In this document: positions 1 through 64,000 of the stretch, one piece after another
Layout of the letters: the number at the start of each line of letters is the position of its first letter
Numbering within the stretch: the first letter of the stretch is position 1
NCBI GenBank assembly: GCA_041650755.1
Contig: JBAZKN010000001.1
Location: forward strand, 70,796 to 134,795
Direction: 5' to 3'
Length of the DNA: 64,000 nucleotides
DNA from: Patescibacteria group bacterium
Lineage (GTDB): Bacteria > Patescibacteriota > Patescibacteriia > UBA1558 > GWA2-36-10
The notes under the pieces: model-generated
Databases searched by the model: none
What the model saw: only the letters and a program-made list of their open reading frames with translations
What the model was told of the DNA's origin: nothing
Position numbers and translations under genes: made by a program

Positions 1-124
1 TCAACGCTTGTCGAAATTAGGCGCTAAAATAGAAAGAGTAGAAGATTAACAAAATAAACAGGCATGACTTTGCGTATTTTAGCAGTGGTAAAAATATAAT
101 TTGCATATTAATTTTTAAAATAAA

Positions 125-1390
125 GTGGATCAGTTTAAAACCTTCGCTAATAATCAAAGCCAAAAAAGTACTTGGGAAAAATCAGGCAGATTTTTTGTTT
201 GGGGACTTTTGGTCATTTTAGCCTTTTTCGTCGGTTTGGGAGTCGGTGTCAAACGTCAGCAGCCCGCTTTTACTTCTGAGCAGATAATTAGTCAGGCTAG
301 TGATGAACTGGCTAGCATATTTGGTCAAAATTCCGGAGTGAATATTAGTTTGTTTAAAGAAGTCTGGGACACTATCCATCAGAATTATTTCGATAAAGGC
401 CAAGTCAAAGATCAAGCTTTATTTTATGGGGCATTGGCTGGCATGGTGGATGCTTTGGGTGATCCGCATTCAGTCTTTTTTGATCCCAAGTCAACCAAAG
501 ATTTTGCCCAAGAGTTGAAAGGGTCGTTTGACGGTATTGGCGCTGAGATTGGCAGACGAGACGGCCTGTTGGTGATTGTCGCTCCTTTGTCTGGCTCGCC
601 GGCAGAAAAAGCCGGCCTCAAGGCTGGAGATAAGATATTGGCCATTGATAGCAAAGATGCCACTGAATTTTCCATTGATCAGGCAATTTCTTTGATTCGA
701 GGCAATAAGGGTACTAAAGTCACTCTGACTGTTTTATCCAACGGGGAAAATAAGACCAAAAATGTGACTATTGTGCGGGCTAAAATTGATGTGCCTAGCG
801 TGACCTATCGTTTGGAAGATAGTTTGGCCTTGATCAAGGTAAGCAATTTTAATGAAGAAACAGATGGCCAGTTTGCCAAGGTAGTACAAAAAGTTTTAGT
901 GGATAATCCCAATGGCATTATCTTGGATCTACGCAATAATCCCGGAGGATTTTTGGAAACAGCCGTGTCACTGACCAGTTATTGGCTGGAGCCAGGGCAA
1001 GTGGTAGTTAGGGAGGAGTTTGCTGATAAAAGCCTCAATCAAACCCACCAAGCCGTGCGCAAACCTAGCCTGAGCCGTTTTAAAACCATTGTTTTGGTGA
1101 ATGAGGGTTCTGCTTCAGCCAGCGAAATTTTGGCCGGGGCACTGAAAGATTATGCTTTAGCTACTTTAATTGGCCAAAAAACTTATGGCAAGGGATCGGT
1201 TCAACAACTCATTCCTTTGAGTGATCAGACTTCAGTGAAAATCACAGTGGCCAAATGGCTGACGCCAAAAGGCAACACCATAGACGGCACCGGCATTAGT
1301 CCCGATATAGAAGTTGATTTGACGGCCGATGATTATAATCAAGGGATTGATCCGCAGTTAGATAAAGCCAAGGAATTATTAAAGCAATAA
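125..1390 (+). CDS. ctpA: Carboxyl-terminal processing protease (S41 peptidase) with PDZ domain; N-terminal membrane anchor
   Basis: GTG start; TM helix (FVWGLLVILAFFVGLGVGV); PDZ segment (GLLVIVAPLSGSPAEKAGLKAGDKILAID); S41 catalytic region (VNEGSASASEILAGAL...KTYGKGSVQQ). Confidence 0.85.
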   Translation: MDQFKTFANNQSQKSTWEKSGRFFVWGLLVILAFFVGLGVGVKRQQPAFTSEQIISQASDELASIFGQNSGVNISLFKEVWDTIHQNYFDKGQVKDQALFYGALAGMVDALGDPHSVFFDPKSTKDFAQELKGSFDGIGAEIGRRDGLLVIVAPLSGSPAEKAGLKAGDKILAIDSKDATEFSIDQAISLIRGNKGTKVTLTVLSNGENKTKNVTIVRAKIDVPSVTYRLEDSLALIKVSNFNEETDGQFAKVVQKVLVDNPNGIILDLRNNPGGFLETAVSLTSYWLEPGQVVVREEFADKSLNQTHQAVRKPSLSRFKTIVLVNEGSASASEILAGALKDYALATLIGQKTYGKGSVQQLIPLSDQTSVKITVAKWLTPKGNTIDGTGISPDIEVDLTADDYNQGIDPQLDKAKELLKQ

Positions 1391-1397
1391 TATTTTT

Positions 1398-3008
1398 ATG
1401 CCCCAAACAAAATTTATCTTTATAACCGGTGGAGTTTGTTCTGGTTTGGGTAAGGGTATCGCCTCAGCATCGATTGGGGCGATATTGCGTTCAGCTGGAT
1501 TTTCTGTATTTTCCCTGAAGCTGGACCCTTATCTAAATATTGATCCTGGCACCATGAGCCCCTATCAGCACGGTGAAGTTTATGTGACTGACGATGGAGC
1601 AGAAACCGATCTAGATTTGGGGCACTATGAGAGATTCATCGATGTCAATTTGACCAAATTATCAAATTTGACCACTGGGCAGATTTATGAAAAAGTTTTG
1701 CGCGGTGAGCGTAGCGGAGCATACTTAGGCAAAACCATCCAAATAGTGCCGCATATTACCGATGAAATAAAAAATTATATAAAATTAGCCGCCCAAGAAT
1801 CGCAAGCTGAGTTTGTGCTGATAGAAATCGGCGGCACAGTCGGGGATATTGAGGGCGAGCCATATCTGGAGGCAGCTCGGCAATTTCATCATGAGATGGG
1901 CGGGCATAATGTTTTATTTGTGCATTTGACGCTTTTGCCATTTTTGCGCACCTCGGGCGAGCTCAAGACCAAACCCACGCAAATGTCAGTCAGAGAATTA
2001 TTTCATCGTGGCATACAGCCGGATATTATTTTGGCGCGTTCTGATAAGCCAGTCACCAAAGAAGCGATTGCCAAGATTGCCTTATTTGCTGATGTGGCAG
2101 AAAGTGACGTGATTCCAGCGCCGACGGTGAGGACTATCTTTGAAGTGCCGATTAATTTTGAAAATAAATATAAAATTTCTGAACGTATTTTTTCCAAATT
2201 GGATTTGCCCAAAAGAAAAACTAAGCTTGAGCAGTGGGAAAAGTTGGTCAAAAATATTATCACTAATCATAAAAAGAAATTAGCCATTGCCTTGGTTGGC
2301 AAGTATAATGAAAACCTTGATGCTTATTTGAGCGTCGTTGAGGCATTGAAATCAGCTTGCTATTTTTCCAATGTTGCTTTGGATTTGGTCTGGGTAAATG
2401 CCGCTAAGCTTGAGAAAAAAGATAAGGCCGAATTGGCCAAACTGCAGAAAGTAGCCGGCATTGTGGTGCCGGGAGGATTTGGCCACCGCGGCATAGAGGG
2501 TAAAATCATGGCAGCTAAATATGCTCGGGAACACAAAAAACCATATTTGGGTTTGTGTTTGGGGATGCAGGTGGCTACCATTGAGTTCGCTCGCCATGCC
2601 CTCAATACTTTGGACGCAAATTCTACCGAATTTAATGCCAAGACAGCCAACCCAGTCATTCATATTTTGCCTGGCCACCATGAAGCAGAAGCCAAGGGAG
2701 GCACGTTGCGCCTGGGATCGTACCCTTGCGTTTTGGATAAGGATTCTTTGAGCTTTAAGGCTTATGGCAAGCTCAGGGTAGATGAGCGCCATCGGCATCG
2801 CTATGAATTTAATATGGATTATCGCGAGCGCATGGAAACGGCCGGTTTGCGTATTGCCGGAATCTCGCCGGATAAAAGATTAGTGGAAATAATTGAAATA
2901 AAGGATCATCCGTTTTTTGTGGCTGTGCAGTTTCATCCGGAGTTCAAGTCGCGTCCCTTTAGGCCGCATCCCTTGTTTCGGGACTTCATCAAAGCATCTT
3001 TAAAATAA
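1398..3008 (+). CDS. pyrG: CTP synthase
   Basis: N-terminus FIFITGGVCSGLGKG; C-terminal glutamine amidotransferase domain with GLCLGMQ and HPEF motifs; 536 aa. Confidence 0.95.
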   Translation: MPQTKFIFITGGVCSGLGKGIASASIGAILRSAGFSVFSLKLDPYLNIDPGTMSPYQHGEVYVTDDGAETDLDLGHYERFIDVNLTKLSNLTTGQIYEKVLRGERSGAYLGKTIQIVPHITDEIKNYIKLAAQESQAEFVLIEIGGTVGDIEGEPYLEAARQFHHEMGGHNVLFVHLTLLPFLRTSGELKTKPTQMSVRELFHRGIQPDIILARSDKPVTKEAIAKIALFADVAESDVIPAPTVRTIFEVPINFENKYKISERIFSKLDLPKRKTKLEQWEKLVKNIITNHKKKLAIALVGKYNENLDAYLSVVEALKSACYFSNVALDLVWVNAAKLEKKDKAELAKLQKVAGIVVPGGFGHRGIEGKIMAAKYAREHKKPYLGLCLGMQVATIEFARHALNTLDANSTEFNAKTANPVIHILPGHHEAEAKGGTLRLGSYPCVLDKDSLSFKAYGKLRVDERHRHRYEFNMDYRERMETAGLRIAGISPDKRLVEIIEIKDHPFFVAVQFHPEFKSRPFRPHPLFRDFIKASLK

Positions 3009-3131
3009 GATCCCGCACAGGTCGCTTAGGGTATTTTTTGGATGAAATAAAAAACTATGCTATAATAAATTAACTAATAAACTAAATAAAATAAATTAAT
3101 AATTAAATTTTATATTAACAGGGCAAATAAC

Positions 3132-3893
3132 ATGAAAATAAAAAAATTAGCATTAAATTTAAAAGGCGATACATCAACTTTTATTTTGCGCATCGTTGGC
3201 GTAGTATTATTAGCAGCCGTTTTGATTATTGCAATTGTCAGGGATCGGATAGTCAACCCGCCGCAGTGGCAGGTATCGGTAGTTGGCCAGGGCAAAGTGA
3301 CCTTTGTGCCGGATATTGCCAAAATTAATCTTGGCGTCAGAGTAGACAAGGTAGATAGCGCCGAAGAAGCTTTAAAGCAGATTAATACCAGCATGGGAAA
3401 AGTAATAACAGCCGTCACAGCTTTGGGTATAGACAAAAATGATATCAATACCCAGAATTATGCTTTGTATCCCCAGTACAATAATGTTGATAATATTAGT
3501 TCGGTGATTGGTTATGGCGCCAATGAAGATTTATTGGTGACAGTCAGAGGGATAGACAAGAATAATGATTTGGTTGGCAAAGTGATTTCTGAGGCAAGTA
3601 AAGCTGGGGCTAACCAAGTAAACGGTGTCAGTTTTGAGGCCAGCAATTTGGAGGGTTTGAAGCAACAAGCCAGGATTTTGGCCATTAGCGACGCTCGCAG
3701 CAAAGCCAAACAACTCTCAAGAGTGATGGGTGTGCGTTTGGGCAAGATAGTTAGTTGGTGGGAAAATTATCCAACCCCGTACTATGATGCTAAGGGCGGT
3801 TTGGGAGTAGGCGGCGGCACCTTACCAAGCAGCATTCCGACTGGTAGCGGCGAGATCTCAATGGAGATGAATATTAGTTATCAAATTAAGTAA
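3132..3893 (+). CDS. SIMPL/DUF541 family periplasmic protein (26 kDa periplasmic immunogenic protein-like)
   Basis: N-terminal TM; VSVVGQGKVTFVPDIAKINLGV... and ARILAISDARSKAKQL match the SIMPL-domain pattern. Confidence 0.75.
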   Translation: MKIKKLALNLKGDTSTFILRIVGVVLLAAVLIIAIVRDRIVNPPQWQVSVVGQGKVTFVPDIAKINLGVRVDKVDSAEEALKQINTSMGKVITAVTALGIDKNDINTQNYALYPQYNNVDNISSVIGYGANEDLLVTVRGIDKNNDLVGKVISEASKAGANQVNGVSFEASNLEGLKQQARILAISDARSKAKQLSRVMGVRLGKIVSWWENYPTPYYDAKGGLGVGGGTLPSSIPTGSGEISMEMNISYQIK

Positions 3894-3900
3894 ATTTAAA

Positions 3901-3946
3901 AAAACCGCATTATCGCATTAGACGCGATTAAACGCGGTTTTTTTGA
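3901..3946 (+). terminator. Rho-independent terminator after the SIMPL gene
   Basis: GC hairpin aaccgc...gcggtt followed by a T7 run. Confidence 0.7.
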
Positions 3947-3958
3947 TATTTATTAATA

Positions 3959-3990
3959 TTGACAAAATTAACGAATTATGCTATTATAAT
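3959..3990 (+). promoter_or_regulatory. Sigma70-like promoter (TTGACA-17-TATTAT) in AT-rich DNA, 160 bp upstream of the GC-rich lipoprotein gene
   Basis: Near-consensus -35/-10 with 17-bp spacer, seen directly in the sequence. Confidence 0.4.
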
Positions 3991-4155
3991 ATATTCTTAT
4001 GTTCCTCACAATTTGGCTCTATTTTAAGGCAAATTAAAGCAAAACAGAGGCTAGGCAGTCTCTATAAAGATAAACAGCTGCGATGCTCGCGGCGCAGAGT
4101 CACTGGTTGCGTTCCGCTCAACCCGTTGGGTTAGAGCAGAAAGAGAGAGTGTGAG

Positions 4156-5034
4156 ATGAAGAAGAACGGTTGGTTCAAGGCATGCTTCCCTCTGATCGTG
4201 ATGCTTCTGCTCGCAAGCATCGTCCTGCTCATGCTGGGGTGCAGTCACGAGACGCAGCAGACCACGGCGCAGACCCAGATCGCTCGAGTCGACTCGATCA
4301 TCAAGGCTGCGAAAGATGAGCGGCCCCCGGCCAAGTTCAGAATCTTGGACAGGTCCGAGGCCGAGAAGAAGTTCGATCCGCGGCTGATCAAGGCGTTCAA
4401 CCGTCTAGCCACACAGGAGTTTGCTGCTTGGGAGTTGATCGAGGGTCTGCCGTTCTCTATGACCAGTGGTACGTACATTGTCGGTCAGGATAGCCTGCGT
4501 ACAATGTACTACTGGCTGGTCGATACGGTGATGGACTACAATGCCCAAGTGGGCACCTTTCAAGGCCTTGCCTTCTTGACGCCTGAAGAGTGGCATTCGG
4601 CCTATGAGCTAATGTGGGAGCTTCGGCTTCCGCGGCCGAGTTCTAGGTGCTTCACTCCCACCAGCTACGTGCAGGTGGGTGCACACAACGAGTTGGAGCA
4701 CTTTGGCAATGTTCTGTTCTTCACTGGTGAGCGATTGTACCAGGAGTTGTTCAACATCAACAACGCCTTGATTAACGCCAAGACACATGCCGACTCGTTG
4801 TCGGCGGCTCCGGATTCGCTCAAGCCGGAGCTGGTACAGAGGTACGATCTGATCAAGGATGGAACGACGGTCTATAAGGTGTTGGAGAATCATCCCGACA
4901 AGAAGTGTATCCTGGTGCACCGAGTCAGCGACAAGGAGACAAGGCTCATCTACTATGAAGACTTCCGCCGCGGGGCCAGACTTCTCGCCAAGGGTTCGCC
5001 TGACTGGGTGGAGGCGGTCTGTCGCATCTTCTGA
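4156..5034 (+). CDS. Hypothetical lipoprotein encoded on GC-rich island A
   Basis: RBS agagagagtgtgag; signal peptide plus lipobox MLGC|S; coding GC about 55% versus about 37% background; no recognisable domain. Confidence 0.65.
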   Translation: MKKNGWFKACFPLIVMLLLASIVLLMLGCSHETQQTTAQTQIARVDSIIKAAKDERPPAKFRILDRSEAEKKFDPRLIKAFNRLATQEFAAWELIEGLPFSMTSGTYIVGQDSLRTMYYWLVDTVMDYNAQVGTFQGLAFLTPEEWHSAYELMWELRLPRPSSRCFTPTSYVQVGAHNELEHFGNVLFFTGERLYQELFNINNALINAKTHADSLSAAPDSLKPELVQRYDLIKDGTTVYKVLENHPDKKCILVHRVSDKETRLIYYEDFRRGARLLAKGSPDWVEAVCRIF

Positions 5035-5054
5035 CACCAAGAGCCAACAACAAC

Positions 5055-5094
5055 GCAAAGGGGCGCTGGACCGACATAGGTCTTGAGCCCCTTT
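5055..5094 (+). terminator. Hairpin terminator after the island A gene
   Basis: aaggggc...gcccctt 7-bp stem followed by ttcatttt. Confidence 0.5.
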
Positions 5095-5120
5095 TCATTT
5101 TGCGAAAAAAGGAATTAAAG

Positions 5121-5154
5121 CGGCTCGTCCCGAGCGTAGTCGAGGGACGAGCCG
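5121..5154. terminator. Bidirectional GC-rich hairpin between convergent genes
   Basis: cggctcgtccc gagcgtagtcga gggacgagccg, an 11-bp perfect stem. Confidence 0.6.
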
Positions 5155-5169
5155 CTCAAAGCTTGTAAC

Positions 5170-6387
5170 TTATTTTTTGAGATACGCTTCCAGGCCCAAT
5201 TTAAATATATGCATAGCTGTGCGTAGTTTGTCAGCTGACAAAACATAAGCAATACGCACTTCATTTTTACCTAAACCAGGAGTGATATAAAAATCTTTCA
5301 GAGGCGATATCAGGATAGTTTGTTTTTTGTGGCTAAATTTAGTCAGCATAAAACGAATAAAATCTTCAGTGTCTTTGACCGGCAGCTTGGCCACTTGATA
5401 AAAAGCGCCGGCCGGAGTGTTGCTGACAACATTGGGGATTTTTTTGAGCGCCTGATTGACAATTTGGCTGCGTTTTTGGTAGGTGGTCTTTATTTTTTTG
5501 GTATAGGCCCTAAAATCTTTGATCAGTGGCGTACAGGCGATTTGTTCAATAGTTGGTGCCGATAGTCTGATCATAGCCAGCTTTAGAGCAGCAGACATCA
5601 TCTCCAGATTGTAGCTGGCGATTATCCCTAGTCTGGCTCCGGGGAGGGAAAACCTTTTGGACAGACTATCTATTAGTATAGTGCGCGGTCTGGCGGCAGC
5701 TTGCTGTAAAATACTTTTGGCTCGGCCGGTAAAGACAATTTCCCGGTAAGTTTCATCAGCAATAATAAAAAGATTTTTTTGCCGGGCAATCTCCACAATC
5801 ATTTTCAGCTCTTTGTCTGACCAGACTTTGCCAGTGGGATTATCAGGATTGATGATGATAATAGCTTTGGTTTTTGGAGAAATCTTTTTTAAAATTTCCG
5901 TTTTTTTCGGCAAAGCAAAATTATCAGCTAGTTGCAAAGTGATGGGCACTAGTTTTACCTGGGCCATTTTGGCAAAACCGCGATAATTGGTATATAGCGG
6001 CTCAAAAACAATAATTTCATCATTGGGGTTGGCGACTAGTAATAGAGACCAGAGTATGGCCTCGCCAGCGCCGATGGTGGGTAGAAGATTTTCTGGCTTA
6101 AAATTAAGACCATAGGCAGCATAATATTTTTGCCAAGCAGACACATGTTCGACTAGGCCGCTGGAGGGAGCATAGGGGACTTGTCCGGATTTTATTTTTT
6201 TTAGTGTCTGAAAAAATTTGGGCGGCGGTAAGATATCAGGATCGCCGATATTTATTTTTAAAACCTTGATGCCTCGTTTTTCCGCCTGTCTGACCAGAGG
6301 CAGAAATTTTCTGATCGGAGAAGCGACCAGGCTATTGGTTCTTGACGATAGTATTGGTTTAGACATATATTTTTGTAGAATAATCAT
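5170..6387 (-). CDS. Class I/II pyridoxal-phosphate aminotransferase (aspartate / LL-DAP aminotransferase-like)
   Basis: ASPIRKF N-terminal motif; PLP-lysine context SLSKRFSLPGARLG; NPDNPTG motif. The track start at 6477 runs through the upstream terminator, so the start is more likely 6387 (MIILQKYMSKP) or 6366 (MSKP). Confidence 0.85.
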   Translation of the reverse strand: MIILQKYMSKPILSSRTNSLVASPIRKFLPLVRQAEKRGIKVLKINIGDPDILPPPKFFQTLKKIKSGQVPYAPSSGLVEHVSAWQKYYAAYGLNFKPENLLPTIGAGEAILWSLLLVANPNDEIIVFEPLYTNYRGFAKMAQVKLVPITLQLADNFALPKKTEILKKISPKTKAIIIINPDNPTGKVWSDKELKMIVEIARQKNLFIIADETYREIVFTGRAKSILQQAAARPRTILIDSLSKRFSLPGARLGIIASYNLEMMSAALKLAMIRLSAPTIEQIACTPLIKDFRAYTKKIKTTYQKRSQIVNQALKKIPNVVSNTPAGAFYQVAKLPVKDTEDFIRFMLTKFSHKKQTILISPLKDFYITPGLGKNEVRIAYVLSADKLRTAMHIFKLGLEAYLKK

Positions 6388-6474
6388 AGCATTATTTATG
6401 AAAAAATAAAAACTGATAGAAAGTAAACTCATATAATGTAGCTCAGGTTCTGTTGCAGGGATAATTACATGAAA

Positions 6475-6508
6475 CAAAAAACTGCCGCGCCTAACGCGGC
6501 AGTTTTTT
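6475..6508 (-). terminator. Rho-independent terminator of the zinc-ribbon gene
   Basis: aaaaaactgccgcg cctaa cgcggcagtttttt. Confidence 0.75.
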
Positions 6509-6515
6509 ATGTAAT

Positions 6516-7103
6516 TTATTTTTTCTTTTTAGCGGCTGATTTTTTTGGAGCAGTTTTTGCCTTTTTTTCTTTAGCTGGTTTTTTCGCCTTAATCTCTTTA
6601 ACCGTTGCTATTGGCTCTGTTTTTGTTACTGAATTTTTAGGTGCCAGGATTTTTATTAACTCGTCTATTTTGGCATTTAGTTTTTTGATCTCACTCATGA
6701 CATCCCCGGAATGTTGATTTATATTGCCGCCCTTACCAAAACAGTTATTACAATAAACCGGTTTGCCGGCAGTTGGCCGAAAAGGTATTTGGCAAGTCTG
6801 ACCGCATTTATCGCAAACCGCGTCATAAATTTGTTTACCGCCTCTATCACCACCGAATTTATTTGATCTGGCATTGCCGCCATCTTGTTTACCAAAGCAG
6901 TTACTGCAATAAATTGGTCGGTCACCAGTGGGCTTGAAAGGAACTTCGCAAGCATAGCCGCATTCACTGCAGATAGCTTTGTGCATTGTTTTAGCACCAT
7001 CTCGGCCGCCGAATCTTTTTCCGCCGCCAAATGATTTATTGCCGCCAAAACCACGATTAAAGCCACCCCCTTGGCGGTTGCGGTTTCTATCAAAATTTGC
7101 CAT
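6516..7103 (-). CDS. RGG-box / tandem CxxC(N17)CxxC zinc-ribbon / Lys-rich tail protein, a putative nucleic-acid-binding protein
   Basis: N-terminus GGGFNRGFGGNKSFGGGKRFGG; two copies of C-x2-C-x4-(V/I)PF-x-P-x5-P-(I/V)-YC-x2-CF; coiled-coil segment; C-terminal AKKPAKEKKAKTAPKKSAAKKKK. Confidence 0.75.
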   Translation of the reverse strand: MANFDRNRNRQGGGFNRGFGGNKSFGGGKRFGGRDGAKTMHKAICSECGYACEVPFKPTGDRPIYCSNCFGKQDGGNARSNKFGGDRGGKQIYDAVCDKCGQTCQIPFRPTAGKPVYCNNCFGKGGNINQHSGDVMSEIKKLNAKIDELIKILAPKNSVTKTEPIATVKEIKAKKPAKEKKAKTAPKKSAAKKKK

Positions 7104-7280
7104 ATTATTATGTTTTGAGTTAATTAATGCGCAATTCGTCTAAATCTAACATACTTTGACGCAAATAGCAATTAGAGTGAATATTTATGCGAATGAAAAA
7201 TCAGGTTTTTGACTAGTTTTTGATTTCAATGATTGACATAATAGCCATAATTTAGTATTATTTTATAGTTTTTATAGTGA

Positions 7281-7354
7281 TCGGGGATCGTCTAATGGTA
7301 GGACAGCGGCCTTTGGAGCCGTGAATCTAGGTTCGACTCCTAGTCCCCGAGCCA
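7281..7354 (+). tRNA. tRNA-Gln (anticodon TTG)
   Basis: Acceptor tcgggga/tccccga with U1-A72; U8; T-arm ctagg ttcgact cctag; anticodon loop ctTTGga; discriminator G plus encoded CCA. Confidence 0.85.
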
Positions 7355-7450
7355 AGCGAACGAAGTGAGCTTGGTTCGAAACTTCAAAGGATGCTCCGCA
7401 ATAGGCGGAGCAACCTAAGATGCTGCGCAATAGCGCAGCGCCCCGAGCCA
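7355..7450 (+). repeat. Reiterated tRNA-Gln 3'-end-derived unit with hairpins, copies R1 and R2
   Basis: atgctccgcaataggcggagc at 7391-7411 and atgctgcgcaatagcgcagcgCCCCGAGCCA at 7420-7450, which ends with the same 10 nt as the tRNA 3' end tccccgagcca. Confidence 0.7.
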
Positions 7451-7530
7451 TGCACCACCCATTCTCTCGCTATCACTCAATAATTTCGGGTGCATGGCAA
7501 AGCCACTGGGGTGAAAGGATACGTAGTGCA

Positions 7531-7613
7531 TGCAATGAACCCTAGCGTAGCGCATGGTTCATTGCAACAAAAACAAAATGATATGCTGCGCAATAGCGCA
7601 GCGTCCCGAGCCA
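7531..7613 (+). repeat. Third copy of the tRNA-3'-end repeat (R3) preceded by a perfect 11-bp hairpin
   Basis: tgcaatgaacc/ggttcattgca hairpin at 7531-7566; atgctgcgcaatagcgcagcgTCCCGAGCCA at 7583-7613, 30/31 identical to R2. Confidence 0.7.
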
Positions 7614-7695
7614 ATCAGTATGAGCATATAATCAAAAAAACAGAGTTGAAATCCCTGTTTTTATTTTTTATTGATAATTATAAAAATAAAAAAAG

Positions 7696-7736
7696 AGAGG
7701 TCTGTGGATGCGTGCGGCGCATCCAGAGCAGACCTC
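7696..7736 (-). terminator. Strong nested-hairpin rho-independent terminator for the minus-strand island B gene
   Basis: agaggtctg [tggatgcg tgcg gcgcatcca] gag cagacctct, followed on the minus strand by a T-rich run. Confidence 0.7.
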
Positions 7737-7765
7737 TCGAGTTCACAGCCACCCCTCAATCACTA

Positions 7766-7792
7766 GATGAGGGTGCAGAGGAGGAGTGGCTA
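7766..7792 (+). repeat. Left copy of a direct repeat bounding GC island B
   Basis: ATGAGGGTGCAG 12/12 identical and about 21/27 over the extended match to 9945-9971. Confidence 0.55.
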
Positions 7793-8143
7793 CGGCAGGT
7801 CTCCCAGCCAGCCGTCATCGCCGTATTCGGTCTCGATGTAGATCGAGACCAGACAGAGCCAATTGAACGCCGTCCGCGCCCAGTTGAACTCCTTGGCGGT
7901 CTCGCAGTAGATGCTGTCGAACACATCGGCCTGGGCGTTCGTCGGACCGATGATCGACATCATGCTCTCGATCGCGGTGATGACAGCGGTGGCCGGCGGC
8001 GAAGCGACAGCGGGCATCATCGTCGTCAGGACGATCTCGTTCGGCTGCGGCGGCATGGTCGCGTTGTGCTGCGGCAAAGGCACGGCCATCAAGACCGTGA
8101 TCGCCAGCGTGCACAAGCCGATCAAAACGACATTCCTCTTCAT
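7790..8143 (-). CDS. Small secreted protein (signal peptide) on GC island B, hypothetical
   Basis: RBS cgaggagaggaac before ATG at 8143 (MKRNVVLIGLCTLAITVLMAVPLPQ...); about 60% GC; track ORF trimmed to this start; the long plus-strand ORF 7490..8206 is an antisense artefact. Confidence 0.6.
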   Translation of the reverse strand: MKRNVVLIGLCTLAITVLMAVPLPQHNATMPPQPNEIVLTTMMPAVASPPATAVITAIESMMSIIGPTNAQADVFDSIYCETAKEFNWARTAFNWLCLVSIYIETEYGDDGWLGDLP

Positions 8144-8231
8144 GTTCCTCTCCTCGCGTTGGTGGGGAAGCTGGACGCAAATCAAAGAACCTGGGTTACC
8201 GGCTGATAGATTCCTCCTTTCCCGAGGGACG

Positions 8232-8921
8232 TTAGCGAAACAGAGCTGTTTGCCTGGGCGCTACGATGCCTGGGTCCAGCGCGATGCTGGCGACTTGAGC
8301 GCCGAGGTATCGGCGCTCTACTAGCACCCAGACGATCTTTTTGGTTCCGTCCGGCTCTTGCGTATTGAACGCATTGTTGCTGAACTCCACCACTTGCCTG
8401 CGGCTATCGCACAAAGGCTCTCTTCCTCTTTGTTCTTGGAAGCACAGAACGCCACTGTCGCTGACAGGGATGGTCGAAGAGTCAGCGGTCGAGATGTACA
8501 GGGTGATTGTGCCTCGGCGGAAGAGAATCTTGTAGTCGTCTGGCATGGTGATGGCCAGGCGATACACTACCAGGTTGGGGTTGGTGACCAACTTGGACAG
8601 GAGATAGTCGGAGCGGGGATGCGGGGTGATAGGCTTACCATCCGGGTCAACGCCAGTCATCAATTGCTTGATACCGGCCATAGATGCTGGGACACCGCGA
8701 TCCCTGAACAACTGGTCAAGCTCTTGTATGCGCCTGTCGTACCATTGCTTGGGATCGCCCCAGCCGCTGTTCATGGTAGAGAAGATCACGTCTGGAGTCA
8801 GGCTAGGTAGCGGAGTGTAGGTGATGTCCGTCGGCCTGCCAGCGATTGCCGCTGTGTCTAGCAGTCCAAGGCCGCAAAAGACAATCAGCGACAGGATGAG
8901 GAAAGCGACTCTTCTCAACAT
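8232..8921 (-). CDS. Secreted hypothetical protein (230 aa) on GC island B
   Basis: AGGAG RBS 7 nt before ATG at 8921; signal peptide MLRRVAFLILSLIVFCGLGLLDTAAIAG; about 60% GC. Confidence 0.65.
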   Translation of the reverse strand: MLRRVAFLILSLIVFCGLGLLDTAAIAGRPTDITYTPLPSLTPDVIFSTMNSGWGDPKQWYDRRIQELDQLFRDRGVPASMAGIKQLMTGVDPDGKPITPHPRSDYLLSKLVTNPNLVVYRLAITMPDDYKILFRRGTITLYISTADSSTIPVSDSGVLCFQEQRGREPLCDSRRQVVEFSNNAFNTQEPDGTKKIVWVLVERRYLGAQVASIALDPGIVAPRQTALFR

Positions 8922-9127
8922 GTTGGTACTCCTTCTGCCCCTTTGGGGCAATGAGGGGTTGCTTTTCAAAGAACCGATTGGCTGGCTTTTGGCCGCCATT
9001 ATGTCAACTCTCGTTAACTCTTTATATAAATACTTACGTGGTTTTTTGTCAAGACTTGACCTTTTGCATAGACAAAAACCCCACTAAGTGAGGCCTTTTA
9101 TCATTATTTGGGTTATTTTCTTGGGAT

Positions 9128-9207
9128 AAGTGCCGGTTACGCCACTAGCTCTTGATTACCTATTTGGCGTCCAAAATATGGATGGTAATCAGTCATTGCC
9201 TCACTTT
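9128..9207 (+). repeat. Structured repeat copy A: conserved 5' box, variable 7-bp stem, conserved loop
   Basis: gccggttacgcCactagctcTt / GATTACC ...ggcgtcca.aata... GGTAATC / agtcattgcctca. Confidence 0.7.
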
Positions 9208-9385
9208 TAGTATATTTTATATATACACCTTTTTCAAATATTTTGCAATACATGTATCTGAAGATAAGGAGGGGCCTGCCATGAACAGATAGAGAACTAG
9301 CTGTAGGCAGGCCCGGATGCTAAGTGTCAGATTTGGCACTTAGCCATGAGGATCAGTTTGGTAAGTGGTTGGAGGTTGGGGGGGG

Positions 9386-9793
9386 TCAGCAGGAGACGGC
9401 GAAGAAAGTCTCGATGTACTCGACAAAGCGCATGACGTTGAAAGGTTTGGACCAGAAAGGCACGCGATAGAGTTCTTGCAGGTGGCGGACTTGATCGGTG
9501 TGGTGGTGTCCAGTCAGGATGACCGAACACTTCTGAGACATCTCCATGTCATAAACCAGACCACAGAGCCAGCCGCCATCCACTTCGCTGGTTTCGGCGA
9601 TGATCACATCGGGGAATGGCCTGGTGCTGGCCAAAAGCCCGATGACGTCGACTGGGTGGAGCACCATCTTGGGGCTAGTGCTGCCCTTGGGCAGCACTAT
9701 GTTGGTCAGTACTTCGTGACCATTGCCTTCAAGAGCCTGGCACAGAGCGGTGATGGTGCTGTGGTCTTTGTCAAAAATGAAGATGCGCGACAT
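9386..9793 (-). CDS. Stand-alone atypical receiver (REC)-like protein with Glu replacing the phospho-acceptor Asp
   Basis: GGAGG RBS; IFIFDKDH (acid pocket), PDVIIAETSEVDGG (Asp to Glu), SVILTGHH (conserved Thr), WSKPF (conserved Lys); GC-rich. Confidence 0.55.
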   Translation of the reverse strand: MSRIFIFDKDHSTITALCQALEGNGHEVLTNIVLPKGSTSPKMVLHPVDVIGLLASTRPFPDVIIAETSEVDGGWLCGLVYDMEMSQKCSVILTGHHHTDQVRHLQELYRVPFWSKPFNVMRFVEYIETFFAVSC

Positions 9794-9944
9794 GGTCGTT
9801 GACCTCCTAGTCCCTTTATGGACTTCCTTGTGGTGATTGATTTACCATTCCCATTTGCTGAAAATGGCCAACAAGGCTTGCCAGACATCGTTGAACTTAT
9901 TCACGATTTTCTACCTCTGGTTGATGAGTAACAAAAAGACACCC

Positions 9945-9971
9945 AATGAGGGTGCAGGAAGGAGAGTAGCC
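9945..9971 (+). repeat. Right copy of the direct repeat bounding GC island B
   Basis: ccaATGAGGGTGCAGgaaggagagtagcca. Confidence 0.55.
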
Positions 9972-9980
9972 AAAAGCCAT

Positions 9981-10053
9981 TATGCCGGTTACGCTACTAG
10001 CTCCTAATCGTTCAAGCGTCCATATACAAACGATTATTCACAGCCTCATTTTG
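9981..10053 (+). repeat. Structured repeat copy B
   Basis: tatgccggttacgctactagctcct / AATCGTT caagcgtccatataca AACGATT / attcacagcctcatttt. Confidence 0.7.
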
Positions 10054-10133
10054 ATCCTCGATATATTGAAATGAACTTTAACAAAATACACCTCCCATTT
10101 AAGAGGCGTAACCGTTAAAGTCATTTTGACTAT

Positions 10134-10203
10134 TATGCCGGTTACGCTACTAGCTCCTGACCACCCAAGCGTCCATATACAGGTGGTCATTCATAGCCTC
10201 ATT
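10134..10203 (+). repeat. Structured repeat copy C
   Basis: tatgccggttacgctactagctcc / TGACCACC caagcgtccatataca GGTGGTCA / ttcatagcctcatta. Confidence 0.7.
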
Positions 10204-10269
10204 AGTGTATTATATTGTTAACAATTAGCAATATATCATATTACCCATATTTTGTCAATAGGGGATAAA

Positions 10270-11046
10270 TTATTCGTGAAAAAAGCGATTAGCTAAAAAT
10301 ACTATTACTAAGCCAATAAAAAACCAGATTAATTGTTGTAAATAGTGTTTGCTATTTTGTTGGTGTAAGCGCGGAATAATGTCTGATAAAGAAATATAAA
10401 GAAAAGAGCCGGTAGCCAAGGCAGTCAAGGCCAATTGATGAGATGCGCTTTGGCCATAAAAGAAAGCGCTGATGCCGCCCAGGACAGCCAACATGCCGGA
10501 AATAAAGTTAAAAATCAAGGCCTTGGTACGATTAAAGCCGGCATGTAGAAGTAAACTGAAATCACCGACTTCTTGGGGTATTTCATGTAAGGCAATAGCC
10601 ACCGTGGTGATAAGCCCGATATTGGTGCCCAGCATAAAGCTGGAAGCGATTACCATACCGTCAACAAAATTATGCAGACCATCACCGATCAGGACATTGT
10701 AGCCCATGGGGTGTATATTTTTTTCACTATCATGGTGATGGTGACAGTGGTGCCAATGTAAATATTTTTCCGCTAAAATAAATAATATAATCGAGACCAA
10801 AATCCAGGCCGATACGGTTTGAAAAGCATCGTTTTGGTTTTGGGCCTGGGACATGGACATGAGTTCTGGCAAAAGCTCAAAAAATACATTGGCCAGCAAA
10901 ACGGCTGCTGCCAGAGAAATGGTAGCTTCCATGATTTTTTGCGCCTTGGCTTTCTGGCTAAAAATAAACAAGCCAGCAAAAGACAGCAAGCTGACAAATA
11001 GAGTGGCAATAATGATATTTAGTAGAGTAACCATATTTTCTAACAT
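10270..11046 (-). CDS. zupT: ZIP-family zinc transporter ZupT
   Basis: HHCHHHHD loop; HEIPQEVGDFSLLL signature; multi-TM. Confidence 0.9.
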   Translation of the reverse strand: MLENMVTLLNIIIATLFVSLLSFAGLFIFSQKAKAQKIMEATISLAAAVLLANVFFELLPELMSMSQAQNQNDAFQTVSAWILVSIILFILAEKYLHWHHCHHHHDSEKNIHPMGYNVLIGDGLHNFVDGMVIASSFMLGTNIGLITTVAIALHEIPQEVGDFSLLLHAGFNRTKALIFNFISGMLAVLGGISAFFYGQSASHQLALTALATGSFLYISLSDIIPRLHQQNSKHYLQQLIWFFIGLVIVFLANRFFHE

Positions 11047-11127
11047 TACCCAAGCATTATAACCAATGATTGAAAAAAAGTCTATTTTGTGGTATTTTTA
11101 TAACATCCTAAAATTATAATAGACATT

Positions 11128-12753
11128 ATGAGAATTGCTCCAGAAATTGCTCGACTGTACAAGAAAGTGTCCAGGATTTATGCAGAGCGAGCATATGTTG
11201 CCAGCGATGAAAATAAAAATGTTATCCAAGTAGAGGAGATAGCCAGCCACCTATCTTCTTTATATGAAAGATTGAGAAATAGTATAGATTTTAAAGAGGT
11301 CCATCTTTTGCGGCGCTATGCCATAGAGCGCAACATCAAGCGTCGTTTTGTGATGGAAATGCTCAAGCCTAATATTGCTCGCGGCTTGGTGGAAGATTTG
11401 ATCCGCTCCAAATATCTACCCAACAACGAAATTCTTGATGGCCAGATTGCCACAGTAGAAAACATTATTGCTAAATATAATAGCCTGTTTAGCGTACTTA
11501 ATGTTCAATACGAGTCAGCTAAAATACGGGAAAAAGAGTTGCATGAATATGTTGATTGGTTGATTTCTGTCGAGGCTTGTGAGATTGACATGCTTTTGAA
11601 GCCGGAAGATATAGCCGATGCCGTGATTGAAGCGATGTATCAGGAAACCAAATCGCGCGTCAAAATCAAGGGCGACGATTTGAGTATTCGGGAAAAAAAT
11701 GTTCAGCTCTATATCGCTATTCACAAGTCATTGGTCAAATCAGACGACACCATCATTTCCTATCATTTGCTTAATTTATATTTTGATCAATGGGCCAGCG
11801 CCAGCCAGGAGCTGGTTGACTTGGTGGCGCAAAATTTGCCGGCCATTTATCGGACTATCCAGCATCATCTGCGCCATCCCTATCAGCGCAAAATATACAA
11901 CGCTATTCAGGAGCCGGTAGTCACTTTCCAGGTCTTGCATGAGTTGATTATCAACAAGGGTGAAGAAATGGAAGAATTATTGGTGAACCCCGATTTATTG
12001 GAGTCTGAAGCCCAAGACTTAATCAATAAAAAATATAAAAGCTTACGTTCCAAGCTTAGCCAAAGCTCCATTAGGGCCATTATTTATATTTTCATTACCA
12101 AAGTGTTGATTGCTTTTATTTTGGAGTTTCCTTACGAGGTTTATGTCATCAAGGAAACCAACTATGTCAACTTAGCTATTAATGCCATTTTCCCGCCCAT
12201 GCTGATGTTTTTGGTGACTTTGAGCGCTCAAGTGCCGGGCAAGAAGAACACGGAAAAAATCCTCAGCAATTTATACGATACAGTGTATGATAAAGCTGAG
12301 CCGACCATTCTATGCCAGCTCAAGACTAAATTTCGCAAGAGCTTGTCTTTTCAGATTTTCTATAATTTCATGTACACCCTATTGTATATCCTAGTATTCG
12401 GCGGCGTCATTTATCTGTTAGAAAAGCTAAACTTCAATTTATTAAGCGGTGCTATCTTCTTGTTCTTCCTGACAGCTGTCAGCTTTTTTGCCGTACGCAT
12501 TCGCAATACAGCCAAAGAATTCAGGGTGACTGACAACAAAGAAGGCGTGCTGGCATTTTTGATAAACTTTTTTGCTTTGCCGATAGTCGGAGTGGGCCGC
12601 TGGATGGCCACCAAATTTAAGAAAATAAATTTGTTTGCTTTTATTTTTGATTATATTATTGAAGCGCCATTCAAGTCTTTTGTGGCTATTCTGGAGGACT
12701 GGATAGGGTTTATGAGAGAAAAGAAAGAAGAAGTCTATCATGACGACAAATAA
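11128..12753 (+). CDS. Hypothetical protein with C-terminal transmembrane region
   Basis: 541-aa ORF; soluble N-terminal part plus 4-5 predicted TM helices at the C-terminus; TATAAT 9 nt upstream suggests a leaderless or short leader. Confidence 0.55.
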   Translation: MRIAPEIARLYKKVSRIYAERAYVASDENKNVIQVEEIASHLSSLYERLRNSIDFKEVHLLRRYAIERNIKRRFVMEMLKPNIARGLVEDLIRSKYLPNNEILDGQIATVENIIAKYNSLFSVLNVQYESAKIREKELHEYVDWLISVEACEIDMLLKPEDIADAVIEAMYQETKSRVKIKGDDLSIREKNVQLYIAIHKSLVKSDDTIISYHLLNLYFDQWASASQELVDLVAQNLPAIYRTIQHHLRHPYQRKIYNAIQEPVVTFQVLHELIINKGEEMEELLVNPDLLESEAQDLINKKYKSLRSKLSQSSIRAIIYIFITKVLIAFILEFPYEVYVIKETNYVNLAINAIFPPMLMFLVTLSAQVPGKKNTEKILSNLYDTVYDKAEPTILCQLKTKFRKSLSFQIFYNFMYTLLYILVFGGVIYLLEKLNFNLLSGAIFLFFLTAVSFFAVRIRNTAKEFRVTDNKEGVLAFLINFFALPIVGVGRWMATKFKKINLFAFIFDYIIEAPFKSFVAILEDWIGFMREKKEEVYHDDK

Positions 12754-13204
12754 ACCTTTTTATTTGATCGCTCACAATATTCGCAGTTTATACAACATAG
12801 GTACGTTTTTTCGAACGGCCGATGCTTTGGGCATAGACAAGATTTTTTTGACCGGCTACTCTGGCACACCGCCGCAGTCCGGCATTGCCAAAGTTGCCTT
12901 GGGAGCAGAAAATACCGTGCCTTGGGAACAATACAAAAATATCAGTGTCCTGATCGATAAGTTAAGGGGGCGTTGCATACAGATTGTGGCTCTGGAGCTG
13001 AATAAAAAATCTATTGATATTTTTAAATTTCGGCCAAAGTTTCCTTTAGCGCTTTTGGTCGGCAATGAAGTCCGTGGCATTTCCTCGAGTTTATTAAAAC
13101 AGGCCGACAAAATAATAGCCTTACCCATGCGCGGCAAAAAAGAATCTTTAAATGTCGGCGTGGCTATGGCTGTAGCTGGATATTGTATTCGTTATAAAAA
13201 ATAA
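12740..13204 (+). CDS. SpoU/TrmH-family (SPOUT) RNA 2'-O-methyltransferase
   Basis: NIGTFFRTADALGID and LLVGNEVRGIS...LPMRGKKESLNVGVAMAVAG motifs; 14-nt overlap with the upstream gene. Confidence 0.8.
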   Translation: MTTNKPFYLIAHNIRSLYNIGTFFRTADALGIDKIFLTGYSGTPPQSGIAKVALGAENTVPWEQYKNISVLIDKLRGRCIQIVALELNKKSIDIFKFRPKFPLALLVGNEVRGISSSLLKQADKIIALPMRGKKESLNVGVAMAVAGYCIRYKK

Positions 13205-13293
13205 TTAGGCGAATGATTGAGTTTTTGCTATAATTAACTGCATGAAATGCCGCATATTATGCGAAAACTATTTCATGGGGTAAACAAAAACAA

Positions 13294-14286
13294 ATGTTAA
13301 ACAATAAAATCACCACTATTGGCGGATCAGTCTATGACATTATGTTTTATACCGATAATATTTTGCTATTGGATAACCGCCAGGATCTTTTGCGGCAGAA
13401 GCTGATTGCCTTTGAATACGGCGCCAAAATTTATGGCAAAAAGGTATATTTTGCCTTTGGCGGCGGCGGCGCCAACACAGCCATGACTTTTGCTAGCTTA
13501 GGCATCAAGACACAAATTATCACGGCCATAGGTGAGGATATGCTGGGCCGTAGTATCATGGAGCATCTAAAAAAGCACCGCATAGCCACCAAACTAGTTC
13601 AGATAAAGCCTCAAGAGCTGACGGGCATTTCTTTTGTTATCAATGTTGGTCAGGGCAGCGAACATGTCATTTTTGCCGTGCGAGGGGCCAATGATGCTAT
13701 TGACTTGACTCCGCATATTGTCAAAAAGATAAATACTCCCTGGCTATATTTGACTGCCTTGGGAATAAATTTTAAAACAAAATTAGATCATATTTTTGAA
13801 CAGGCCAGGCGTAAGAAAATAAAAGTAGCTTGGAATCCAGCTAGCCAGCAAATCGCCTTGGGTTTGGCTAGACTAAAACCTTATTTGGAAAAAACTTATG
13901 TTTTGTTGCTAAACCGCGATGAGGCGCTGGAGCTTTTGAGTAGGGGAGGTAAAAAGAAAATCAACAATAATATTAATTGGTTATTAAAAAATTTACACAA
14001 AAGCGGCCAGAAGATTACTGTCATTACTGATGGCGCTAAGGGGGCCCATGTCTATGATGGTCAGCAGGTATATTTTCGGCCGGCTACTAGGAAAAAGACC
14101 GTCAATACCACTGGTGCCGGCGATGCTTTTGGTTCTGGTTTTGTGGCTGGTCTGATAAAATATGGTAGCCGACATATCAGTAAAGCTTTGCATTTGGGTA
14201 TTATAAATAGCGGTTCGGTTGTCACCAAAATAGGCGCCCAGGCCGGCATTTTGCATAGTAAAGACTTAAGTAAGTATAAATTGTAA
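13294..14286 (+). CDS. PfkB-family carbohydrate/nucleoside kinase
   Basis: GGGGANTA and TTGAGDAFGSGFVAGL motifs. Confidence 0.8.
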   Translation: MLNNKITTIGGSVYDIMFYTDNILLLDNRQDLLRQKLIAFEYGAKIYGKKVYFAFGGGGANTAMTFASLGIKTQIITAIGEDMLGRSIMEHLKKHRIATKLVQIKPQELTGISFVINVGQGSEHVIFAVRGANDAIDLTPHIVKKINTPWLYLTALGINFKTKLDHIFEQARRKKIKVAWNPASQQIALGLARLKPYLEKTYVLLLNRDEALELLSRGGKKKINNNINWLLKNLHKSGQKITVITDGAKGAHVYDGQQVYFRPATRKKTVNTTGAGDAFGSGFVAGLIKYGSRHISKALHLGIINSGSVVTKIGAQAGILHSKDLSKYKL

Positions 14287-14287
14287 T

Positions 14288-14848
14288 ATGACAAAAACAG
14301 TCATCGCTGAAATTTCAGCTAAGCATATTCATCTTAGCCAAGAAGATTTAGCTAAACTTTTTGGTAAAAATTATAAGTTAAAAAAATTTAGAGCCTTGTC
14401 AGAACCCACGCAATTTGCGGCTAAAGAAAAAGTTTTTATTTTGGGTGCCAAAAAACATTTAAGTTTACGCATCGTTGGCCCAGCCAGAAAAAAATCCCAA
14501 GTCGAATTAGCCATGACGGATTGTATTTTCTTGGGTATCAAGCCAGCCATTCAGCTATCAGAACACGTCGCTAAAGCAACTTTGGTTATTGTCCAGGGGC
14601 CAAAGGGCAGAGTGAAGGTCCCGGCCATTGTGCCTTGGCGGCATTTGCACATCAGCTTGGCTCAAGCCAAGCTTTGGCGGCTAAGAGCCGGCCAGAGGAT
14701 TTCAGCAATTATTCCTGGCCAGCGGGCAATAGAATTCAAAAATATTATTGTTCGGCCTGGGCCATTTGTCACCCGTCTTCATCTGGACACTGATGAAGGC
14801 AATGCAGCTGGTATAAAATCAGGCACTAAAGTAAAATTATCCATTTGA
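14288..14848 (+). CDS. pduL: PduL-type phosphate acyltransferase (phosphotransacetylase/propanoyltransferase)
   Basis: SAKHIHLSQEDLAKLFG, LSEPTQFAAKEKV, WRHLHIS, RLHLDTDEGNAAG match the PduL signature. Confidence 0.8.
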   Translation: MTKTVIAEISAKHIHLSQEDLAKLFGKNYKLKKFRALSEPTQFAAKEKVFILGAKKHLSLRIVGPARKKSQVELAMTDCIFLGIKPAIQLSEHVAKATLVIVQGPKGRVKVPAIVPWRHLHISLAQAKLWRLRAGQRISAIIPGQRAIEFKNIIVRPGPFVTRLHLDTDEGNAAGIKSGTKVKLSI

Positions 14849-14849
14849 T

Positions 14850-16010
14850 ATGCACACCAAGCATCTTTTAGTTTTGAATCCAGGGTCAAGCAGCTTGCGG
14901 CTGACGGTTTTTGAAATTAAAGACAAAAATGTTGGCAGCCTGGTTTTTAATGGCATGGTCAGCGGGCAGAACGGTAAAACAGTCCTAATGTATCAGGCGC
15001 GCGGCCAAAAACAAAAAATAAATTATTCAGTTGGGCACAATTTGAAAGCCTGGTGGCAGTATATTCACGATTTGCTCAAAGATTTTGATATAGATATGGT
15101 TGGCGTCAGGGTGGTGCATGGCGGGGAACTGTATACCAGTACTTGTCGAATTGATAAGCAGTTTTTGGCTAATATTAGCCAATTTAATGTTTTAGCACCA
15201 TTGCATAATCCAGCCGCTATAGAATTAATCAAGCTAGTTCAGGCCACTTGGCCAAGAAGTAAGCTAGCCGCTAGTTTTGATACAGCTTGGTACAAAGATT
15301 TAGCGCCGGAAGTTTATCTTTATTCTTTACCTTTAAAATATTACGAAAAAAATAAAATTCGCAAATATGGTTTTCACGGGCTTAGCCATGAAGCGGCTAC
15401 TAATTTTGCTGCCAAAAAATTACGTCTGCCCTTAAATCAATTGCAAGCCATTAGCTGCCATTTGGGTGCCGGTGCCAGCCTTAGCTGGTATATCAAGGGC
15501 AAAGTCAAAGATACAACTATGGGCTTTTCGCCCAACGAAGGCCTGACTATGGCTACTAGATCGGGTGATCTGCCGTCAAGCATTGTCTTGTATTTGGCTC
15601 AAGAGCTCAAGATGTCTTTGCCGGCAATCCATAAAATGTTCAATGAACAATCCGGTCTTTTGGGCATATCCGGACTATCTGATTTGCGAGAAATACTGTT
15701 GGCTGCCGGCTATCGAGTCCAAGGGTATAAATCCAGCTTGAAATTTAGCGCTGAACAAAAAAAGAAGGCTAAACTAGCCCTAGCTATTTATATTTATGAC
15801 ATCAAGCGCTACTTGGCTTCATATATAGCCATGACGCAAAAATTGCAAGCCATAGTTTTCACCGGCACAGTAGGCGTCAATAGTCCGGTTATTAGAAAAC
15901 TTGTTTTAAAAGATTTACAAATTCCTAAAAATTGCAAAATCTTCGTTGCTCCGGAAGGAGAAATGACGATGCTTGCCCAAAAAACACTACAATGTTTGCT
16001 CAAAAAATAA
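14850..16010 (+). CDS. ackA: Acetate/propionate kinase
   Basis: LVLNPGSSSLRL; GFHGLSHEAA; VHLGAGAS-like HLGAGASLS. Confidence 0.9.
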   Translation: MHTKHLLVLNPGSSSLRLTVFEIKDKNVGSLVFNGMVSGQNGKTVLMYQARGQKQKINYSVGHNLKAWWQYIHDLLKDFDIDMVGVRVVHGGELYTSTCRIDKQFLANISQFNVLAPLHNPAAIELIKLVQATWPRSKLAASFDTAWYKDLAPEVYLYSLPLKYYEKNKIRKYGFHGLSHEAATNFAAKKLRLPLNQLQAISCHLGAGASLSWYIKGKVKDTTMGFSPNEGLTMATRSGDLPSSIVLYLAQELKMSLPAIHKMFNEQSGLLGISGLSDLREILLAAGYRVQGYKSSLKFSAEQKKKAKLALAIYIYDIKRYLASYIAMTQKLQAIVFTGTVGVNSPVIRKLVLKDLQIPKNCKIFVAPEGEMTMLAQKTLQCLLKK

Positions 16011-16522
16011 TAGAATTAGCCCAAGCGGCTACTTCTACCAACATCAATCAAAATTTACAAAATACCGAAGAGCAATTGCAAAACCTAAATGCTAATCTAG
16101 ATTTGCTCAAAGAAGAATATAATGCGGTGGCCAGCCAACCCACCAATTATTCATTTTTTGATTTGAGCAATATTTATTTTTGGTTTGTGCTAGCCGGCTT
16201 ATTGTTATTGGCTTTCGGACTTTTATTTCTATTGGCTGAATTGCAAAATAAAGAACGAAAGAATAGGGTCAAGCCCGAATTGCCAAAATTAGAACCCCTG
16301 ACCTACATCCAAAGCTCAGCTGAAGATAAGGCAGGAGAAAAAGTAGAAGCTATAAAATTTGCTCCCCAGCAAGAGATACCGGAAAAAAAGATTGAACCCA
16401 AAATTGCCTTCAAGCCGGTTGAAAAAACCGAAGCTAAAATTAAAGCAAAAAAACCAGTCCTAGCTCCAGCCAAAGAGTCCAAAAAGGGGCCGATTAAAAT
16501 AAAAGTGGAGAAGGTAAAATAA
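15992..16522 (+). CDS. Hypothetical membrane-anchored coiled-coil protein with Lys/Pro-rich tail
   Basis: Start moved to MFAQKII; still overlaps the ackA end by 19 nt; one TM (FWFVLAGLLLLAFGLLFLLA). Confidence 0.45.
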   Translation: MFAQKIIELAQAATSTNINQNLQNTEEQLQNLNANLDLLKEEYNAVASQPTNYSFFDLSNIYFWFVLAGLLLLAFGLLFLLAELQNKERKNRVKPELPKLEPLTYIQSSAEDKAGEKVEAIKFAPQQEIPEKKIEPKIAFKPVEKTEAKIKAKKPVLAPAKESKKGPIKIKVEKVK

Positions 16523-16533
16523 TTTTAATTATT

Positions 16534-16836
16534 ATGGGCACATTATCAACAAAAGTAAAGGTAGGTAGGTTTTTTCTTGGGGTAGTTATTAGTGTTATCT
16601 ATATTGGTATCACAAATTTATCTTATCGTTTTTTTAGTGGAGCATCTAGTAATTATATTTCAGTGTTGCAGATTATTATTTATTTAGCGGGAATCGTTTT
16701 TTGTGCTGTAAAAACTAAGACCGATTCACGCTACAAGTACGTTTGTTGGGGACTATTCATACCGCAAACTATTTTGTTAATTTCATTAACTTTATGGGCC
16801 CTCCTTGGTATTTATATAGCCACTAATATAAAGTGA
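16534..16836 (+). CDS. Small hypothetical membrane protein
   Basis: 100 aa with three hydrophobic helices. Confidence 0.4.
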   Translation: MGTLSTKVKVGRFFLGVVISVIYIGITNLSYRFFSGASSNYISVLQIIIYLAGIVFCAVKTKTDSRYKYVCWGLFIPQTILLISLTLWALLGIYIATNIK

Positions 16837-16936
16837 TGGAGCCTGCTTTGGTATGACGAAGATATAATTTCCCAAATTTATTAATTATTGCTACAATAAT
16901 CACGTTACACAGGCGTGATTATTTATTGATGAAAAT

Positions 16937-18643
16937 ATGTCCTATATTTGGCAAATAAAAGATAAAGCACCCAAAGAATTTTTAGATAAATTTCCTGAGC
17001 TGCCACCTATTGTGGTTCAACTTTTGTATAACCGTGAATTAAAAACTCAAGAGGCAATTGATGAATTTTTGTTGCCCGATTATAGTCAGGACGTGCACGA
17101 TCCTTTTTTATTTAAAGACATGCAGCGGGCCTGCCGGCGAATCTATGAAGCCATAACCAAGCAAGAATTAATTACCGTTTACGCTGACTACGATGCTGAT
17201 GGAGTATCGGCAGCCGTAATTTTGAAAAGTATCTTGACTGACCTGGGAGCCAAAATAAATGTTTATTTACCGCATCGTGAAAAAGAAGGCTATGGCCTAA
17301 ATTTGCCGGCTATAGAGGAAATAGCTAAAAATGGCACGCAGCTTATCATTACTTGTGATTGCGCCATCAGCAATGTAGAAGAAGTAGCCCTAGCTAATAG
17401 CCAGGGGCTTGATGTCATTATTACCGATCATCATGCCATTCCCTTGGTCCTGCCTCAAGCCTATGCTATTATTCATCCCCAATTAGCCGGCGAAACTTAT
17501 CCTTTCAAGTTTTTGGCTGGCGGTGGCGTGGCTTTTAAGCTGGCCCAAGCTTTATTGAAGCATGCGGACAATAAGTTTACCGTGAAAGATAGTGAAGTTA
17601 AAGAAAAATGGCTCTTGGATATGGTAGCCATTTCCACAGTAGCTGACATGGTGCCGCTTTTGGGAGAAAATCGTACTTTAGTAAAACATGGACTCATAGT
17701 CTTGCGGAAGACGCGGCGCGTAGGCCTGCAGTTGATGATCAAAGTGGCTGGCATCGACACGAGGGCTTTGGATGCCAATAGCATTGCTTTTTCCATAGCG
17801 CCGCGCATCAATACTGCCGGGCGCATGGATCATGCCAATCTGGCCTATTATTTGCTGACAACCACTGATCCAGAAAAAGCGACTGAAATGGCCTCAAGCC
17901 TTAATCAAAATAATATTGATCGGCAAAGAGTGACTGAACAAATTATCCGCGAGGCCAAAATGCAGGAGATTAATTTGGAAGAAAAATTATTAGTCTTCTA
18001 CAAAGCTGACTGGCCAGCTGGTTTAATAAGTTTGGCCGCTAATAGATTGTTGCGAGAATACAATCGGCCTTGTTTGGTGGTTTGCGGTCAGGGGGATAAA
18101 ATAGTTGCCTCGGCCCGCAGTTTTCCTGAATTTGATATTAATTGGGCCTTGGAAGAAAATAAAAATTTACTGGAGCGTTTTGGCGGTCATCCGCAAGCGG
18201 CTGGTTTTACTGTGCGGCAGGCAAATTATGATCAGTTATTAAAAAATCTGAAAAACCTAGCCGAGGAAAAACTGAAAAATGTTGCTTTGCAAAACAAGCT
18301 TTTGGTGGAAAAAAATATTGCCTTGAGCCAGATAAATTGGGAATTACTAGATTGGTTGAAAAAATTTGAGCCCTATGGTCAGGCTAATCCTGAACCAATT
18401 TTTTCTAGTGAAAATGTTCTGGTCAGCCAGGCACGTAAGGTTGGCAGCGATGGGCAGCATTGGAAATTAGAGCTTACCCAAGGAGAAAAAAGAATTGGCG
18501 GCATTGCTTTTGGCCAAGCGGATTTTGATTTGGCCATTGGCCACCGGGTGGATCTGGCGTATAATATCAATGTCAATGAATGGAATGGCAACCGAGAAGT
18601 TCAATTAAAAATTAAAGATTTGCGTCAGCATGATTCAAGGTAA
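16937..18643 (+). CDS. recJ: Single-stranded-DNA-specific exonuclease RecJ
   Basis: DHH motifs (YADYDADGVSAAVIL, ITDHH) and DHHA1 (GGHPQAAG). Confidence 0.9.
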   Translation: MSYIWQIKDKAPKEFLDKFPELPPIVVQLLYNRELKTQEAIDEFLLPDYSQDVHDPFLFKDMQRACRRIYEAITKQELITVYADYDADGVSAAVILKSILTDLGAKINVYLPHREKEGYGLNLPAIEEIAKNGTQLIITCDCAISNVEEVALANSQGLDVIITDHHAIPLVLPQAYAIIHPQLAGETYPFKFLAGGGVAFKLAQALLKHADNKFTVKDSEVKEKWLLDMVAISTVADMVPLLGENRTLVKHGLIVLRKTRRVGLQLMIKVAGIDTRALDANSIAFSIAPRINTAGRMDHANLAYYLLTTTDPEKATEMASSLNQNNIDRQRVTEQIIREAKMQEINLEEKLLVFYKADWPAGLISLAANRLLREYNRPCLVVCGQGDKIVASARSFPEFDINWALEENKNLLERFGGHPQAAGFTVRQANYDQLLKNLKNLAEEKLKNVALQNKLLVEKNIALSQINWELLDWLKKFEPYGQANPEPIFSSENVLVSQARKVGSDGQHWKLELTQGEKRIGGIAFGQADFDLAIGHRVDLAYNINVNEWNGNREVQLKIKDLRQHDSR

Positions 18644-19031
18644 ACTATTTACAGACGGGGGAGCGCGGGGCAATCCTGGGCCAGCGGCCATCGGGGCGGT
18701 TTTGCATATTGACGGCCAAAGCGTAGTTGAATCGTCTCATTATTTGGGCGAGGCTACCAATAATCAGGCAGAGTATGAGGCCATAATCGCTGGTTTGAAA
18801 TTGGCCCACAAAAATCAGGTAGATGTTCTGGAGTGTTATTTGGATAGCGAGCTGGTGGTCAAACAAATGCGTCAGGAATACAAGGTCAAAGATAAGGATC
18901 TACAAAAGCTATTTGTCAAAGCTTGGAATGAGACGCTGAATTTTAAAAAAATTACCTGGCACCATATTCCGCGAGAAAAAAACAAAGCAGCCGATAGATT
19001 GGTCAATCTAGCTTTAGATAAAGAAAAATAA
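18630..19031 (+). CDS. rnhA: Ribonuclease HI
   Basis: TDGGARGNPGPAAIGAV; TNNQAEYEA; DSELVVKQM. Confidence 0.9.
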   Translation: MIQGKLFTDGGARGNPGPAAIGAVLHIDGQSVVESSHYLGEATNNQAEYEAIIAGLKLAHKNQVDVLECYLDSELVVKQMRQEYKVKDKDLQKLFVKAWNETLNFKKITWHHIPREKNKAADRLVNLALDKEK

Positions 19032-19032
19032 T

Positions 19033-19362
19033 ATGAAAGAAAAAAGATTCAATCCTTTTGAGGAATCGTCAGAACAAATCCCGACTCCAGAAGAAATATT
19101 GGAGATACTTGAGCGTGTGATAAATAGAGAATTTATAGAAGTTGGTAGATATGAGGATGAAAGGGGTATTTACCGATTAGATGTTCAAACGCCCGGTGAT
19201 GAAGAGGGAGAAATGGTGGAATATATTTATACAAGAATGGGGCGCTACCCACAAAGCCAAAGTACAAACACCGAGATTAGTATAGCTTACTATAAAGATG
19301 GCATTCCTTTTTTCGGCACAATAGTGGCCAGATATATTGGTGGTAGCTGGAAGATTCTTTAA
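19033..19362 (+). CDS. Hypothetical small acidic protein
   Basis: 109-aa ORF immediately following rnhA. Confidence 0.45.
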   Translation: MKEKRFNPFEESSEQIPTPEEILEILERVINREFIEVGRYEDERGIYRLDVQTPGDEEGEMVEYIYTRMGRYPQSQSTNTEISIAYYKDGIPFFGTIVARYIGGSWKIL

Positions 19363-19424
19363 TTTTAAATTTTTAAAATAGGTAATAATATAAAAACTAC
19401 TCTGCGGAGAGTTTTTTTCTTCCC

Positions 19425-20468
19425 TTGATTTTATGCAGTAAAAATGTTATTTTAAAGACAATGCCAGTCAAATTTTTTTGGCCAATTTATGGGCACCAAG
19501 CCCAAATAAAATTTCTCCAATCGGCTATCGCCAATCAGCGCGTGGCCAATGCTTATTTGTTTTATGGGCCAAAAGGTTTGGGTAAAAAATTAACTGCCCA
19601 ATATTTTGGCGCCAGCTTATTTTGTACTAATTTGCAGGAAAAGCCCTGTGGTCGCTGTGAGCATTGTTTGCTGATCAAAAGAAAGGTTTTTCTAGACATC
19701 TTTACTTTGGGCGAGCAAGATACCGAGTTGTCAGCCGAGAATATCAGGGAATTTTTACATAGCTTGTCCATGTCGCGGGTGCATAATACTCATAAATTAG
19801 CCATTATCTATGGAGTAGAAAATATGAATTTATTTGGCGCCAATGCCATGCTTAAGATCTTGGAAGAGCCGCCCAGCCACACAACCATTCTTTTGGTGGC
19901 TGATAATATCAATCAATTGCCGGCCACTATTATTTCTCGTTGCCAGCTGATAAAATTTCAGGCTCTGGCGCGATCTGACATGGAGGCTTGGCTGAAAAAT
20001 TATGAAGAAGTCAACGAAGCAACGCGCGAAACCATTATCAATTTATCTTTTGGTCGGCCTGGCACGGCTTTGACAATGCTGGCTGATGATCTGACAACTT
20101 TTAAGAAGAATTGTAGTTTTATCATCAAGCTTTTGGCCGGCAATCAATTCAATGCTTTGCAGACCATTGAGAAGTGGTTTGAGATTTTAAAAAAAGAGAA
20201 TCCTGATGCCAAGGTTTCGGAGCTGGGCAATATGACTAAGCAATATTTGGATCTATTGGCAGTTTGCTTGCGTGATCTTTTGTGGATCAAGCTAGAGCGG
20301 CCGGTGGTCAATAGTCTTTATCAATCTGACATGCAAAAGCTAGCCGGGCAGTTCTCGGCTGACGGTTTGTTGAAAAACCTTTTGGCTATAGATGATTATA
20401 AACAAAAGATAAAATATAATGTCACGCCACAGCTAGCGTGGGAAAATTTATTTTTAAGTTTAAAATAA
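19425..20468 (+). CDS. holB: DNA polymerase III delta-prime subunit
   Basis: AYLFYGPKGLGK; ILEEPP; ISRCQ; the true start may be at 19461 (MPVKFF). Confidence 0.8.
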   Translation: MILCSKNVILKTMPVKFFWPIYGHQAQIKFLQSAIANQRVANAYLFYGPKGLGKKLTAQYFGASLFCTNLQEKPCGRCEHCLLIKRKVFLDIFTLGEQDTELSAENIREFLHSLSMSRVHNTHKLAIIYGVENMNLFGANAMLKILEEPPSHTTILLVADNINQLPATIISRCQLIKFQALARSDMEAWLKNYEEVNEATRETIINLSFGRPGTALTMLADDLTTFKKNCSFIIKLLAGNQFNALQTIEKWFEILKKENPDAKVSELGNMTKQYLDLLAVCLRDLLWIKLERPVVNSLYQSDMQKLAGQFSADGLLKNLLAIDDYKQKIKYNVTPQLAWENLFLSLK

Positions 20469-20472
20469 AAGT

Positions 20473-21597
20473 ATGCCTGGAATAAAAAAAATTTCTTTGA
20501 GCCTCATTTTCTTACCCTTGATTTTATCTGGCTGTAGCTTAGGAGTATCGCCAGCCAACAAAAATCAGGCAGCCGCTACTTTCAAAGGCGGTATGTGGCG
20601 CAGTCCTGATCTAGCTAGTCATTGGGAGCAAATAGTTAATATCTATAGTACTGGCGGCCAGCAGCTCAATTTTAATGCGGCCAATATCACCACCCTAGCT
20701 ATGGACCCATCTGACAAGGCGGCTATTTATGTGGGGACTGATGCTTATGGGATTTTTTATAGCTATGATTATGGTAAGGCCTGGCTAAATACCATACCAG
20801 CCAAAGGCACCATCAACGATATTGCCGTTGACCCCAAAGATAAGTGCACAATTTATGCAGCGATTTATAACAGTATTTACAAAAGTATCGACTGCAGCCG
20901 AACTTGGCAGCAAATTTATTTTGAGAACCGACCAAATATTTATATTACCAGCCTCAATATAAATCACGCTGAACCCAGTATAGTGTATGCCGGCAATTCC
21001 GATGGTTGGCTGATGAAAAGCAAAGATCATGGTTTTTCCTGGGATGTGATCAATCGCTTCAACAATCCAATCAGAAAAATATTTATTCAAAATCAGCTAG
21101 ACAGCAAGATTATGTATGTAGTGACTGCTACGGCCGGCATCTTCCGGTCGGCCGATGGTGGATCTGACCCCAGCGCCTGGGTAAATTTATTAAATGAAAA
21201 AGTGGCCCAGATAGATGCGCCGCAGGATGATTTAAAACCATTCAATAAATTACCCGGAGCCGCTAGTCTTTTGTCTGTTAACATTGACTATAGTGTGCCA
21301 GATGGGCTTATTTATGCCAATACTATCGGTATTTTCCGCTTGACTTATGGAGATATGTGGAAAGAGGTCCAGCTTCTGCCGCCACAGCGCAAAGAGACAG
21401 TTCGGGCAGTGGTAGTTAATTCCAAAAATACCAACGAGATTTTTTATGGCACAGCCGGCGCTTTTTATCATTCGGTTGACAATGGTGCCAATTGGAATGT
21501 CAGTAAAGTGCCAAATTCTGGCTGGCCAAATATTTTGATTTTTTCTGATGATGGAAAATATTTATATTATGGTAGCTATGCTGCCGCAAAAAAATAA
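20473..21597 (+). CDS. Lipoprotein with BNR/Asp-box repeats (sialidase/Ycf48-like beta-propeller)
   Basis: Lipobox LILSGC; repeated SxDxGxxW boxes (SYDYGKAW, SIDCSRTW, SKDHGFSW, SVDNGANW). Confidence 0.7.
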   Translation: MPGIKKISLSLIFLPLILSGCSLGVSPANKNQAAATFKGGMWRSPDLASHWEQIVNIYSTGGQQLNFNAANITTLAMDPSDKAAIYVGTDAYGIFYSYDYGKAWLNTIPAKGTINDIAVDPKDKCTIYAAIYNSIYKSIDCSRTWQQIYFENRPNIYITSLNINHAEPSIVYAGNSDGWLMKSKDHGFSWDVINRFNNPIRKIFIQNQLDSKIMYVVTATAGIFRSADGGSDPSAWVNLLNEKVAQIDAPQDDLKPFNKLPGAASLLSVNIDYSVPDGLIYANTIGIFRLTYGDMWKEVQLLPPQRKETVRAVVVNSKNTNEIFYGTAGAFYHSVDNGANWNVSKVPNSGWPNILIFSDDGKYLYYGSYAAAKK

Positions 21598-21614
21598 ACA
21601 ATTAATTTATTTAT

Positions 21615-22169
21615 ATGCATCCTTTAGTACAAAAAAATAAAGAGCAATACGAGAAAACTTTGGAGTTTTTAAAGAGTGATTTGGGATCACTGCGCACCGG
21701 TCGAGTAGCGCCCAGCGTAGTGGAAAAAATCAAAGTAGAGTCTTATGGCACTGTTTCCGAACTTTTGCAATTAGCTGCCATTCATACGCCCGAGCCGCAG
21801 ACTATTGCCATCAAGCCTTGGGATAAAAATATTGTCAAGGATATTGAGCGGGCCATTCAGTCATCGGATTTAAATGTCAATCCAGTGGTTGATGGCGACC
21901 TGATTCGTCTCAATTTTCCGCCCCTGACCGAGGAGCGTCGCAAGGATCTGGTCAAAATTTTGCATAAAAAGTTGGAGGATAGCCGAGTAACATTGCGCAG
22001 CCAACGAGAAAAGAATCGTGAAGACATTATTGCTCTGGAGAAAGCTAAAGAAATCTCGGAAGATGAAAAATTTCAGGCCCTCAAGGACTTGGATGTCATG
22101 ACTAAAGAATACAACGACAAAATAAAAGTTATTGGCGATCAAAAAGAGCAAGAAATAATGAAAGTCTAA
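21615..22169 (+). CDS. frr: Ribosome recycling factor
   Basis: 184 aa; RRF pattern ...IKVESYGTVSELLQLAAIHTPEPQTIAIKPWDKN... Confidence 0.9.
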   Translation: MHPLVQKNKEQYEKTLEFLKSDLGSLRTGRVAPSVVEKIKVESYGTVSELLQLAAIHTPEPQTIAIKPWDKNIVKDIERAIQSSDLNVNPVVDGDLIRLNFPPLTEERRKDLVKILHKKLEDSRVTLRSQREKNREDIIALEKAKEISEDEKFQALKDLDVMTKEYNDKIKVIGDQKEQEIMKV

Positions 22170-22172
22170 AAT

Positions 22173-23474
22173 ATGCTGACCATCATTACCTTTGTTTTAG
22201 TTTTAGGTGTTTTGATTTTTGTCCACGAGTTGGGCCATTTTATCAGTGCTATAAAATCAGGAGTAGAGGTAGAGGAGTTTGGTTTTGGTTATCCGCCCAG
22301 AATATTGGGAGTAAAGGTCAGCCAAAAAAAAGTTTTGCAGAAAATCGCGCAAACAGAATCAATCCAAGTAGAGGTCAGCGATGAGCAGCTTGACTCGGAA
22401 ACTGAATTAATCAAAGAAAAGGTGACCGATACTATTCGAGAGATTGACCAGCCCAAGACAATTAGGCATTGGCAATGGTTTTGGGGTAACAAACAAAAGC
22501 TGTCTGCCGATAACACCGAGGGCATTATTTATTCCATAAATTTATTGCCTCTGGGCGGCTTTGTGAAAATTACTGGTGAATCTGGTGATGCAAGCGACAA
22601 TCCACGCAGTTTTGCCAATCAAAAGCCCTGGAAAAAATCATTGATTTTATCGGCCGGGGTCCTGATGAATTTTTTATTGGCCTGGATATTGCTAGCAGTT
22701 GGTTTTTATTTCGGGTTGCCGCAGGCCATAGAAAATAATACTCCAGACAGTCAAGTAACTTATCACAATGTGGTTATTGCCGAAGTCTTGCCTAATAGTC
22801 CGGCCGCCAAACAAGGCTTGGAAATGGGTGATGAAATTTTGCAGGTTGATCAACAGCCGGTTAATAATATTGATCAGGTTTTTGACATCATAAAAAATAA
22901 TCCGGACAAAGAGTTGCTTTTTCGCATCAAGCGTCAAGCCACTGAAAGCCAGGTCGCTGTTAAACCGGAGATTTTGCCCGGCGGGCAAACACCCATGATA
23001 GGCATAGGCATGGTCAACACCGGTGTTATTCATTATGGGTTTTTTGGCAGCATTTGGCAGGGTTTGAAAACCACAGGTTTTTTAATAGTACGGGTAGCAG
23101 AAGCTTTTTATGAGCTGTTGAAAAATTTATTTAGCTCAGGCAGAGTTAGCGCCGACTTGTCTGGTCCGATAGGCGTAGCCGTTTTGACCGGCCAGGTAGC
23201 CAAGATGGGCTGGATATACTTATTGCAATTTATGGCGATTTTGTCGATAAATTTGGGTGTATTAAATATTTTGCCCATTCCGGCTTTGGATGGCGGACGT
23301 TTGCTGTTTGTTTTGATAGAAAAAATTCGCCGGCGCAGAATAAATGAAAAAGTCGAGGCTATAGTGCACAATACCGGCTTTGCTTTGTTGATGTTATTAA
23401 TTATTTTTATCACTTTCAAGGATATCGGTCGCTATGGCGCCGGAATTTGGCAAGCATTAAAGAATATTTTTTAA
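22173..23474 (+). CDS. rseP: RIP zinc metalloprotease RseP (site-2 protease, M50)
   Basis: HELGHFISA HExxH motif; PDZ domain; LDGG motif. Confidence 0.9.
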   Translation: MLTIITFVLVLGVLIFVHELGHFISAIKSGVEVEEFGFGYPPRILGVKVSQKKVLQKIAQTESIQVEVSDEQLDSETELIKEKVTDTIREIDQPKTIRHWQWFWGNKQKLSADNTEGIIYSINLLPLGGFVKITGESGDASDNPRSFANQKPWKKSLILSAGVLMNFLLAWILLAVGFYFGLPQAIENNTPDSQVTYHNVVIAEVLPNSPAAKQGLEMGDEILQVDQQPVNNIDQVFDIIKNNPDKELLFRIKRQATESQVAVKPEILPGGQTPMIGIGMVNTGVIHYGFFGSIWQGLKTTGFLIVRVAEAFYELLKNLFSSGRVSADLSGPIGVAVLTGQVAKMGWIYLLQFMAILSINLGVLNILPIPALDGGRLLFVLIEKIRRRRINEKVEAIVHNTGFALLMLLIIFITFKDIGRYGAGIWQALKNIF

Positions 23475-23480
23475 AAATTT

Positions 23481-23777
23481 ATGAAATTTATGATTGCCAA
23501 GCCAGCTGTTGCTCCCGCAAACTTTATGCGTTTTTTGGGTTATCATCCAGATCGTGGAGCGGCCAGTTTTAGTCGGCGTCTGGGAAGAAATGTTTATCCG
23601 CGCTTGCACATTTATTTAACAGAGTTGTCTGATAATAAACTGGAAATATCTTTGCACTTGGATCAAAAAAAACCGTCTTATCCGGGGCAAAGGGCGCACA
23701 GCGCTGATTATGATGGCGATATTCTGCAGCAAGAAAAAGAAAGAATTAAAACCAAATTTAGCGATTTGCCAAAATAG
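23481..23777 (+). CDS. Hypothetical protein
   Basis: 98-aa ORF upstream of mreB; no recognisable motif. Confidence 0.4.
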   Translation: MKFMIAKPAVAPANFMRFLGYHPDRGAASFSRRLGRNVYPRLHIYLTELSDNKLEISLHLDQKKPSYPGQRAHSADYDGDILQQEKERIKTKFSDLPK

Positions 23778-23801
23778 GCAAAAAATGATAAGACAAAGGT
23801 A

Positions 23802-24854
23802 ATGTTGAGGAGATTTTTCCGCAAATTTTCTAAGGATATGGGAATTGACCTGGGTACGGCCAATACTTTGGTTTATGTGCGCGATCAAGGCATTGTGATC
23901 AATGAACCCAGTGTGGTAGCAGTCAATAATCGAACAGAAAAAATTATTGCTGTCGGGGAGGATGCCAAAATAATGTTGGGCAAAACCCCAATGCATATTA
24001 CCGTGACCAAGCCTTTGGTGGACGGGGTGATTTCGGATTTTGAGGTATCAGAAAAAATGATCAAGCATTTTATTGAAAAAGTGCATCGTGAATCTATGAC
24101 TTTTGTCCCGCGACCTAGGGTGGTAGTAGCTATTCCTCTGGATGTCACCGAAGTAGAGCGTAAAGCAGTAGAAGATGCGGTCTTGCGTGCTGGTGCGGCG
24201 GAAGTCTTTTTGATTGAAGAGCCAATGGCCGCAGCTATTGGCGCTGGCTTGCCTATTCAAGAAGCGGCCGGCAGCATGATAGTGGACATTGGTGGCGGCA
24301 CTACGGAAATAGCCATTATTTCTTTGTCGGGCATTGTGTCTTGGAAATCATTGAAATTGGCCGGCGATAAACTAGATGACGCCATTATCCAATATGCCCG
24401 CGATAAATTTAATTTACTCTTGGGCCAACGGACAGCGGAAAAAATAAAAATGCAAGTTGGCTCGGTTTTACCACAAGATCAGACACTGGAGACTATTATG
24501 CGCGGTCGTGATTTATTGACCGGCTTGCCCAAAGAGGTGCATATTACCGATGCTAATATTCGCGAAGCTATTGCCAAACAAATTAAGTTGATTATTGATA
24601 ACATCAAAAATACGATTGAAACAGCGCCGCCAGAGCTAGTATCTGATTTATATGAGCGAGGCATGGTTTTGACTGGTGGCGGAGCTATGCTGCGAGGGTT
24701 GGATGAGTTGATTGCCAAAGAAACGAAAATGCCGGTTCATATTACTGATGAGCCATTGACGGCAGTGGTCAGGGGCACTGGTAAGGTTTTGGATGATCTG
24801 GAAAATTTAAAAGAAATTTTATTGCCCCCAACTCGAGATATTGGTTTGGGCTAA
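23802..24854 (+). CDS. mreB: Rod-shape-determining protein MreB
   Basis: N-terminus MLRRFFRKFSKDMGIDLGTANTLVYV parallels E. coli MreB; actin-fold motifs. Confidence 0.9.
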   Translation: MLRRFFRKFSKDMGIDLGTANTLVYVRDQGIVINEPSVVAVNNRTEKIIAVGEDAKIMLGKTPMHITVTKPLVDGVISDFEVSEKMIKHFIEKVHRESMTFVPRPRVVVAIPLDVTEVERKAVEDAVLRAGAAEVFLIEEPMAAAIGAGLPIQEAAGSMIVDIGGGTTEIAIISLSGIVSWKSLKLAGDKLDDAIIQYARDKFNLLLGQRTAEKIKMQVGSVLPQDQTLETIMRGRDLLTGLPKEVHITDANIREAIAKQIKLIIDNIKNTIETAPPELVSDLYERGMVLTGGGAMLRGLDELIAKETKMPVHITDEPLTAVVRGTGKVLDDLENLKEILLPPTRDIGLG

Positions 24855-24860
24855 AATTTT

Positions 24861-25601
24861 ATGGTGCGAAAAAACTTGAAAATTTTTGCCTGGTTATTGG
24901 CGATAATTTTATTTTTTATCTTCTTAAAACAAAGCAGATTTTTTGATTTGGGTTTTTTAGTCAGAGCCGGTTTTTTGCCCAATCAGCCAGCTAATTCTTT
25001 ATTGCAAAAGCCAGATGATATGCAGCGGGCTTACCAAGAATTATTGTCAGACAATAATCGTTTGCAGGCCTTGGCTCAAGAAAATCAGCAATTGAGAGAT
25101 CTTTTGGATTTTAAAAATCAGACTAGATATAATCTGCTGCCCGGACAATTGATTAGTCGCGATGCTGTCAATCACAATATCGTGACTATCAATTTGGGAC
25201 GCAGTCAGGGCTTAGTCGAGGGTCAGGCGGTAGTGGTTAATAAGGGTATTATGGTGGGCAAGGTAATGGAGGTGAGCAGTGATACCGCCAAAGTCAGGCT
25301 CTTGTCAGATAGTTTTAGCAAATTGACTGTCAGCGTCAGCGGCCAGCCCAATGTTTCAGGGCTATTGACCGGTTCTTTGGGCTTAGGCATGGATTTGAGC
25401 TATATCCCACAAAGTCAAGAGATAAAACAAAATGATATATTGGTTACCACCAATCTTGATCTGCTCATCCCGCCTGGATTGGTGGTGGGCAAAGTGGAAG
25501 AGGTGAAAGCGGCTGCTGAAGAATTGTTTAAACAAGCGGCGGTCACGCCTTTGGTAGACTTAAATAATCTTACCATAGTAGCAGTAATTATTTCCGGATG
25601 A
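24861..25601 (+). CDS. mreC: Rod-shape-determining protein MreC
   Basis: TM anchor plus coiled coil plus beta-domain; positioned between mreB and mreD. Confidence 0.75.
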   Translation: MVRKNLKIFAWLLAIILFFIFLKQSRFFDLGFLVRAGFLPNQPANSLLQKPDDMQRAYQELLSDNNRLQALAQENQQLRDLLDFKNQTRYNLLPGQLISRDAVNHNIVTINLGRSQGLVEGQAVVVNKGIMVGKVMEVSSDTAKVRLLSDSFSKLTVSVSGQPNVSGLLTGSLGLGMDLSYIPQSQEIKQNDILVTTNLDLLIPPGLVVGKVEEVKAAAEELFKQAAVTPLVDLNNLTIVAVIISG

Positions 25602-26098
25602 AATATTTAGTATCAGCATTTTTATTTCTATCAAGTATATATTGCTTTACGATTCTGACTTGGTCTAATAATGGTTGGCAGTTTTTGCAGCCATTTTTGA
25701 TAGTGGTTTTGTTGTTTTATTTTAATACCGAGGATGATTGGCTGCCTTATATCTTAGCCCTGATTTCTGGTCTCTATCTTGATTCGGTCGGCGGTATTTT
25801 TGGTTTGTATAGTGTCATATTTATTAGTTTGATATTTATTTTACGCACTCTGCAATTGACGGTTTTTACCGCTCGCAATATGCTGACGGTTATTTTATTG
25901 GTGGTTTTTTCTATAATTATTTTTTGGCTGATGTTCTGGTTGTTAAACTTTTTATTTGCCGGCTATGCTTACGTTTTTACCTGGTCACTACTTGGGCACA
26001 TTGCTAAAGGGGCAATAGCCAATTTATTGATTATTATTTTGGGGCATATTTTATATTATAATTTTTGGTTAAAGCTACATGAAAGACAATCCTTTTAA
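25598..26098 (+). CDS. mreD: MreD-like polytopic membrane protein
   Basis: 166 aa with 5 TM helices; 4-nt overlap with mreC; conserved gene order. Confidence 0.55.
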   Translation: MKYLVSAFLFLSSIYCFTILTWSNNGWQFLQPFLIVVLLFYFNTEDDWLPYILALISGLYLDSVGGIFGLYSVIFISLIFILRTLQLTVFTARNMLTVILLVVFSIIIFWLMFWLLNFLFAGYAYVFTWSLLGHIAKGAIANLLIIILGHILYYNFWLKLHERQSF

Positions 26099-27986
26099 AA
26101 TCCAGGAAGGCACTGTTCGAGATGGTCGCGTGGCCGAATGGCTAAAGCACCGGCAAACTGGTGATTATTTGAGCTTTGAATTTGTGCCCAAGGCGCAGGA
26201 TTTGGGTAAATTTATCTCTGATAAAAAAATTAAAATTACCTTAGTATTGTTTTTGGCAGTTTTATTTGTTCTTTTGGCGCGGGCTAGCTACCTGCAGATT
26301 ATCCAAGGAACCCATTTTCGCGGTATAGCTGAAGGAAATCGTTTGCGCAATGATGTGATTCCAGCTAATCGTGGCTTGATTTATGATCGTTTTGGCAATT
26401 TATTGGTGCGCAATGTATCCTATTTTTTCCTTTATTTAAATAAGCAAATTTTGGATAAAGACAGCGTGGCAGCTGCCGAGTTGACTGATAAGTTGCTCCC
26501 GATTTTGAAGATTTCTGCTGATGAGCTAAGCCAACGTCTGCAAGTTGCACCCCAAGACGCAGACAAGGCTTTGGTTTATGAAAATTTGCCCTATGAGTCA
26601 GCTATGCAGTTGATGGTGTTGTCGGAAAATTATCCGGCTATTCAAGTGAACTATGAACCGCGGCGGCAATATTTAGCCTCTACCGGTCTATCGCACGTTT
26701 TGGGCTATTTGGGTGTGGTCAGCCCAGAAGACTTACAAAAAAACCCCGGCTATCATTATAATGACCGCTTGGGTAAAGACGGGCTAGAAGCTGTCTATGA
26801 GTCTATTTTGAAAGGTGAAGACGGTCAGCGTCAGGTAGAAGTTGACGCCTTGTATCATGAAAAAAACATTGTCTCCATGACTGAGCCGGTAGATGGCCAG
26901 GATTTGGTTTTGACTATTGATAATAAGGCTGAAGCTAAGCTGACAGAGATTATGGAAACTCAAGCCAGAACCAACGGCAAACTAAAAATGGCCGCTGTTG
27001 TTTTGGATGCCAAAGACGGCGGAGTATTAGCTATGGTAAGTTTGCCCACTTATGATAATAATATTTTTACCACGATTTTAAATAATGATGAATATGGAAA
27101 AATTATTTATGATTCGAATACTCCTTTGCTCAATAGGGTGATTGCCGGCACTTATCCTTTGGGTTCAGTTTTTAAATTAATAGTCGGCTCGGCTGCTCTG
27201 CAGGAAAAAATTATTGATACCAGTTTTACAGTCAATAGTACCGGCGGAGTTTCGGTCAGCAGCAATTTTTTTCCCGACTGGCGATCAGGCGGACATGGTT
27301 TGACCAATATTTATTGGGCGATAGCCGATTCAGTCAATACTTTTTTTTATACTGTGGGCGGCGGTAATAATCAATGGCTAAAAATTGGCTTAGGAGTAGA
27401 CAAAATTATTGATTATGCCAAAAGATTTGGCCTAAGTAAATTGACTGGCATTGATTTATTGGGAGAGAATCCGGGATTTTTGCCCAGCAAACAATGGAAA
27501 GAAGAGAATATTAAAGAAAGATGGTATTTGGGTGATACTTATAATCTATCCATTGGTCAGGGGTATTTGCTGGCAACGCCTTTGCAGGCAGCTGTTTATA
27601 CTTCTTATTTTGCTAATTTTGGACAAGCTTTTCAGCCACATTTAGTCAAAGAAATAAAAACCAAAGATGGTGTTCAATCTATTATCCCCAAGCCAATTTT
27701 GACTAACATTGTTTCATCTGATAATTTAAATGTGATTCGTCAAGCATTGCGGCAAACTGTGATTCAGGGGACAGCAGTGAGCTTGCAGTCAGTCAGCGTG
27801 CCAGTAGCCGGCAAGACTGGTACCGCCCAATTTAATCGTAATAAATCACCACATTCTTGGTTTACTGCCTTTGCTCCCTATGACGATCCCAAAATAGTAA
27901 TGACAGTTATTGTGGAAGAGGGCGGAGACACCGGTTTGGCAGTCACTGTAGCAAGACAGTTTATGGAGTGGTATTTTTCCCAATAG
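26079..27986 (+). CDS. mrdA: Penicillin-binding protein 2 (elongasome transpeptidase)
   Basis: SVFK (SxxK), SxN, KTGTA motifs; N-terminal dimerisation domain. Confidence 0.9.
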   Translation: MKDNPFKIQEGTVRDGRVAEWLKHRQTGDYLSFEFVPKAQDLGKFISDKKIKITLVLFLAVLFVLLARASYLQIIQGTHFRGIAEGNRLRNDVIPANRGLIYDRFGNLLVRNVSYFFLYLNKQILDKDSVAAAELTDKLLPILKISADELSQRLQVAPQDADKALVYENLPYESAMQLMVLSENYPAIQVNYEPRRQYLASTGLSHVLGYLGVVSPEDLQKNPGYHYNDRLGKDGLEAVYESILKGEDGQRQVEVDALYHEKNIVSMTEPVDGQDLVLTIDNKAEAKLTEIMETQARTNGKLKMAAVVLDAKDGGVLAMVSLPTYDNNIFTTILNNDEYGKIIYDSNTPLLNRVIAGTYPLGSVFKLIVGSAALQEKIIDTSFTVNSTGGVSVSSNFFPDWRSGGHGLTNIYWAIADSVNTFFYTVGGGNNQWLKIGLGVDKIIDYAKRFGLSKLTGIDLLGENPGFLPSKQWKEENIKERWYLGDTYNLSIGQGYLLATPLQAAVYTSYFANFGQAFQPHLVKEIKTKDGVQSIIPKPILTNIVSSDNLNVIRQALRQTVIQGTAVSLQSVSVPVAGKTGTAQFNRNKSPHSWFTAFAPYDDPKIVMTVIVEEGGDTGLAVTVARQFMEWYFSQ

Positions 27987-28032
27987 TTTGTTATAGTAAA
28001 AGCAGATTTATTATTAATTTTTTGAGATAAAT

Positions 28033-28494
28033 ATGGATAAAAAAGTTTTGACTCAAGAGGGCCTAAATAATCTGAAAGCTGAACTAGAGGATTTGAAGAC
28101 CAATAAGCGTAAAGAAGTGGCCGAGCGTATTAAAATTGCCAAAGAATACGGTGATTTATCAGAAAACGCCGAATATCAAGAAGCTAAGGATCAGCAGGGG
28201 TATGTTGAGGGGCGTATTTTAGAATTAGAAGCCTTGATAAAAACAGCTATTTTAGCCGATAAGCAGGTTAATGATCACAATATTGTAGGCATTGGCTCTC
28301 ATGTTGCCGTGCAGCGCGATGGGCAGACGCTAAATTTTACTATTGTAGGTAGTACCGAAGCTGATCCGGCCAACAAAAAAATTTCCCTAGAATCACCTTT
28401 GGGTCAAGCTTTGCTTAATAAAAAAATAGGCGATGAAGTAGAAGTAAAATTGCCCGGGGGTATAGCAATATATAAAATTTTGGATATCAAATAA
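28033..28494 (+). CDS. greA: Transcription elongation factor GreA
   Basis: GDLSENAEYQEAKDQQ coiled-coil finger; 153 aa. Confidence 0.9.
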   Translation: MDKKVLTQEGLNNLKAELEDLKTNKRKEVAERIKIAKEYGDLSENAEYQEAKDQQGYVEGRILELEALIKTAILADKQVNDHNIVGIGSHVAVQRDGQTLNFTIVGSTEADPANKKISLESPLGQALLNKKIGDEVEVKLPGGIAIYKILDIK

Positions 28495-29507
28495 TGTTTA
28501 TCAAGAAAATCGGCATTGATTTAGGCACGACTTATACTCTGGTTTATATCCCTAAGCGAGGGATTGTTATCAATGAGCCGTCAGTAGTCGCTATTTCTGT
28601 GTTTGATAAAAAAGTTTTGGCAGTAGGGGATGAGGCCAAAGAAATGATTGGTCGCACGCCGGATTCTATAGTAGCTGCTCGGCCTTTGAAAAATGGAGTG
28701 ATTGCTGATTATAAAACCACGGAAAGCATGCTGCGCTATTTTATTGGCAAAGCAGTTGGCGGCATGAAGATTTTTAGACCGGAAGTAATGATTGCCGTGC
28801 CGGCCGGTATTACATCAACCGAGCGGCGAGCAGTGATTGATGCTACTTTGGCGGCTGGCGCCAAAGCAGCCTTTATTATCAAAGAGCCTATTGCGGCTGC
28901 CATTGGTGCTGATATTCCGATTGGTTCAGCTTCCGGGCACATGATCGTTGACATGGGTGGCGGCACTTCCGAGGTGGCTGTGATTTCTTTGGGTGGTATT
29001 GTGGCTAATACTTCAGTGCGTATCGGCGGTAATCGCTATGATGCGGCTATTTCCGAATTTATTAAAAAGAAATATAATTTAGCTATTGGCGAAAGAACTG
29101 CTGAAGAAATTAAAATCAAAGCTGGTTCAGCTCAGTTTTTGCCAAAAGGTGAAAAATTATATATTGACATCAAGGGCCGCGATATGATCAGTGGCCTGCC
29201 GCGCACCATCACAGTAGGCTCGGATGATGTGACAGAGGCTTTGCAAAATGAGCTGCAGGGCTTGATATCAGCCGTTAAATCTGTCTTGTATCAAACGCCG
29301 CCAGAATTATCAGCTGACATTATGGATAAGGGCATGGTTTTATCGGGCGGCACTGCTTTGTTGCGCAACATGGACAAGCTCTTGTCTCAAGCCACTGGCG
29401 TGCCAGCCTATGTGGCCGAAGATGCTTTATTGTGCGTGGCTAGAGGCACGGGTATTGCCCTAGAAAACCTAGAGTCATATAAGCGTAGCATATTATCAGC
29501 TAAATAG
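28494..29507 (+). CDS. Second MreB/Mbl-like actin homologue
   Basis: IGIDLGTTYTLVYI, DMGGGTSEVAVIS, SGGTALL motifs; paralogue of 23802..24854. Confidence 0.85.
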   Translation: MFIKKIGIDLGTTYTLVYIPKRGIVINEPSVVAISVFDKKVLAVGDEAKEMIGRTPDSIVAARPLKNGVIADYKTTESMLRYFIGKAVGGMKIFRPEVMIAVPAGITSTERRAVIDATLAAGAKAAFIIKEPIAAAIGADIPIGSASGHMIVDMGGGTSEVAVISLGGIVANTSVRIGGNRYDAAISEFIKKKYNLAIGERTAEEIKIKAGSAQFLPKGEKLYIDIKGRDMISGLPRTITVGSDDVTEALQNELQGLISAVKSVLYQTPPELSADIMDKGMVLSGGTALLRNMDKLLSQATGVPAYVAEDALLCVARGTGIALENLESYKRSILSAK

Positions 29508-29512
29508 GTTTT

Positions 29513-30610
29513 ATGGCCAAAATTGGTTTGGAAGCAAGTCGCGCTAATAGAGAACACAAGACCGGAACCGAATGGTATGCTTGGCATTTATTACAGCAGT
29601 TCAAGCAGCTTGATCACAAAAATGATTTCATAATTTATTATAATCAGACATTAGCCGGAAATTTGGGTCAAGCCCCGGCTAATTTTTATTTCAAAAAATT
29701 AGCTTGGCCGTGGAAGAAATTATGGACACAGGTGCGCTTGTCTTGGGAATTGCTTTGGCATAAGGTGGATAAATTTTTTTCCAGTAATACCGTTCCCTTT
29801 ATTGTTCGAGGCCAAGTGACAGCTACTATGCATGATTTGGGGTTTTTACGATACCCAAAACTATACCATCCTTTAGCTCGACCTTATCATCTATTGATGC
29901 ATTGGTGGGCCGCCATCAGGGCCCAAAAAATTATCGCTCCCTCGCAAGCTACCGCTGATGATATTAGGCATTATTTTCCCTATGCTAAAAATAAGATTCG
30001 AGTGATATACAATGGTTATGATGCTCAGGAGTTTACTCCCATCCCTGAGGCACAGAAGCAAGAGATTAAGGATAAATTTGATTTGCCTGATAATTTTTTG
30101 TTTTATGTTGGTCGGCTAGAGCTCAAAAAAAATATCCCCAATCTTATTCGAGCCTACAAATTATTACCTGATAAGTCTTGGCCCTTGGTTTTGGCTGGTC
30201 CGTGGGGGAAATACGGCTATAACGAAATTAAATCTTTGGTCAGCGATGAAATCAAAGACAAAATATTATTTTTGGGTTATTTGAGTCAAAAGCACTATCG
30301 CTTGTTATTGGCTGCTGCCGACTTATTTGTTTTTCCTTCAGAGTTTGAAGGTTTTGGCATACCAGTTTTGGAGGCCATGGCCTGTGGTACGCCAGTAATC
30401 TGCTCTGATTTGCCGGTTTTACGCGAAGTGGCTGGGGAGGCGGCTGCTTATTTTGATCCGGGTAGTCCAGAAGCCATGGCTAGACAATTGGCAGAAATTA
30501 TTTCTCGGCCAGATCTTAGACAGAATTTTAGCACTTTAGGTTTGCAACGAGTGAAAGATTTCTCTTGGGCCAAATGCGCCGCAGAGACTTTAAAATATAT
30601 ATTAGAATGA
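29513..30610 (+). CDS. Glycosyltransferase family 4 (GT-B)
   Basis: EGFGIPVLEAMACGTPVICSD motif. Confidence 0.85.
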   Translation: MAKIGLEASRANREHKTGTEWYAWHLLQQFKQLDHKNDFIIYYNQTLAGNLGQAPANFYFKKLAWPWKKLWTQVRLSWELLWHKVDKFFSSNTVPFIVRGQVTATMHDLGFLRYPKLYHPLARPYHLLMHWWAAIRAQKIIAPSQATADDIRHYFPYAKNKIRVIYNGYDAQEFTPIPEAQKQEIKDKFDLPDNFLFYVGRLELKKNIPNLIRAYKLLPDKSWPLVLAGPWGKYGYNEIKSLVSDEIKDKILFLGYLSQKHYRLLLAAADLFVFPSEFEGFGIPVLEAMACGTPVICSDLPVLREVAGEAAAYFDPGSPEAMARQLAEIISRPDLRQNFSTLGLQRVKDFSWAKCAAETLKYILE

Positions 30611-30627
30611 TTTAAGCAAACTAAAAA

Positions 30628-31063
30628 GGCTTAAGCTGACCCTGTAAGCCGAATTCTGTCTAGGATGATCATCTATCTAGGCCTAACATTGCTGTTAAGC
30701 TCAAGCGGTTTACCCGCCATACACCATATGGTGCATGACCTACTTAACCTTTCACCAAGTAGAGTTTGCCTCTTTTAGCTTGTCACCAAGCTAACGTGTC
30801 TAGTCATTACCAGACAATTTCACCCTTATCCACCTAGGCCGAAGCTTTGGCGGAAGGAATATTTTCTGTTGTACTTGTCCTGATCAATGGGTCACCCCTT
30901 TGATCGGTTGGCGTTACCAACTACTCTTTTATCGGTGTTCGGACTTTCCTCCCCGAACCACTCGCTTTGCTCGGGTATCAGGGCAGAACTCCTGAAATTC
31001 CCTTACGTGGTTAGCCATTTACCAGAGCAAGGCGAGTGGTTCGCGGCGATCATCTGGGCCAAT
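30628..31063 (-). ncRNA. rnpB: RNase P RNA (bacterial type A)
   Basis: Minus-strand sequence contains GGAAAGTCCGAACACC (P4), AGGGTGAAATTGTCTGGTAATGAC (P10/11 region), ACAGAATTCGGCTTACAGG (3' P4 strand), and P1 pairing of ggcttaa with ttaagcc. Confidence 0.8.
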
Positions 31064-31092
31064 TTAAGCCTATTTATTTTATACAATATTTT
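31064..31092 (-). promoter_or_regulatory. Putative rnpB promoter (TTGACA-17-TATAAA)
   Basis: Read on the minus strand immediately upstream of the rnpB 5' end. Confidence 0.4.
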
Positions 31093-31191
31093 TTATGTTT
31101 TGTCAAGAAAATAAAACATTATTAGTTTAGCACAATATTCTAACAGGGTTTACTAAATGACCATAAATTGTTATGATAAAATTAAACCGTT

Positions 31192-32580
31192 ATGAAAAAG
31201 GCTGATTTTATTATAAACATTGCCTTGGTGCCAATTGATTTTCTGTTGGTGGTTTTAGCTGCTGTGTCTGCCTATTATTTACGTTTTTCTACTCTGATAG
31301 CTGATGCTTGGCCGGTTTTGTATACCATGCCCATAAATCTGTACATGGCTATAGTCTGGCGGGTAGCTACGGCTAGCGTGATTATTTTTGCGGCGTCTGG
31401 TTTTTATACCATGCGCAATAAAAAAATCTCTAAAGAGTTCACTAAAATTATTGCCGGCGTTTCTACTTTGGTGATTTTTTTGGTGATGGCTATTTTTTTG
31501 CAACGAGAATTATTTTCTTCCCGATTTATTATTATCTTGGGCTGGTTTTTGGCTATCCTTTATTTATTTATTGCTCGCTGGCTAATTTTTTTGGTAAGAA
31601 ATTATTTTTTTCAAAAGGGCATTGGTCTGTCAGGTATTATTGTCTTAGGTGATAGTCAGAGTCGGGGGGCGCTAGTGTCAGTCTATCGTCAATTCCCAAA
31701 TCTGGGCTTTAGAATTTTAGGTGAGTTTGATAATCTGGCAACCCTAAGTGGCTCTGCACAAGTTAGAGATTGGCTAAATAAGAAACAGCTTGATACAGTC
31801 GTACAAACAGATTCATCGATCGGCAAAGACGATGCCTTGGATTTGTTGACCTGGTGCCAAGAAAATCATCTAAATTTTAATTATGTTGCCAACCTATTTC
31901 AAGCACAAAGCACTCATCTGGAGCTCAATAGCGTGGCTGGCTTGCCTTTGGTAGAGATAAAAAGTACCCCTTTGGAGGGTTGGCGCAGAGTATATAAGCG
32001 CTTGTTTGATTTAGTGGTGTCTATACTATTGATTATTATTTTATCGCCTGTGCTTTTGCTTTTGGCTATTCTGGTTGCTTTGACTTCACCGGGTCCGATG
32101 ATAGTTGGTTTAGAGCGCGTGGGAGCAAAAAATAAGATTTTTAAGATGTACAAATTTCGTTCAATGATCAAAAATGCGCATTTATTGAAGCCCGACATCT
32201 TGCGGTACAATGAAAGGCCGGATGGGCCATTGTTTAAAATGAAAAATGATCCACGGGTGACGAAATTTGGCAGATTTTTACGCCGAACTTCTTTGGACGA
32301 GCTGCCACAGCTATTCAATGTTCTCTTGGGACAGATGAGCCTGGTCGGGCCACGGCCGCATGAGCCGCAAGAAGTGTCACAATATCGGCGGGGCTACAAA
32401 AAATTGTTGGCCATTAAACCAGGTATGACTGGCATGGCTCAAGTTTCTGGGCGCTCCAACCTTCTTTTTAGTGAGGAAGCAAAGTTGGATATTTTTTATA
32501 TTGAAAACTGGTCAATTTTGCTGGATTTGATCATTCTCTTAAAAACTCCAAAAGCTTCTTTTAAACAGGCGGGTGATTAA
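31192..32580 (+). CDS. Polyprenyl-phosphate sugar phosphotransferase (WbaP/bacterial sugar transferase family)
   Basis: N-terminal TM block; C-terminal LDELPQLFNVLLGQMSLVGPRP signature. Confidence 0.9.
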   Translation: MKKADFIINIALVPIDFLLVVLAAVSAYYLRFSTLIADAWPVLYTMPINLYMAIVWRVATASVIIFAASGFYTMRNKKISKEFTKIIAGVSTLVIFLVMAIFLQRELFSSRFIIILGWFLAILYLFIARWLIFLVRNYFFQKGIGLSGIIVLGDSQSRGALVSVYRQFPNLGFRILGEFDNLATLSGSAQVRDWLNKKQLDTVVQTDSSIGKDDALDLLTWCQENHLNFNYVANLFQAQSTHLELNSVAGLPLVEIKSTPLEGWRRVYKRLFDLVVSILLIIILSPVLLLLAILVALTSPGPMIVGLERVGAKNKIFKMYKFRSMIKNAHLLKPDILRYNERPDGPLFKMKNDPRVTKFGRFLRRTSLDELPQLFNVLLGQMSLVGPRPHEPQEVSQYRRGYKKLLAIKPGMTGMAQVSGRSNLLFSEEAKLDIFYIENWSILLDLIILLKTPKASFKQAGD

Positions 32581-32587
32581 TTAGTTT

Positions 32588-33676
32588 ATGCTGAAAGTAG
32601 CTTTAGCGCATGATCACCTATATCAAGTCGGTGGCGCCGAAAGAGTTTTGGCGGCTTTATTTAGCCTTTATCCTGAAGCCCCGGTTTTTACTTTGATTAA
32701 TGATAAGCGCATTAGCCAACAATTTTTGCCCCAAGGCCGGGTGATAAGCTCTAAACTACAAAGAATTCCCAAGCCCAGCCACTGGTTTAAGTATTTTTTG
32801 ATTTTGATGCCAAAAATTTGGGAGCAAACAAATCTTAGTGATTATGATCTGGTGATCAGTTCTTCCTCGGCTTTTGTCAAAGGATTGAGAGTAGGGCCGC
32901 AGACTAAACATATCTGCTATTGCCATGCTCCGACCCGCTATCTCTGGGATGAAAAAGAAGAATACTTGGAAAATTTGCCCGAAGGTCGAATATTAAAAAG
33001 GTTTTTGCCCAAAATCCTGGGATCTTTACAGGATTGGGATTATGATAAAGCGCAAAAGGTTGATTACTTCATCGCCAATTCCAAATATATTGCTGATAAA
33101 ATTTTTAGACATTATCATCGCCGAGCCACGGTCATTTATCCGCCAATCCGCCTAGCTGATTTTTCCGTCAGTCCCCAGACCGATGAGTACTATTTGATTA
33201 TTAGTCGTTTGCGCCCTTACAAAAAAGTAGATTTAGCCATCAAGGCTTTCAATAATTTGAAGTTGCCACTCAAAATAATTGGTAGCGGTACAGAGTATCA
33301 GAGGCTAAAAAAAATAGCTCAAAGCAACATAGAGTTTTTAGGCGAACTTGATGATCAGCAGCGTAATTATTATTTGTCTCGTTGCCGGGCTTTTATCTAT
33401 CCGCAGATTGAGGACTTGGGTATTACTGCGTTGGAGGCAATGGCTTGTGGCCGGCCAGTCATCGCTTATGCTAAGGGTGGGGCACTGGAAACTGTGGTTG
33501 AAGGTTTGAGCGGCACTTTTTTTCCTGAACAGACCTGGGAATCATTAGCGCACAAGATTTTACGTTTTGACGCCAACCAATATGACCCAGAAAAGATACG
33601 TCAGCATGCCGCTCAATTTGATGAAGCAATTTTTAAACAAAAAATTTTAGACTTTGTGAAAAATTTAGGAAACTAA
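32588..33676 (+). CDS. Glycosyltransferase family 4
   Basis: LGITALEAMACGRPVIA motif. Confidence 0.85.
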   Translation: MLKVALAHDHLYQVGGAERVLAALFSLYPEAPVFTLINDKRISQQFLPQGRVISSKLQRIPKPSHWFKYFLILMPKIWEQTNLSDYDLVISSSSAFVKGLRVGPQTKHICYCHAPTRYLWDEKEEYLENLPEGRILKRFLPKILGSLQDWDYDKAQKVDYFIANSKYIADKIFRHYHRRATVIYPPIRLADFSVSPQTDEYYLIISRLRPYKKVDLAIKAFNNLKLPLKIIGSGTEYQRLKKIAQSNIEFLGELDDQQRNYYLSRCRAFIYPQIEDLGITALEAMACGRPVIAYAKGGALETVVEGLSGTFFPEQTWESLAHKILRFDANQYDPEKIRQHAAQFDEAIFKQKILDFVKNLGN

Positions 33677-33677
33677 T

Positions 33678-34811
33678 ATGAGGATCGGTGTCGATATCCG
33701 CAGTCTTAATACCAAACATCTCACGGGTGTGGGGCATTATTCGCTTCATATTTTAGAAGAGCTGGCTCGGCAGGATAAAAACAACCAATATTTTTTGCTT
33801 AGTTCTGGCTGTAAAGCAGGGGACAATCATTTTTTACCAAAGAGCGATAATTTTAATTATCATCATATCAAGCAGGCCAACAAGTGGCTGAATTTTAATT
33901 TTATTTTGGGCCGGGGGAAGGATTTTAGTATGGTTGGCGATAGGGGGGTGGATATTTTTTGGCTACCAAATATAAATTTTTTAAAAATTAATGCTAAGAC
34001 ACCGTTGATTATCACTATCCACGATCTTTCCTGGCTGCAAAATAAAGCTTTTTATGATTATAAAAGAATCTGGTGGCACAGATTAGTCGGAGTGAAAAGA
34101 TTATTACAGCGCGCCGATCACATTATTGCTGTTTCTCATAATACAAAACGCGATTTGATCCGCTTTTTTAATTTGCCGGCAGATAAGATCAGCGTGGTCT
34201 ATTCTGGGATTAGTGCTGTGGTCATGGATCAGGAGCGGGCTAAGAGGGAGCTGGCCGGATCTTCTCTGCCTGATAAATATTTTTTGTATCTTGGTACTTT
34301 GGAGCCAAGAAAAAACATTATTAGCATCATTCAGGCTTTTGCCATGTTTCATAATGATCAGCCAGATTACCACTTACTTATCGTTGGCGGCCGCGGCTGG
34401 GCTTATAAAAATATTTTGCAAGCCATCAAAGACAAACCATATATTCATTATTTAAATTATCTGAGCAGCCCCAAGAAAGACGCTTTGTATTTTTTGAGCC
34501 AAGGGCTGATTTGGCCCTCTTTTTATGAGGGTTTTGGCTTTCCGCCGCTGGAAGCTATCAGCCAGGGCGCACCGGTCATTACTAGCTACAAAAGCTCTTT
34601 ACCGGAAGTTTTGGGTCAGGCCGCTTTGTATGTTGATCCATATAATGTAGCTGATATTTATCAGGCCTTAAAATTAATTACTGACAATAGTGACTTGCGT
34701 CAACAATTATATGACTCTGGTCAAAAAATATTAAAACCTACTTGGTCAGCAACTGCGCAGGAAATGATAAAAATATTTGAAAAAATAAAAAGATATGAAA
34801 ATAGTAATTGA
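33678..34811 (+). CDS. Glycosyltransferase family 4
   Basis: EGFGFPPLEAISQGAPVI motif. Confidence 0.85.
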   Translation: MRIGVDIRSLNTKHLTGVGHYSLHILEELARQDKNNQYFLLSSGCKAGDNHFLPKSDNFNYHHIKQANKWLNFNFILGRGKDFSMVGDRGVDIFWLPNINFLKINAKTPLIITIHDLSWLQNKAFYDYKRIWWHRLVGVKRLLQRADHIIAVSHNTKRDLIRFFNLPADKISVVYSGISAVVMDQERAKRELAGSSLPDKYFLYLGTLEPRKNIISIIQAFAMFHNDQPDYHLLIVGGRGWAYKNILQAIKDKPYIHYLNYLSSPKKDALYFLSQGLIWPSFYEGFGFPPLEAISQGAPVITSYKSSLPEVLGQAALYVDPYNVADIYQALKLITDNSDLRQQLYDSGQKILKPTWSATAQEMIKIFEKIKRYENSN

Positions 34812-35907
34812 TGCCCGGATTTATGGCCCGGAGTTTGGTGGCTTGGGTCGTTACAATCAGGCTTTTTTAGAAAATTTGAGCTTGCAGGATCATCTCAACG
34901 AATATATTGTGCTCTTGCAAGAGGTCCCCAAAGATCATAACTGGCCGAGTAATTGGCAAATAAAAATTTGCACCTATCATTGGTATAGCTGGCAAGAGCA
35001 AGTATTTTTACCGCTACTGCTCAAGCGCCTGAAGCCTGATCTGGTTCACTTTACTCATTTTAATGTGCCTATATTTTATCGTGGTAAATTTATAGTCACA
35101 ATCCATGATTTGATCATGACTAAATTCCCCAGCCAAAGAGCCAGTACGTTGAATAGACTAATGTTTAAGCTGAAGCGAATCGGGTATCAACTAGCTATCA
35201 AACAAGCCGTCCTCAAAGCACAGAAGATTATTGCTGTTTCCCAGTTCACTGCTCGGGATATTAAGGAATACTTTGAGCTGACGACGCAGCAAGCCAAAAA
35301 GATAGCAGTGATTTATGAAGGGGTTTCTTTGGTGCCGGCCGAGGGTGGGGCCGTAACTAATTTGCCGAAGAAGTTTTTCTTATATGTTGGTAATACTTAT
35401 CCTCACAAAAATTTAGAGTTTTTGATTAAAACTTTCAAAGACTGGCTAAAAATTTATCCCGATTATTATTTATATTTACTGGGTAGCCGAAATTATTTTT
35501 ATAATCGTTTGGAAGCTTGGGCCAAAGATTTTATGGCTGGACAAAGCGACCGGGTAGTATTTACTGGTTTTGTGCCAGACAGTGAACTGACCCACTATTA
35601 TCAGGCAGCCACAGCCTATATTTTCCCTTCTTTGTATGAAGGTTTTGGTTTGCCCCCCTTAGAGGCCTGTGCTCATGGTTTGCCGGTTTTGGCTAGCCAA
35701 AGTAGTTGCTTGCCGGAAATTTTAGCTGAAGCTGCTCTATATTTTGATCCTAAAAATCAAACTGATTTGCTCAACAAGATGGAAATTATTGTGAAAAGCA
35801 ATGACCTGAGGGCTCGTTTAAAAGAACGCGGCCTAGAGCAGATAAAAAAATATTCTTGGCAAAAAATGGCATTTAGCATTAGAGAATTATATTTAAGTTT
35901 AAAATAA
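34795..35907 (+). CDS. Glycosyltransferase family 4
   Basis: EGFGLPPLEACAHGLPVLAS motif; 17-nt overlap with the upstream gene. Confidence 0.85.
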   Translation: MKIVIDARIYGPEFGGLGRYNQAFLENLSLQDHLNEYIVLLQEVPKDHNWPSNWQIKICTYHWYSWQEQVFLPLLLKRLKPDLVHFTHFNVPIFYRGKFIVTIHDLIMTKFPSQRASTLNRLMFKLKRIGYQLAIKQAVLKAQKIIAVSQFTARDIKEYFELTTQQAKKIAVIYEGVSLVPAEGGAVTNLPKKFFLYVGNTYPHKNLEFLIKTFKDWLKIYPDYYLYLLGSRNYFYNRLEAWAKDFMAGQSDRVVFTGFVPDSELTHYYQAATAYIFPSLYEGFGLPPLEACAHGLPVLASQSSCLPEILAEAALYFDPKNQTDLLNKMEIIVKSNDLRARLKERGLEQIKKYSWQKMAFSIRELYLSLK

Positions 35908-35959
35908 AATTATTTTGTTTTTTACAGAAAATCTGTTATAATATATAACAGAAATTTTT

Positions 35960-38443
35960 ATGACCGACCCAACAGCACAGCCAAAAAATTTGCAAGCACT
36001 GAAACAAGAATTTATTGCCGAATTAGACGAATTTTTGTTGGAAGAAAAGACAGGGGAGAAGATTTCTCAGCCTGAGTTTGATTTGGCAAGACGCCAGGCC
36101 TTAGCTGAATTAGATAGACTGATTAAGCAGGATTTGCCTTATGCAGAGCTGGCGAGCGGCATTGATAAGATAAAAAGAGAGACGACGGAAAAAAGAGAAA
36201 AACCAACTAACGATATTTCAGCAAACTTTGCTGGCGGTCAGCAATCAGCCCATTTGATAGATTTGCGGCCAGGCCAGCAGAAGCCAGCCATAGTCAAAAA
36301 ACCCTGGTCAATCAAATTGAATCGGCCGGCCAAGCAGCCCAAAAAGCAAAAAGGCCAAGCGTCAGTTGATAAGTTGGTTTTGCATTTTCCTAGTAATATA
36401 GGCGAGCAGGCAGCTGTCTCTAAGCGGCCAAAGATAGACTGGTCAGCTTTTGGCTTATCTCATGTTTTTAGTCAGGCGGCAGTTGTTGGTTTGGTGACAG
36501 CCCTGATTTTATTACCTTTGCGCGGTCTGGTTTGGCTGGGTCAGGTGCAAAAAGATAAGGATAAATTATTGGCCTTTGGTCAGCAGGGAATTTTTAGTTT
36601 TCAGGCCGGCCTTTTGTCTGCATCAGAGAATTCATATCAAAATGCCCAAATTGATTTTGAACAGGCACTGGACAATTTTCGTCAAGCCCAAGGCGTATTA
36701 AATAATTATCAGCAGTGGCTCTTAGACGTTGGCGGCCAATTACCAATTTTGGGCAAGTCTTTGTCGGTTGGTCGTAATTTACTTAGCGTAGCCAACAATG
36801 TTTCAGAGGCAGCTATGGTTTTAAATAAAAAAATTCAAGATAATGTCAAGCTGACTGATTACTTGATTTTCATCAGTCGGCAGATAGAAAGCACCTTACC
36901 ATATCTAGAGCGCGCTAGTAATGATTTGGATAAGATGAGTCTCAATAATTTGCCGGAAAATTTTCGTCCCTATTTTCAGAATTTGAAAAATGATCTGCCG
37001 GCCACCATTGATAATTTAAAGAATTTACAGCAAATTTTATCAGTGACAGGAGAATTATTGGGCCAGGACCAGGAAAAAAGGTATTTGGTTTTATTCCAAA
37101 ATAATAATGAGCTAAGGGCTACCGGTGGCTTTATTGGTAGCTATGCTGTCCTGGATGTTTACAAGGGGCAAGTAAAAAATTTGGAAATTCCCAAAGGCGG
37201 AACCTATGATTTGACAGCTGGGCAAAAGACAAAATTACGGGCGCCACAAGCCTTGAGTATTATTAATCCCAATTTTAATATTTGGGATGCGAATTGGTGG
37301 CCAGATTTTCCGACTTCAGCCAAAAAAATAACCTGGTTTTATAATAATAGCGGCGGCAGTAGTATAGACGGGGTCATTGCTATCAATGCCAGTGTTTTGC
37401 AGGAATTATTGCGTATTTACGGGCCAATTTATATGCCTGATTATAATATCACCATTGATGCTGATAATGTTTTTGCGGTTTTACAGGAGCAGGTGGAATT
37501 CAAATATGATCATGAGGCCAATACGCCCAAGGCTATCATTGCTGATTTGGTGCCGCAAGTTTTATCCCAATTATTATCGCGCACAGACAAACAAAAAGAA
37601 ACAGCCGCGTTAATGGCCAAGTTGCTGACCGATAAAGACATCCAAATTTTTGCCAGCGATCAGGTTTTGCAAAAAGAGCTCAGTAACTTTGGCTGGTCGG
37701 GAGAAATTTTGTCAACCGACAAAGATTATTTGAATGTGGTTGACACCAATATTGCCGGCGGCAAAACCAATAATGATATTTACCAGACCATAGAACACAG
37801 GGCCGAGGTCCAAGTAAACGGCGAGGTGATAGACACAGTAAAGATTACTCGTCAAAATCAAGGATCGCCTCTCAATCCTTTGGCTGGCCTGGATGGCGGC
37901 AATGTCAGCTATTTGCGCGTTTATGTGCCTCAAAGCGCGGAACTTTTGGAGGCCAATGGTTTTAGTCAATTGCCGGAAGTATTTTTACACAATCAAAATA
38001 TAAATGATCAAGTAGATCCCGATGTGGTATCAGAGGAAAATAAATTGGTTGATGCCACTTCTGGCACCGAAATCTATGAAAGTCTTAACAAAACAGTCTT
38101 TGCCAATTGGCTCACTCTCAAGCCGGGCGAGACCAAGACCGTGACTATAAAGTATAAACTGCCTTTTAAGCTTGATTTGGGAGAAAAGTTGGTCAATGAT
38201 TGGCGTCAGATATTTTTGCGAAATAGTTGGCAGTTAGACCACTATGGTTTATTGGTGCAGTCACAGAGTGGCAATCACAACAATGTTTTTAGTTCAGAAG
38301 TGATACTGCCTACCGACTGCCGAGTAGCCTGGACAGTAGCCACTGACCCAGAACAAATAATGGTCAACGATAATAGTGTTTACTATAGCGATCCCTTGGA
38401 CAAAGACCAGTATTATGGTTTTGTGGTGGCTAAACAAAAATAG
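35960..38443 (+). CDS. Large membrane-anchored DUF4012-like protein
   Basis: One TM around residue 170; conserved ELRATGGFIGSYAVLDV block. Confidence 0.55.
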   Translation: MTDPTAQPKNLQALKQEFIAELDEFLLEEKTGEKISQPEFDLARRQALAELDRLIKQDLPYAELASGIDKIKRETTEKREKPTNDISANFAGGQQSAHLIDLRPGQQKPAIVKKPWSIKLNRPAKQPKKQKGQASVDKLVLHFPSNIGEQAAVSKRPKIDWSAFGLSHVFSQAAVVGLVTALILLPLRGLVWLGQVQKDKDKLLAFGQQGIFSFQAGLLSASENSYQNAQIDFEQALDNFRQAQGVLNNYQQWLLDVGGQLPILGKSLSVGRNLLSVANNVSEAAMVLNKKIQDNVKLTDYLIFISRQIESTLPYLERASNDLDKMSLNNLPENFRPYFQNLKNDLPATIDNLKNLQQILSVTGELLGQDQEKRYLVLFQNNNELRATGGFIGSYAVLDVYKGQVKNLEIPKGGTYDLTAGQKTKLRAPQALSIINPNFNIWDANWWPDFPTSAKKITWFYNNSGGSSIDGVIAINASVLQELLRIYGPIYMPDYNITIDADNVFAVLQEQVEFKYDHEANTPKAIIADLVPQVLSQLLSRTDKQKETAALMAKLLTDKDIQIFASDQVLQKELSNFGWSGEILSTDKDYLNVVDTNIAGGKTNNDIYQTIEHRAEVQVNGEVIDTVKITRQNQGSPLNPLAGLDGGNVSYLRVYVPQSAELLEANGFSQLPEVFLHNQNINDQVDPDVVSEENKLVDATSGTEIYESLNKTVFANWLTLKPGETKTVTIKYKLPFKLDLGEKLVNDWRQIFLRNSWQLDHYGLLVQSQSGNHNNVFSSEVILPTDCRVAWTVATDPEQIMVNDNSVYYSDPLDKDQYYGFVVAKQK

Positions 38444-38445
38444 TT

Positions 38446-40041
38446 ATGTGGCAAAAGGTTTGGTATAAGATTAATAATACAGTTACCGGTGGGGCGATTT
38501 TGATCGCTTTTTTTTCACTGCTGGCAAAAATAGTTGCCCTGTTTAGAGAAAGATTGATTGCAGCTACTTTTGGTGCCAGCCAATTATCCGATATTTATTA
38601 TGCCGCTTTTCGTCTGCCAGATTTTATTTTTAATACTTTAGTACTGGGTGCTTTGACTTCAGCTTTTATTCCTATTTTTCAGAAAGTTTGGCTACAGGAT
38701 AAGAAGCGGGGGTTGAATCTGGCTAACTCGGTAATAAACTTTTTTTTGATTTTGATTGTCGTTCTGGTAATCATCGCTTTTATTTGGGCAGCGCCCATCA
38801 TATCTTGGATCACTCCTGGTTTTGGCCCTTGGGAGCTGGAGCAGACCATTAGACTAAGCCGGATCATGCTTTTGGCTACTATTTTTTTCGTAGTTTCCAA
38901 TATTTTGGGCGGCATATTAAATTCCTGGAAAAAATTTTTTAGCTTTTCCTTGGCAGCCAGTTTTTATAACTTAGGGATTATTATCGGCATTATATTTTTT
39001 TATCCCCAGGTTGGTTTAGCGGGCCTAGCTTGGGGTGTGGTGATTGGTGCGGCTATGCACGGTTTGGTGCAACTGCCCGAAGCTATAAAAAATGGCTGGC
39101 GTTATAATATAATTTTAAAGTGGGATAGCAATTTGCGTCAGATACTCAAGCTTATGGTGCCGCGAACCATTGGTCTGGCTGCCGGGCAAATAAATTTAGT
39201 GGCCGTTACCATGATTGGCTCTACTTTAACGGCTGGCAGCATTGCCATTTTTAATTTAGCTAATAATCTGCAAAGTCTGCCGGTCAGCTTGTTTGCCGTA
39301 TCTTTGGCCGTGGCGGTTTTTCCCACATTTACTCAAGCTTTCAATGAAAATAGACAGGACCTATTTGCAGCTAATTTTACCGCTAGTTTGCGTCGCATTC
39401 TTTTTTTATTGATACCACTTTCAGTTTTGTTGGTGGTTTTGCGGGCCCAGGTAGTGAGAGTCATTCTGGGCAGCGGTAATTTTAACTGGGATAATACTTA
39501 TTATACTGCCCAAACCTTGGGCTGGTTTAGTATATCTATTTTTTCCCAAGGATTGATTCCGCTTTTGGCAAGAGCTTTTTATGCTCAAGCTGACACCAAA
39601 ACACCGACTTCAGTGGGCATCATTTGTATTATTTTTAATATATTTTTATCTTGGGCTTTGGCGGTCTGGGCAAACTTGGGCGTGATTGGTTTGGCGATAG
39701 CTTTTTCCATCACCAATATTCTCAACATGCTGATCTTGTATATTATATTGCATTATCGATTGAGTAAGATCAATGATAATTTAATTTTTATTTCTTTATT
39801 AAAAATATCCTTTAATTCTTTGATTGGCGGCATGGTGGCCTATGGCGCCCTGAATTTTATGGCGCCCTTAGTCAATATGCATACTTTTCTGGGAATTTTT
39901 ACCCAAGGGTTGGTGGCAGGACTTTTGGGCTTGCTAAGCTTCCTGATTTTAAGTATATTATTCAAATTGGAAGAAGTGCAGATTGTCAAAGACATGCTGA
40001 AGCGATCATTGGCCGTATTTAAAAACGGTTCTGGTCGTTAG
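38446..40041 (+). CDS. murJ: Lipid II flippase MurJ (MOP/MVF family)
   Basis: 14 TM helices; N-terminal FRERLIAATFGASQLSDIYYAAFRLPDFIF pattern. Confidence 0.8.
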   Translation: MWQKVWYKINNTVTGGAILIAFFSLLAKIVALFRERLIAATFGASQLSDIYYAAFRLPDFIFNTLVLGALTSAFIPIFQKVWLQDKKRGLNLANSVINFFLILIVVLVIIAFIWAAPIISWITPGFGPWELEQTIRLSRIMLLATIFFVVSNILGGILNSWKKFFSFSLAASFYNLGIIIGIIFFYPQVGLAGLAWGVVIGAAMHGLVQLPEAIKNGWRYNIILKWDSNLRQILKLMVPRTIGLAAGQINLVAVTMIGSTLTAGSIAIFNLANNLQSLPVSLFAVSLAVAVFPTFTQAFNENRQDLFAANFTASLRRILFLLIPLSVLLVVLRAQVVRVILGSGNFNWDNTYYTAQTLGWFSISIFSQGLIPLLARAFYAQADTKTPTSVGIICIIFNIFLSWALAVWANLGVIGLAIAFSITNILNMLILYIILHYRLSKINDNLIFISLLKISFNSLIGGMVAYGALNFMAPLVNMHTFLGIFTQGLVAGLLGLLSFLILSILFKLEEVQIVKDMLKRSLAVFKNGSGR

Positions 40042-40069
40042 ACTTTTTCCAAGTCAAGATTTTGTTTTT

Positions 40070-41836
40070 ATGGAAAAAATTAGAAATTTTTGTATTATCG
40101 CCCATATTGATCACGGTAAATCCACCCTAGCTGATCGTATGCTGGAGCTGACTGGTACTATCACCAAGCGCCAGATGAAGGAGCAAATCCTGGATCAGAT
40201 GGATTTAGAAAGAGAGCGCGGGATTACCATCAAGCTTCAGCCGGCCCGTATGCATTGGCAAGGTTTTGTTTTGAACTTAATAGATACTCCAGGGCATGTT
40301 GATTTTACTTATGAGGTTTCGCGGTCTTTGGCGGCTGTGGAAGGAGCGATACTTTTGGTTGATGCCAGCCAGGGCGTAGAGGCCCAGACTTTAGCCAATC
40401 TATATTTAGCCATTGAACAAAATCTAGAGATTATTCCGGTCATAAATAAAATTGATTTACCGGCAGCCGATGTGCCCAAAGTCAAGCGTGAGCTGATAAA
40501 GCTCCTGGGCTGCCGGGAAGAGGAAATATTATTGGTGTCTGCTAAAACCGGCCAGGGCGTCCAGGAAGTTTTACAGGCCATTGTTCAGCGCCTGCCCCAG
40601 CCCAAAGAAACCGGCGGCGATCTGCAAGCCCTGATTTTTGATTCTACTTATGATGAGTATAGGGGCGTGGTGATTTATGTGCGCATTTTTGCCGGGCACA
40701 TAAAGCCTGCTGACAAAATCCAGTTTGTGGCTAGTCATGAGATCAGTGAAGTCCTAGAAGTCGGCTATTTTAAGCCGCAGTGGGTCAAATCAGACAGTCT
40801 AAATAATGGTGAAATTGGTTATGTTATCACCGGCATCAAAGATCTAGAAAAAGCCAAAGTTGGCGATACTCTGATTGATAAGGACGCCCACACCTTGGCT
40901 TTGCCGGGATATAAGGATGTCAAACCTATGGTTTATGCCGGCATTTTTCCCCAAGAGGGTAATGATTATAATAAATTGCGCGAAGCCATTTTAAAATTAA
41001 AGCTCAATGACGCCAGTTTAGTTTTTGAACCGGCCAGCTCTCAAGCCTTAGGTTTTGGTTTTCGGTGTGGCTTTTTGGGCTTGCTGCACTTAGAAATCTT
41101 TCAAGAAAGACTGAAGCGGGAATTCAATCTTGATTTAGTAGTGACTACTCCGACCGTAGCTTATCATTTGTATTTAAAAAATAACACTAATAAGATTTTG
41201 ACTACGCCAGCTGAAATGCCCGACCCGTCAACCATTGATTATATCGAGGAGCCATATATGAATATCGAGGTTCTGACGCCAAAAAATTATATAGGCAATC
41301 TGATGTCTTACATTGCTGAAGTAGGCGGCTTGCCCAAGGACAGCGAATATCTTGATGAACAACGGATCATTTTGCGCTATAGCATACCTTTGGCTAGTAT
41401 TCTGGTGGATTTTTATGACAAAATAAAAAGTTTATCTTCCGGTTATGCTTCTTTAAATTATGATTTTGCCGATTATCGCCGTTGTGATTTGGTTAAGATG
41501 GATATTTTGGTAGCTGAAGAGCCAGTCGAGGCTTTGACTGCTTTGGTTTATCGCGACCAGGCTCATCGCGTCGGCAAAAGCATCGTCAATAAATTAAAAG
41601 AAGTATTGCCGCGGCAACAATTTGTGATTAAGCTTCAGGCCGCTGTGGGCGGCAAGATAGTGGCCGCTGAGAGGATATCGGCTATGCGCAAAGATGTGAC
41701 GGCCAAGCTTTATGGTGGCGATGTGACGCGCAAGCGCAAGCTTTTGGAAAAGCAAAAAAAGGGCAAGAAAAAAATGGCCCACAGCGGCCGTGTAGAAATA
41801 CCCCAATCGGCTTATTTGGCTATTTTGAAACGTTAG
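40070..41836 (+). CDS. lepA: Elongation factor 4 (LepA)
   Basis: IRNFCIIAHIDHGKSTLADR G1 motif; LepA C-terminal domain; 588 aa. Confidence 0.95.
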   Translation: MEKIRNFCIIAHIDHGKSTLADRMLELTGTITKRQMKEQILDQMDLERERGITIKLQPARMHWQGFVLNLIDTPGHVDFTYEVSRSLAAVEGAILLVDASQGVEAQTLANLYLAIEQNLEIIPVINKIDLPAADVPKVKRELIKLLGCREEEILLVSAKTGQGVQEVLQAIVQRLPQPKETGGDLQALIFDSTYDEYRGVVIYVRIFAGHIKPADKIQFVASHEISEVLEVGYFKPQWVKSDSLNNGEIGYVITGIKDLEKAKVGDTLIDKDAHTLALPGYKDVKPMVYAGIFPQEGNDYNKLREAILKLKLNDASLVFEPASSQALGFGFRCGFLGLLHLEIFQERLKREFNLDLVVTTPTVAYHLYLKNNTNKILTTPAEMPDPSTIDYIEEPYMNIEVLTPKNYIGNLMSYIAEVGGLPKDSEYLDEQRIILRYSIPLASILVDFYDKIKSLSSGYASLNYDFADYRRCDLVKMDILVAEEPVEALTALVYRDQAHRVGKSIVNKLKEVLPRQQFVIKLQAAVGGKIVAAERISAMRKDVTAKLYGGDVTRKRKLLEKQKKGKKKMAHSGRVEIPQSAYLAILKR

Positions 41837-41915
41837 TAGCTGGCAGTGCCAAAGGTCCAGAGCACCATTGATAAAACTACGAAAATTCCCAGTATTACCC
41901 AAATGATTTTTTGCG

Positions 41916-42413
41916 TTGATTTTTTCATTTCTTTATCCTATGCCTAATTTTAGCAAATTTTTACCAACTGAGGAAGGTCTTGATTTGCTGATTTATCCTA
42001 AAGAAGCGGCCTACAAGCTGTATTTGTGGCTATTATTTTTACTGGTAGCTTTTTTTATGATGTATCCGCTTTGGCATTTGGGTAGGCCGGGCATATTTTT
42101 ATGGCTTACCATGACTGCGTTTATATTATTGGCGATTGCTAATCATTTTTTACGCCGTTTTAGCTACTATATATTAAGCACCAATAAACTTTGGCATGTT
42201 TTTTATATCAAGGCTGATAATATTAGGATCAGGGGGTCGATAGATAGGGGATTGATCATTGCTTTAGAAAAGTGCGGCGACCATGATATTTTGGTGCTGA
42301 CCAAACAAAATCGATATTATTTAAAAGATATAAAACAGCGCGATCAGGTTTACGCGGCATTAGTGACAAAATTAAATATAGCGGCTTACCAAAAAGACGT
42401 AAATTTGTTATAA
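41916..42413 (+). CDS. Hypothetical membrane protein (2 TM plus PH-like C-terminus)
   Basis: 165-aa ORF; hydrophobic pair at residues 35-80. Confidence 0.5.
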   Translation: MIFSFLYPMPNFSKFLPTEEGLDLLIYPKEAAYKLYLWLLFLLVAFFMMYPLWHLGRPGIFLWLTMTAFILLAIANHFLRRFSYYILSTNKLWHVFYIKADNIRIRGSIDRGLIIALEKCGDHDILVLTKQNRYYLKDIKQRDQVYAALVTKLNIAAYQKDVNLL

Positions 42414-42420
42414 TATAGCC

Positions 42421-42888
42421 ATGGATAATCCAAAAAATTTGGATCAAAATTTTATATCTAAACCTGAAAATATTACTACTCCAGATCAAGTGGATGGTTT
42501 TGAATCAGGGCCGACTTCGGCTGCCCTGGAGCAGCCTACTCCGGCTCTGGCAACCAGCGCTCCAGCTGTGCCGGATTTAGATAAAATAGCCAGCGCTCCA
42601 GCCCAGCCCACCATTGTTTTGGAAAAAGTCGAAAATATTTTAGCTCGGGACATGGACAAGGTTTTTTTGTCTATGGATCTAGCTACGCAAGCCAAATTTA
42701 AAGCCAAGGGTGAAGAAACAGCCGTAGCTATTACTAATTTATTGCAAAAAACTAAGGTTCAAGTTAGGAAAATTATTAACCTGATTGTTGATTGGTTGCG
42801 TTTGGTGCCTAGTATCAACAAATATTACCTCGAACAGGAAGCTAAGCTAAAGGCCGAAGAAATTATTCGTTTACATAAAAATCAATAA
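42421..42888 (+). CDS. Hypothetical Ala/Pro-rich protein
   Basis: 155-aa ORF directly upstream of the large ATPase gene. Confidence 0.5.
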   Translation: MDNPKNLDQNFISKPENITTPDQVDGFESGPTSAALEQPTPALATSAPAVPDLDKIASAPAQPTIVLEKVENILARDMDKVFLSMDLATQAKFKAKGEETAVAITNLLQKTKVQVRKIINLIVDWLRLVPSINKYYLEQEAKLKAEEIIRLHKNQ

Positions 42889-42897
42889 TTTATTATC

Positions 42898-45354
42898 ATG
42901 GAATTTACCGTTGAAAATATAGCTGTTGTCATTAGCCTGGTTATTATTCTTAGTATTATTTTTCCCGTGATCGCAAATTATCAAAAAAATAAGGTTGATA
43001 AGAATTTAAAATTGGACATGTTATTGATTAAAGTGCCGAAATATACCAAGCAAGAAAAAGAAGAGTTGTCCAAACAATACATTGAACAGACTTTAGGTAA
43101 AATTGAAAATTTTTTTTCTGCCCTAGCTGGCCTCAAGGCCGAACATCCTTTTTTGGGGCAAGCCAAAGAAATTTTTTCCCTAGATATTGTTTCGGTAGAT
43201 GGTTTTATAAATTTTTACGCGGCCGTGCCGCCAAAATTTAAAGACTTCTTTATTGCCCAGCTGCAGGCTGTCTATCCCAAAATTTATGTAGAAGAAGTGG
43301 TTGATTATAATATTTTTCAGCCACAAGGACAGGTCTTGGCTGGCAATTTATCTTTTGCCAATGATTTTACTTTACCCATCAAGACATATAAGACTTTTGA
43401 AAATGACCCCTTAGAGGGAATTACCAATACCTTAAGTAAGCTGACCAACGACGAATCGGCTGTTGTGCAATATGTCTTTAAATCTGCCCCCAAAAAATGG
43501 CATCAACGCGGCCGTCAACTGGCTCAAAAAATGCAAGCCGGAGCTACTTTTGCCGATGCTATTAAACAGGTTGGTGGCACTTCTTTTTTTGATAAATTGG
43601 AAAAAACAGGTAGTTTTTTTGGCAGCTTTTTTGCTACCAGTAAAAAAGAGGATGAGCAAAAAAAGAAATCCCTGGAAGTCAAACAGCCCTTGTCAGCCAT
43701 GGAACAAGAGCGGGCCAAAAGCCTAGAAGCAAAAACTTCTAAAGCTGGTTTGGATGTCAATATTCGCATCGTAGTTTCAACCAGAAGCTTGGAGCGCTCC
43801 AAGGCAGTTTTACTGGACGTTCTCAATAGCTACAATCAATATAATATTTATGAGTTTGGCAATCGTTTTCAAGCCAGTATACCGCGCCACCCGGATACTA
43901 TTATTGAGTACTTGATTTATCGACATTTTTCAAACAAGCGTAAACTTTTGCTCAACGCTGAGGAAATGGTCAGCGTGGTGCATCTGCCTTTACCGACCAC
44001 TGAAACGCCAAATATTGATTGGCTAGAAGCTGTCAAGGCGCCACCGCCCAGCAGTCTGCCCAGCGAAGGCATTATTTTGGGCAAAAGCATTTATCGTGGC
44101 AAAGAAACTTTGGTGCGCATCAAGGATGCTGATCGTCGGCGACACATGTACGAAATCGGCCAGACCGGTACTGGTAAGTCTGCCTTTATGGAAAGCTTGA
44201 TTAAACAGGATATTGAAGCTGGCAAAGGATTGTGCGTGATTGATCCGCACGGTGAATTGGTAGAAAGATGCTTAACCTATATACCAAAAGAAAGAGCCGA
44301 AGACGTGATTGTTTTTGATCCATCGGATACTGATCGGCCAGTAGCCATTAACATGTTGGAATATGATACCGATGAACAGAAGACTTTTGTGATCAACGAA
44401 ATGATCGCTATCTTTGATAAGCTTTATGATCTGAAAGCTACTGGTGGGCCGATGTTTGAGCAATATATGCGTAATGCAATGCTTTTGGTGATGGACGACA
44501 AAGATTCGGGAGCGACTTTGTTGGAAGTGCCGAGAGTCTTGTCAGATGAAGCTTACCGCAAGCACAAGTTGAGCAAGGTCAAGAACCGCTTAGTCAAAGA
44601 TTTTTGGGAAAAAGAAGCGCAAAAAGCCGGCGGTGAAGCGTCCCTAGCCAATATGGTACCCTATATCACTAGCAAGCTCACGCCTTTTATTGCCAATGAT
44701 ATCATCCGGCCGATTATTGCCCAGCAAAAAAGCGCTTTCAATTTTCGTGAAGCAATGGATAGCAAAAAGATTATCATGATCAATCTATCCAAGGGCAAAA
44801 TTGGTGACATGAATAGTAGCCTTTTGGGCATGATTATTATTGGTAAACTACTATTTGCCGCTTTGAGCAGAGCGGATTATACTGAAGAGCAACGCAATGA
44901 TTTTTATCTCTATATTGATGAGTTCCAAAATTATACTACCGATAGTATCGCTATTATTTTATCCGAAGCCAGAAAATACAAACTGAATTTAATTATCGCT
45001 CATCAGTATATCGCTCAGCTGGTAAAAAATAACGACACCAAGATTCGAGATGCTGTTTTTGGCAATGTCGGCACTATCATCGCTTATCGTCTAGGCGTAG
45101 AGGACGCAGAGGTGATTGCCAAGCAAATGGCCCCGGTGGTTACTGAATATGACCTGATCAATATGCCAAAATTTACGGCTTATATAAAATTATTGATTGA
45201 TAATGCCAATCCGCCAGCCTTTAATTTTAATCCCATTAGGCCGGAAAAAGGCAACTTTGAGCTAGCGGCGGCCATCAAACAATTGTCTCGATTAAAATAT
45301 GGCCGTGATAGAAAAACAGTAGAAGACGAGGTTCAGCAAAGGATTATCATTTAG
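42898..45354 (+). CDS. Membrane-anchored FtsK/HerA-superfamily (VirB4/VirD4/DUF87-like) P-loop ATPase, fused N-domain plus ATPase
   Basis: N-terminal TM; Walker A IGQTGTGKS followed by VIDPHGEL (DPHGE signature); Walker B YIDEFQNY; ARKYKLNLIIAHQYIAQL; FGNVGTIIAYRLG. Confidence 0.75.
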   Translation: MEFTVENIAVVISLVIILSIIFPVIANYQKNKVDKNLKLDMLLIKVPKYTKQEKEELSKQYIEQTLGKIENFFSALAGLKAEHPFLGQAKEIFSLDIVSVDGFINFYAAVPPKFKDFFIAQLQAVYPKIYVEEVVDYNIFQPQGQVLAGNLSFANDFTLPIKTYKTFENDPLEGITNTLSKLTNDESAVVQYVFKSAPKKWHQRGRQLAQKMQAGATFADAIKQVGGTSFFDKLEKTGSFFGSFFATSKKEDEQKKKSLEVKQPLSAMEQERAKSLEAKTSKAGLDVNIRIVVSTRSLERSKAVLLDVLNSYNQYNIYEFGNRFQASIPRHPDTIIEYLIYRHFSNKRKLLLNAEEMVSVVHLPLPTTETPNIDWLEAVKAPPPSSLPSEGIILGKSIYRGKETLVRIKDADRRRHMYEIGQTGTGKSAFMESLIKQDIEAGKGLCVIDPHGELVERCLTYIPKERAEDVIVFDPSDTDRPVAINMLEYDTDEQKTFVINEMIAIFDKLYDLKATGGPMFEQYMRNAMLLVMDDKDSGATLLEVPRVLSDEAYRKHKLSKVKNRLVKDFWEKEAQKAGGEASLANMVPYITSKLTPFIANDIIRPIIAQQKSAFNFREAMDSKKIIMINLSKGKIGDMNSSLLGMIIIGKLLFAALSRADYTEEQRNDFYLYIDEFQNYTTDSIAIILSEARKYKLNLIIAHQYIAQLVKNNDTKIRDAVFGNVGTIIAYRLGVEDAEVIAKQMAPVVTEYDLINMPKFTAYIKLLIDNANPPAFNFNPIRPEKGNFELAAAIKQLSRLKYGRDRKTVEDEVQQRIII

Positions 45355-45359
45355 ATATT

Positions 45360-45381
45360 TTAGCTAATATTAGCCAAAATA
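45360..45381 (+). repeat. Conserved 22-nt intergenic motif TTAGCTAATATTAGCCAAAATA, copy 1
   Basis: Identical to 63760..63781; the core is shared with 55423..55440. Confidence 0.6.
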
Positions 45382-45485
45382 ATCATATTAACAGAAAATT
45401 GCCAGGAATTTATTTTTATGATATTCTAAAATTATCCATAGATTGCTGAAAGAGCGCTGCCTAGTCTTTAAACAAAAATAAAAAA

Positions 45486-46073
45486 ATGCCAAAAACCAAA
45501 AAAATAAAAGAATTAGAATCCTTGATATATAATTTAGAGTTGGAGCTGAAAAAGACTAAACTGATTTTGGGTGAATTATCTGGCAAAAATACCAAGCAGG
45601 CATTGGATTATAGTTTAAAAGCAGCCGAGCTTGGCGCAAGCTCTCAAGATGATGAAGGTCTGGTGATCGAAGGCGTGTTTAATGGTCAGATAATGATCGG
45701 TCCAGACGGCAAGCAGTATTCTGTGCCGGCTAACTATGCTTCCAAGTCCAAACTAGTGGAAGGCGATATTTTGAAATTAACTATAGATCGTCAAGGCGCA
45801 TTTATCTATAAGCAGATAGCCCCAGTAGAAAGGACCCGCTTAGTTGGTCATTTGGTCAAAGACAAGGCTTTGGGTGAGTATGTGGTTTTGGCTGGTGACA
45901 AAATATACCGGGTCTTACTGGCCAGCATCACTTACTTTAAGGGTGAAGAGGGCGATGAAGTGGTGATTCTGGTCCCCAAGGAAGCTGATAGTATCTGGGC
46001 AGCGGTTGAAAATATTATTCGTAGCAAAGCCCGCCGTGATGCCGAAGGAGATGATCTGGGAATTAGCTTATAG
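45486..46073 (+). CDS. Hypothetical protein (N-terminal coiled coil)
   Basis: 195-aa ORF. Confidence 0.5.
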   Translation: MPKTKKIKELESLIYNLELELKKTKLILGELSGKNTKQALDYSLKAAELGASSQDDEGLVIEGVFNGQIMIGPDGKQYSVPANYASKSKLVEGDILKLTIDRQGAFIYKQIAPVERTRLVGHLVKDKALGEYVVLAGDKIYRVLLASITYFKGEEGDEVVILVPKEADSIWAAVENIIRSKARRDAEGDDLGISL

Positions 46074-46080
46074 ATTTTAG

Positions 46081-47574
46081 ATGACAGAAGTATTATATCG
46101 TAAATATCGGCCGCAGACTTTCAAGGATGTGGTTGGTCAAAAGCCGATCAAAATTACTTTAGAAAACGAAATTATCAGTGGGCGCATAGCTCATGCTTAT
46201 TTATTTGTTGGTCCGCGCGGCACTGGCAAGACTACTCTGGCCAGATTGTTTGCGCGGTCTTTAAATTGCGCTGCTAGAAAGACGGGCGAATCAGAACCTT
46301 GTAATAATTGCCAGCTCTGCCAGATGATTTTAGCCGGTCGATCCTTGGATGTGATTGAGATTGACGCCGCTTCTCATACCGGCGTTGACAATGTCCGAGA
46401 AAATATCATCAATAATGCCCAGGTGCCGCCATTCAATCGGCAGGGTTATAAAGTATTTATCATTGATGAAGTGCACATGTTGTCAAAATCAGCTTTCAAC
46501 GCTTTGTTGAAAGTTCTAGAAGAGCCCCCGCCAAGAGTAATATTTATTTTGGCCACTACCGAAGTGCACAAAGTGCCGGAGACCATCATTTCCCGTTGCC
46601 AGCGTTTTGATTTCAAAAAATTATCCCAAAATGAAATTATTACTCGTCTGGCCGAAATTGTTGAATGGGAAAAAGTAGTTGTACCAGAGTATGTTTTGGC
46701 TGATATTGCTCGTCGGGCTGACGGTGGTTTGCGTGATGCCGAATCTCTCTTGGGCCAGATAATATCGCTAAGTTCCGGCAAAGTTACTGATGAGCTGGCC
46801 TCAATTGTTTTACCGCGCAGCTATTGGCAAGAAATTGATATATTAGTCGAAGCTTTGCGGCTGCGCAATTTGTCCGCCGCCTTAAACCAGATAAACAAGC
46901 TGGTTAATGAAGGTATAGATTTGAAAAATTTCACCGATGAGATGCTTGATTATCTGCGGCAGATTTTACTTTATCAGACTATCGGCCCGAGCTTTAGCTT
47001 GGAAGTAGCGGATAACGTGTCTCAAGCCATCAAGAAACATGCACAGGATTTTGCTTTGGCCGATCTGTCTAAGCTGATTGGCATAATTTTAGATAAATTA
47101 GCTATCAAGGAATCACTCATAGACCAGCTGCCCTTGGAGTTGGCTTGCGTGGAATATTTATTAGCTCCGGCTGTACTGAAACCGCTGGCTGGTGAAGCAG
47201 TACCCACAGCTACCAAAAAAACAACAGCCGGTTTATTGAATCTAAAAGCTATTCAAGATCATTGGCCAAAGTTTATTATTTTAAGTAAAAATTTAAACCA
47301 TTCTTTATCAGCTGTTTTATTAAATAGTCATCCTTTAAGTTTGCGGGGCGAGACAGTGGTTGTGGGTTTGGAATATAATTTTCATTTGGAGCAGCTCAAT
47401 AAGCCTGCCATCAAGGAAAACCTTAGTGATATTTTATTGGAATTATTGGGCCATCGAGTTAAGTTTGATTTTACCATTGATCCGGAATATCAGATCAACC
47501 ATCAGAATTTTAAAGGACGTAATGAAAAGGAAGTAGAGGATTTGCTTGATACTTTTGGCGGCCAGGTAATATGA
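46081..47574 (+). CDS. dnaX: DNA polymerase III gamma/tau subunit
   Basis: AYLFVGPRGTGKTT; zinc module CxxC...CxxC; ISRCQ; sensor motifs. Confidence 0.9.
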   Translation: MTEVLYRKYRPQTFKDVVGQKPIKITLENEIISGRIAHAYLFVGPRGTGKTTLARLFARSLNCAARKTGESEPCNNCQLCQMILAGRSLDVIEIDAASHTGVDNVRENIINNAQVPPFNRQGYKVFIIDEVHMLSKSAFNALLKVLEEPPPRVIFILATTEVHKVPETIISRCQRFDFKKLSQNEIITRLAEIVEWEKVVVPEYVLADIARRADGGLRDAESLLGQIISLSSGKVTDELASIVLPRSYWQEIDILVEALRLRNLSAALNQINKLVNEGIDLKNFTDEMLDYLRQILLYQTIGPSFSLEVADNVSQAIKKHAQDFALADLSKLIGIILDKLAIKESLIDQLPLELACVEYLLAPAVLKPLAGEAVPTATKKTTAGLLNLKAIQDHWPKFIILSKNLNHSLSAVLLNSHPLSLRGETVVVGLEYNFHLEQLNKPAIKENLSDILLELLGHRVKFDFTIDPEYQINHQNFKGRNEKEVEDLLDTFGGQVI

Positions 47575-47626
47575 TAATTGTCAATTGACTAATTGGTAAA
47601 ATTGTAATATTCTTTTTTTGTTTTAT

Positions 47627-47700
47627 TGCCGGATCGTCTAATGGTAGGACGTCAGGTTCTGGCCCTGATAATCTAGGTTCGATTCCTAGTCCGGCAGCCA
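47627..47700 (+). tRNA. tRNA-Gln (anticodon CTG)
   Basis: Acceptor tgccgga/tccggca with U1-A72; anticodon loop ttCTGgc; T-arm ctagg ttcgatt cctag; encoded CCA. Confidence 0.85.
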
Positions 47701-47712
47701 AATTTTAATAAA

Positions 47713-48408
47713 ATGAAGTATAAGATTCAAGGAAAAAATATTAATTTGGTATTAAAAGAAGATGTTTTTTCCCCATCTATTCACGGTTCGTCAGCTTTAG
47801 CAGAAAATATAAAAGTCAATCGCGGTGAATCGGTTCTAGATCTCGGTACCGGCACGGGTATCCTAGCTATTTTAGCTGCAAAATTAGGCGGTCAGGTTAC
47901 TGCGGTGGATGTACTACCAAAAGCTGTGGCATTGGCTAAGATAAATTTTAAAAAAAATCATGTTACAATTAGATTGAAACATGGTAATTTGTTTAGGCCT
48001 GTTATCAAAAATAAATATGATGTAATTATTGCTAATATTCCGCAAGAAAATTTGTCTCCTAAAATTATAAAATCTGTGCGTAAAGAAATTTTTATAGGTA
48101 TGCATGGTGGCAAGTATGGAAACGAAATTTTATTAAACGTTTTAAAAAATGCTCCTAAACATATGCACAAACTGTCCAGATTGTATGTGGTGATTTATTC
48201 AATGAGTAATTTTAGAAAAAGCTTACAAACAATTTATAAATTATATCAAGCAAAACTTATACATTTTTATACTGGGCCAGTCAAAAATTTTATTTATGAT
48301 GATTTAGACTGGTATGAGAGTGAATCTAGAAGTGGTCGCATAAATATTTATAAAAAAGGTAATAAATATTTTGCAGATCTTTTTGTTTTTGAATTAACAT
48401 TAAAATAG
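47713..48408 (+). CDS. Class I SAM-dependent methyltransferase (MTS/HemK-like small domain)
   Basis: VLDLGTGTGILAI motif I; DVIIANIPQ motif IV. Confidence 0.7.
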   Translation: MKYKIQGKNINLVLKEDVFSPSIHGSSALAENIKVNRGESVLDLGTGTGILAILAAKLGGQVTAVDVLPKAVALAKINFKKNHVTIRLKHGNLFRPVIKNKYDVIIANIPQENLSPKIIKSVRKEIFIGMHGGKYGNEILLNVLKNAPKHMHKLSRLYVVIYSMSNFRKSLQTIYKLYQAKLIHFYTGPVKNFIYDDLDWYESESRSGRINIYKKGNKYFADLFVFELTLK

Positions 48409-48441
48409 CCTAATTTAGATTCTCGAAGCGAAGCGTAGACC

Positions 48442-48472
48442 ATGCTGAATAGCGGGGCTAGCCCCCGAGCCA
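48442..48472 (+). repeat. tRNA-Gln(TTG) 3'-end mimic repeat (R4) at the edge of GC island C
   Basis: atgctgaatagcggggCTAGCCCCCGAGCCA versus the tRNA 3' end CTAGTCCCCGAGCCA (14/15); homologous to R2/R3 at 7420-7613. Confidence 0.65.
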
Positions 48473-48513
48473 AAAAAATTTGAAGCCCCAAGTTTTATTT
48501 TTTTTATGAAAAA

Positions 48514-48545
48514 AAGTTGGCCACAAGGGGCCAACCGTCGTGAAG
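48514..48545 (-). terminator. Rho-independent terminator of the island C gene
   Basis: gttggcc acaagg ggccaac with a T-run on the minus strand. Confidence 0.65.
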
Positions 48546-48570
48546 CAAGCTAGCACAGGCAGTGTTGGAC

Positions 48571-48861
48571 CTACCAGCCATAGAGGCGCCGGTGATCCTC
48601 GGCAGCGCGCCGAGCCGCTCGTGCAGCTGCATCCTGCTCCATCATGGACCGCAGGCAGATACTCTCAACCTCGCTTTGGCGCATGGCCAAGATTTCGCCC
48701 GCATCGGGCCCGTTGAGTGCGGCCAGCTTGGCCGCCTTGGCTGATCGCTTGCGCTCCTGCGAAGCAGCTTGGCCGTGGGTCGGACCTTGGCCAAAGTGTC
48801 GATATTGTTGTCGTCTGCCACTTGGTACGTGACTTTCATCTAAGAACTTGTCTCGAGCCAT
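48571..48861 (-). CDS. Small basic Arg/Ala-rich hypothetical protein on GC island C
   Basis: GGGAGG RBS 7 nt before ATG at 48861 (MARDKFLDE...); about 62% GC; 96 aa. Confidence 0.5.
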   Translation of the reverse strand: MARDKFLDESHVPSGRRQQYRHFGQGPTHGQAASQERKRSAKAAKLAALNGPDAGEILAMRQSEVESICLRSMMEQDAAARAARRAAEDHRRLYGW

Positions 48862-48971
48862 GAGTTTCCTCCCTGGTTGGGGGACACACACTGGGGCAAA
48901 GACTATACATTATATAGCTTAATAAATAATAAAAATATTGTCAAAATCATTATTCTTGATATAATCAAACA

Positions 48972-49670
48972 ATGGACACAAATTTGAAAATTCCAGAGCA
49001 TATCGGCATTATTTTAGATGGCAACAGGCGTTGGGCAAAGAGTAGAAACTTGCCTACCTTTGAAGGCCATAGGCAAGGCTCAGAAAACATTACTACCATT
49101 GCGAATTATGCTTTTGATCGTGGCATAAAAATAATGTCTGTTTTTGCTTTTTCCGTAGAAAATTGGAAACGCAACCAAGAAGAAGTTGGTTATTTGATGG
49201 ATTTATTTAAATTGATGCTAAAGGATCAATTCAGGATTTTAGCTGATCGCGGGATTAAACTTACGGTGTCTGGTGATATTACTGCTTTTGACACAGAGTT
49301 GAGAGGGGGGATTATTGATGCTCAAAACAACACAGCCGACAATAAAAATGGTATTTTTAATGTTTGTTTGAATTATGGCGGCCGGGAGGAAATTATTCAG
49401 GCTATTAAAAAAATAATTCAAGATAAAATAAATCCAAAAGACATTGATCAAAATCTGTTCAATAAATATTTATATACTGCTGGCTTGCCCGATCCCGATT
49501 TGATTATTCGCACTTCAGGCGAACAAAGATTGTCTGGTTTTTTGACTTGGCAATCAGTCTACAGCGAATTATATTTTGTGGACAAGCATTGGCCGGATTT
49601 TTCTACTCAAGACTTTGACAAAGCCTTAGTAGAGTATAGCCGACGCCAACGGCGTTTTGGTGGGAATTAG
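48972..49670 (+). CDS. uppS: Undecaprenyl diphosphate synthase
   Basis: HIGIILDGNRRWAK; RTSGEQRLSGFLTWQ. Confidence 0.9.
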   Translation: MDTNLKIPEHIGIILDGNRRWAKSRNLPTFEGHRQGSENITTIANYAFDRGIKIMSVFAFSVENWKRNQEEVGYLMDLFKLMLKDQFRILADRGIKLTVSGDITAFDTELRGGIIDAQNNTADNKNGIFNVCLNYGGREEIIQAIKKIIQDKINPKDIDQNLFNKYLYTAGLPDPDLIIRTSGEQRLSGFLTWQSVYSELYFVDKHWPDFSTQDFDKALVEYSRRQRRFGGN

Positions 49671-49766
49671 ATATGCTAGCAAAATTCACAAAAAAAGTTT
49701 TTGGAAAAAAACTTTTTTTGTGGTATAATTTAGGCAAATAACTTATCGCTTTAAAAAAATAAAAAT

Positions 49767-51842
49767 ATGCCCAAAAAAATCATGGCTAGCAAGAAAAGCC
49801 AAAGCAAAAAATTGACAGCAAAAAACAAGGTCGCTAAACTCAATAATTATTATGGCAACACCACTTTGGCTATTGTTTTCTTTTTATTTGTCATAGCTAT
49901 TGGCGTTTTAATATTAACTAAATTACAAAGGCCATATCAGCGTCCACCAATTATCACTTTGCCCAACAATAATTTGGCCAATACTAATACCCAAGTAGCA
50001 GCCTTTTCTTCAGCAGAAGAATTTTTGAGCTATTTAGAGACAGGCAAAGATCTAGCCAGTAATATCAGTATGCCTGGCATGGGTATAGCCAAAAATAGTG
50101 CTCAAGGCAGGACAGAAGCTATGGATGTCTTGAGTGCTCCTAGCGCGGCTCCGGAAAGAGTATCCACCACCAATGTTCAAGTAGCTGGAGTTGATGAGCC
50201 GGATATAGTTAAAACTGATGGCCAGACAATATATTTTTCCCAAGAGCCCGGTTATCGGACATATTATGATTATGAAATCATGCCAATGGTGCGGGTAGGC
50301 AGCAGCATTGTGCCTCCGCAATATCAAACCGGCAAAACATCTCTTATCAAAGCTTGGCCCACTAAAGACGTAGAATTTTTGACCAAAATAGAAAAATCTG
50401 GAAACTTGCTTTTGGCTGACAATATATTAGCTATTTTTACTGGCCAAGAAATAGTGGCCTATGATGTCAGCGACCGGACTAAACCCAATAAAACCTGGAC
50501 AGCAAAATTTGATGATAATAATTATTTAGTATCAGCTAGATTGTATCAAGATAAGATATACCTGGTCAGCCAAACTTATTTAAATGATTTTAAACCGTGT
50601 CCCTTGAAGACCCTGTCAATCGACGATAAAAATATAGAAATTGCTTGTCAAGAAATTTATCACCCGGTCAGCCCCACCCAGGTGGACACTGCCTTTACTG
50701 CTATGACTATTGATATGAAATCTGGCGAAATCAACCATAAAATATCTTTTGTCGGTATGGCCAGCCAATCAGTGGTCTATATGTCAACCGGCAATTTATT
50801 CGTGACTTATCAGCAGCCCATTGATATGTTTAGCTTTTTGACTGAATTTTTCCGGGAAAAGATGGCAGATTTAGTGCCGGCTGAACTATTGGCCCGCTTA
50901 GATAAGATCAATGGCTATGATATCGGTCAAAATGCCAAGTTGACTGAATTTTATGATGTTTTCGGTAAATGGCAGAATTCTTTAGATAAAGATACTGCTT
51001 TGAAATTGGAAAATGACATGAACAACCGATTAGACGATTATTTAAAAATCAATCAAAGAAAATTATTAAATACCGGCATAGTCAAAATCGGTATAGATGA
51101 TTTTAAAATAAAAGCTACCGGCACAGTGCCTGGTACGCCCTTAAATCAATTCTCTTTGGATGAGTACCAGGATAATTTGCGCATTGCCACGACCCTGGGC
51201 AATGTGTGGCTGGGATTTACCAATAGCACTAATACTGCCAACGATGTCTATGTTTTGGATAAAAATTTGAAAATTACCGGCTCCATCCAAGACCTAGGTC
51301 TAGGAGAGCGCATTTATGCTGCTCGCTTTTTGAGCGACAAGGGATACTTGGTGACTTTTAGGCAGACTGATCCTTTTTATGTCTTAAATTTAGCTGATCC
51401 CAAAAATCCAAAATTAGCTGGTGAGCTGAAAATACCAGGCTATTCCTCTTATTTGCATCAGCTGGCCAACAACAGGATTTTGGGCATTGGCCAGGAAGGT
51501 TCTAAAGTTAAGTTGTCTTATTTTGACGTATCTGATCCAAACAAGCCAAAAGAAATCAGCAAGTACCTATTGGATGAATATTGGAGCGAAGTATCAAACA
51601 ATCACCACGCCTTTTTACAGGATGCTAAGCACCAAATATTCTTCTTGCCGGCTAGTCAAGGCGGTTATGTATTTTCTTATGATGATGACGCCTTGTCTTT
51701 AGAAAAAGCCATCAGTTTGTCCGCAGTTAAAAGAGCTATTTATTTAAATGATTATTTGTATGTTTTGTCATCTTCAGCTATCAAGGTCTATGATGAAAAC
51801 GATTGGCAAGAGGTAAAAAATCTAGATTTAGATACAGACTAA
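49767..51842 (+). CDS. Membrane-anchored secreted beta-propeller domain protein (Beta_propel-like)
   Basis: N-terminal TM; conserved C-terminal block YAARFLSDKGYLVTFRQTDPFYVLNLADPKNPKLAGELKIPGYSSYLH. Confidence 0.6.
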   Translation: MPKKIMASKKSQSKKLTAKNKVAKLNNYYGNTTLAIVFFLFVIAIGVLILTKLQRPYQRPPIITLPNNNLANTNTQVAAFSSAEEFLSYLETGKDLASNISMPGMGIAKNSAQGRTEAMDVLSAPSAAPERVSTTNVQVAGVDEPDIVKTDGQTIYFSQEPGYRTYYDYEIMPMVRVGSSIVPPQYQTGKTSLIKAWPTKDVEFLTKIEKSGNLLLADNILAIFTGQEIVAYDVSDRTKPNKTWTAKFDDNNYLVSARLYQDKIYLVSQTYLNDFKPCPLKTLSIDDKNIEIACQEIYHPVSPTQVDTAFTAMTIDMKSGEINHKISFVGMASQSVVYMSTGNLFVTYQQPIDMFSFLTEFFREKMADLVPAELLARLDKINGYDIGQNAKLTEFYDVFGKWQNSLDKDTALKLENDMNNRLDDYLKINQRKLLNTGIVKIGIDDFKIKATGTVPGTPLNQFSLDEYQDNLRIATTLGNVWLGFTNSTNTANDVYVLDKNLKITGSIQDLGLGERIYAARFLSDKGYLVTFRQTDPFYVLNLADPKNPKLAGELKIPGYSSYLHQLANNRILGIGQEGSKVKLSYFDVSDPNKPKEISKYLLDEYWSEVSNNHHAFLQDAKHQIFFLPASQGGYVFSYDDDALSLEKAISLSAVKRAIYLNDYLYVLSSSAIKVYDENDWQEVKNLDLDTD

Positions 51843-51844
51843 TT

Positions 51845-52645
51845 ATGACCGAGGCTTCATACCAGATACAAAGCCAAAAACAAAAGGACTATTATAATCA
51901 AACTGCAAAGCATTATGATCAGTGGCACGTAGATACCGGTAGTGCCGCTGTGGTTGATGCTTGGAATTTTTCTAATCTAAAAAAATTTTTAGGTAAGAAC
52001 AAAATCGATACCTGTCTAGATATTGCTTGCGGCACCGGACGCCTAAGTAATAATTTATTACAGATTGCCCGTGAAGTTTATGGCGTGGATCAATCTCAGG
52101 CTGTCCTGGATATCGCCCAAGCTAAATATCCACAACTGAAGTTAGCCTGCGCCGAGGTTGTTGATTTGCCTTATGCTGACAATTTTTTCGATTTAGTGCT
52201 GATCAATGGTTCTTTGCATCATTTTTTTGCTGTCAAAAAAACTTTGACAGAAGCTAAAAGAGTTTTGAAACCCGGTGGTTATTTTGTGCTCTTGGGCGAG
52301 CCATCTAGTCTTTATCACAAAATTTACAATCCTTTTTTCTATATTTGGCTTGTGGATAGGGCTATAAATAAGATATTTTCTTTAGTCAAAAAAAGTCCCG
52401 CCAGTTCAGAAATAGAGCCTGAGGCAGAGGCCTATCATCCGCCTCAACTAAAACAGCAATTTTTGGATAGTGGATTTATTGTCCGCCAATTTTATACTTA
52501 TGACTTTTTTCCTCGTCATGAGTCAAGAATCTGCTTAAAAATATATCGTTGGTATTTGCCCTATGAACACAAAATTTTAGCTAAGATTTGCCCATTTTTA
52601 GGCTCAGCTATACAAATTTTTGCCCAAAAACCAAAAAATGCCTAG
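51845..52645 (+). CDS. Class I SAM-dependent methyltransferase (Methyltransf_11-like)
   Basis: LDIACGTGRLS motif I; LKPGGYFVL; start moved to the ATG at 51845 just after the upstream stop. Confidence 0.8.
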   Translation: MTEASYQIQSQKQKDYYNQTAKHYDQWHVDTGSAAVVDAWNFSNLKKFLGKNKIDTCLDIACGTGRLSNNLLQIAREVYGVDQSQAVLDIAQAKYPQLKLACAEVVDLPYADNFFDLVLINGSLHHFFAVKKTLTEAKRVLKPGGYFVLLGEPSSLYHKIYNPFFYIWLVDRAINKIFSLVKKSPASSEIEPEAEAYHPPQLKQQFLDSGFIVRQFYTYDFFPRHESRICLKIYRWYLPYEHKILAKICPFLGSAIQIFAQKPKNA

Positions 52646-52746
52646 ATACTTGTCAAAATCAAAGATTATGCTACAATAGTGTGGCAAATATTGAATATTA
52701 TTTATGCTAAAGCTCTTAACTTTAGCATAAATTATTAATAAAAAAT

Positions 52747-54429
52747 ATGAATAAATATCAGTCCAGTTCTCATAAGGTTATGTCTGCCCAGAGAGTTAAG
52801 ATTACTTTTGTGGCCATTATTATTTTGGCTATTTTGGGTTGCTTGGTGGCCCTGCCAAAACCAGGCTTTATACCCAATAATAATTGGTTTAGGCAGTTTA
52901 AAATACACTTGGGCCTTGATTTGCAGGGCGGCACCCATCTGGTTTATCAAGCAGATGTATCACAAGTGCCGGATAATGAGCGTCGCGATAGAGTGGAAGC
53001 CTTGCGGGACGTGATTGAACGCCGGGTAAACGCCTATGGCGTGTCTGAACCGGTTGTCCAGACCAATTATAGCGGCGATAATTATCGTATTATTGTTGAG
53101 CTGGCCGGGGTGACCGATGTCAATCAAGCTATCAGTATTATCGACAAGACTCCTTTGCTCGAATTCAAGACACAAGGCCAGGCTCCTATTGATAATAATG
53201 ACCAGAATGCCGTTCGTGATAAAGCCAACGACATATTACAGCGAGTACTGAAGGGCGAAGACTTTGCTGAGCTAGCCAAGCAATATAGTGAGGATCCAGT
53301 TTCAGCTGCTCAAGGCGGAGATTTGCCTTGGGTGACCAAAGGCAAATTTGTCCCAGAATTTGATACAGCCATTTTTGATCAGCTAAAGACAGGCGAGGTA
53401 GATAAACAATTAGTTGAATCTCAATTTGGCTATCATATTATCAAAAAAATAGAGGAGAGAACCAATGACAGTGGCGAAAAGGAAGTCCATGCCGCCCATA
53501 TTTTGATAAAAAAAATTGACGCTGATATGGTCTGGGAGGATACTTCTTTGAGTGGCCGCAATATCAAAAAAGCCGAGTTAAGCTTTGATCAGAATACTCA
53601 AGAGCCCTTGGTCTTAATTAACTTTGATGACCAGGGTAAAGAAATTTTTGCTGATCTGACCACTGCCAACGTCGGTAAGCCAATCGCCATATTTTTGGAT
53701 GGAGTTTTACGCTCTGAGCCGGTTGTGCAAGAAGCTATTACTGACGGAAGTGCCCAGATTTCCGGAAAATTCACCATCAAAGAAGCCAAACAGCTCGTCA
53801 AAGACTTGAATTTAGGCGCCCTGCCTGTGCCAATAAAACTAGTGACTCAACAAACAGTTGGCCCTACTTTGGGGCAAGTGTCGCTAGACAAAAGTTTGAT
53901 AGCTGGCATTATTGGTTTTTTGGCAGCTGCTTTATTTATGCTCATTTTGTATCGTTTGCCGGGTATTTTAGCAGTGGTGGCCTTGGGGCTATATACTATT
54001 TTGAGTTTGAGTATTTTTGAAATTATACCAGTAACCATGACCATGGCCGGCATTGCTGGTTTTATTCTATCTATCGGCATGGCTGTGGATGCCAATATTT
54101 TAATATTTGAAAGAACCAAAGAAGAGTTATATAAAGGCAAAACTTTATGGACTGCCATTGAAGAAGGATTCAGCAGAGCTTGGCCATCAATTCGCGATTC
54201 AAATGTTTCCTCAATTATTACTTGTATAATTTTGGCTTGGTTTGGCACTTCGATTATCAGAGGTTTTGCTATTACCTTGGGGATAGGTATCTTGGTGTCC
54301 ATGTTTTCCGCCATTACCGTGACCCGCACCTTCTTGTACTTAGTTGTTAACAAAAAATTAGAAAATAAATTGAGTTGGTTTGGCGTACATATTACTAAAA
54401 CCACCGAAGAACAACAAAACCATGTATAG
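52747..54429 (+). CDS. secD: Protein translocase subunit SecD with a parvulin-like (PpiC-type PPIase) insertion
   Basis: LGLDLQGGTHLVYQAD and the SecD TM bundle; inserted segment (about 53180-53530) EDFAELAKQYSEDPVSAAQGGDLPWVTKGKFVPEFDTAIF...SQFGYHIIKKIEER...VHAAHILIKK. Confidence 0.85.
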   Translation: MNKYQSSSHKVMSAQRVKITFVAIIILAILGCLVALPKPGFIPNNNWFRQFKIHLGLDLQGGTHLVYQADVSQVPDNERRDRVEALRDVIERRVNAYGVSEPVVQTNYSGDNYRIIVELAGVTDVNQAISIIDKTPLLEFKTQGQAPIDNNDQNAVRDKANDILQRVLKGEDFAELAKQYSEDPVSAAQGGDLPWVTKGKFVPEFDTAIFDQLKTGEVDKQLVESQFGYHIIKKIEERTNDSGEKEVHAAHILIKKIDADMVWEDTSLSGRNIKKAELSFDQNTQEPLVLINFDDQGKEIFADLTTANVGKPIAIFLDGVLRSEPVVQEAITDGSAQISGKFTIKEAKQLVKDLNLGALPVPIKLVTQQTVGPTLGQVSLDKSLIAGIIGFLAAALFMLILYRLPGILAVVALGLYTILSLSIFEIIPVTMTMAGIAGFILSIGMAVDANILIFERTKEELYKGKTLWTAIEEGFSRAWPSIRDSNVSSIITCIILAWFGTSIIRGFAITLGIGILVSMFSAITVTRTFLYLVVNKKLENKLSWFGVHITKTTEEQQNHV

Positions 54430-55330
54430 AATTATTCAAAAAAAAGCGCTTTGGTTTTCCATTTCAGCTATTGTCTGCGGAGCATCTCTGTTGGCTTTAT
54501 TGATCTGGGGACTAAGGCCTGGCATTGATTTTACCGGCGGTAGCTTGCTGGAAGTTTCTTATTCTCAAGCTAGACCCGGCTTCCAGGCAGTAGAGGAAGC
54601 GCTTAAAGATGTTCAGCTCAAGGACCTCAAAATCCAGCCCAGCGGCGATAGAGACTATATCTTAAGATTTGAAAGTATTGATGAGACACAGCACCAAACT
54701 ATTTTATCCAAGCTGCAGGATATTAAGCTGGATAACATCAATGATAATAAGCTGACCGAAAATCGCTTTGAATCTATTGGGCCCACTATCGGCGTAGAGC
54801 TAAAAAATAAAGCTATCCAATCCATTATTGTGGTTTTGATCTGTATTTTACTTTATATTGCTTATGCTTTTAGAAAAGTTTCCAAACCAGTAGAATCCTG
54901 GAAATATGGCGTGGCAGCCATCATCGCTTTGCTGCACGACGTGATTGTGGTGTCTGGTGTATTTGCGATTCTCGGCTACTTTGCCGGGATAGAGATAGAT
55001 AGCTTATTTGTGACTGCTTTATTGACTGTCTTAGGTTTTTCTGTGCACGATACCATAGTAACCTTTGATCGTATTAGGGAAAATTTGTTCAGAAGTCGTA
55101 ATTATGATGATTTCGAGGACATTATCAACTCCAGTGTCAACGAAACAATCATTAGGTCTTTAAATACCTCGTTGACCACGCTTTTAGCTTTGCTGGCAAT
55201 TTATATTTTTGGCGGGGAAAGCACCAGATACTTTGTCTTGGCTCTAATTATTGGTATTATTACCGGTACCTACTCATCTATCTTTATTGCTTCACCAATT
55301 GTTTTATTGTTTAATAATAAAAATAAATAA
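54422..55330 (+). CDS. secF: Protein translocase subunit SecF
   Basis: SecF TM topology; LDFTGGSLLEVSY; start MYRIIQKK overlaps the secD stop by 8 nt. Confidence 0.85.
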   Translation: MYRIIQKKALWFSISAIVCGASLLALLIWGLRPGIDFTGGSLLEVSYSQARPGFQAVEEALKDVQLKDLKIQPSGDRDYILRFESIDETQHQTILSKLQDIKLDNINDNKLTENRFESIGPTIGVELKNKAIQSIIVVLICILLYIAYAFRKVSKPVESWKYGVAAIIALLHDVIVVSGVFAILGYFAGIEIDSLFVTALLTVLGFSVHDTIVTFDRIRENLFRSRNYDDFEDIINSSVNETIIRSLNTSLTTLLALLAIYIFGGESTRYFVLALIIGIITGTYSSIFIASPIVLLFNNKNK

Positions 55331-55368
55331 TCGCATAATATTTTTCACTTTCTGTCAAGAAAATATAT

Positions 55369-55391
55369 ATACCCCCAAAATAAAGGGGGTA
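55369..55391 (+). terminator. Rho-independent terminator after secF
   Basis: tacccccaaaataaagggggta followed by a T-containing tail. Confidence 0.6.
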
Positions 55392-55422
55392 TTCAGTTTA
55401 AAGAAAATTATTATTTTTATTT

Positions 55423-55440
55423 AATATTAGCCAAAAAATG
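55423..55440 (+). repeat. Conserved intergenic motif core AATATTAGCCAAAA, copy 2
   Basis: Shares the 14-nt core with 45360..45381 and 63760..63781. Confidence 0.5.
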
Positions 55441-55496
55441 ACATTATTTTAAACTCTATTTTGCGTTTTTTCTATTTGAGGGTTGACTTATTTTAA

Positions 55497-55550
55497 AAAA
55501 TGTGTTATTCTATGAAATGTTTAAAAAGTAAACACATTTTTAAACGTTTA
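55497..55550 (+). promoter_or_regulatory. Nested palindromic operator-like site immediately upstream of the sigma-r4/HARE-HTH gene
   Basis: aaatgtttaaaaa...tttttaaacgttt (13-nt arms, 1 mismatch) plus aaatgtgtt/aacacattt; ends 11 nt before the ATG. Confidence 0.5.
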
Positions 55551-55560
55551 AGTAAAACAT

Positions 55561-56667
55561 ATGGAATCTATATTGGATCAAGTGATTACTGCCAGACATT
55601 TGTCAAATTTGGCAAATTTTAATCCCCATCAAACCCTAGATAACATCTTGGCGGCTTTGTCAGACCGCGAACGCGAGATTATTAAGTTGCGTCATGGTTT
55701 ATCTGGTTATGAAAAAAAGACCTTGGAGGAAATTGGCCAAAAATACAAAGTCACTCGTGAAAGGGTAAGGCAGATTGAGAATACTGCTCTCAAGAAAATC
55801 ACCAAAAATTTTGATCAAACCTATCTTAAGGAAATAGAAGATATTGCCAATGGCATTTTATCTGAACATGGCGGCATGATGTCAGAAACCAATTTAATCA
55901 AAGAATTATTGACCGTGCCCGGTAATACGCCGGAGAATCAGGCAGCTATTCGCTTTATCTTAAATCAATTACTGAAAAACCGTTTTCACTTCATCAAAGA
56001 ATCCAAGGATTACCATAATTTTTGGAAAACTCCAGAGTCTTCCCAAGGTTTTTTTGAAGAAACCATTGATCATATTGCTAAATTGATCCATGGCCATGGT
56101 ACGCCATTGCCCTTAGAACATCTTTTATCAAAAATTCAACAGCATGATTTTTATAAAGATAATGATGATTTGACTGATCGAGTGATTGTCAACTTTATTT
56201 ACATCACCAAAAAACTAAAGGCCAACCCTTACGATGAGTGGGGTTTGGCAGAATGGTCAGCCATCAGTCCGCGTCGCATGAACGACAAAATTTATCTGGT
56301 CTTGAAAAAGGAAAATCGCCCCATGCACTTTACGGAAATTGCCGATATGATCAATAAAATGCAGTTTGATCAGCGTCAAGCCTATCCGGCCACCATCCAT
56401 AATGAATTGATTTTAGATGATAAGTACGTTTTGGTGGGCCGTGGTATTTATGCCTTATCAGAATGGGGCTATAAGCCGGGCGTGGTCAGCGACGTGATCG
56501 CTGAAATTTTACAAGCCAATCCACAAGGCTTAAGTAAAAAGGAGATTATTGCCGAAGTATTAAAAAAGCGCTTAATCAAAGAAACCACTATTACTTTAGC
56601 CCTGATGAACAAAGATCGTTTTATCCGCAATGAACGAGGTCGCTACACTTTGAAAACTAATGCTTAA
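55561..56667 (+). CDS. Sigma-70 region-4-like HTH protein fused to tandem HARE-HTH domains
   Basis: LSDREREIIKLRHGL...TLEEIGQKYKVTRERVRQIENTALKKI (sigma r4); later PYDEWGLAEWS and LVGRGIYALSEWGY (HARE-HTH hallmark). Confidence 0.65.
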   Translation: MESILDQVITARHLSNLANFNPHQTLDNILAALSDREREIIKLRHGLSGYEKKTLEEIGQKYKVTRERVRQIENTALKKITKNFDQTYLKEIEDIANGILSEHGGMMSETNLIKELLTVPGNTPENQAAIRFILNQLLKNRFHFIKESKDYHNFWKTPESSQGFFEETIDHIAKLIHGHGTPLPLEHLLSKIQQHDFYKDNDDLTDRVIVNFIYITKKLKANPYDEWGLAEWSAISPRRMNDKIYLVLKKENRPMHFTEIADMINKMQFDQRQAYPATIHNELILDDKYVLVGRGIYALSEWGYKPGVVSDVIAEILQANPQGLSKKEIIAEVLKKRLIKETTITLALMNKDRFIRNERGRYTLKTNA

Positions 56668-56786
56668 ATGAGATTTTATTACAAGAACAACCGGTTTCCA
56701 CTTGGGGCGGTTGTTTTTGTTTCCTACTACTTTAAAAATTTTGCAAAAAAAGGTATAATATACTGGTAGCCCATCAAAAAATAGCT

Positions 56787-58289
56787 ATGAATTTTAGCGT
56801 TGAGGTCAATAATTTTATCAATACACTACTGACTATAGGTTCTTTGCCACCGGATATAGCTTTTATTTATTTAATGACCCACTATATCTGGCCAATTTAT
56901 GTTGTCATGATTTTATGGATGGCTTATGATGTTTGGCTGACGTCTCTGCAGAATAAGTGGTTTGCTACTCACAAGTTCATCCTTTTGGCTATTGATATAC
57001 CTAAAGATACCGAACAGACACCAAAGGCTATTGAGCAACTATTTGCCACCCTATCAGGCGCTCATACGCCCATCAGTACTCGCGATAAATATGCTGGCAT
57101 GTTTCAGCTGTCATTTTCTTTTGAAATTGTCAGTATAGACGGCTATATTCAATTTTTGATTCGCACTCCCAGCCACTGGCGGGATCTGGTAGAGAGTTCC
57201 ATTTATTCACAGTATCCCGATGCAGAGATCACTGAAGTGGAGGATTATACCACTGATTTGCCGCGTAAATTTCCCGACGACAAATACAATATGTGGGGTG
57301 CGGAAATAGTTTTGGTAAATAAAGATGTTTATCCCATAAAAACTTATATTGATTTTGAAGATGCGGTTTCCGGAGAATTCAAAGATCCAATGGCCTCAAT
57401 TTTGGAAACTATGAGTAAAATACAGGCCGGTGAACAGGTCTGGGTGCAGCTGATAGTCAGACCGACTGACCACCTCTGGACTAATCGTAGCAAAGCTGAA
57501 GCCGACAAATTGGCTGGTAAAAAGGTTAAAGCACAGAAAGGTTTATTGGAAAGACTGTTTGGCCCTCTGTTTGGTTTATTTTTCCTGTCTGGCGGCGACT
57601 CTATTTTTTGGCCAACTGGCGCTGAATCCAAATCAGAAAAAAAGGCCAATGAACCAATTAGCTTGATGCTGTATATGACCCCGGGAGAGAGAATAAAGAT
57701 TGAAGCAGTAGAAAAAAAGGCATCCAAAATAGGCTTTCAATGCAAAATTCGCTTGGTCTATCTATCGCCCAAAGAGCAGTATAATCCCGGCAGGGTAGTT
57801 TCTTCGGTGTTTGGTTCGCTGAAACAGTTTAGCACCATGCATTTGAATTCTTTTAAGCCCGATGCTAAAACCAAGACCAAAATAGAGTGGATTATGGTCA
57901 AAACCAGGACCAATTGGCGCCGTACAAACCTCATTAGAGCCTATAAGAGCCGCAGCGGCATCATCGGACATGGCTATTTTATATTAAATACCGAAGAACT
58001 AGCTACTTTGTGGCACTTTCCTAGCAAATTTATTCGCACGCCTTTATTGCAAAAAACAGAGTCCAAAAAAGCCGAACCGCCAGCTTCTTTGCCTATTATG
58101 TCTGGAATTTTTGATACCCAGACCGAGCAGGCAAGCGCTGAATTACGCCAGCAGCTAAAAACAGTGCCGGAATTCAATATACCCCTGGACAATACTTATT
58201 TTGAGGAGCGCTTTGCCAAAGACAAAAGCCAGGTCAAGCCAAGACATACAAAAAACGAGCCACCGACTAATCTACCCGTTACCAAATAA
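56787..58289 (+). CDS. Membrane-anchored N-domain protein, paralogue of the N-terminal half of 42898..45354
   Basis: 2 TM at the N-terminus; FSFEIVSIDGYIQFLIRTPSHWRDLVESSIYSQYPDAEITEVEDY aligns with FSLDIVSVDGFINFYAAVPPKFKDFFIAQLQAVYPKIYVEEVVDY. Confidence 0.65.
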   Translation: MNFSVEVNNFINTLLTIGSLPPDIAFIYLMTHYIWPIYVVMILWMAYDVWLTSLQNKWFATHKFILLAIDIPKDTEQTPKAIEQLFATLSGAHTPISTRDKYAGMFQLSFSFEIVSIDGYIQFLIRTPSHWRDLVESSIYSQYPDAEITEVEDYTTDLPRKFPDDKYNMWGAEIVLVNKDVYPIKTYIDFEDAVSGEFKDPMASILETMSKIQAGEQVWVQLIVRPTDHLWTNRSKAEADKLAGKKVKAQKGLLERLFGPLFGLFFLSGGDSIFWPTGAESKSEKKANEPISLMLYMTPGERIKIEAVEKKASKIGFQCKIRLVYLSPKEQYNPGRVVSSVFGSLKQFSTMHLNSFKPDAKTKTKIEWIMVKTRTNWRRTNLIRAYKSRSGIIGHGYFILNTEELATLWHFPSKFIRTPLLQKTESKKAEPPASLPIMSGIFDTQTEQASAELRQQLKTVPEFNIPLDNTYFEERFAKDKSQVKPRHTKNEPPTNLPVTK

Positions 58290-58291
58290 AT

Positions 58292-60001
58292 ATGAATGTT
58301 AATGATATAACAACTTTTGCTGAGACTAATTTCCGTAATTCACGGGTAAAGTTTGGTATTAAGACAGACGATAGGCGCCGACATATGTATATTATCGGTA
58401 AAACTGGCATGGGTAAATCAACCTTGTTGGAAAACATGATCATTCAGGACATCCAGGCCGGCAAAGGAGTTTGCGTAGTCGATCCACATGGTGAGCTGGT
58501 TGAAAAAGTGATTGATTTTATACCACAGAACCGCATCAATGATGTAATTTATTTCAATCCCGCTGACCTTGAATACCCGATAGCCTTTAATGTGCTGGAA
58601 AGCGTCAACATCGAGCAACGCCATTTGGTAGTTTCTGGATTGATCGGTGTCTTTAAAAAGATCTGGGCTGATTCCTGGGGCCCAAGACTAGAATATGTTC
58701 TGCATCATGCAATTTCTGCTTTGCTGGAATATCCTGGCTCGACCCTTTTGGGCATTATGCGCATGCTGACGGACAAAAAGTTTCGTGAGCGGGTAGTTGA
58801 TAAAGTGACCGATCCAGTGGTAAAGGCCTTTTGGGTTGATGAATATTCTCGTTATCCAGACAATCTCAAGGCCGAAGCCATTGCTCCGATTCAAAACAAG
58901 GTAGGCCGATTTTTATCCTCTTCTTTGATTAGAAACGTCCTGGGCCAGGTCAGATCTTCCTTCTCAATGCGGGAAATTATGGATGGCAAAAAAATATTGT
59001 TACTAAATTTATCCAAAGGCAGGGTGGGCGAGGATAACTCGGCTTTACTTGGCTCCATGATGATCACCAAGATTCAGCTGGCTGCCATGAGCCGGATAGA
59101 TACCCCGGAACAGGAGCGCAATGATTTTTACCTTTATGTTGATGAATTTCAAAATTTTGCCACCCAAAGTTTTGCCAATATTCTATCAGAAGCGCGTAAG
59201 TATAGGCTGAACTTGATCATGGCCCACCAATATATTGATCAATTAAAATGGGGTAATGATGAAACGGTCAAGTCGGCAGTCTTTGGTAATGTCGGCACCA
59301 TCATTGCTTTCCGCGTTGGTGCTACTGATGCGGAATTTCTGGAAAAAGAATTTTTCCCGGTTTTTACTCAAGAAGATTTGGTCAATCTGTCTAAATACGA
59401 AATTTATCTAAAATTAATGGTTGATGGCGTAGCCACTGAGCCATTTTCAGGAGTAGGCTTGCCGCCGGTAATATTACCTGCCGAATCAATCGGCATCAAA
59501 GAAAAGGTGATCAAAGTATCCAGAGAAAGATATGCCAAGCCCCGCGAGATTATTGAAGATAAAATCGCTCGTTGGGCAGAAAATAAAGAGGGCAAAGAGC
59601 CAGAAAAAAACAGCAAAGAAGACAGAGTAAAAAAATCCAAAAAAAAAGGCGATGAGGAAAGAAAATCTGGTTCCAAAAAGCCAAAAATCAGCAAAATAAT
59701 AAATTGCACTTACTGCGGTAAAGAAGCGGAAATCAATTTTGAGCCCGATCCTACTAGGCCAGTATACTGCGATGATTGTTTGATACTGGCCAAACAAGGA
59801 AAAATTCCCTCTCCTACCAGTATCAAAATACTCAAAGAAGAGTCAGCCAGTAAAAAAGTAGATGATGATCAGACCAAAGAACAGTTTATCTCTCTATCGG
59901 AAGCAATAAAATCAAATAATCTTCATTCTGGCAAAGAAAAAAGTAAGCAAGTGGCCGAGGATGAGCATCTGCTTCAGCCAGGACAAATTGTTAAGTTTTA
60001 A
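58292..60001 (+). CDS. FtsK/HerA-superfamily (VirB4/VirD4/DUF87-like) ATPase with C-terminal Lys-rich linker and zinc ribbon
   Basis: IIGKTGMGKST Walker A; VVDPHGELVE; YVDEFQNF Walker B; ARKYRLNLIMAHQYIDQL; C-terminus CTYCGKEAEINFEPDPTRPVYCDDC. Confidence 0.75.
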   Translation: MNVNDITTFAETNFRNSRVKFGIKTDDRRRHMYIIGKTGMGKSTLLENMIIQDIQAGKGVCVVDPHGELVEKVIDFIPQNRINDVIYFNPADLEYPIAFNVLESVNIEQRHLVVSGLIGVFKKIWADSWGPRLEYVLHHAISALLEYPGSTLLGIMRMLTDKKFRERVVDKVTDPVVKAFWVDEYSRYPDNLKAEAIAPIQNKVGRFLSSSLIRNVLGQVRSSFSMREIMDGKKILLLNLSKGRVGEDNSALLGSMMITKIQLAAMSRIDTPEQERNDFYLYVDEFQNFATQSFANILSEARKYRLNLIMAHQYIDQLKWGNDETVKSAVFGNVGTIIAFRVGATDAEFLEKEFFPVFTQEDLVNLSKYEIYLKLMVDGVATEPFSGVGLPPVILPAESIGIKEKVIKVSRERYAKPREIIEDKIARWAENKEGKEPEKNSKEDRVKKSKKKGDEERKSGSKKPKISKIINCTYCGKEAEINFEPDPTRPVYCDDCLILAKQGKIPSPTSIKILKEESASKKVDDDQTKEQFISLSEAIKSNNLHSGKEKSKQVAEDEHLLQPGQIVKF

Positions 60002-60010
60002 CGCGATACC

Positions 60011-61510
60011 ATGCCATATTATCTTAAAATAAAAAAGCTGGACATATCTACCGGCCAGTCAAATATAGCCCTGCTTAACGAAAAAGAGGCCACTCATTAT
60101 GGTATCAGGGCCGGCGATAAGATAAAAATTTGTTGGCAAAAAAATCGTGTAATCGCTGAGGCTAATACTACTGCCAAAAATGTAAAGCCCGGTCAAATAG
60201 GGCTATATAAAGACATTTGGGAGCAAATAAGTATTCCGCCCAATACTATTGTTGAAGTAGAATTTTTGCAAAGATCGCAGTCTATTCAAGCCATCAAAAA
60301 ACGTCTTTTGGGTAAAAAATTAAAGTACCAAGATTTTTACCAAATATTTTCCGATATCGCCAGCGGCGTTTTGACCAGAACAGAAATTACCTATTTTGTG
60401 GCTTCCAGTTTTATTAAATCCTATACTGATCAGGAGCTTTATTATATGGTAAAAGCCATGGCGGAAACTGGTGAAATGCTCAAATTTAAAGGTATAGTGG
60501 CTGATAAACATTCAGTCGGTGGTTTGGCCGGTAATCGTACTACTATGGTGGCTGTACCTATTATAGCAGCCTTGGGGCTGACTATACCAAAGACTTCTTC
60601 CCAAGCTATTACTTCGCCGGCTGGCACAGCTAATACCATGGAAGTGCTGGCCCCAGTGGCTTTTAGCGCTGAGGCGATATACAAAATAGTCAATAAAGTT
60701 CATGCTTGTTTGGTTTGGGGCGGCGGTCTAAATTTAGCTCCGGCTGATGATAAAATCTTGGAAGTTTCTTATCCTTTATCACTAGAGCCCTATGATAAAA
60801 TGCTGGTTAGCATCATGGCTAAGAAGGTGGCTATGGGTGTGACTCATTTGGTGATTGATATGCCGGTTGGGCCAACCACCAAAATACCCAATATGACTAT
60901 TGCCAAAAATTTGGAGCGTAAATTCAAATATTTGGCTAGACGTTTTGGCATCAAAATAAAAGTAGTTATGATACATACAGAAGATCCGGTAGGCAGAGGA
61001 GTAGGCCCTGCCTTAGAGGCTCGCGATGTTTTGCGCGTGCTCCAGCAAAAAGATAATTATCCGGCTGACCTGGCCAACAAAGCTATTCATCTGGCTGGTG
61101 AGCTTTTAGAACTGACCGGCAAAGCAAAACATAGGCATGGGGCTAAAATGGCCTGGCAAACCCTAGAATCTGGAGCTGCCTGGAAAAAAATGCAGGAAAT
61201 CATCAAGGCGCAGGGCGGCAATCCAACCATTGATCCGGAGAGCATTGTCTTGGGTGCTTGTAAAAAATATTTTAATGCCAAGCATTCGGGCAAAATAATT
61301 TTTACTGATAATAAAGCCTTGAATACCGTGGCTCGTATTTTGGGCGCGCCCAGCGACCAGTTGGCCGGCGTTTATCTAAACAAAGAATACGCTGATCACG
61401 TCAAAAAAGGCGAGCGCCTATTTACGCTTTATGCCCGCAACAAAGAGCGGCTGCATTTGGCTACGGTCGCCTTAGAAAAAATGTCAATTTTCAAAATTGG
61501 CAAACAGTAA
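60011..61510 (+). CDS. AMP phosphorylase / archaeal-type thymidine-phosphorylase homologue
   Basis: Extra N-terminal domain MPYYLKIKKLDISTGQSNIALLNEKEATHYGIRAGDKIKI typical of AMPpase; KHSVGGLAGNRTTMVAVPIIAALG phosphate-binding motif. Confidence 0.8.
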   Translation: MPYYLKIKKLDISTGQSNIALLNEKEATHYGIRAGDKIKICWQKNRVIAEANTTAKNVKPGQIGLYKDIWEQISIPPNTIVEVEFLQRSQSIQAIKKRLLGKKLKYQDFYQIFSDIASGVLTRTEITYFVASSFIKSYTDQELYYMVKAMAETGEMLKFKGIVADKHSVGGLAGNRTTMVAVPIIAALGLTIPKTSSQAITSPAGTANTMEVLAPVAFSAEAIYKIVNKVHACLVWGGGLNLAPADDKILEVSYPLSLEPYDKMLVSIMAKKVAMGVTHLVIDMPVGPTTKIPNMTIAKNLERKFKYLARRFGIKIKVVMIHTEDPVGRGVGPALEARDVLRVLQQKDNYPADLANKAIHLAGELLELTGKAKHRHGAKMAWQTLESGAAWKKMQEIIKAQGGNPTIDPESIVLGACKKYFNAKHSGKIIFTDNKALNTVARILGAPSDQLAGVYLNKEYADHVKKGERLFTLYARNKERLHLATVALEKMSIFKIGKQ

Positions 61511-61531
61511 ATTTTACTAACCAAAAAATAT

Positions 61532-61927
61532 ATGACTAGAATTATTATCGCTTCTGGTCCGGTGATAGTCGAAAATAATAAGGTTCTTCTCAACCAACAT
61601 GGCGACACTGATTTTTGGAAATTTTGTGGCGGCCGCGTAGAGGATAGCGAACAAAATTTGATCACAGCCGCGCAAAGAGAAGCTAAAGAAGAAATGGGTA
61701 TTGAAATAGAAATACTGGATCCAGAGCCGTTTATTACTTATACCCACAAAGATACCGATCAAGGACGCATTGATGTATTATTGGTGCACTATTTATCTAA
61801 AAGAATAGGCGAGATAAAGCCCGGAGCTGATATCAGAGAATGGCAATGGTTTGATCTGGATAAATTACCGGCTAATTTTGGGCCAAATATCCTGCCCGCT
61901 CTAAAGCATTTTAATCTTATAAAATAA
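61532..61927 (+). CDS. NUDIX hydrolase
   Basis: Nudix box GGRVEDSEQNLITAAQREAKEEMGIE. Confidence 0.85.
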   Translation: MTRIIIASGPVIVENNKVLLNQHGDTDFWKFCGGRVEDSEQNLITAAQREAKEEMGIEIEILDPEPFITYTHKDTDQGRIDVLLVHYLSKRIGEIKPGADIREWQWFDLDKLPANFGPNILPALKHFNLIK

Positions 61928-61932
61928 AAAAG

Positions 61933-61958
61933 AAGCCCCGCGCCTGCGGAGCTTCGAT
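61933..61958. terminator. Bidirectional GC hairpin terminator at the AT/GC boundary of island D
   Basis: gaagccccgcgcctgcggagcttc flanked by an A-run on the plus strand and a T-run on the minus strand. Confidence 0.65.
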
Positions 61959-61980
61959 GTTTCTGCGCCCTAGTCTCTTC

Positions 61981-62532
61981 TTAGGCCACTTCCTGGGTGC
62001 GGTCTAGAAAAGAGACGTCGATTTCACTTGCCAAGTAAGCGAGCAGTCTGTCCAAAGCCTCTTGCCCGGCAGGGCTGTTTTCGAAAATCAGCCGAAGGCG
62101 ATGAAGCTCGGGATAGCCGACCTCTGGCCAATGCCCGTCCAGAACCGGATCGTCATCGCGATGCTCAAGATGCTTGATCAGCCACTCTAACCTCAGGTTG
62201 CTTGGCTCAGGCGGCACCAATAGATCAAGGATGCCGTATTGATGCGTCATGACCAAAGCTTCACAGTCAGCCGGCTGATCATCTTTGCCCAAAACAGTTT
62301 CTTGATAGGGCAGATTGAGCATTTTGGCAACTTCGCGCATGAAGACCAATAATTCCTCTAGCCGGCTGGGCTCAACCATCACCCTGATAAGGTCGCCTTC
62401 ATGCTTCATGATGATGAACTTCAGATGAGTGGCTTGCACCCTATCACGGATGACTGAAAAGCACCGTTCAGGAAATTCGTACTCGACAAGTATTCGACGC
62501 AGAACCATCTCGAAAACATTGCTGTCAGACAT
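61981..62532 (-). CDS. Hypothetical acidic protein on GC island D
   Basis: GGGAGG RBS; about 55% GC; 183 aa; no recognisable motif. Confidence 0.55.
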   Translation of the reverse strand: MSDSNVFEMVLRRILVEYEFPERCFSVIRDRVQATHLKFIIMKHEGDLIRVMVEPSRLEELLVFMREVAKMLNLPYQETVLGKDDQPADCEALVMTHQYGILDLLVPPEPSNLRLEWLIKHLEHRDDDPVLDGHWPEVGYPELHRLRLIFENSPAGQEALDRLLAYLASEIDVSFLDRTQEVA

Positions 62533-62687
62533 GAGTATCGCCTCCCCAGAAAGTCTGATCGAGATGGTTTCTGTCCAATGAACGTCCGTGTTGAATATAA
62601 ACTACTCTTTTTTTACATAGTCGTCAATTAATATCATTTTGACATTTTGGTGGTTTTTTATTATAGTATAAAAACTCAATAAAAAAC

Positions 62688-63737
62688 ATGAGAAATAAAG
62701 AAAAAGGCAGGATCTTGGTAGCTTTATCCGGCGGAGTAGATTCGGCGGTGGCTTTGTATTTACTAAAAAAACAAGGTTACGAGGTAGAGGCCGCTTTTAT
62801 GAAAAATTTTTCTGCTAGAGCAAATATCAAGGGCGACTGCCCCTGGAAAGAAGACCACCTAATGGCTTATCGGGTAGCCAGCCAGCTAAAAGTGCCCATT
62901 CGGACATTTAATTTTGAAAAACAATATCACCAGAAAATAGTAAGCTATATTTTTTGCTCTTACAAACAAGGGCAAACGCCAAATCCCGATGTCTTATGTA
63001 ATAATGAAATAAAATTCAAATTATTTTTAGATAAAGCTATCAAGCTTGGCTTTGATAAAATAGCTACCGGTCACTATGCTCAAATCAAACAAACAAAAAA
63101 TGTCTATCGCCTATATCGTGGCCGGGATAAAAACAAGGATCAATCCTATTTTTTGGCTGGTTTAGGCCAAGCCCAATTAGCTAAAAGTTTATTTCCCATT
63201 GGCCACTTGACTAAGCCACGGGTCAGAAGCATTGCTAAAAGGGCAAAACTCGTAAATGCTGATCGGCCAGACAGCCAAGGGATTTGCTTTATCGGCAAAA
63301 TAAATCTAAAAGATTTTCTGGCGCAAAAAATAAAACCCAAAGAGGGAAAAACTCTAAATACTAAAGGTGAATTTTTAGGCACACATCAGGGCGTTTGGTA
63401 TTATACCATCGGCCAGCGTCAAGGCTTAAATCTATCTGGCGGACCTTGGTATGTGGTAGATAAGAATGTCAAAAAAAACATATTAACCGTTGCTCGCCTT
63501 AATGAATCATCCCTATACAAAAAAACTATTAAGATAGATTCACTACACTGGTTAGGCAAAATCTATAAATTACCGCTTAGAGCTAAGGCCCAAGTTCGCT
63601 ATCGCCAGCCAGCTCAGAATGCCACTTTGTATAAGGAAAAAATTATTTTTACAGTGAGGCAAAGGGGGGTGGCTAGCGGACAAATTCTGGTTATTTATAA
63701 AAATAAAGAACTAATAGCCAGCGCTACTATAATATAA
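62688..63737 (+). CDS. mnmA: tRNA-specific 2-thiouridylase MnmA
   Basis: ILVALSGGVDSAVA PP-loop; catalytic Cys context CNNEIKF; 349 aa. Confidence 0.9.
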   Translation: MRNKEKGRILVALSGGVDSAVALYLLKKQGYEVEAAFMKNFSARANIKGDCPWKEDHLMAYRVASQLKVPIRTFNFEKQYHQKIVSYIFCSYKQGQTPNPDVLCNNEIKFKLFLDKAIKLGFDKIATGHYAQIKQTKNVYRLYRGRDKNKDQSYFLAGLGQAQLAKSLFPIGHLTKPRVRSIAKRAKLVNADRPDSQGICFIGKINLKDFLAQKIKPKEGKTLNTKGEFLGTHQGVWYYTIGQRQGLNLSGGPWYVVDKNVKKNILTVARLNESSLYKKTIKIDSLHWLGKIYKLPLRAKAQVRYRQPAQNATLYKEKIIFTVRQRGVASGQILVIYKNKELIASATII

Positions 63738-63759
63738 TTTTTTTAAATTTAAGATTTTC

Positions 63760-63781
63760 TTAGCTAATATTAGCCAAAATA
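63760..63781 (+). repeat. Conserved 22-nt intergenic motif, copy 3
   Basis: TTAGCTAATATTAGCCAAAATA, identical to copy 1. Confidence 0.6.
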
Positions 63782-63856
63782 TTGGTTATTTTTATTTTTT
63801 TGTCTTTGGGGGCTTGACAAATCTATTATTTATGTTAGCATATACAACTGCTCGGT

Positions 63857-63945
63857 ATGGGCGTAGCTCAGTCAGGATCCCGGCCGGAAAGAGCGCTGCA
63901 TTATCGGTGCAGAGGTCGCAGGTTCAAATCCTGCCGCCCATACCA
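63857..63945 (+). tRNA. Atypical 89-nt tRNA with a 13-nt palindromic D-loop insertion and nominal anticodon ATC (Asp codon GAU); isotype uncertain
   Basis: Acceptor atgggcg/cgcccat; U8; D-stem gctc/gagc enclosing agtcagg-atcccggccggaa-a; anticodon arm ctgca ttATCgg tgcag; T-arm gcagg ttcaaat cctgc; encoded CCA. Confidence 0.55.
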
Positions 63946-63972
63946 TCCGTTCTTCAAACAGACATAAGGGGA

Positions 63973-64000
63973 GCCTCCGTAGCTCAATTGGTAGAGCGCA
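63973..64000 (+). tRNA. 5' portion of a tRNA truncated by the window end
   Basis: gcctccg-ta-gctc-aattggta-gagc-gca fits acceptor/U8/D-arm geometry; the remainder lies outside the window. Confidence 0.4.

Follow-up and report, generated by a model that had tools for sequence, protein, structure and literature searches.

The gene and its transcription unit

The window, by which we mean the whole stretch of 64,000 nucleotides of Patescibacteria DNA that was analysed, contains a gene for a protein in which a sigma-70 region 4 is followed by four winged helices; no paralog of this protein is present within the window. A sequence-only reading of the same DNA had placed the start at 55497, which is the position of a palindrome, but the open reading frame begins at 55561, and this start codon is backed by an N-terminal motif, M-x-S-I-L-D-Q, that is kept across 26 homologs. 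The gene and the signals around it are as follows:

55561 to 56667, plus strand: coding sequence of the region-4/winged-helix protein, 368 aa
55483 to 55511, plus strand: predicted promoter of the gene (consensus scan; conserved in orthologous loci), with a −35 element TTGACT (55483-55488), a 17-nt spacer, an extended −10 TG (55503-55504) and a −10 element TATTCT (55506-55511)
56681 to 56720, plus strand: predicted intrinsic terminator of the gene, stem ACAAGAACAACCG / CGGTTGTTTTTGT and then a T-run
56731 to 56759, plus strand: predicted promoter of the downstream module, TTTAAA-17-TATAAT (consensus scan)

In upstream alignments of six orthologous loci, TTGACT and TGTTAT.T of the promoter string TTGACT-17-TGtTATTCT are invariant, and transcription is predicted to start near 55518. 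The position of the terminator is kept in L081, L083, and L084, with stem sequences that vary among loci, and GTATAATATA in the promoter region of the downstream module is invariant in four loci. With both its promoter and its terminator conserved, the gene always forms a separate, monocistronic transcription unit. An Rfam search of 55.3 to 55.6 kb matched no RNA element upstream of the gene.

A primary-sigma region 4 joined to four winged helices

The protein divides into the following domains:

55624 to 55812, plus strand: sigma-70 region 4, aa 22-84 (Pfam, PDB sequence and fold matches, invariant columns)
55816 to 56034, plus strand: winged helix 1 (WH1), aa 86-158, divergent and mildly acidic (AlphaFold; no Pfam match)
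56038 to 56262, plus strand: winged helix 2 (WH2), aa 160-234, with WGLAEWS at its end (AlphaFold; no HARE-HTH match)
56272 to 56472, plus strand: winged helix 3 (WH3), aa 238-304, HARE-HTH, basic (PF05066, TIGR04567, invariant columns)
56476 to 56658, plus strand: winged helix 4 (WH4), aa 306-366, HARE-HTH-like repeat of WH3, basic (PF05066, hhalign)

The N-terminal domain, which had already been read as sigma region 4, is a duplicated copy of region 4 of a primary sigma factor. Pfam PF04545 matched aa 30-80 (E = 6.3e-18; 64.5 bits, cutoff 24.1), the best NCBIfam matches were to the C-terminal ends of RpoD models, with all sigma matches confined to model C-terminal ends, and phmmer against the PDB matched only region 4 of SigA, RpoD, and RpoS. 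Solved structures of SigA region 4 have the same fold as aa 22-84, at identities of 40-54%, and the recognition helix (VTRERVRQIE) is near-identical to that of primary-sigma region 4. Across 26 homologs (45-100% identity), residues R36, E37, R44, L55, E56, T65, R66, E67, R68, R70, and Q71 do not vary. An alignment with VTRERIRQIEAKAL of SigA pairs them with R554, E555, R562, L573, E574, T583, R584, E585, R586, R588, and Q589, respectively, of Escherichia coli sigma-70, numbered as in the literature on sigma-70/−35 DNA structures. Since every residue with which a primary sigma factor reads the −35 element is retained, a generic target is predicted rather than a private one. Sigma regions 2 and 3 are missing, as the sequence-only reading had also said: PF04542 and PF04539 gave no match even at E ≤ 1, NCBIfam gave none, and the fold is absent from the AlphaFold model.

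The remainder of the protein had been described as two tandem HARE-HTH domains. The fusion of HARE-type domains to region 4 stood and their number did not, as the AlphaFold model (pLDDT 88.3, pTM 0.76) has four winged helices, at residues 86-156, 162-229, 240-299, and 309-364. PF05066 matched over the whole protein with E = 4.7e-12. When domains were scanned singly, significance was reached only by aa 236-306, which contain GRGIYALSEWGY (29.0 bits, cutoff 25.9); aa 304-368 fell under the cutoff (16.8 bits, E = 0.009), and neither aa 84-160 nor aa 158-238 gave a HARE-HTH match. The last of these is the WGLAEWS domain, which had been named as one of the HARE-HTH copies; the detectable copies are WH3 and WH4 instead. 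WH3 also exceeded the cutoff of the RNA polymerase delta model TIGR04567 (43.7 bits, cutoff 42), and hhalign of family sub-alignments related WH3 to WH4 at 90%, WH2 to WH4 at 59%, WH2 to WH3 at 33%, and WH1 to WH4 at 28%. On these scores WH3 is best taken as a bona fide HARE-HTH and WH4 as a marginal one, linked to WH3 by the internal profile comparison. WH3 is the best-conserved part of the protein (PATIHNELILD...GRGIYAL.EWGY.PG), and its predicted recognition helix is invariant. Region 4, WH3, and WH4 (net charge +5) are basic, and WH2 is acidic, with a family mean net charge of −6.8.

The neighboring DUF8128/ATPase module

The gene lies, as had been stated, immediately before a split ATPase module:

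56787 to 58289, plus strand: DUF8128 membrane protein, 500 aa (PF26449 recorded on orthologs; AlphaFold model; Foldseek; phrog_5156)
58292 to 60001, plus strand: P-loop ATPase of the VirD4/TraD/HerA type, 569 aa (Pfam TrwB_AAD_bind, DUF87, TraG-D_C, and zf_Tbcl_2; TIGR04272), with a CxxC-x17-CxxC zinc finger at its C terminus

DUF8128 and the ATPase are the N- and C-terminal halves of a split VirB4-like protein. Foldseek matched the DUF8128 model to TrwK/VirB4 (E = 5.8e-5), DUF8128 resembling the N-terminal domain of VirB4, and phrog_5156, a single protein, has DUF8128 at positions 36-356 and the ATPase at positions 392-819. DUF8128 is the most constant neighbor of the gene: it is the next gene downstream, with the same orientation, in 18 of the 19 informative loci, which span Komeilibacteria-like genomes, Saccharibacteria, Kaiserbacteria, Doudnabacteria, and Falkowbacteria, and consecutive NCBI locus tags give the same adjacency in six further genomes. 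Usually a VirD4/TraD-like ATPase comes next; in L008, L009, L011, and L013, DUF8128 alone follows. In the source lineage the module is followed by nucleoside phosphorylase and NUDIX genes. The window also holds a fused paralogous module at 42898 to 45354, which has no region-4/winged-helix gene beside it. Since the domains are statistically supported and the linkage persists in other genomes, neither missing domain support nor loss of linkage speaks against the sequence-only reading.

For a factor that acts on transcription generally, so deep a linkage to DUF8128 is unexpected, and it hints at a specific connection.

PADLOC found no recognizable defense system: the region-4/winged-helix protein matched MzaA via region 4 only, besides weak matches, and the matches of the ATPase to mad8 and HerA were weak. 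The idea of a defense-system component was rejected. A phage origin was likewise rejected, the PHROGs matches of the protein being to sigma-factor region 4 only.

Distribution and the essential ortholog of Southlakia epibionticum

With the winged-helix array alone as query, 480 clusters (50% identity) were retrieved at E ≤ 1e-30, nearly all of 340-410 aa and with an array that begins at residue 80-115. Full-length orthologs were found in Saccharibacteria, Peregrinibacteria, Kaiserbacteria, Doudnabacteria, Falkowbacteria, and Paceibacterota. In a scan of genome contigs, 66 of the 80 loci were ordinary sigma factors matched through region 4 only, and these were set aside. Judged from these searches, the family is Patescibacteria-wide and its architecture fixed.

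Tn-seq evidence (ESSENTIALITY) is available for the ortholog SEML1_0294 of S. epibionticum, which was scored ES/ES/ES at three time points, with 24 insertions in input DNA and 1, 1, and 2 after selection (PMC10633639 Table S1). The same source gives PF04545 at aa 27-72, PF05066 at aa 225-283, and the ECOD description "tri-helical, winged, winged, winged," and flags the gene as a core family enriched in Patescibacteria; the downstream gene SEML1_0293 was scored NE/NE/NE, with 87-120 insertions (PMC10633639). SEML1_0294, annotated "RpoS," is thus like the gene of the window in its Pfam and ECOD domains and in its downstream neighbor, and unlike it in that this neighbor is the fused form of the module (DUF8128 and ATPase in one protein of 921 aa) and in that essentiality by Tn-seq is the sole functional datum. 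Its orthology is based on architecture, length (349 aa), and gene order, and the Tn-seq data come from one species.

Repression of a toxic gene could also give rise to such essentiality, a point that counts against a general transcription factor.

One true sigma factor is annotated in S. epibionticum, RpoD (SEML1_0063), and it has its own region 4, as has the Saccharibacteria RpoD examined. The idea of a split sigma factor, in which the protein would supply a region 4 that RpoD lacks, was rejected on this ground. A literature search found no paper that discusses the region-4/winged-helix protein.

Inverted repeats and a recurrent palindrome upstream of the gene

The region upstream of the start codon contains the following elements:

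55493 to 55544, no strand assigned: outer inverted repeat I3, arms 55493-55506 and 55531-55544, 13 of 14 positions complementary (93%), loop of 24 nt
55515 to 55549, plus strand: inner inverted repeat I4, arms 55515-55527 and 55537-55549, 12 of 13 positions complementary (92%)
55420 to 55431, no strand assigned: TTTAATATTAGC, a degenerate version of the 12-bp palindrome GCTAATATTAGC, which is recurrent (conserved alignment block)

Two nested palindromes with 13-nt arms had been described here. Both repeats exist, and I4 does end 11 nt before the ATG; however, one arm pair is of 14 nt, and the two are not nested but overlapping: the left arm of I4 lies inside the I3 loop, and its right arm overlaps the right arm of I3. 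When the 230-nt spacer was shuffled with its composition kept, 12% of the shuffles had one such repeat and 1.8% had two; with the promoter held fixed and the 5′ untranslated region (5′UTR) shuffled, 4 of 500 shuffles reached the level of I3. Window-wide there are 15 repeats of the quality of I3 and I4, 10 of them within about 5 kb of noncoding DNA, and most are terminator-like.

The palindromes had been taken to suggest autoregulation, and this did not survive comparison with orthologous loci. The left arm of I3 is the conserved promoter spacer with the extended −10, and the 5′UTR segment of the right arms has a different sequence in L081 and L084; L083, L085, and L086 lack it. Upstream alignment of these five loci (72-76% protein identity) showed conservation limited to the promoter and the upstream GCTAATATTAGC block, on which ground the palindromes were rejected as a conserved operator. 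Half-sites of the repeats were sought upstream of 56787 and 42898 and elsewhere in the window; none were found, counts being at or near chance. Both inverted repeats appear, by this alignment, to be specific to the source genome, and I4 (RNA fold −10.6 kcal/mol, z = −2.95) probably just folds into a 5′-terminal hairpin in the mRNA. L084 has a repeat of its own, of different sequence, that brackets the −10 element (reached by 2 of 500 shuffles), and in the four other loci such repeats are weak or absent. The −10-bracketing repeats of the window and of L084 could be a mutational by-product, e.g., of inverted local duplication in variants with a long 5′UTR.

The sole palindrome kept upstream of the gene across orthologous loci is of the GCTAATATTAGC type. 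The copy in the window is flanked by the terminator hairpin of secF on one side and by the promoter on the other, and the same place is filled in L083, L084, L085, L086, and L003. The motif is intergenic, and 7 copies were counted in 329 kb of Patescibacteria DNA, where chance would give 0.2; its distance to the downstream promoter varies (about −92, −80, and −65), and it was not seen in the Saccharibacteria loci examined, though these carry the protein.

Relation to known systems

With the primary (group 1) sigma factors SigA and RpoD the protein shares the fold of region 4, its recognition helix, and the −35-contact residues, but here region 4 stands without regions 1.2, 2, and 3, and at the N terminus, not the C terminus, with the four winged helices behind it. 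In Bacillus subtilis SigO-RsoA and phage T4 AsiA/MotA, sigma promoter recognition is split between separate polypeptides or taken over by them. These are unrelated to the protein in sequence, and the host sigma factor is intact here, so that a further region 4 would supplement it or compete with it and would not supply a missing half.

The HARE-HTH globular domain is shared with the delta subunit (RpoE) of Firmicutes, WH3 being above the cutoffs of both PF05066 and TIGR04567. Delta is a protein of about 170 aa with one HARE-HTH and a disordered acidic tail; this tail has a net charge of −47 and competes with nucleic acids (PMC7749165). The protein described here has, in contrast, a sigma region 4, four winged helices, and a folded basic C terminus (WH4) in place of an acidic tail; for want of a polyanionic tail it is not a delta. 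PDB sequence and profile searches with WH3 found no delta either, and membership of the delta family was rejected, WH3 being kept as a distant relative of one delta domain. Strings of three or four packed winged helices also occur in Pol III RPC3, SelB (WH1-4), UFL1/DDRGK1, and ESCRT-II. The Foldseek matches to these arrays were weak (200-300 columns, TM-scores of 0.15-0.24, identities of about 10%), and the likeness is best regarded as an architectural analogy that does not imply homology.

A putative general transcription factor of Patescibacteria

In our best reading the protein is a cytoplasmic, single-copy housekeeping protein of Patescibacteria. We tentatively favor, ahead of other functions, a factor that acts on sigma-A-dependent transcription generally, through binding of RNA polymerase or of promoters. 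Region 4 retains the residues predicted to read the −35 sequence TTGACA and the fold predicted to dock on the beta-flap tip, and with these it could bind DNA that resembles a −35 element or occupy the flap site of the polymerase. The acidic WH2 may offer a surface for protein contact or one that mimics DNA. The gene itself is transcribed alone, in a unit bounded by the conserved extended −10 promoter and a terminator of its own. The N-terminal domain of delta is a polymerase-binding and not a DNA-binding module (PMC7749165). From all this we infer that the protein binds polymerase or the −35 element and that its role is genome-wide.

A bolder form of the same idea, which we think possible but doubtful, would make the protein an essential, lineage-defining accessory subunit of RNA polymerase, built from a delta-like array of winged helices and, attached to it, a duplicate of sigma-A region 4 that sits on the beta-flap or on a second −35-like element. 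In these one-sigma organisms this would be a mode of promoter control unseen in other bacteria, perhaps coupled, physically or through regulation, to the VirB4-like ATPase, and the subunit might read GCTAATATTAGC.

Patescibacteria account for a large part of the diversity of bacteria and have tiny genomes. Their transcriptional regulation is essentially unknown (PMC11665869). The protein belongs to a core family enriched in this group, is essential in the sole genome-wide mutant screen available, and joins two modules that contact RNA polymerase in other bacteria; if it is associated with the polymerase, the basal transcription apparatus of bacteria would gain a new component, and the protein would offer a tractable entry into the control of gene expression in Patescibacteria.

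The sequence-only reading had proposed a dedicated local regulator, which would bind operators at its own promoter and control the DUF8128/ATPase module. We now consider this unlikely. Gene order is kept across Patescibacteria classes, the inverted repeats of the window do overlap the promoter, L084 has an independent repeat of different sequence around the −10 element (2 of 500 shuffles, against 4 of 500 in the window), and repression of a toxic ATPase could account for essentiality. The DNA-reading residues, however, are those of the housekeeping sigma factor and invariant family-wide, so that a shared operator sequence should be conserved too, and it is not: the repeats are unconserved in sequence and absent from L083, L085, and L086, and the module starting at 56787 and the paralog at 42898 lack upstream half-sites. 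In S. epibionticum, moreover, the ortholog is essential and the module dispensable by Tn-seq. It is this mismatch, together with the separate transcription unit and the generic −35 residues, that disfavors the proposal.

Slightly less probable still, in our estimate, is a DNA-handling partner of a membrane translocase, with five helix-turn-helix modules that hold DNA or recognize a feature of it and pass it to the VirB4/TraD-like motor, and with an extra essential role. The model for this would be the relaxosome accessory proteins, which hand DNA to coupling proteins. It would suit the deep conservation of the gene pair, the TraG-D_C domain of the ATPase (described in Pfam as "TraM recognition site"), the likeness of DUF8128 to the VirB4 N-terminal domain, the basic charge of region 4, WH3, and WH4, and the nucleoside phosphorylase and NUDIX genes after the module. 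It is difficult to square with the four loci in which no ATPase is adjacent, with the fused paralogous module that has no such neighbor, and with a supposed partner that is nonessential while the region-4/winged-helix protein is essential; we also know of no precedent for a sigma region 4 in DNA transfer.

HARE-HTH domains occur in restriction-linked and ASXL proteins and have been tied elsewhere to the recognition of modified DNA. A genome-wide DNA-binding protein, nucleoid associated or a reader of modified DNA through its HARE-HTH, might recognize GCTAATATTAGC, and both the invariant recognition helix predicted in WH3 and the intergenic recurrence of the 12-bp palindrome, upstream of the gene itself in at least 5 orthologous loci, are compatible with such a role. 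We nevertheless hold it to be improbable, given that nothing connects the motif with the protein, that motif and promoter are at no constant distance, and that the motif was not seen in Saccharibacteria loci that have the protein.

An alternative sigma factor, as the public names "sigma-70 family RNA polymerase sigma factor" and "RpoS" assigned by NCBI and PROKKA on a strong region 4 match would have it, is effectively refuted: it is with region 2 that a sigma factor contacts the beta′ coiled-coil of core polymerase and recognizes and melts the −10 element, to our knowledge no protein binds core polymerase as a sigma factor or opens the −10 without it, and regions 2 and 3 are missing here. The annotation "sigma factor" or "RpoS" is therefore wrong, and it is unfit for counting sigma factors in Patescibacteria genomes.

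Domain architecture of the protein

The gene under study encodes a protein that combines sigma region 4 with an array of winged helices:

55561-56667 (+), open reading frame of the region 4 and winged-helix protein, 368 aa

The sequence-only reading had started this gene at 55497, a coordinate that falls in the upstream palindrome; the start codon at 55561 is sound, because 26 aligned homologs have the same N-terminus (M-x-S-I-L-D-Q). In Pfam, the 368-aa protein matched Sigma70_r4 at aa 30 to 80 (E=6.3e-18) and HARE-HTH (E=4.7e-12), with no match to sigma regions 2 and 3 even at E<=1, which bears out both the N-terminal region 4 and the absence of the other two regions. Sigma-type matches in NCBIfam were limited to the C-terminal ends of the RpoD, RpoS, and MzaA models, and the delta-subunit model TIGR04567 matched aa 240 to 302 (43.7 bits; cutoff, 42).

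An AlphaFold model built from the 26-sequence alignment was confident (pLDDT 88.3, pTM 0.76) and comprised, after a short N-terminal helix, region 4 (aa 22 to 83) and four winged helices, WH1 to WH4 (aa 86 to 156, 162 to 229, 240 to 299, and 309 to 364). When these were scanned singly, WH3 was the sole significant HARE-HTH (29.0 bits), WH4 was marginal (16.8 bits, E=0.009), and WH1 and WH2 had no HARE-HTH match. Of the two HARE-HTH domains read from the sequence, the one containing WGLAEWS, which is part of WH2, was thus not upheld. Profile-profile comparison of family sub-alignments gave 90% for WH3 with WH4, 59% for WH2 with WH4, 33% for WH2 with WH3, and 28% for WH1 with WH4; on this basis, the four winged helices probably go back to one ancient repeat unit, two of the copies having diverged strongly. 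Family mean net charge was +3.4 for region 4 and -2.1, -6.8, +4.0, and +4.3 for WH1 to WH4, respectively.

Relation of region 4 to the primary sigma factor

Sigma region 4 binds the beta-flap and recognizes the -35 element. The recognition helix was VTRERVRQIENTAL in the 368-aa protein versus VTRERIRQIEAKAL in SigA, and R36, E37, R44, L55, E56, T65, R66, E67, R68, R70, and Q71 were invariant among homologs down to 45% identity. By alignment we take these, in residue order, to be R554, E555, R562, L573, E574, T583, R584, E585, R586, R588, and Q589 of Escherichia coli sigma-70, the residues contacting the -35 element; -35 hexamers of the TTGAC type are present at promoters within the window. Judged by its sequence, this region 4 is a copy of that of the primary sigma. 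RpoD carries regions 2 and 3 and its own region 4 in one member of the Saccharibacteria and likewise in Southlakia epibionticum; the region 4 of the 368-aa protein is therefore additional, and the idea that it supplies a half lacking from a split sigma is ruled out. That it acts as a true sigma factor, with region 4 and neither region 2 nor region 3, is highly improbable.

Family, gene order, and essentiality

The best 120 database matches, all of about 366 aa with PF04545 and PF05066, came from Patescibacteria, Parcubacteria, and Komeilibacteria under the names "sigma-70 family sigma factor," "sigma factor-like HTH protein," "RNA polymerase delta subunit," and "HARE-type protein." With the winged-helix array alone as query, an exhaustive HMMER search returned 480 clusters (50% identity) at E<=1e-30, nearly all of 340 to 410 aa with the array beginning at residue 80 to 115. 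Full-length orthologs (33 to 42% identity) were found in Doudna-, Falkow-, Peregrini-, Kaiser-, and Saccharibacteria and in Paceibacterota; no paralog was found within the window.

The gene lies just before the split ATPase module, as had been noted, in the order SecD-SecF-[gene]-DUF8128-ATPase, which recurred in loci of other genomes with homologs (L002 to L005, L007, L010, and L081 to L086). Linkage to DUF8128 extended to loci L008, L009, L011, and L013, where the upstream genes differed (BipA or LeuRS), YceG/MltG followed DUF8128, and no ATPase adjoined, and to six further NCBI genomes (consecutive locus tags); in L006, the module lay 6 kb downstream. The gene and the module have separate signals, and the window also holds a fused copy of the module:

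56681-56720 (+), intrinsic terminator of the gene; position and T-run kept, stem sequences varying between loci
56731-56759 (+), promoter of DUF8128, TTTAAA-17-TATAAT, separate and conserved
42898-45354, fused DUF8128 and VirD4/TraD-like ATPase paralog, 818 aa, 27% and 44% identical to the split halves at 56787-60001

Wherever genes had been called, more than 100 nt (115 to 140 nt) separated the gene from DUF8128, and DUF8128 and the ATPase were merely 2 to 10 nt apart. These two are a split protein, matching phrog_5156 at positions 36 to 356 and 392 to 819, respectively. The model of DUF8128 (56787-58289; pLDDT 75), a long N-terminal helix followed by alpha/beta domains, had TrwK/VirB4 of the R388 type IV secretion system as its best structural match (Foldseek E=5.8e-5, TM of about 0.3), and on this model the two proteins together resemble a VirB4-like ATPase in two pieces, not a coupling protein whose membrane anchor is encoded separately. 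Behind a lysine-rich linker, the ATPase carries a C-terminal CxxC-x17-CxxC treble-clef zinc finger (59699-59782, aa 470 to 497; PF23477, TIGR04272), unusual for VirD4/VirB4-type ATPases. Two small ORFs without a Pfam match precede the fused paralog.

In the Tn-seq study of S. epibionticum ML1, SEML1_0294, the ortholog by architecture, length, and gene order, is annotated "RpoS" (349 aa; PF04545 at aa 27 to 72, PF05066 at aa 225 to 283; ECOD domains, tri-helical and three winged), is marked as belonging to a core family and as Patescibacteria enriched, and was called essential at 3/3 time points, insertions falling from 24 in input DNA to 1, 1, and 2 after selection (PMC10633639, Tables S1/S2). 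Directly downstream on the same strand, SEML1_0293 (921 aa, TrwB_AAD_bind at aa 402 to 719, and therefore a fused module) was called nonessential, with 87 to 120 insertions (PMC10633639, Tables S1/S2); the essentiality of SEML1_0294 cannot be put down to polar effects on a gene that is itself dispensable. Neither gene is discussed in that paper, and we found no paper on the region 4 and winged-helix family or on DUF8128.

We tentatively favor a general polymerase- or promoter-associated factor. The protein joins two modules that contact RNA polymerase in other bacteria, sigma region 4 and a delta-type HARE-HTH. This pairing argues for a general factor, together with housekeeping-level conservation, fixed architecture, single copy, and essentiality; our confidence is not higher mainly because the general factor leaves the deep DUF8128 linkage unexplained. 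That linkage would suit a regulator dedicated to the neighboring VirB4-like module, as the sequence-only reading proposed, which we nevertheless favor less and consider unlikely. A DNA-handling partner of the same module is a little harder to credit, and a genome-wide DNA-binding protein or DNA-modification reader is more doubtful again.

Promoter and inverted repeats upstream of the gene

55483-55511 (+), promoter of the gene, TTGACT, 17 nt, TGtTATTCT; block conserved across five orthologous loci
55493-55506 and 55531-55544, arms of the outer inverted repeat (I3), 13/14 positions complementary
55515-55527 and 55537-55549, arms of the inner inverted repeat (I4), 12/13 complementary, ending 11 nt before the ATG

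The two palindromes described as nested, with 13-nt arms ending 11 nt before the ATG, proved to be two repeats of which I4 ends at that distance; they overlap, the left arm of I4 sitting inside the I3 loop and the right arms having 8 nt in common. Composition-matched shuffles of the 230-nt spacer held one such repeat in 12% of cases and two in 1.8%; the window holds 15, of which 10 lie within about 5 kb of noncoding DNA. The half-sites had no further occurrence anywhere in the window, the regions upstream of 56787 and 42898, where a search had been proposed, included.

On alignment with five orthologous loci (L081 and L083 to L086; 72 to 76% protein identity), the block conserved here was the promoter. 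The left arm of I3 coincides with its spacer and extended -10; the right arms of I3 and I4, a 5' untranslated region (5'UTR) segment, differ in L081 and L084 and are deleted in L083, L085, and L086, which excludes a family-wide sequence-specific operator; the repeats do not behave like the autoregulatory operators suggested earlier. With the promoter fixed and the 5'UTR shuffled 500 times, a repeat bracketing the -10 was significant in the window (4/500) and, with a different sequence, in L084 (2/500), and not in the other four loci; such a repeat may serve a structural function or may have arisen by mutation. Transcription is inferred to start near 55518, which would place an I4 hairpin at the mRNA 5' end (RNA fold, -10.6 kcal/mol; z = -2.95).

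Other features of the region

Upstream of three orthologous genes (L081:2142-2189, L085:5900-5958, and L086:5915-5943), a G+C-rich secF terminator hairpin adjoins the promoter, its 3' arm (..GGGTT) continuing into the -35 TTGACT; stems differ between loci. A 12-bp perfect palindrome, GCTAATATTAGC (extended form, TTAGCTAATATTAGCCAAAAWA), recurs, usually shortly past a stop codon and 40 to 60 nt 5' of the next promoter:

15168-15179, 45363-45374, and 63763-63774, perfect copies in the window
55420-55431, 24552-24563, and 41943-41954, copies with one mismatch in the window
L002:6794, L003:6180, L084:5870, and L085:5893, copies in other loci

Patescibacteria DNA totaling 329 kb contained 7 occurrences versus 0.2 expected, and 1.0 Mb of other bacteria contained 0; the palindrome is kept between secF and the gene under study in several orthologous loci. 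An inverted repeat at 52697-52735 (16-nt arms ATTATTTATGCTAAAG and CTTTAGCATAAATTAT, 7-nt loop), not terminator-like, stops 12 nt before the secD start (52747). In SecD (52747-54429), SecD_1st and the P1 head are separated by a parvulin-type peptidyl-prolyl isomerase domain (PF13616/PF00639, aa 149 to 237), an insertion also recorded for the orthologs in L083 to L086. Elsewhere lie two tandem c-di-GMP-II riboswitch aptamers (9974-10057 and 10127-10210, both on the minus strand; 64 to 65 bits, gathering score 53.5) and RNase P RNA (30629-31003). An 86-nt tRNA at 63857-63942 may carry an insertion, because it was called by Rfam (57 bits) and not by ARAGORN; upstream of it are a promoter (TTGACA-16-TGtTAGCAT) and the GCTAATATTAGC palindrome.

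Follow-up and report, generated by a model that had tools for sequence, protein, structure and literature searches.

The window analysed here, a 64-kb stretch of a Patescibacteria genome (64,000 nt), contains two adjoining but separate genes, ORF A (500 aa) and ORF B (569 aa; Table 1). The ORF A stop codon, TAA at 58287-58289, is followed by the bases AT and then by the ORF B ATG at 58292, a spacer of 2 nt, and not the 3 nt given in the sequence-only reading of this DNA. The reading frames of the two genes differ, therefore they could not be joined by simple read-through. Across 67 genomes, the spacer between them has a median of 9 nt (range -14 to +587 nt) and the gap or overlap is 10 nt or less in 36 of the 67. 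Based on the 2-nt spacer here and the short spacers across these genomes, tight translational coupling of ORF B to ORF A is plausible. The terminator-like hairpin is situated 3′ of the upstream gene, which encodes a sigma-70 region 4/HARE-HTH protein. This hairpin suggests that ORF A may begin its own transcription unit; the promoter-like site that precedes ORF A is weak evidence, as there are 26 such sites in the region against 18.8 expected.

Table 1. Features of the ORF A/ORF B locus and of the fused paralogue, in window coordinates
Feature	Position	Strand	Description
Fused paralogue	42898..45354	+	818 aa; one TM helix, DUF8128 and ATPase, without tail
Upstream neighbour	55561..56667	+	368 aa; sigma-70 region 4 (PF04545) and RNA-polymerase-delta-like HARE-HTH (PF05066)
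Terminator-like hairpin	56681..56720	+	RNA fold -19 kcal/mol, z -3.1 versus shuffles, then U-rich run
Promoter-like site	56731..56759	+	TTTAAA-17-TATAAT, 28 nt upstream of ORF A start; consensus scan, 10/12 matches
ORF A	56787..58289	+	500-aa DUF8128 protein; putative membrane-anchored N-domain subunit
N-terminal helical hairpin of ORF A	56787..56966	+	aa 1-60; model helices 4-19 and 22-60
VirB4-N-terminal-domain-like alpha/beta domain of ORF A	56976..58016	+	aa 64-410
C-terminal extension of ORF A	58095..58286	+	aa 437-500; not in fused paralogue (pairwise alignment)
ORF B	58292..60001	+	569-aa soluble coupling-protein-family ATPase with zinc-finger tail
Walker A of ORF B	58397..58420	+	GKTGMGKS, aa 36-43; identical in 119/120 orthologues
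Walker B of ORF B	59126..59149	+	FYLYVDEF, aa 279-286; present in 114/120 orthologues
EARKY, after Walker B	59189..59203	+	present in 119/120 orthologues
Lys-rich linker of ORF B	59585..59704	+	aa 432-471; 14 K in 40 residues, K+R 40 %
CxxC-x17-CxxC zinc finger of ORF B	59705..59779	+	aa 472-496; CTYCGKEAEINFEPDPTRPVYCDDC; PF23477 and TIGR04272
Post-finger tail of ORF B	59780..59998	+	aa 497-569; motifs GKIPxPSSIKI, FxSLxxALK, terminal PGxxIKF (114 orthologue tails aligned)

Precomputed annotation assigns PF26449 (DUF8128) to the exact ORF A protein, to approximately 3000 homologues, and to the N-terminal half of the fused protein; the assignment to ORF A rests on this annotation, a Pfam profile search having given no match, probably due to the absence of the model. 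A literature search for DUF8128 returned no match. There is one clear hydrophobic segment in ORF A, at aa 24-43 (Kyte-Doolittle window score 1.73). The protein was modelled with AlphaFold2 (pLDDT 84.8, pTM 0.76) and two methods identified the VirB4 N-terminal domain as the fold match of DUF8128; at the sequence level, neither member of the pair matched VirB4 families in the Pfam profile search. The C-terminal extension, modelled at low confidence (pLDDT 49-74), is closed by a second PPxNLP motif at 58260-58277, and both LDNxYFExxFAK and this terminal PPxNLP are conserved among 92 ORF A orthologues. The extension may dock the ATPase in trans.

ORF B matches three Pfam families, all above cut-off: PF10412 (52.2 bits, cut-off 20.5), PF02534 (34.9, cut-off 20.1), and PF12696 (30.2, cut-off 22). 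Scores for the NCBIfam equivalog TraD/VirD4 models are far below their cut-offs (51.5 against 366 and 48.9 against 250). Among solved structures, TrwB (1e9r, E 1.4e-5) is the closest in sequence, and the ATPase fold matches the VirB4 C-terminal domain, TrwB, Cag-beta, and DotL, being TrwB-like with an all-alpha insertion. CedD, an archaeal DNA-translocating ATPase, also gives a match, which is weak and partial. No hydrophobic segment was found in ORF B by hydropathy scan, the anchor being carried by ORF A.

Beyond the ATPase core, the Lys-rich linker is 40 residues long by composition, shorter than the 70 or so first estimated. Its sequence is poorly conserved among orthologues, yet it is basic there, with K at 20 %. 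The finger that follows scores 39.6 bits against PF23477 zf_Tbcl_2 (cut-off 27) and 37 against TIGR04272 (cut-off 36), and is a probable treble clef according to Pfam. It had been described as a C-terminal zinc ribbon; the zinc finger is supported, the C-terminal position is not, as 73 residues follow. Zinc binding by this class of domain has been demonstrated for small proteins of Methanosarcina (PMC12704099), and the ORF B finger is predicted to bind zinc. The search for this tail on orthologues in other genomes, proposed in the sequence-only reading, shows the Cys pattern to be retained in 117 of 120 close ORF B orthologues. In species-level genomes, 48 of 62 complete ATPase genes have the finger and 14 are without an intact one; the FxSLxxAL and PGxxIxF motifs remain even where lineages have lost it, and the length of the tail varies between lineages. 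A tail-only search of 1.84 billion representatives gave 241 matches, most of them to small proteins with several fingers or to pieces of this ATPase, and no informative domain fusion.

The fused paralogue also resides in the window. Its residues 30-388 align with ORF A (27 % identity, E 4e-28) and its residues 399-812 with ORF B residues 14-425 (44 % identity, E 3e-120). ORF A and ORF B are collinear with it, in agreement with their original description as a split copy of the N-domain/ATPase module. The absence of a tail from the first paralogue was likewise correctly noted: the fused protein stops right after the ATPase core, and PF23477 was found in none of its 120 best homologues (0/120). 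On these comparisons of sequence, only the split copy carries the Lys-rich linker and finger tail.

Between the paralogues, ATPase identity is 39-47 % and N-domain identity 19-29 %, whereas orthologous ATPases are 69-99 % identical in the split lineage and 58-99 % in the fused lineage. A neighbour-joining tree places the split and the fused sequences in reciprocally separate groups, and orthologues of the two lineages share contigs in many Patescibacteria. Because identity between paralogues is far below that between orthologues, and because the two are co-resident on contigs, both architectures are ancient, stable, vertically inherited lineages, and the ORF A/ORF B pair and the fused gene are paralogues of long standing. 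Plasmid relatives outside the CPR show both states, so the difference may have arisen by fission or by fusion. A fused homologue in Embleya was considered as evidence of ancestral fusion, then dropped as such given a split haloarchaeal homologue. A 1016-aa protein considered as a re-fused orthologue is without ATPase residues 1-75, including the P-loop, and probably reflects a deletion rather than a working fusion.

The pair was found in nearly every related CPR/Patescibacteria genome examined, and at least 67 species-level genomes besides this one have the split two-gene layout. When the 25 genomes carrying all of the neighbouring genes are compared, median identity to the window protein is 64 % for the split ATPase, 55 % for SecD, and 53 % for SecF. 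Nine genomes have a DUF8128 gene without an adjoining ATPase gene, therefore pairing is not obligatory in cis.

Both the split pair and the fused copy are situated among housekeeping genes in the window, and the chromosomal synteny of the pair's locus is conserved across genera. The sigma-70 region 4/HARE-HTH gene, the product of which scores 43.7 bits against TIGR04567 (cut-off 42), immediately precedes the DUF8128 gene in 60 of 83 loci, and the order SecD-SecF-sigma region 4/HARE-HTH-DUF8128-ATPase is present in 40-60 of the 83. No relaxase, VirB4, VirB3/VirB6/VirB8-type, or other type IV secretion gene and no channel component is present in the 64-kb window, nor is there relaxase or mating-pair-formation linkage in the orthologous loci. 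A link to nucleotide salvage was considered and set aside; the downstream AMP phosphorylase (13/83 loci) and NUDIX (7/83 loci) genes are read as local synteny.

In type IV coupling proteins (TrwB of R388, VirD4, TraD, DotL, and Cag-beta), the TM anchor is on the ATPase, as it is in cis in the fused paralogue. ORF B is without one, and the pair instead carries the anchor and a VirB4-like domain of approximately 350 aa on a separate protein, has no relaxase or type IV secretion system (T4SS) neighbourhood, and has a zinc finger in the ORF B tail. Unlike VirB4/TrwK and the split TrsD and TrsE of pGO1-type Gram-positive systems, the ORF B ATPase groups by sequence with coupling proteins; separate bona fide VirB4 genes are also present in Patescibacteria (PMC12102498). 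In contrast to FtsK/SpoIIIE, HerA, and the archaeal Ced ATPases, the pair has no FtsK gamma domain, multi-pass TM domain, or NurA partner. The DEAD-box helicase ComFA has a fold unrelated to that of ORF B. The same N-domain and ATPase module is, however, present fused on a plasmid of Embleya sp. NBC_00896 (WP_331738717.1, 812 aa; 27 % identity across 675 columns, E 1e-67) and split on pSTJ001 of Halobacterium hubeiense (WP_059058557.1 and WP_157534011.1; hhalign probability 97.8 % and E 1e-12 for the N-protein). These homologues share the motif LxxEExxxxxHxP at the end of the N-domain with the pair and cluster with PrgI, a VirB4-like ATPase, a replication-relaxation protein, and a cell-wall hydrolase (NlpC-P60). 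They differ from it in having no CxxC-x17-CxxC finger, the haloarchaeal ATPase having a different 600-aa tail.

It is probable that ORF A and ORF B together form a single two-subunit membrane ATPase, conserved and fixed in the chromosome, that acts as a coupling-protein-like translocation motor. ORF A would provide the membrane anchor and a VirB4-N-terminal-domain fold, and ORF B, from its abutting gene, would be produced in step with it as a P-loop ATPase of the TrwB/VirD4/TraD coupling-protein family. By analogy with related ATPases, a ring tethered by ORF A would sit at the membrane, where ATP would power the handing over or pushing of a macromolecular substrate. The tail of ORF B, with its basic disordered linker, finger, and short motifs, may serve to recruit nucleic acid or an adaptor protein, a role that C-terminal tails have in known coupling proteins. 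The common ancestor of the split and fused copies would have been a coupling-protein type in which the N-domain is VirB4-like, a type still present in the conjugation-type plasmid clusters of monoderm bacteria and archaea. The substrate, ring assembly, contact between ORF A and ORF B, target of the tail, and T4SS or other conduit are in each case inferred.

The published data bear on whether such a motor serves a T4SS. In 2,918 Patescibacteria genomes, 5,713 VirD4-like homologues were reported, consistent with about two copies per genome, and 148 of the 5,713 are near virB4 (PMC12102498). Against a T4SS role, the T4SS of Saccharibacteria was found essential by Tn-seq and was reported to have no recognizable coupling protein (PMC10633639), and a distant t4cp homologue in Saccharibacteria is not essential (PMC12102498). 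The pair may be an exapted, T4SS-independent housekeeping motor, acting alone or with another conduit, for example in DNA uptake via ComEC, where it would substitute for a ComFA-type ATPase, or in the handling of chromosomal DNA or RNA at the membrane; this is possible, although clearly the less favoured reading. It is consistent with the housekeeping synteny, the very strong conservation of the split ATPase, the basic linker and zinc finger, the partial CedD match, and the com genes listed for CPR, which are ComEC, DprA, and ComFC, ComFA not being among them. Almost all of the Patescibacteria homologues are far from virB4, and exaptation has been raised by the authors of that survey (PMC12102498). 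However, no com or other conduit gene adjoins the pair, comEC is dispensable in Southlakia, and FtsK is present at least in TM7x, so chromosome segregation is covered there; replacement of FtsK by the pair is weakened, rather than refuted, by that report. A narrower form, in which a T4SS-independent nucleic-acid translocase drives, for example, DNA/RNA import or export by ATP, with the linker and finger gripping nucleic acid and the sigma region 4/HARE-HTH protein as a DNA-recognition partner, is somewhat more doubtful still.

The other explanations are far less probable. That the pair is left over from a conjugative or mobile element once integrated here, or is a HerA/DndH/MADS-type ATPase of anti-phage defence, might be suspected from the conjugation-type clusters around the plasmid relatives and from PADLOC matches (mad8 1e-15, HerA 4e-9). 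These matches are partial only, no integrase, recombinase, relaxase, nuclease, Sir2, Dnd, or methylase partner lies beside the pair, GC content is even, and IMG/VR viral contigs contain no relatives; synteny kept across genera and near-universal vertical inheritance, unlike that of defence islands, also make such an origin improbable. It is even less likely that, in line with the original suggestion of active evolution, a lineage-specific system underwent fission and gained a domain only recently. Two copies of differing architecture in one genome, a tail on only one of them, its variable length, and the 14 of 62 genes without an intact finger would fit this. It is contradicted by the age of the lineages, paralogue divergence greatly exceeding that of orthologues, an ATPase more conserved than SecD and SecF, near-invariant catalytic motifs, and the presence of split gene and finger in hundreds of species-level genomes. 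The probability that a frameshift or assembly error divided one ORF is negligible, although the two genes abut in different frames. The same stop/start junction recurs in independent assemblies of at least 67 other species, with spacers from -14 to +587 nt, which rules out sequencing error as the cause; ORF A has its own conserved 64-aa C-terminal extension, and public sources list the identical protein as the product of a gene of its own.

Much of bacterial diversity belongs to the Patescibacteria, which live on other cells. The role of the approximately two orphan 'coupling protein' homologues in each genome is an acknowledged open point (PMC12102498). This analysis resolves these homologues into two ancient conserved lineages, fused and split with a zinc-finger tail, at least one of which is constrained like core secretion genes. 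It also gives DUF8128, the previously unannotated half, a fold like that of the VirB4 N-terminal domain, and traces the module to plasmid systems of conjugation type in monoderm bacteria and archaea. The two subunits, the defined tail motifs, and the conserved DNA-binding neighbour provide handles for work on transport across the membrane in these organisms.

The window appears to be a piece of chromosome from a Patescibacteria (CPR) genome. The split module is encoded by two abutting genes, one for an anchor/N-domain subunit (ORF A, DUF8128) and one for a soluble ATPase subunit with a tail of the zinc-finger class (ORF B). Their reading frames differ and the spacer is 2 nt, not the 3 nt of the sequence-only reading. 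When both products were compared by BLAST with all large ORFs of the window, ORF A matched residues 30-388 of a fused paralogue (27 % identity, E 4e-28) and ORF B residues 14-425 matched its residues 399-812 (44 % identity, E 3e-120). Pairwise alignment is collinear and the split falls at the exact boundary of the N-domain and ATPase domain, bearing out the claim of a split counterpart. The fused protein ends immediately past the ATPase core and, as had been stated, has no tail. In ORF B, which alone carries them, the linker and finger are real, although the Lys-rich linker is 40 residues long (432-471, 14 Lys) rather than about 70, and the finger is followed by 73 further residues rather than forming the C-terminus.

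Coordinates of the split pair, the fused paralogue and other features of the window
Feature	Position	Strand	Details
zf_Tbcl_2 protein	6516..7103	-	195 aa; two CxxC-x17-CxxC fingers
Next minus-strand ORF after the aptamers	8232..8999	-	255 aa; no Pfam match
c-di-GMP-II riboswitch, tandem aptamer 1	9974..10057	-	RF01786, above gathering score
c-di-GMP-II riboswitch, tandem aptamer 2	10127..10210	-	RF01786, above gathering score
MreB paralogue	23802..24854	+	
PBP2-type transpeptidase	26079..27986		
MreB paralogue	28494..29507	+	
Small protein upstream of fused paralogue	41916..42413	+	165 aa; two TM helices; no family match
Small protein upstream of fused paralogue	42421..42888	+	155 aa; no family match
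Fused paralogue	42898..45354	+	818 aa
Small protein downstream of fused paralogue	45486..46073	+	195 aa; no family match; then dnaX
SecD	52747..54429	+	parvulin-type PPIase (Rotamase) insert, residues 149-237
Sigma-70 region 4 + RNA-polymerase-delta-like HARE-HTH protein	55561..56667	+	368 aa
ORF A	56787..58289	+	500 aa; TAA stop 58287-58289
ORF B	58292..60001	+	569 aa; ATG start
Zinc-finger motif CTYCGKEAEINFEPDPTRPVYCDDC	59705-59779	+	ORF B residues 472-496
Archaeal-type AMP phosphorylase	60011..61510	+	directly 3′ of ATPase; TIGR03327 539 bits (cut-off 535)

ORF B scores above the Pfam thresholds of TrwB_AAD_bind, T4SS-DNA_transf, TraG-D_C and zf_Tbcl_2, the last a treble-clef finger, and above that of TIGR04272 (CxxC-x17-CxxC), and far below the NCBIfam TraD/VirD4 equivalog cut-offs; TrwB and DotL are the closest solved structures by sequence. 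The Walker A, Walker B and EARKY motifs hardly vary in either lineage, split or fused, and ORF B is free of hydrophobic segments. It thus reads as a soluble, catalytically intact ATPase subunit of the VirB4/VirD4 clade, by sequence closest to the coupling proteins. Zinc binding has been demonstrated elsewhere for the finger class of its tail (PMC12704099). ORF A is PF26449 (DUF8128) in the precomputed annotation, although the Pfam profile search here gave no match. AlphaFold2, given an alignment of 92 orthologues, models it with good confidence (pLDDT 84.8, pTM 0.76) as an N-terminal helical hairpin and then an alpha/beta domain. A 64-residue C-terminal extension, absent from the fused copy, terminates in a second PPxNLP; in the fused protein PPxNLP precedes the ATPase domain. 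Based on these domain assignments, the split pair is a membrane anchor, a putative VirB4-N-domain-like domain and an ATPase.

Database relatives of the ORF B-type ATPase with finger number more than 8000. The top 120 share 60-81 % identity and belong to bins with the labels Komeili-, Nomura- and Parcubacteria; nearly all have PF23477. There are approximately 3000 relatives of the standalone 500 aa DUF8128 protein and more than 5600 of the fused form (those listed being ~810-860 aa), with no finger among the best 120 of the latter; the same contigs appear in all three lists. ATPase identity is 69-99 % within the split lineage and 58-99 % within the fused lineage, against 39-47 % between them, the corresponding N-domain values being 38-90 %, 29-100 % and 19-29 %. 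A neighbour-joining tree separates the two lineages cleanly.

With each species represented by a single genome, a scan gave at least 585 loci. Among the best 80, the DUF8128 gene is directly 5′ of the ATPase gene in 67 (median spacer 9 nt; absolute gap of 10 nt or less in 36), and the search for the finger on orthologues was positive, with an intact finger in 48 of 62 complete ATPase genes. ATPases without one retain the charged low-complexity linker, FxSLxxAL and the terminal PGxxIxF; some lineages have a decayed finger (CxxC...CxxD). Twenty-five genomes have every one of the five neighbouring genes; in these the ATPase has a median 64 % identity to its window counterpart, ahead of SecD (55 %), SecF (53 %), and DUF8128 and the upstream gene (42 % each). 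Such conservation marks a core function that is old and under strong constraint. The sequence-only observation is thus confirmed as to split, paralogy and tail, but its reading as an "actively evolving system" is wrong: the lineages are old, and the ATPase and its catalytic motifs are strongly conserved. One locus (L013, 3908..6958) has an in-frame N-domain/ATPase fusion of 1016 aa, the only such among split-lineage orthologues; because ATPase residues 1-75, including the P-loop, are missing, it is probably a deletion product.

The order in orthologous loci is SecD, SecF, sigma-70 region 4 + HARE-HTH, DUF8128, ATPase. In 60 of 83 related loci the DUF8128 gene is immediately preceded by the sigma-r4/HARE-HTH gene, whose 368 aa product has no sigma region 2; between this gene and ORF A the window has a terminator-like hairpin and a promoter-like site. 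A NUDIX hydrolase gene follows the AMP phosphorylase gene, and across the 83 loci these accompany the pair in close relatives only (AMP phosphorylase in 13, NUDIX in 7). The SecD Rotamase sits between the first periplasmic subdomain and the P1 head, as in loci L001 and L003. Nine species-level genomes have a GT4 glycosyltransferase gene, in place of the ATPase gene, after a standalone DUF8128 gene that still has sigma-r4/HARE-HTH on its 5′ side; among them are loci L021 (5295..8914), where DUF4012 is present too, and L056 (5474..6649). The fused paralogue is in its own conserved small operon, with dnaX at its 3′ side. The three small flanking proteins keep their positions in distant genomes (L084, L085), which makes them candidates for partners of the fused ATPase.

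Elsewhere in the window, the tandem aptamers (64.1 and 65.5 bits) lie in a GC-rich stretch (0.52 versus a background of ~0.40), and the PBP2-type transpeptidase gene lies between the two MreB paralogues.

Outside CPR, the ATPase core has matches on 318 plasmids, from Streptomyces, Bacillus, Staphylococcus, Sulfolobus and haloarchaea. An 812 aa protein of an Embleya plasmid aligns with fused paralogue residues 122-784, hence including the N-domain (27 % identity, E 1e-67), and is itself fused. Its neighbours, a PrgI protein, a VirB4-like ATPase, a replication-relaxation protein and an NlpC/P60 hydrolase, form a Gram-positive-type conjugation cluster. In Halobacterium hubeiense pSTJ001, the module is instead split, like ORF A/ORF B: hhalign shows a 387 aa "hypothetical" protein to be a DUF8128 homologue (probability 97.8 %, E 1e-12), and 141 nt after its gene is that of a 1030 aa ATPase which resembles coupling proteins and is 25 % identical to ORF B (E 2e-33). 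These plasmid homologues argue that the module is older than CPR and, as both states occur outside CPR, the direction of change within CPR cannot be inferred. They fit the published derivation of the Patescibacteria T4SS from the monoderm/archaeal MPF-FATA class (PMC12102498).

Overall, a coupling-protein-like mechanism is the fairly probable reading. The ATPase would assemble as a ring at the membrane via ORF A, whose C-terminal extension may dock it in trans, and would push or hand over a macromolecule at the expense of ATP; recruitment would fall to the ORF B tail, as it does in TraD and DotL. Nucleic acid is the putative ligand of the tail, judging by its basic linker and finger and by the window's other protein with this finger class, a small, putatively nucleic-acid-binding protein with an RGG-rich N-terminus and Lys-rich C-terminus (6516..7103). 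Nothing resembling VirB4, VirB6, a relaxase, an integrase or a defence effector is present in the 64-kb window, and only 148 of 5,713 VirD4-like homologues in 2,918 genomes are near virB4, exaptation being raised by the authors of that survey (PMC12102498). The motor may serve the T4SS encoded elsewhere or may have been exapted; a role independent of T4SS has a fairly low probability.

The family is already known: databases annotate it and its members have been counted in print. The N-domain, the two lineages and the finger do not feature in that survey, and the literature search found no paper naming DUF8128 and no description of what is proposed as new here: the architecture, the two ancient lineages, and DUF8128 as a VirB4-like domain.

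Follow-up and report, generated by a model that had tools for sequence, protein, structure and literature searches.

A tRNA-like gene of Patescibacteria with conserved stems and divergent decoding loops, probably no longer a codon reader

The gene at positions 63857-63945 (+) of the window (by which we mean the whole 64-kb stretch of DNA that was analysed) is 89 nt long, folds into a four-arm cloverleaf and encodes its own CCA. It also carries a 13-nt insert in the D-loop and an AUC triplet at the place of the anticodon. Taken at face value, a bacterial tRNA with such a triplet would mean A34/I34 decoding of Asp codons, or deliberate mistranslation. Three orthologous copies of the gene keep the stems of the cloverleaf and share neither the triplet nor the loops. 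On balance, it is probable that we are dealing with a lineage-specific tRNA-like RNA, confined to a small Patescibacteria clade related to Ca. Komeilibacteria, which is no longer a codon reader and which was probably retained as a processing module or a tRNA mimic. The AUC triplet and the 13-nt insert would then result from a constraint on the lower half of the molecule that is relaxed or of another kind, and would not be a decoding device. So understood, the gene would present a tRNA-derived RNA of a streamlined CPR genome, selected for its shape and not for its decoding loops and linked to structured RNAs that are unannotated. It would offer a compact natural case of a tRNA re-used as a structural or processing module, and an entry point to the little-known non-coding RNA repertoire of Patescibacteria.

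Sequence, fold and D-loop insert of the gene

The 5' half of the gene reads, in order, ATGGGCG TA GCTC AGTCAGGATCCCGGCCGGAAA GAGC G CTGCA TTATCGG TGCAG, and the 3' half continues with AGGTC GCAGG TTCAAAT CCTGC CGCCCAT A CCA. The 5' strand of the acceptor stem (63857-63863, +) pairs with 63935-63941, which are followed by the discriminator A (63942) and the CCA (63943-63945). The "anticodon" arm (63896-63912, +) is formed by the stem CUGCA/UGCAG around the loop UUAUCGG (63901-63907), with AUC at 63903-63905, and the T arm GCAGG UUCAAAU CCUGC (63918-63934, +) has a canonical T-loop. All four stems are perfect Watson-Crick helices in the window copy, and the cloverleaf is also its minimum-free-energy fold. 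The first-pass annotation, which had been made from the sequence alone, was thus right in describing canonical arms, an encoded CCA, a length of 89 nt, and a UUAUCGG loop with an AUC triplet and G38.

The Rfam tRNA model RF00005 matched 63857-63942 (+) with 57.3 bits (E 1e-9, whole window), which is comparable with the 62 bits of the two ordinary tRNA-Gln genes of the window. The gathering score of the model is 29 bits, and the window copy and both orthologues described below (L006 and L015) lie above it, on the + strand only. The minus strand at 63857-63945 gave no tRNA match (Rfam, E<=10), in agreement with the earlier statement that the molecule folds on the plus strand only. The likeness of the reverse-complemented loop to an Ile(GAU) loop, to which attention had also been drawn, proved to be a coincidence, as the orthologous loops show nothing similar. 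ARAGORN, in its default and intron modes, did not call the gene; its low-threshold parses contradicted each other (Cys(GCA) with an 11-nt intron, or a 4-base anticodon) and were distrusted.

The D-loop (AGUCAGG...AAA, 63870-63890, +) is 21 nt long and retains A14, G15 and G18G19; in the RF00005 alignment, 18 nt stand where the D-loop consensus has 4. Directly after G19 lies the GC-rich 13-nt insert ATCCCGGCCGGAA (63877-63889, +). The idea of a repeated or mobile element was rejected, since the insert occurs only once in the window. It had been described as a palindromic mini-hairpin, and the palindromes are indeed there, namely GGATCC (partly) and CCGGCCGG, but only a short hairpin extension is predicted from them, of 2+2 bp or of 3 bp with a 5-7-nt loop. 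An 831-bp region around the gene is 100% identical in two independent assemblies, Logan SRR8542065 (L002) and ENA ERZ27247363 (L001), and therefore the insert is no single-assembly artefact. Hence an assembly error in the D-loop and a covariance score below threshold, both of which had been named beforehand as possible grounds for abandoning the original description, came out negative (two assemblies agree, and 57.3 bits stand against 29).

Stems and loops in three orthologous copies

The comparison of orthologous loci, which had been proposed together with the original description, was carried out by walking the mnmA loci of 11 MnmA homologues for synteny. The MnmA homologues all belonged to Patescibacteria (CPR), with Ca. 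Komeilibacteria as the nearest named lineage (69%), and the window protein clustered in an NJ tree with P0002, P0003, P0004 and P0005. Two contigs of this MnmA clade were usable, each of them a single metagenome contig: L006, with the orthologue at 3231-3304 (MnmA 78% identical; RF00005 59.3 bits), and L015, with the orthologue at 2708-2796 (MnmA 72% identical; RF00005 49.2 bits). The DNA flanking the three copies is 72-77% identical. More distant relatives (L007, L010, L012, L016, L017 and L142) have no tRNA at the mnmA locus, and L139, L140 and L141 are too short to judge the presence of the gene. As for more remote sources, a scan of viral contigs with a family-specific pattern gave 0 matches, and a phage BLAST gave nothing beyond generic T-arm similarity to tRNA-Pro and tRNA-Arg. 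A metagenome scan with a looser family pattern showed no long D-loop among the 118 matches listed, which were mostly ordinary tRNA-Arg, tRNA-Val and tRNA-Ile genes, and the search for a parent isoacceptor among these 118 listed tRNAs gave no convincing closest type. We also noted human-gut metagenome tRNA-like genes with a truncated anticodon arm (12 nt vs 16 expected) in L039 (minus strand, around 1233-1287) and L043 (3425-3479).

Both orthologues keep the stems and not the loops. In the three-way alignment, the 23 proposed pairs are standard in every copy (69/69 stem cells) and no pair is broken, despite about 20% of the stem positions differing between copies. Four pairs are changed on both sides among the three copies (1-72, 5-68, 29-41 and 31-39); the first two belong to the acceptor stem, whose seven pairs are all kept, and the last two to the "anticodon" stem. 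Pair 7-66, G-C in some copies, turns to G-U. The Levitt tertiary pair 15:48 covaries as well, with G:C in two copies (window, L015) and A:U in the third (L006). U8, A9, A21, G26, A44-G46 and the CCA are kept across the three copies, the T stem is invariant, the T-loop UUCRARU varies only at R57 and position 59, and pair 3:70 is G3:C70 in every copy; the discriminator is A in the window and L006 and G in L015. When the 3' partners were slid by 1-3 columns in either direction, pairing fell to 35-55% and the double changes nearly disappeared. In a shuffle control, 4-21 of 500 shuffles reached the observed values, so the covariation statistics are weak, coming from n=3 orthologues whose relatedness inflates them.

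The loops behave quite differently. The "anticodon" loop is UUAUCGG (7 nt) in the window, UUCAGA (6 nt) in L006 and UCAACGCGA (9 nt) in L015, and each of the three can close further, to hairpin loops of 3, 4 or 5 nt; for UUAUCGG, two extra U-G pairs could shrink the loop to 3 nt. The D-loop of the window copy stands beside D-loops of 7 nt (AAAGCCA) in L006 and 19 nt in L015, and G18G19, present in the window, is absent from both of these. At the insert site, L015 carries a different hairpin of 5-6 bp, which in the predicted fold stacks on the D stem to give a rod of ~10 bp and consumes A14, and L006 carries no insert. Only the window copy has AUC, and the three orthologues have no triplet in common. 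Because the stems are intact although about one-fifth of their positions differ, and the loops are unrelated, we conclude that selection acts on the tRNA shape and not on the anticodon.

Such loops might equally be expected of a decaying tRNA pseudogene without function of its own, which was among the candidates of the first-pass annotation. The decoding loops have degenerated differently in each of the three lineages, two of which have lost G18G19, and ARAGORN rejects the gene as a normal tRNA; decoding is seemingly lost, and that part of the proposal stood. The other part did not, for the compensatory changes that keep the stems indicate that the shape is still selected. With flanks only 72-77% identical, neutral decay would not be expected to leave 0 broken pairs in 69 stem cells at ~20% stem divergence, and stem-breaking changes at a neutral rate were not seen. 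Furthermore, four pairs are compensated on both sides, 15:48 covaries, the CCA and T-loop are intact in all three copies, and the Rfam scores of 49-59 bits are at the level of bona fide tRNAs at the same loci. We consequently regard a mere pseudogene as unlikely.

Another possibility is a functional decoding tRNA with the anticodon AUC, either a tRNA-Asp with A34/I34 or a mis-charging or recoding reader of GAU, whose elbow would accommodate the insert as a bulge on its outer corner. Considered alone, the window copy may yet decode: it still looks decodable, with a 7-nt loop, U33, a purine at 37, G18G19, a canonical T-loop, the CCA and a strong promoter, and the insert follows G19, where the D-loop is variable in length. 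Hairpin-tagged engineered tRNAs can also be active (PMC7590224). The orthologues, however, keep all stems with unrelated loops of 6 and 9 nt and without G18G19, and therefore the selected function needs no anticodon. A 7-nt loop with U33 and R37 is not maintained across them (7, 6 and 9 nt), a shared or synonymous anticodon does not exist among them, and the D-loops depart from the usual ~7-11 nt with G18G19 (21 nt with GG; 7 nt and 19 nt without GG).

The identity elements of the window copy point in the same direction. The E. coli AspRS identity set comprises G34, U35, C36, C38 and G73, of which the window copy has only U35 and C36, with A34, G38 and A73 in place of the others; these are the rules of E. 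coli, and the AspRS of the host may differ. G37 beside C36 is atypical, and an I34 reading of the AUC anticodon would extend to the Glu codon GAA, which I34 reads too. When 185,579 species genomes were scanned with a pattern for AUC in the tRNA frame of the gene, only 3 matches were returned, all of them unrelated, sporadic, normal-length G34A-like tRNA-Asp variants. Since the pattern was a narrow D-arm/T-arm frame and no full census, the scan shows only that the gene has no AUC-bearing relatives in that frame. A tRNA-Asp(GUC) was not found within the 64-kb window plus 10 kb, out of a genome that measures 250 kb or more; a normal one could exist elsewhere in the genome, because group I introns occur in Patescibacteria tRNA-Asp and may hide it (PMC13011429). 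Taken together, we consider decoding by this gene very unlikely, and the suppressor or recoding tRNA that had been envisaged, like a tRNA-Asp with A34, is not supported, with AUC not conserved and orthologue loops of 6 and 9 nt. The non-conservation of the triplet takes away the claim of AUC decoding, and it serves as a warning against calling recoding from one gene.

It had also been suggested that the D-loop insert might be an intron or another insertion requiring processing, the removal of which would yield a normal 76-nt tRNA. Taking out about 11-13 nt does leave a normal D-loop (AGUCAGGAU-AGAGC), tRNA introns are unusually abundant in Patescibacteria (PMC13011429), and the second tRNA of L006 has about 37 extra nt in its anticodon loop. 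An insert of 13 nt, however, has neither the length nor the structure of a group I or II intron (at least 200 nt and a core fold), no intron family was matched in Rfam (E<=10), and no bulge-helix-bulge (two 3-nt bulges, 4-bp helix) appears in the predicted folds. Bacteria are not known to have the archaeal splicing endonuclease. Of the two orthologues, the closest has no insert and an abnormal D-loop anyway, and the other has a different hairpin at that site; splicing in the D-loop would leave the anticodon loops of L006 and L015 unrepaired. Moreover, the introns described from Patescibacteria tRNA-Asn and tRNA-Asp interrupt the anticodon loop at 35/36; they belong to group I, splice themselves and have lengths in the hundreds of nt (Nakagawa et al. 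2026, PMC13011429). An intron in the D-loop is thus, in our judgement, extremely unlikely; to go by the sequence comparison, the insert seems to behave as a tolerated arm expansion, and not as an intron requiring removal.

Promoter, operon and neighbouring RNAs

Upstream of the gene, a sigma-70-type promoter was identified at 63814-63841 (+), composed of TTGACA, a 16-nt spacing and TAGCAT with an extended -10 TG (10/12 matches). It is near-consensus and ends 15 nt before the gene, so that a leader of ~8-10 nt is predicted, and the promoter and leader block CTTGACAAAT.TATTATTT.TG.TA is common to the window, L006 and L015. This conservation is likewise explicable by the downstream genes; in L007 and L142, which lack the tRNA-like gene, a similar promoter stands straight before a GC-rich RNA in the same mnmA-alaS locus. 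The gene next upstream is mnmA (62688-63737). Between it (greA in relatives) and the promoter we observed an AT-rich hairpin block, CTAATATTAGCCAAAATATTGG, with a T-run (63763-63790), which is kept in L006 and L015 and which is probably an upstream terminator.

Downstream, a 27-nt spacer (63946-63972, +) separates the gene from tRNA-Val(CAC), whose 5' part (63973-64000, +) is cut by the window edge and whose full gene lies at 11286-11361 of L001 (59.9 bits). The next tRNA had been correctly placed 27 nt downstream. The order on L001 is the tRNA-like gene, 27 nt, tRNA-Val(CAC), a GC-rich structured region with a terminator, a promoter, a second GC-rich RNA with a terminator, and alaS; no terminator was found from the promoter of the tRNA-like gene to the end of the downstream GC-rich RNA. 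We propose that the strong sigma-70 promoter gives rise to a non-coding transcript with the tRNA-like RNA first, followed by tRNA-Val, the GC-rich structured RNA and the terminator. Through its acceptor/T-arm half, its core tertiary pairs and its encoded CCA, the RNA would be recognised by RNase P and by the enzymes of tRNA 3'-end processing; it would be excised as a stable RNA of ~89 nt, and the same cuts would free the downstream RNAs. In such a scheme, the D-loop and the "anticodon" loop would be free to grow, shrink and change in sequence, and the simplest role of the gene would be to help in processing or stabilising the tRNA-Val and GC-rich RNA transcribed with it, or else to mimic a tRNA.

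Several observations on the surroundings may be added. An RNase P RNA class A gene is located at 30629-31003 (-) of the window (190 bits, Rfam), and its product belongs to the enzyme expected to process the tRNA-like RNA. The tRNA-Val(CAC) of L001 has the discriminator C73 and a U4-G69 pair; the discriminator of bacterial tRNA-Val is usually A73. The spacer contains the motif GTTCTTC (63949-63955), which in L006, as in the window, follows 3-4 nt past the CCA of the tRNA(-like) genes (3309-3315 and 3443-3449), and which also opens the L007 non-coding RNA at its 5' end (about 5393-5401); it may be a processing signal or the trace of a tandem duplication. The second tRNA of the L006 operon (3325-3438) has a CAUCC/GGAUG stem around 44 nt (37 extra), and the intron mode of ARAGORN parses it as tRNA-Gly(CCC) carrying a 35-nt intron. 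That insert is too short for group I, and the gene is either another tRNA-like RNA or one with an unexplained short insertion. Elsewhere in the window, tandem c-di-GMP-II riboswitch aptamers (9974-10057 and 10127-10210, -; 64-65 bits) sit upstream of a minus-strand ORF at about 9386-9793.

The GC-rich structured RNA begins directly after tRNA-Val (L001 11362-11516; window coordinate about 64049 on) and has a rho-independent terminator at its end. Both the closing helix (GGGACUG.GCUG / GCGGC.CAGUCUCC) and the apical hairpin AAGGA-NGGA-UCCUU are kept in L001, L006 and L015. A second unit of promoter, GC-rich RNA and terminator lies before alaS (L001 11520-11770; L006 3620-3870; L015 2960-3280; L007 5060-5680; L142 11040-11255), and where relatives lack the tRNA-like gene, one or two promoter/GC-rich RNA units are still found between mnmA and alaS. 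The adjacent GC-rich RNAs matched no Rfam family at E<=10, and these units may constitute a family of non-coding RNAs in this Patescibacteria clade that has so far not been described. We further found a small conserved hairpin, AACCAU...AUGGUUUUUUU (L001 11839-11868; L142 11327-11350), after the alaS promoter and before the start codon, which may be an attenuator.

GGAUCC is present at 63875-63880 of the window and at 11408-11417 of L001, and L015 has AGAUCU (2724-2729) at the aligned insert position; the shared motif could be a pairing site or a coincidence. It brings to mind a trans-acting tRNA mimic with a dedicated partner, which would serve as a non-ribosomal aminoacylated carrier, as a decoy for tRNA-targeting enzymes, or as a partner of the GC-rich RNA through GGAUCC. 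A conserved L-shape core and CCA with free loops would suit recognition by shape, and GGAUCC is shared by the window insert and the apical hairpin, itself invariant, of the RNA downstream. We nevertheless judge such a partnered mimic unlikely: the gene has no anticodon-independent identity element (G3:C70 and not G3:U70, no G-1, no long variable arm), its discriminator varies between A and G, L006 has neither the insert nor GGAUCC, and no Fem-, MprF- or CDPS-type gene lies within 10 kb on either side.

A bolder thought, to which we give a decidedly low probability, is that of an undescribed class of tRNA-shaped RNAs in Patescibacteria, founded by this gene, in which a hairpin expands the D arm and the "anticodon" hairpin is closed, and which would act in trans as a charged carrier outside translation, a decoy for tRNA-targeting enzymes or a partner of the GC-rich RNA. 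Alternatively, the clade might possess a pathway other than group I splicing by which short hairpin insertions are taken out of tRNA loops. Were such a pathway real, the D-loop inserts and the 37-nt anticodon-loop insert of the L006 neighbour would both fit. A tRNA-like RNA that is kept for its shape and has ceased to decode remains our preferred reading, and it is with this reading that we turn to the systems already known.

Comparison with known systems

With canonical elongator tRNAs (RF00005), the gene shares the 7/5-bp acceptor/T branch, the 4-bp D stem, the 5-bp anticodon stem and the 5-nt variable loop, as well as the T-loop UUCRARU, U8, A14, A21, G26, R15:Y48, the encoded CCA and a score above gathering. 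Unlike them, it has a D-loop of 21 nt with a hairpin-forming insert, and its orthologues have loops of 6-9 nt with no conserved triplet and can dispense with G18G19. tRNA-Asp(GUC) has U35 and C36 in common with the gene, and the sporadic tRNA-Asp(AUC) variants of the genome scan, from Arcicella, a Bathyarchaeia MAG and a Planctomycetota MAG, have A34 as well. Those variants possess an Asp-type loop (YUAUCAC/A) and normal D-loops, whereas the window gene has G37, G38, A73, an unrelated sequence and orthologues without AUC. The tRNAProX family of Streptomyces reportedly includes bacterial tRNAs other than Arg(ACG) with A34; these have conserved anticodons and a dedicated synthetase, neither of which was seen for the window gene.

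The intron-bearing tRNAs of Patescibacteria (PMC13011429) come from the same phylum and, like our gene, are missed by standard finders through an insertion. Their introns, however, lie in the anticodon loop, whereas the window insert is 13 nt long, lies in the D-loop and has no intron fold. The non-canonical bulge-helix-bulge introns of archaea are likewise short and include D-loop cases; the window gene, by contrast, has a bacterial host, no bulge-helix-bulge motif, and an insert that is absent or different in orthologues. Reviews and literature searches yielded no description of a bacterial tRNA with a D-loop hairpin insert or of a Patescibacteria tRNA-like RNA.

A last group is made up of tRNA-like modules, such as the tRNA-like domain of tmRNA, YrlA, the mascRNA of MALAT1, the tRNA-miRNA units of MHV68 and the tRNA-Other of B. 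cereus, whose shape is kept for RNase P, RNase Z and CCA addition and not for decoding. The gene bears no sequence or family relation to them; it has a full four-arm cloverleaf, and such a role can only be proposed for it by analogy. As to the tmRNA or Ala-accepting domain, G3:U70 is replaced by G3:C70 in the three copies. As to YrlA (RF02553, gathering 69 bits), the matches reached 24.6-26 bits over an artefactual span of the T arm and the D arm of the next tRNA. The prerequisites of a putative RNase P substrate are, on the other hand, all present, namely the acceptor/T minihelix, the CCA, the short leader and an RNase P RNA in the same window. Several of these modules are tied to another non-coding RNA, as the window gene would seem to be to its GC-rich neighbour. 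By analogy, then, the gene would appear to come closest in its working to those tRNA-shaped modules, such as mascRNA, the viral tRNA-miRNA units and the tRNA-like domains of tmRNA and YrlA, which are retained because the tRNA-processing enzymes recognise them.
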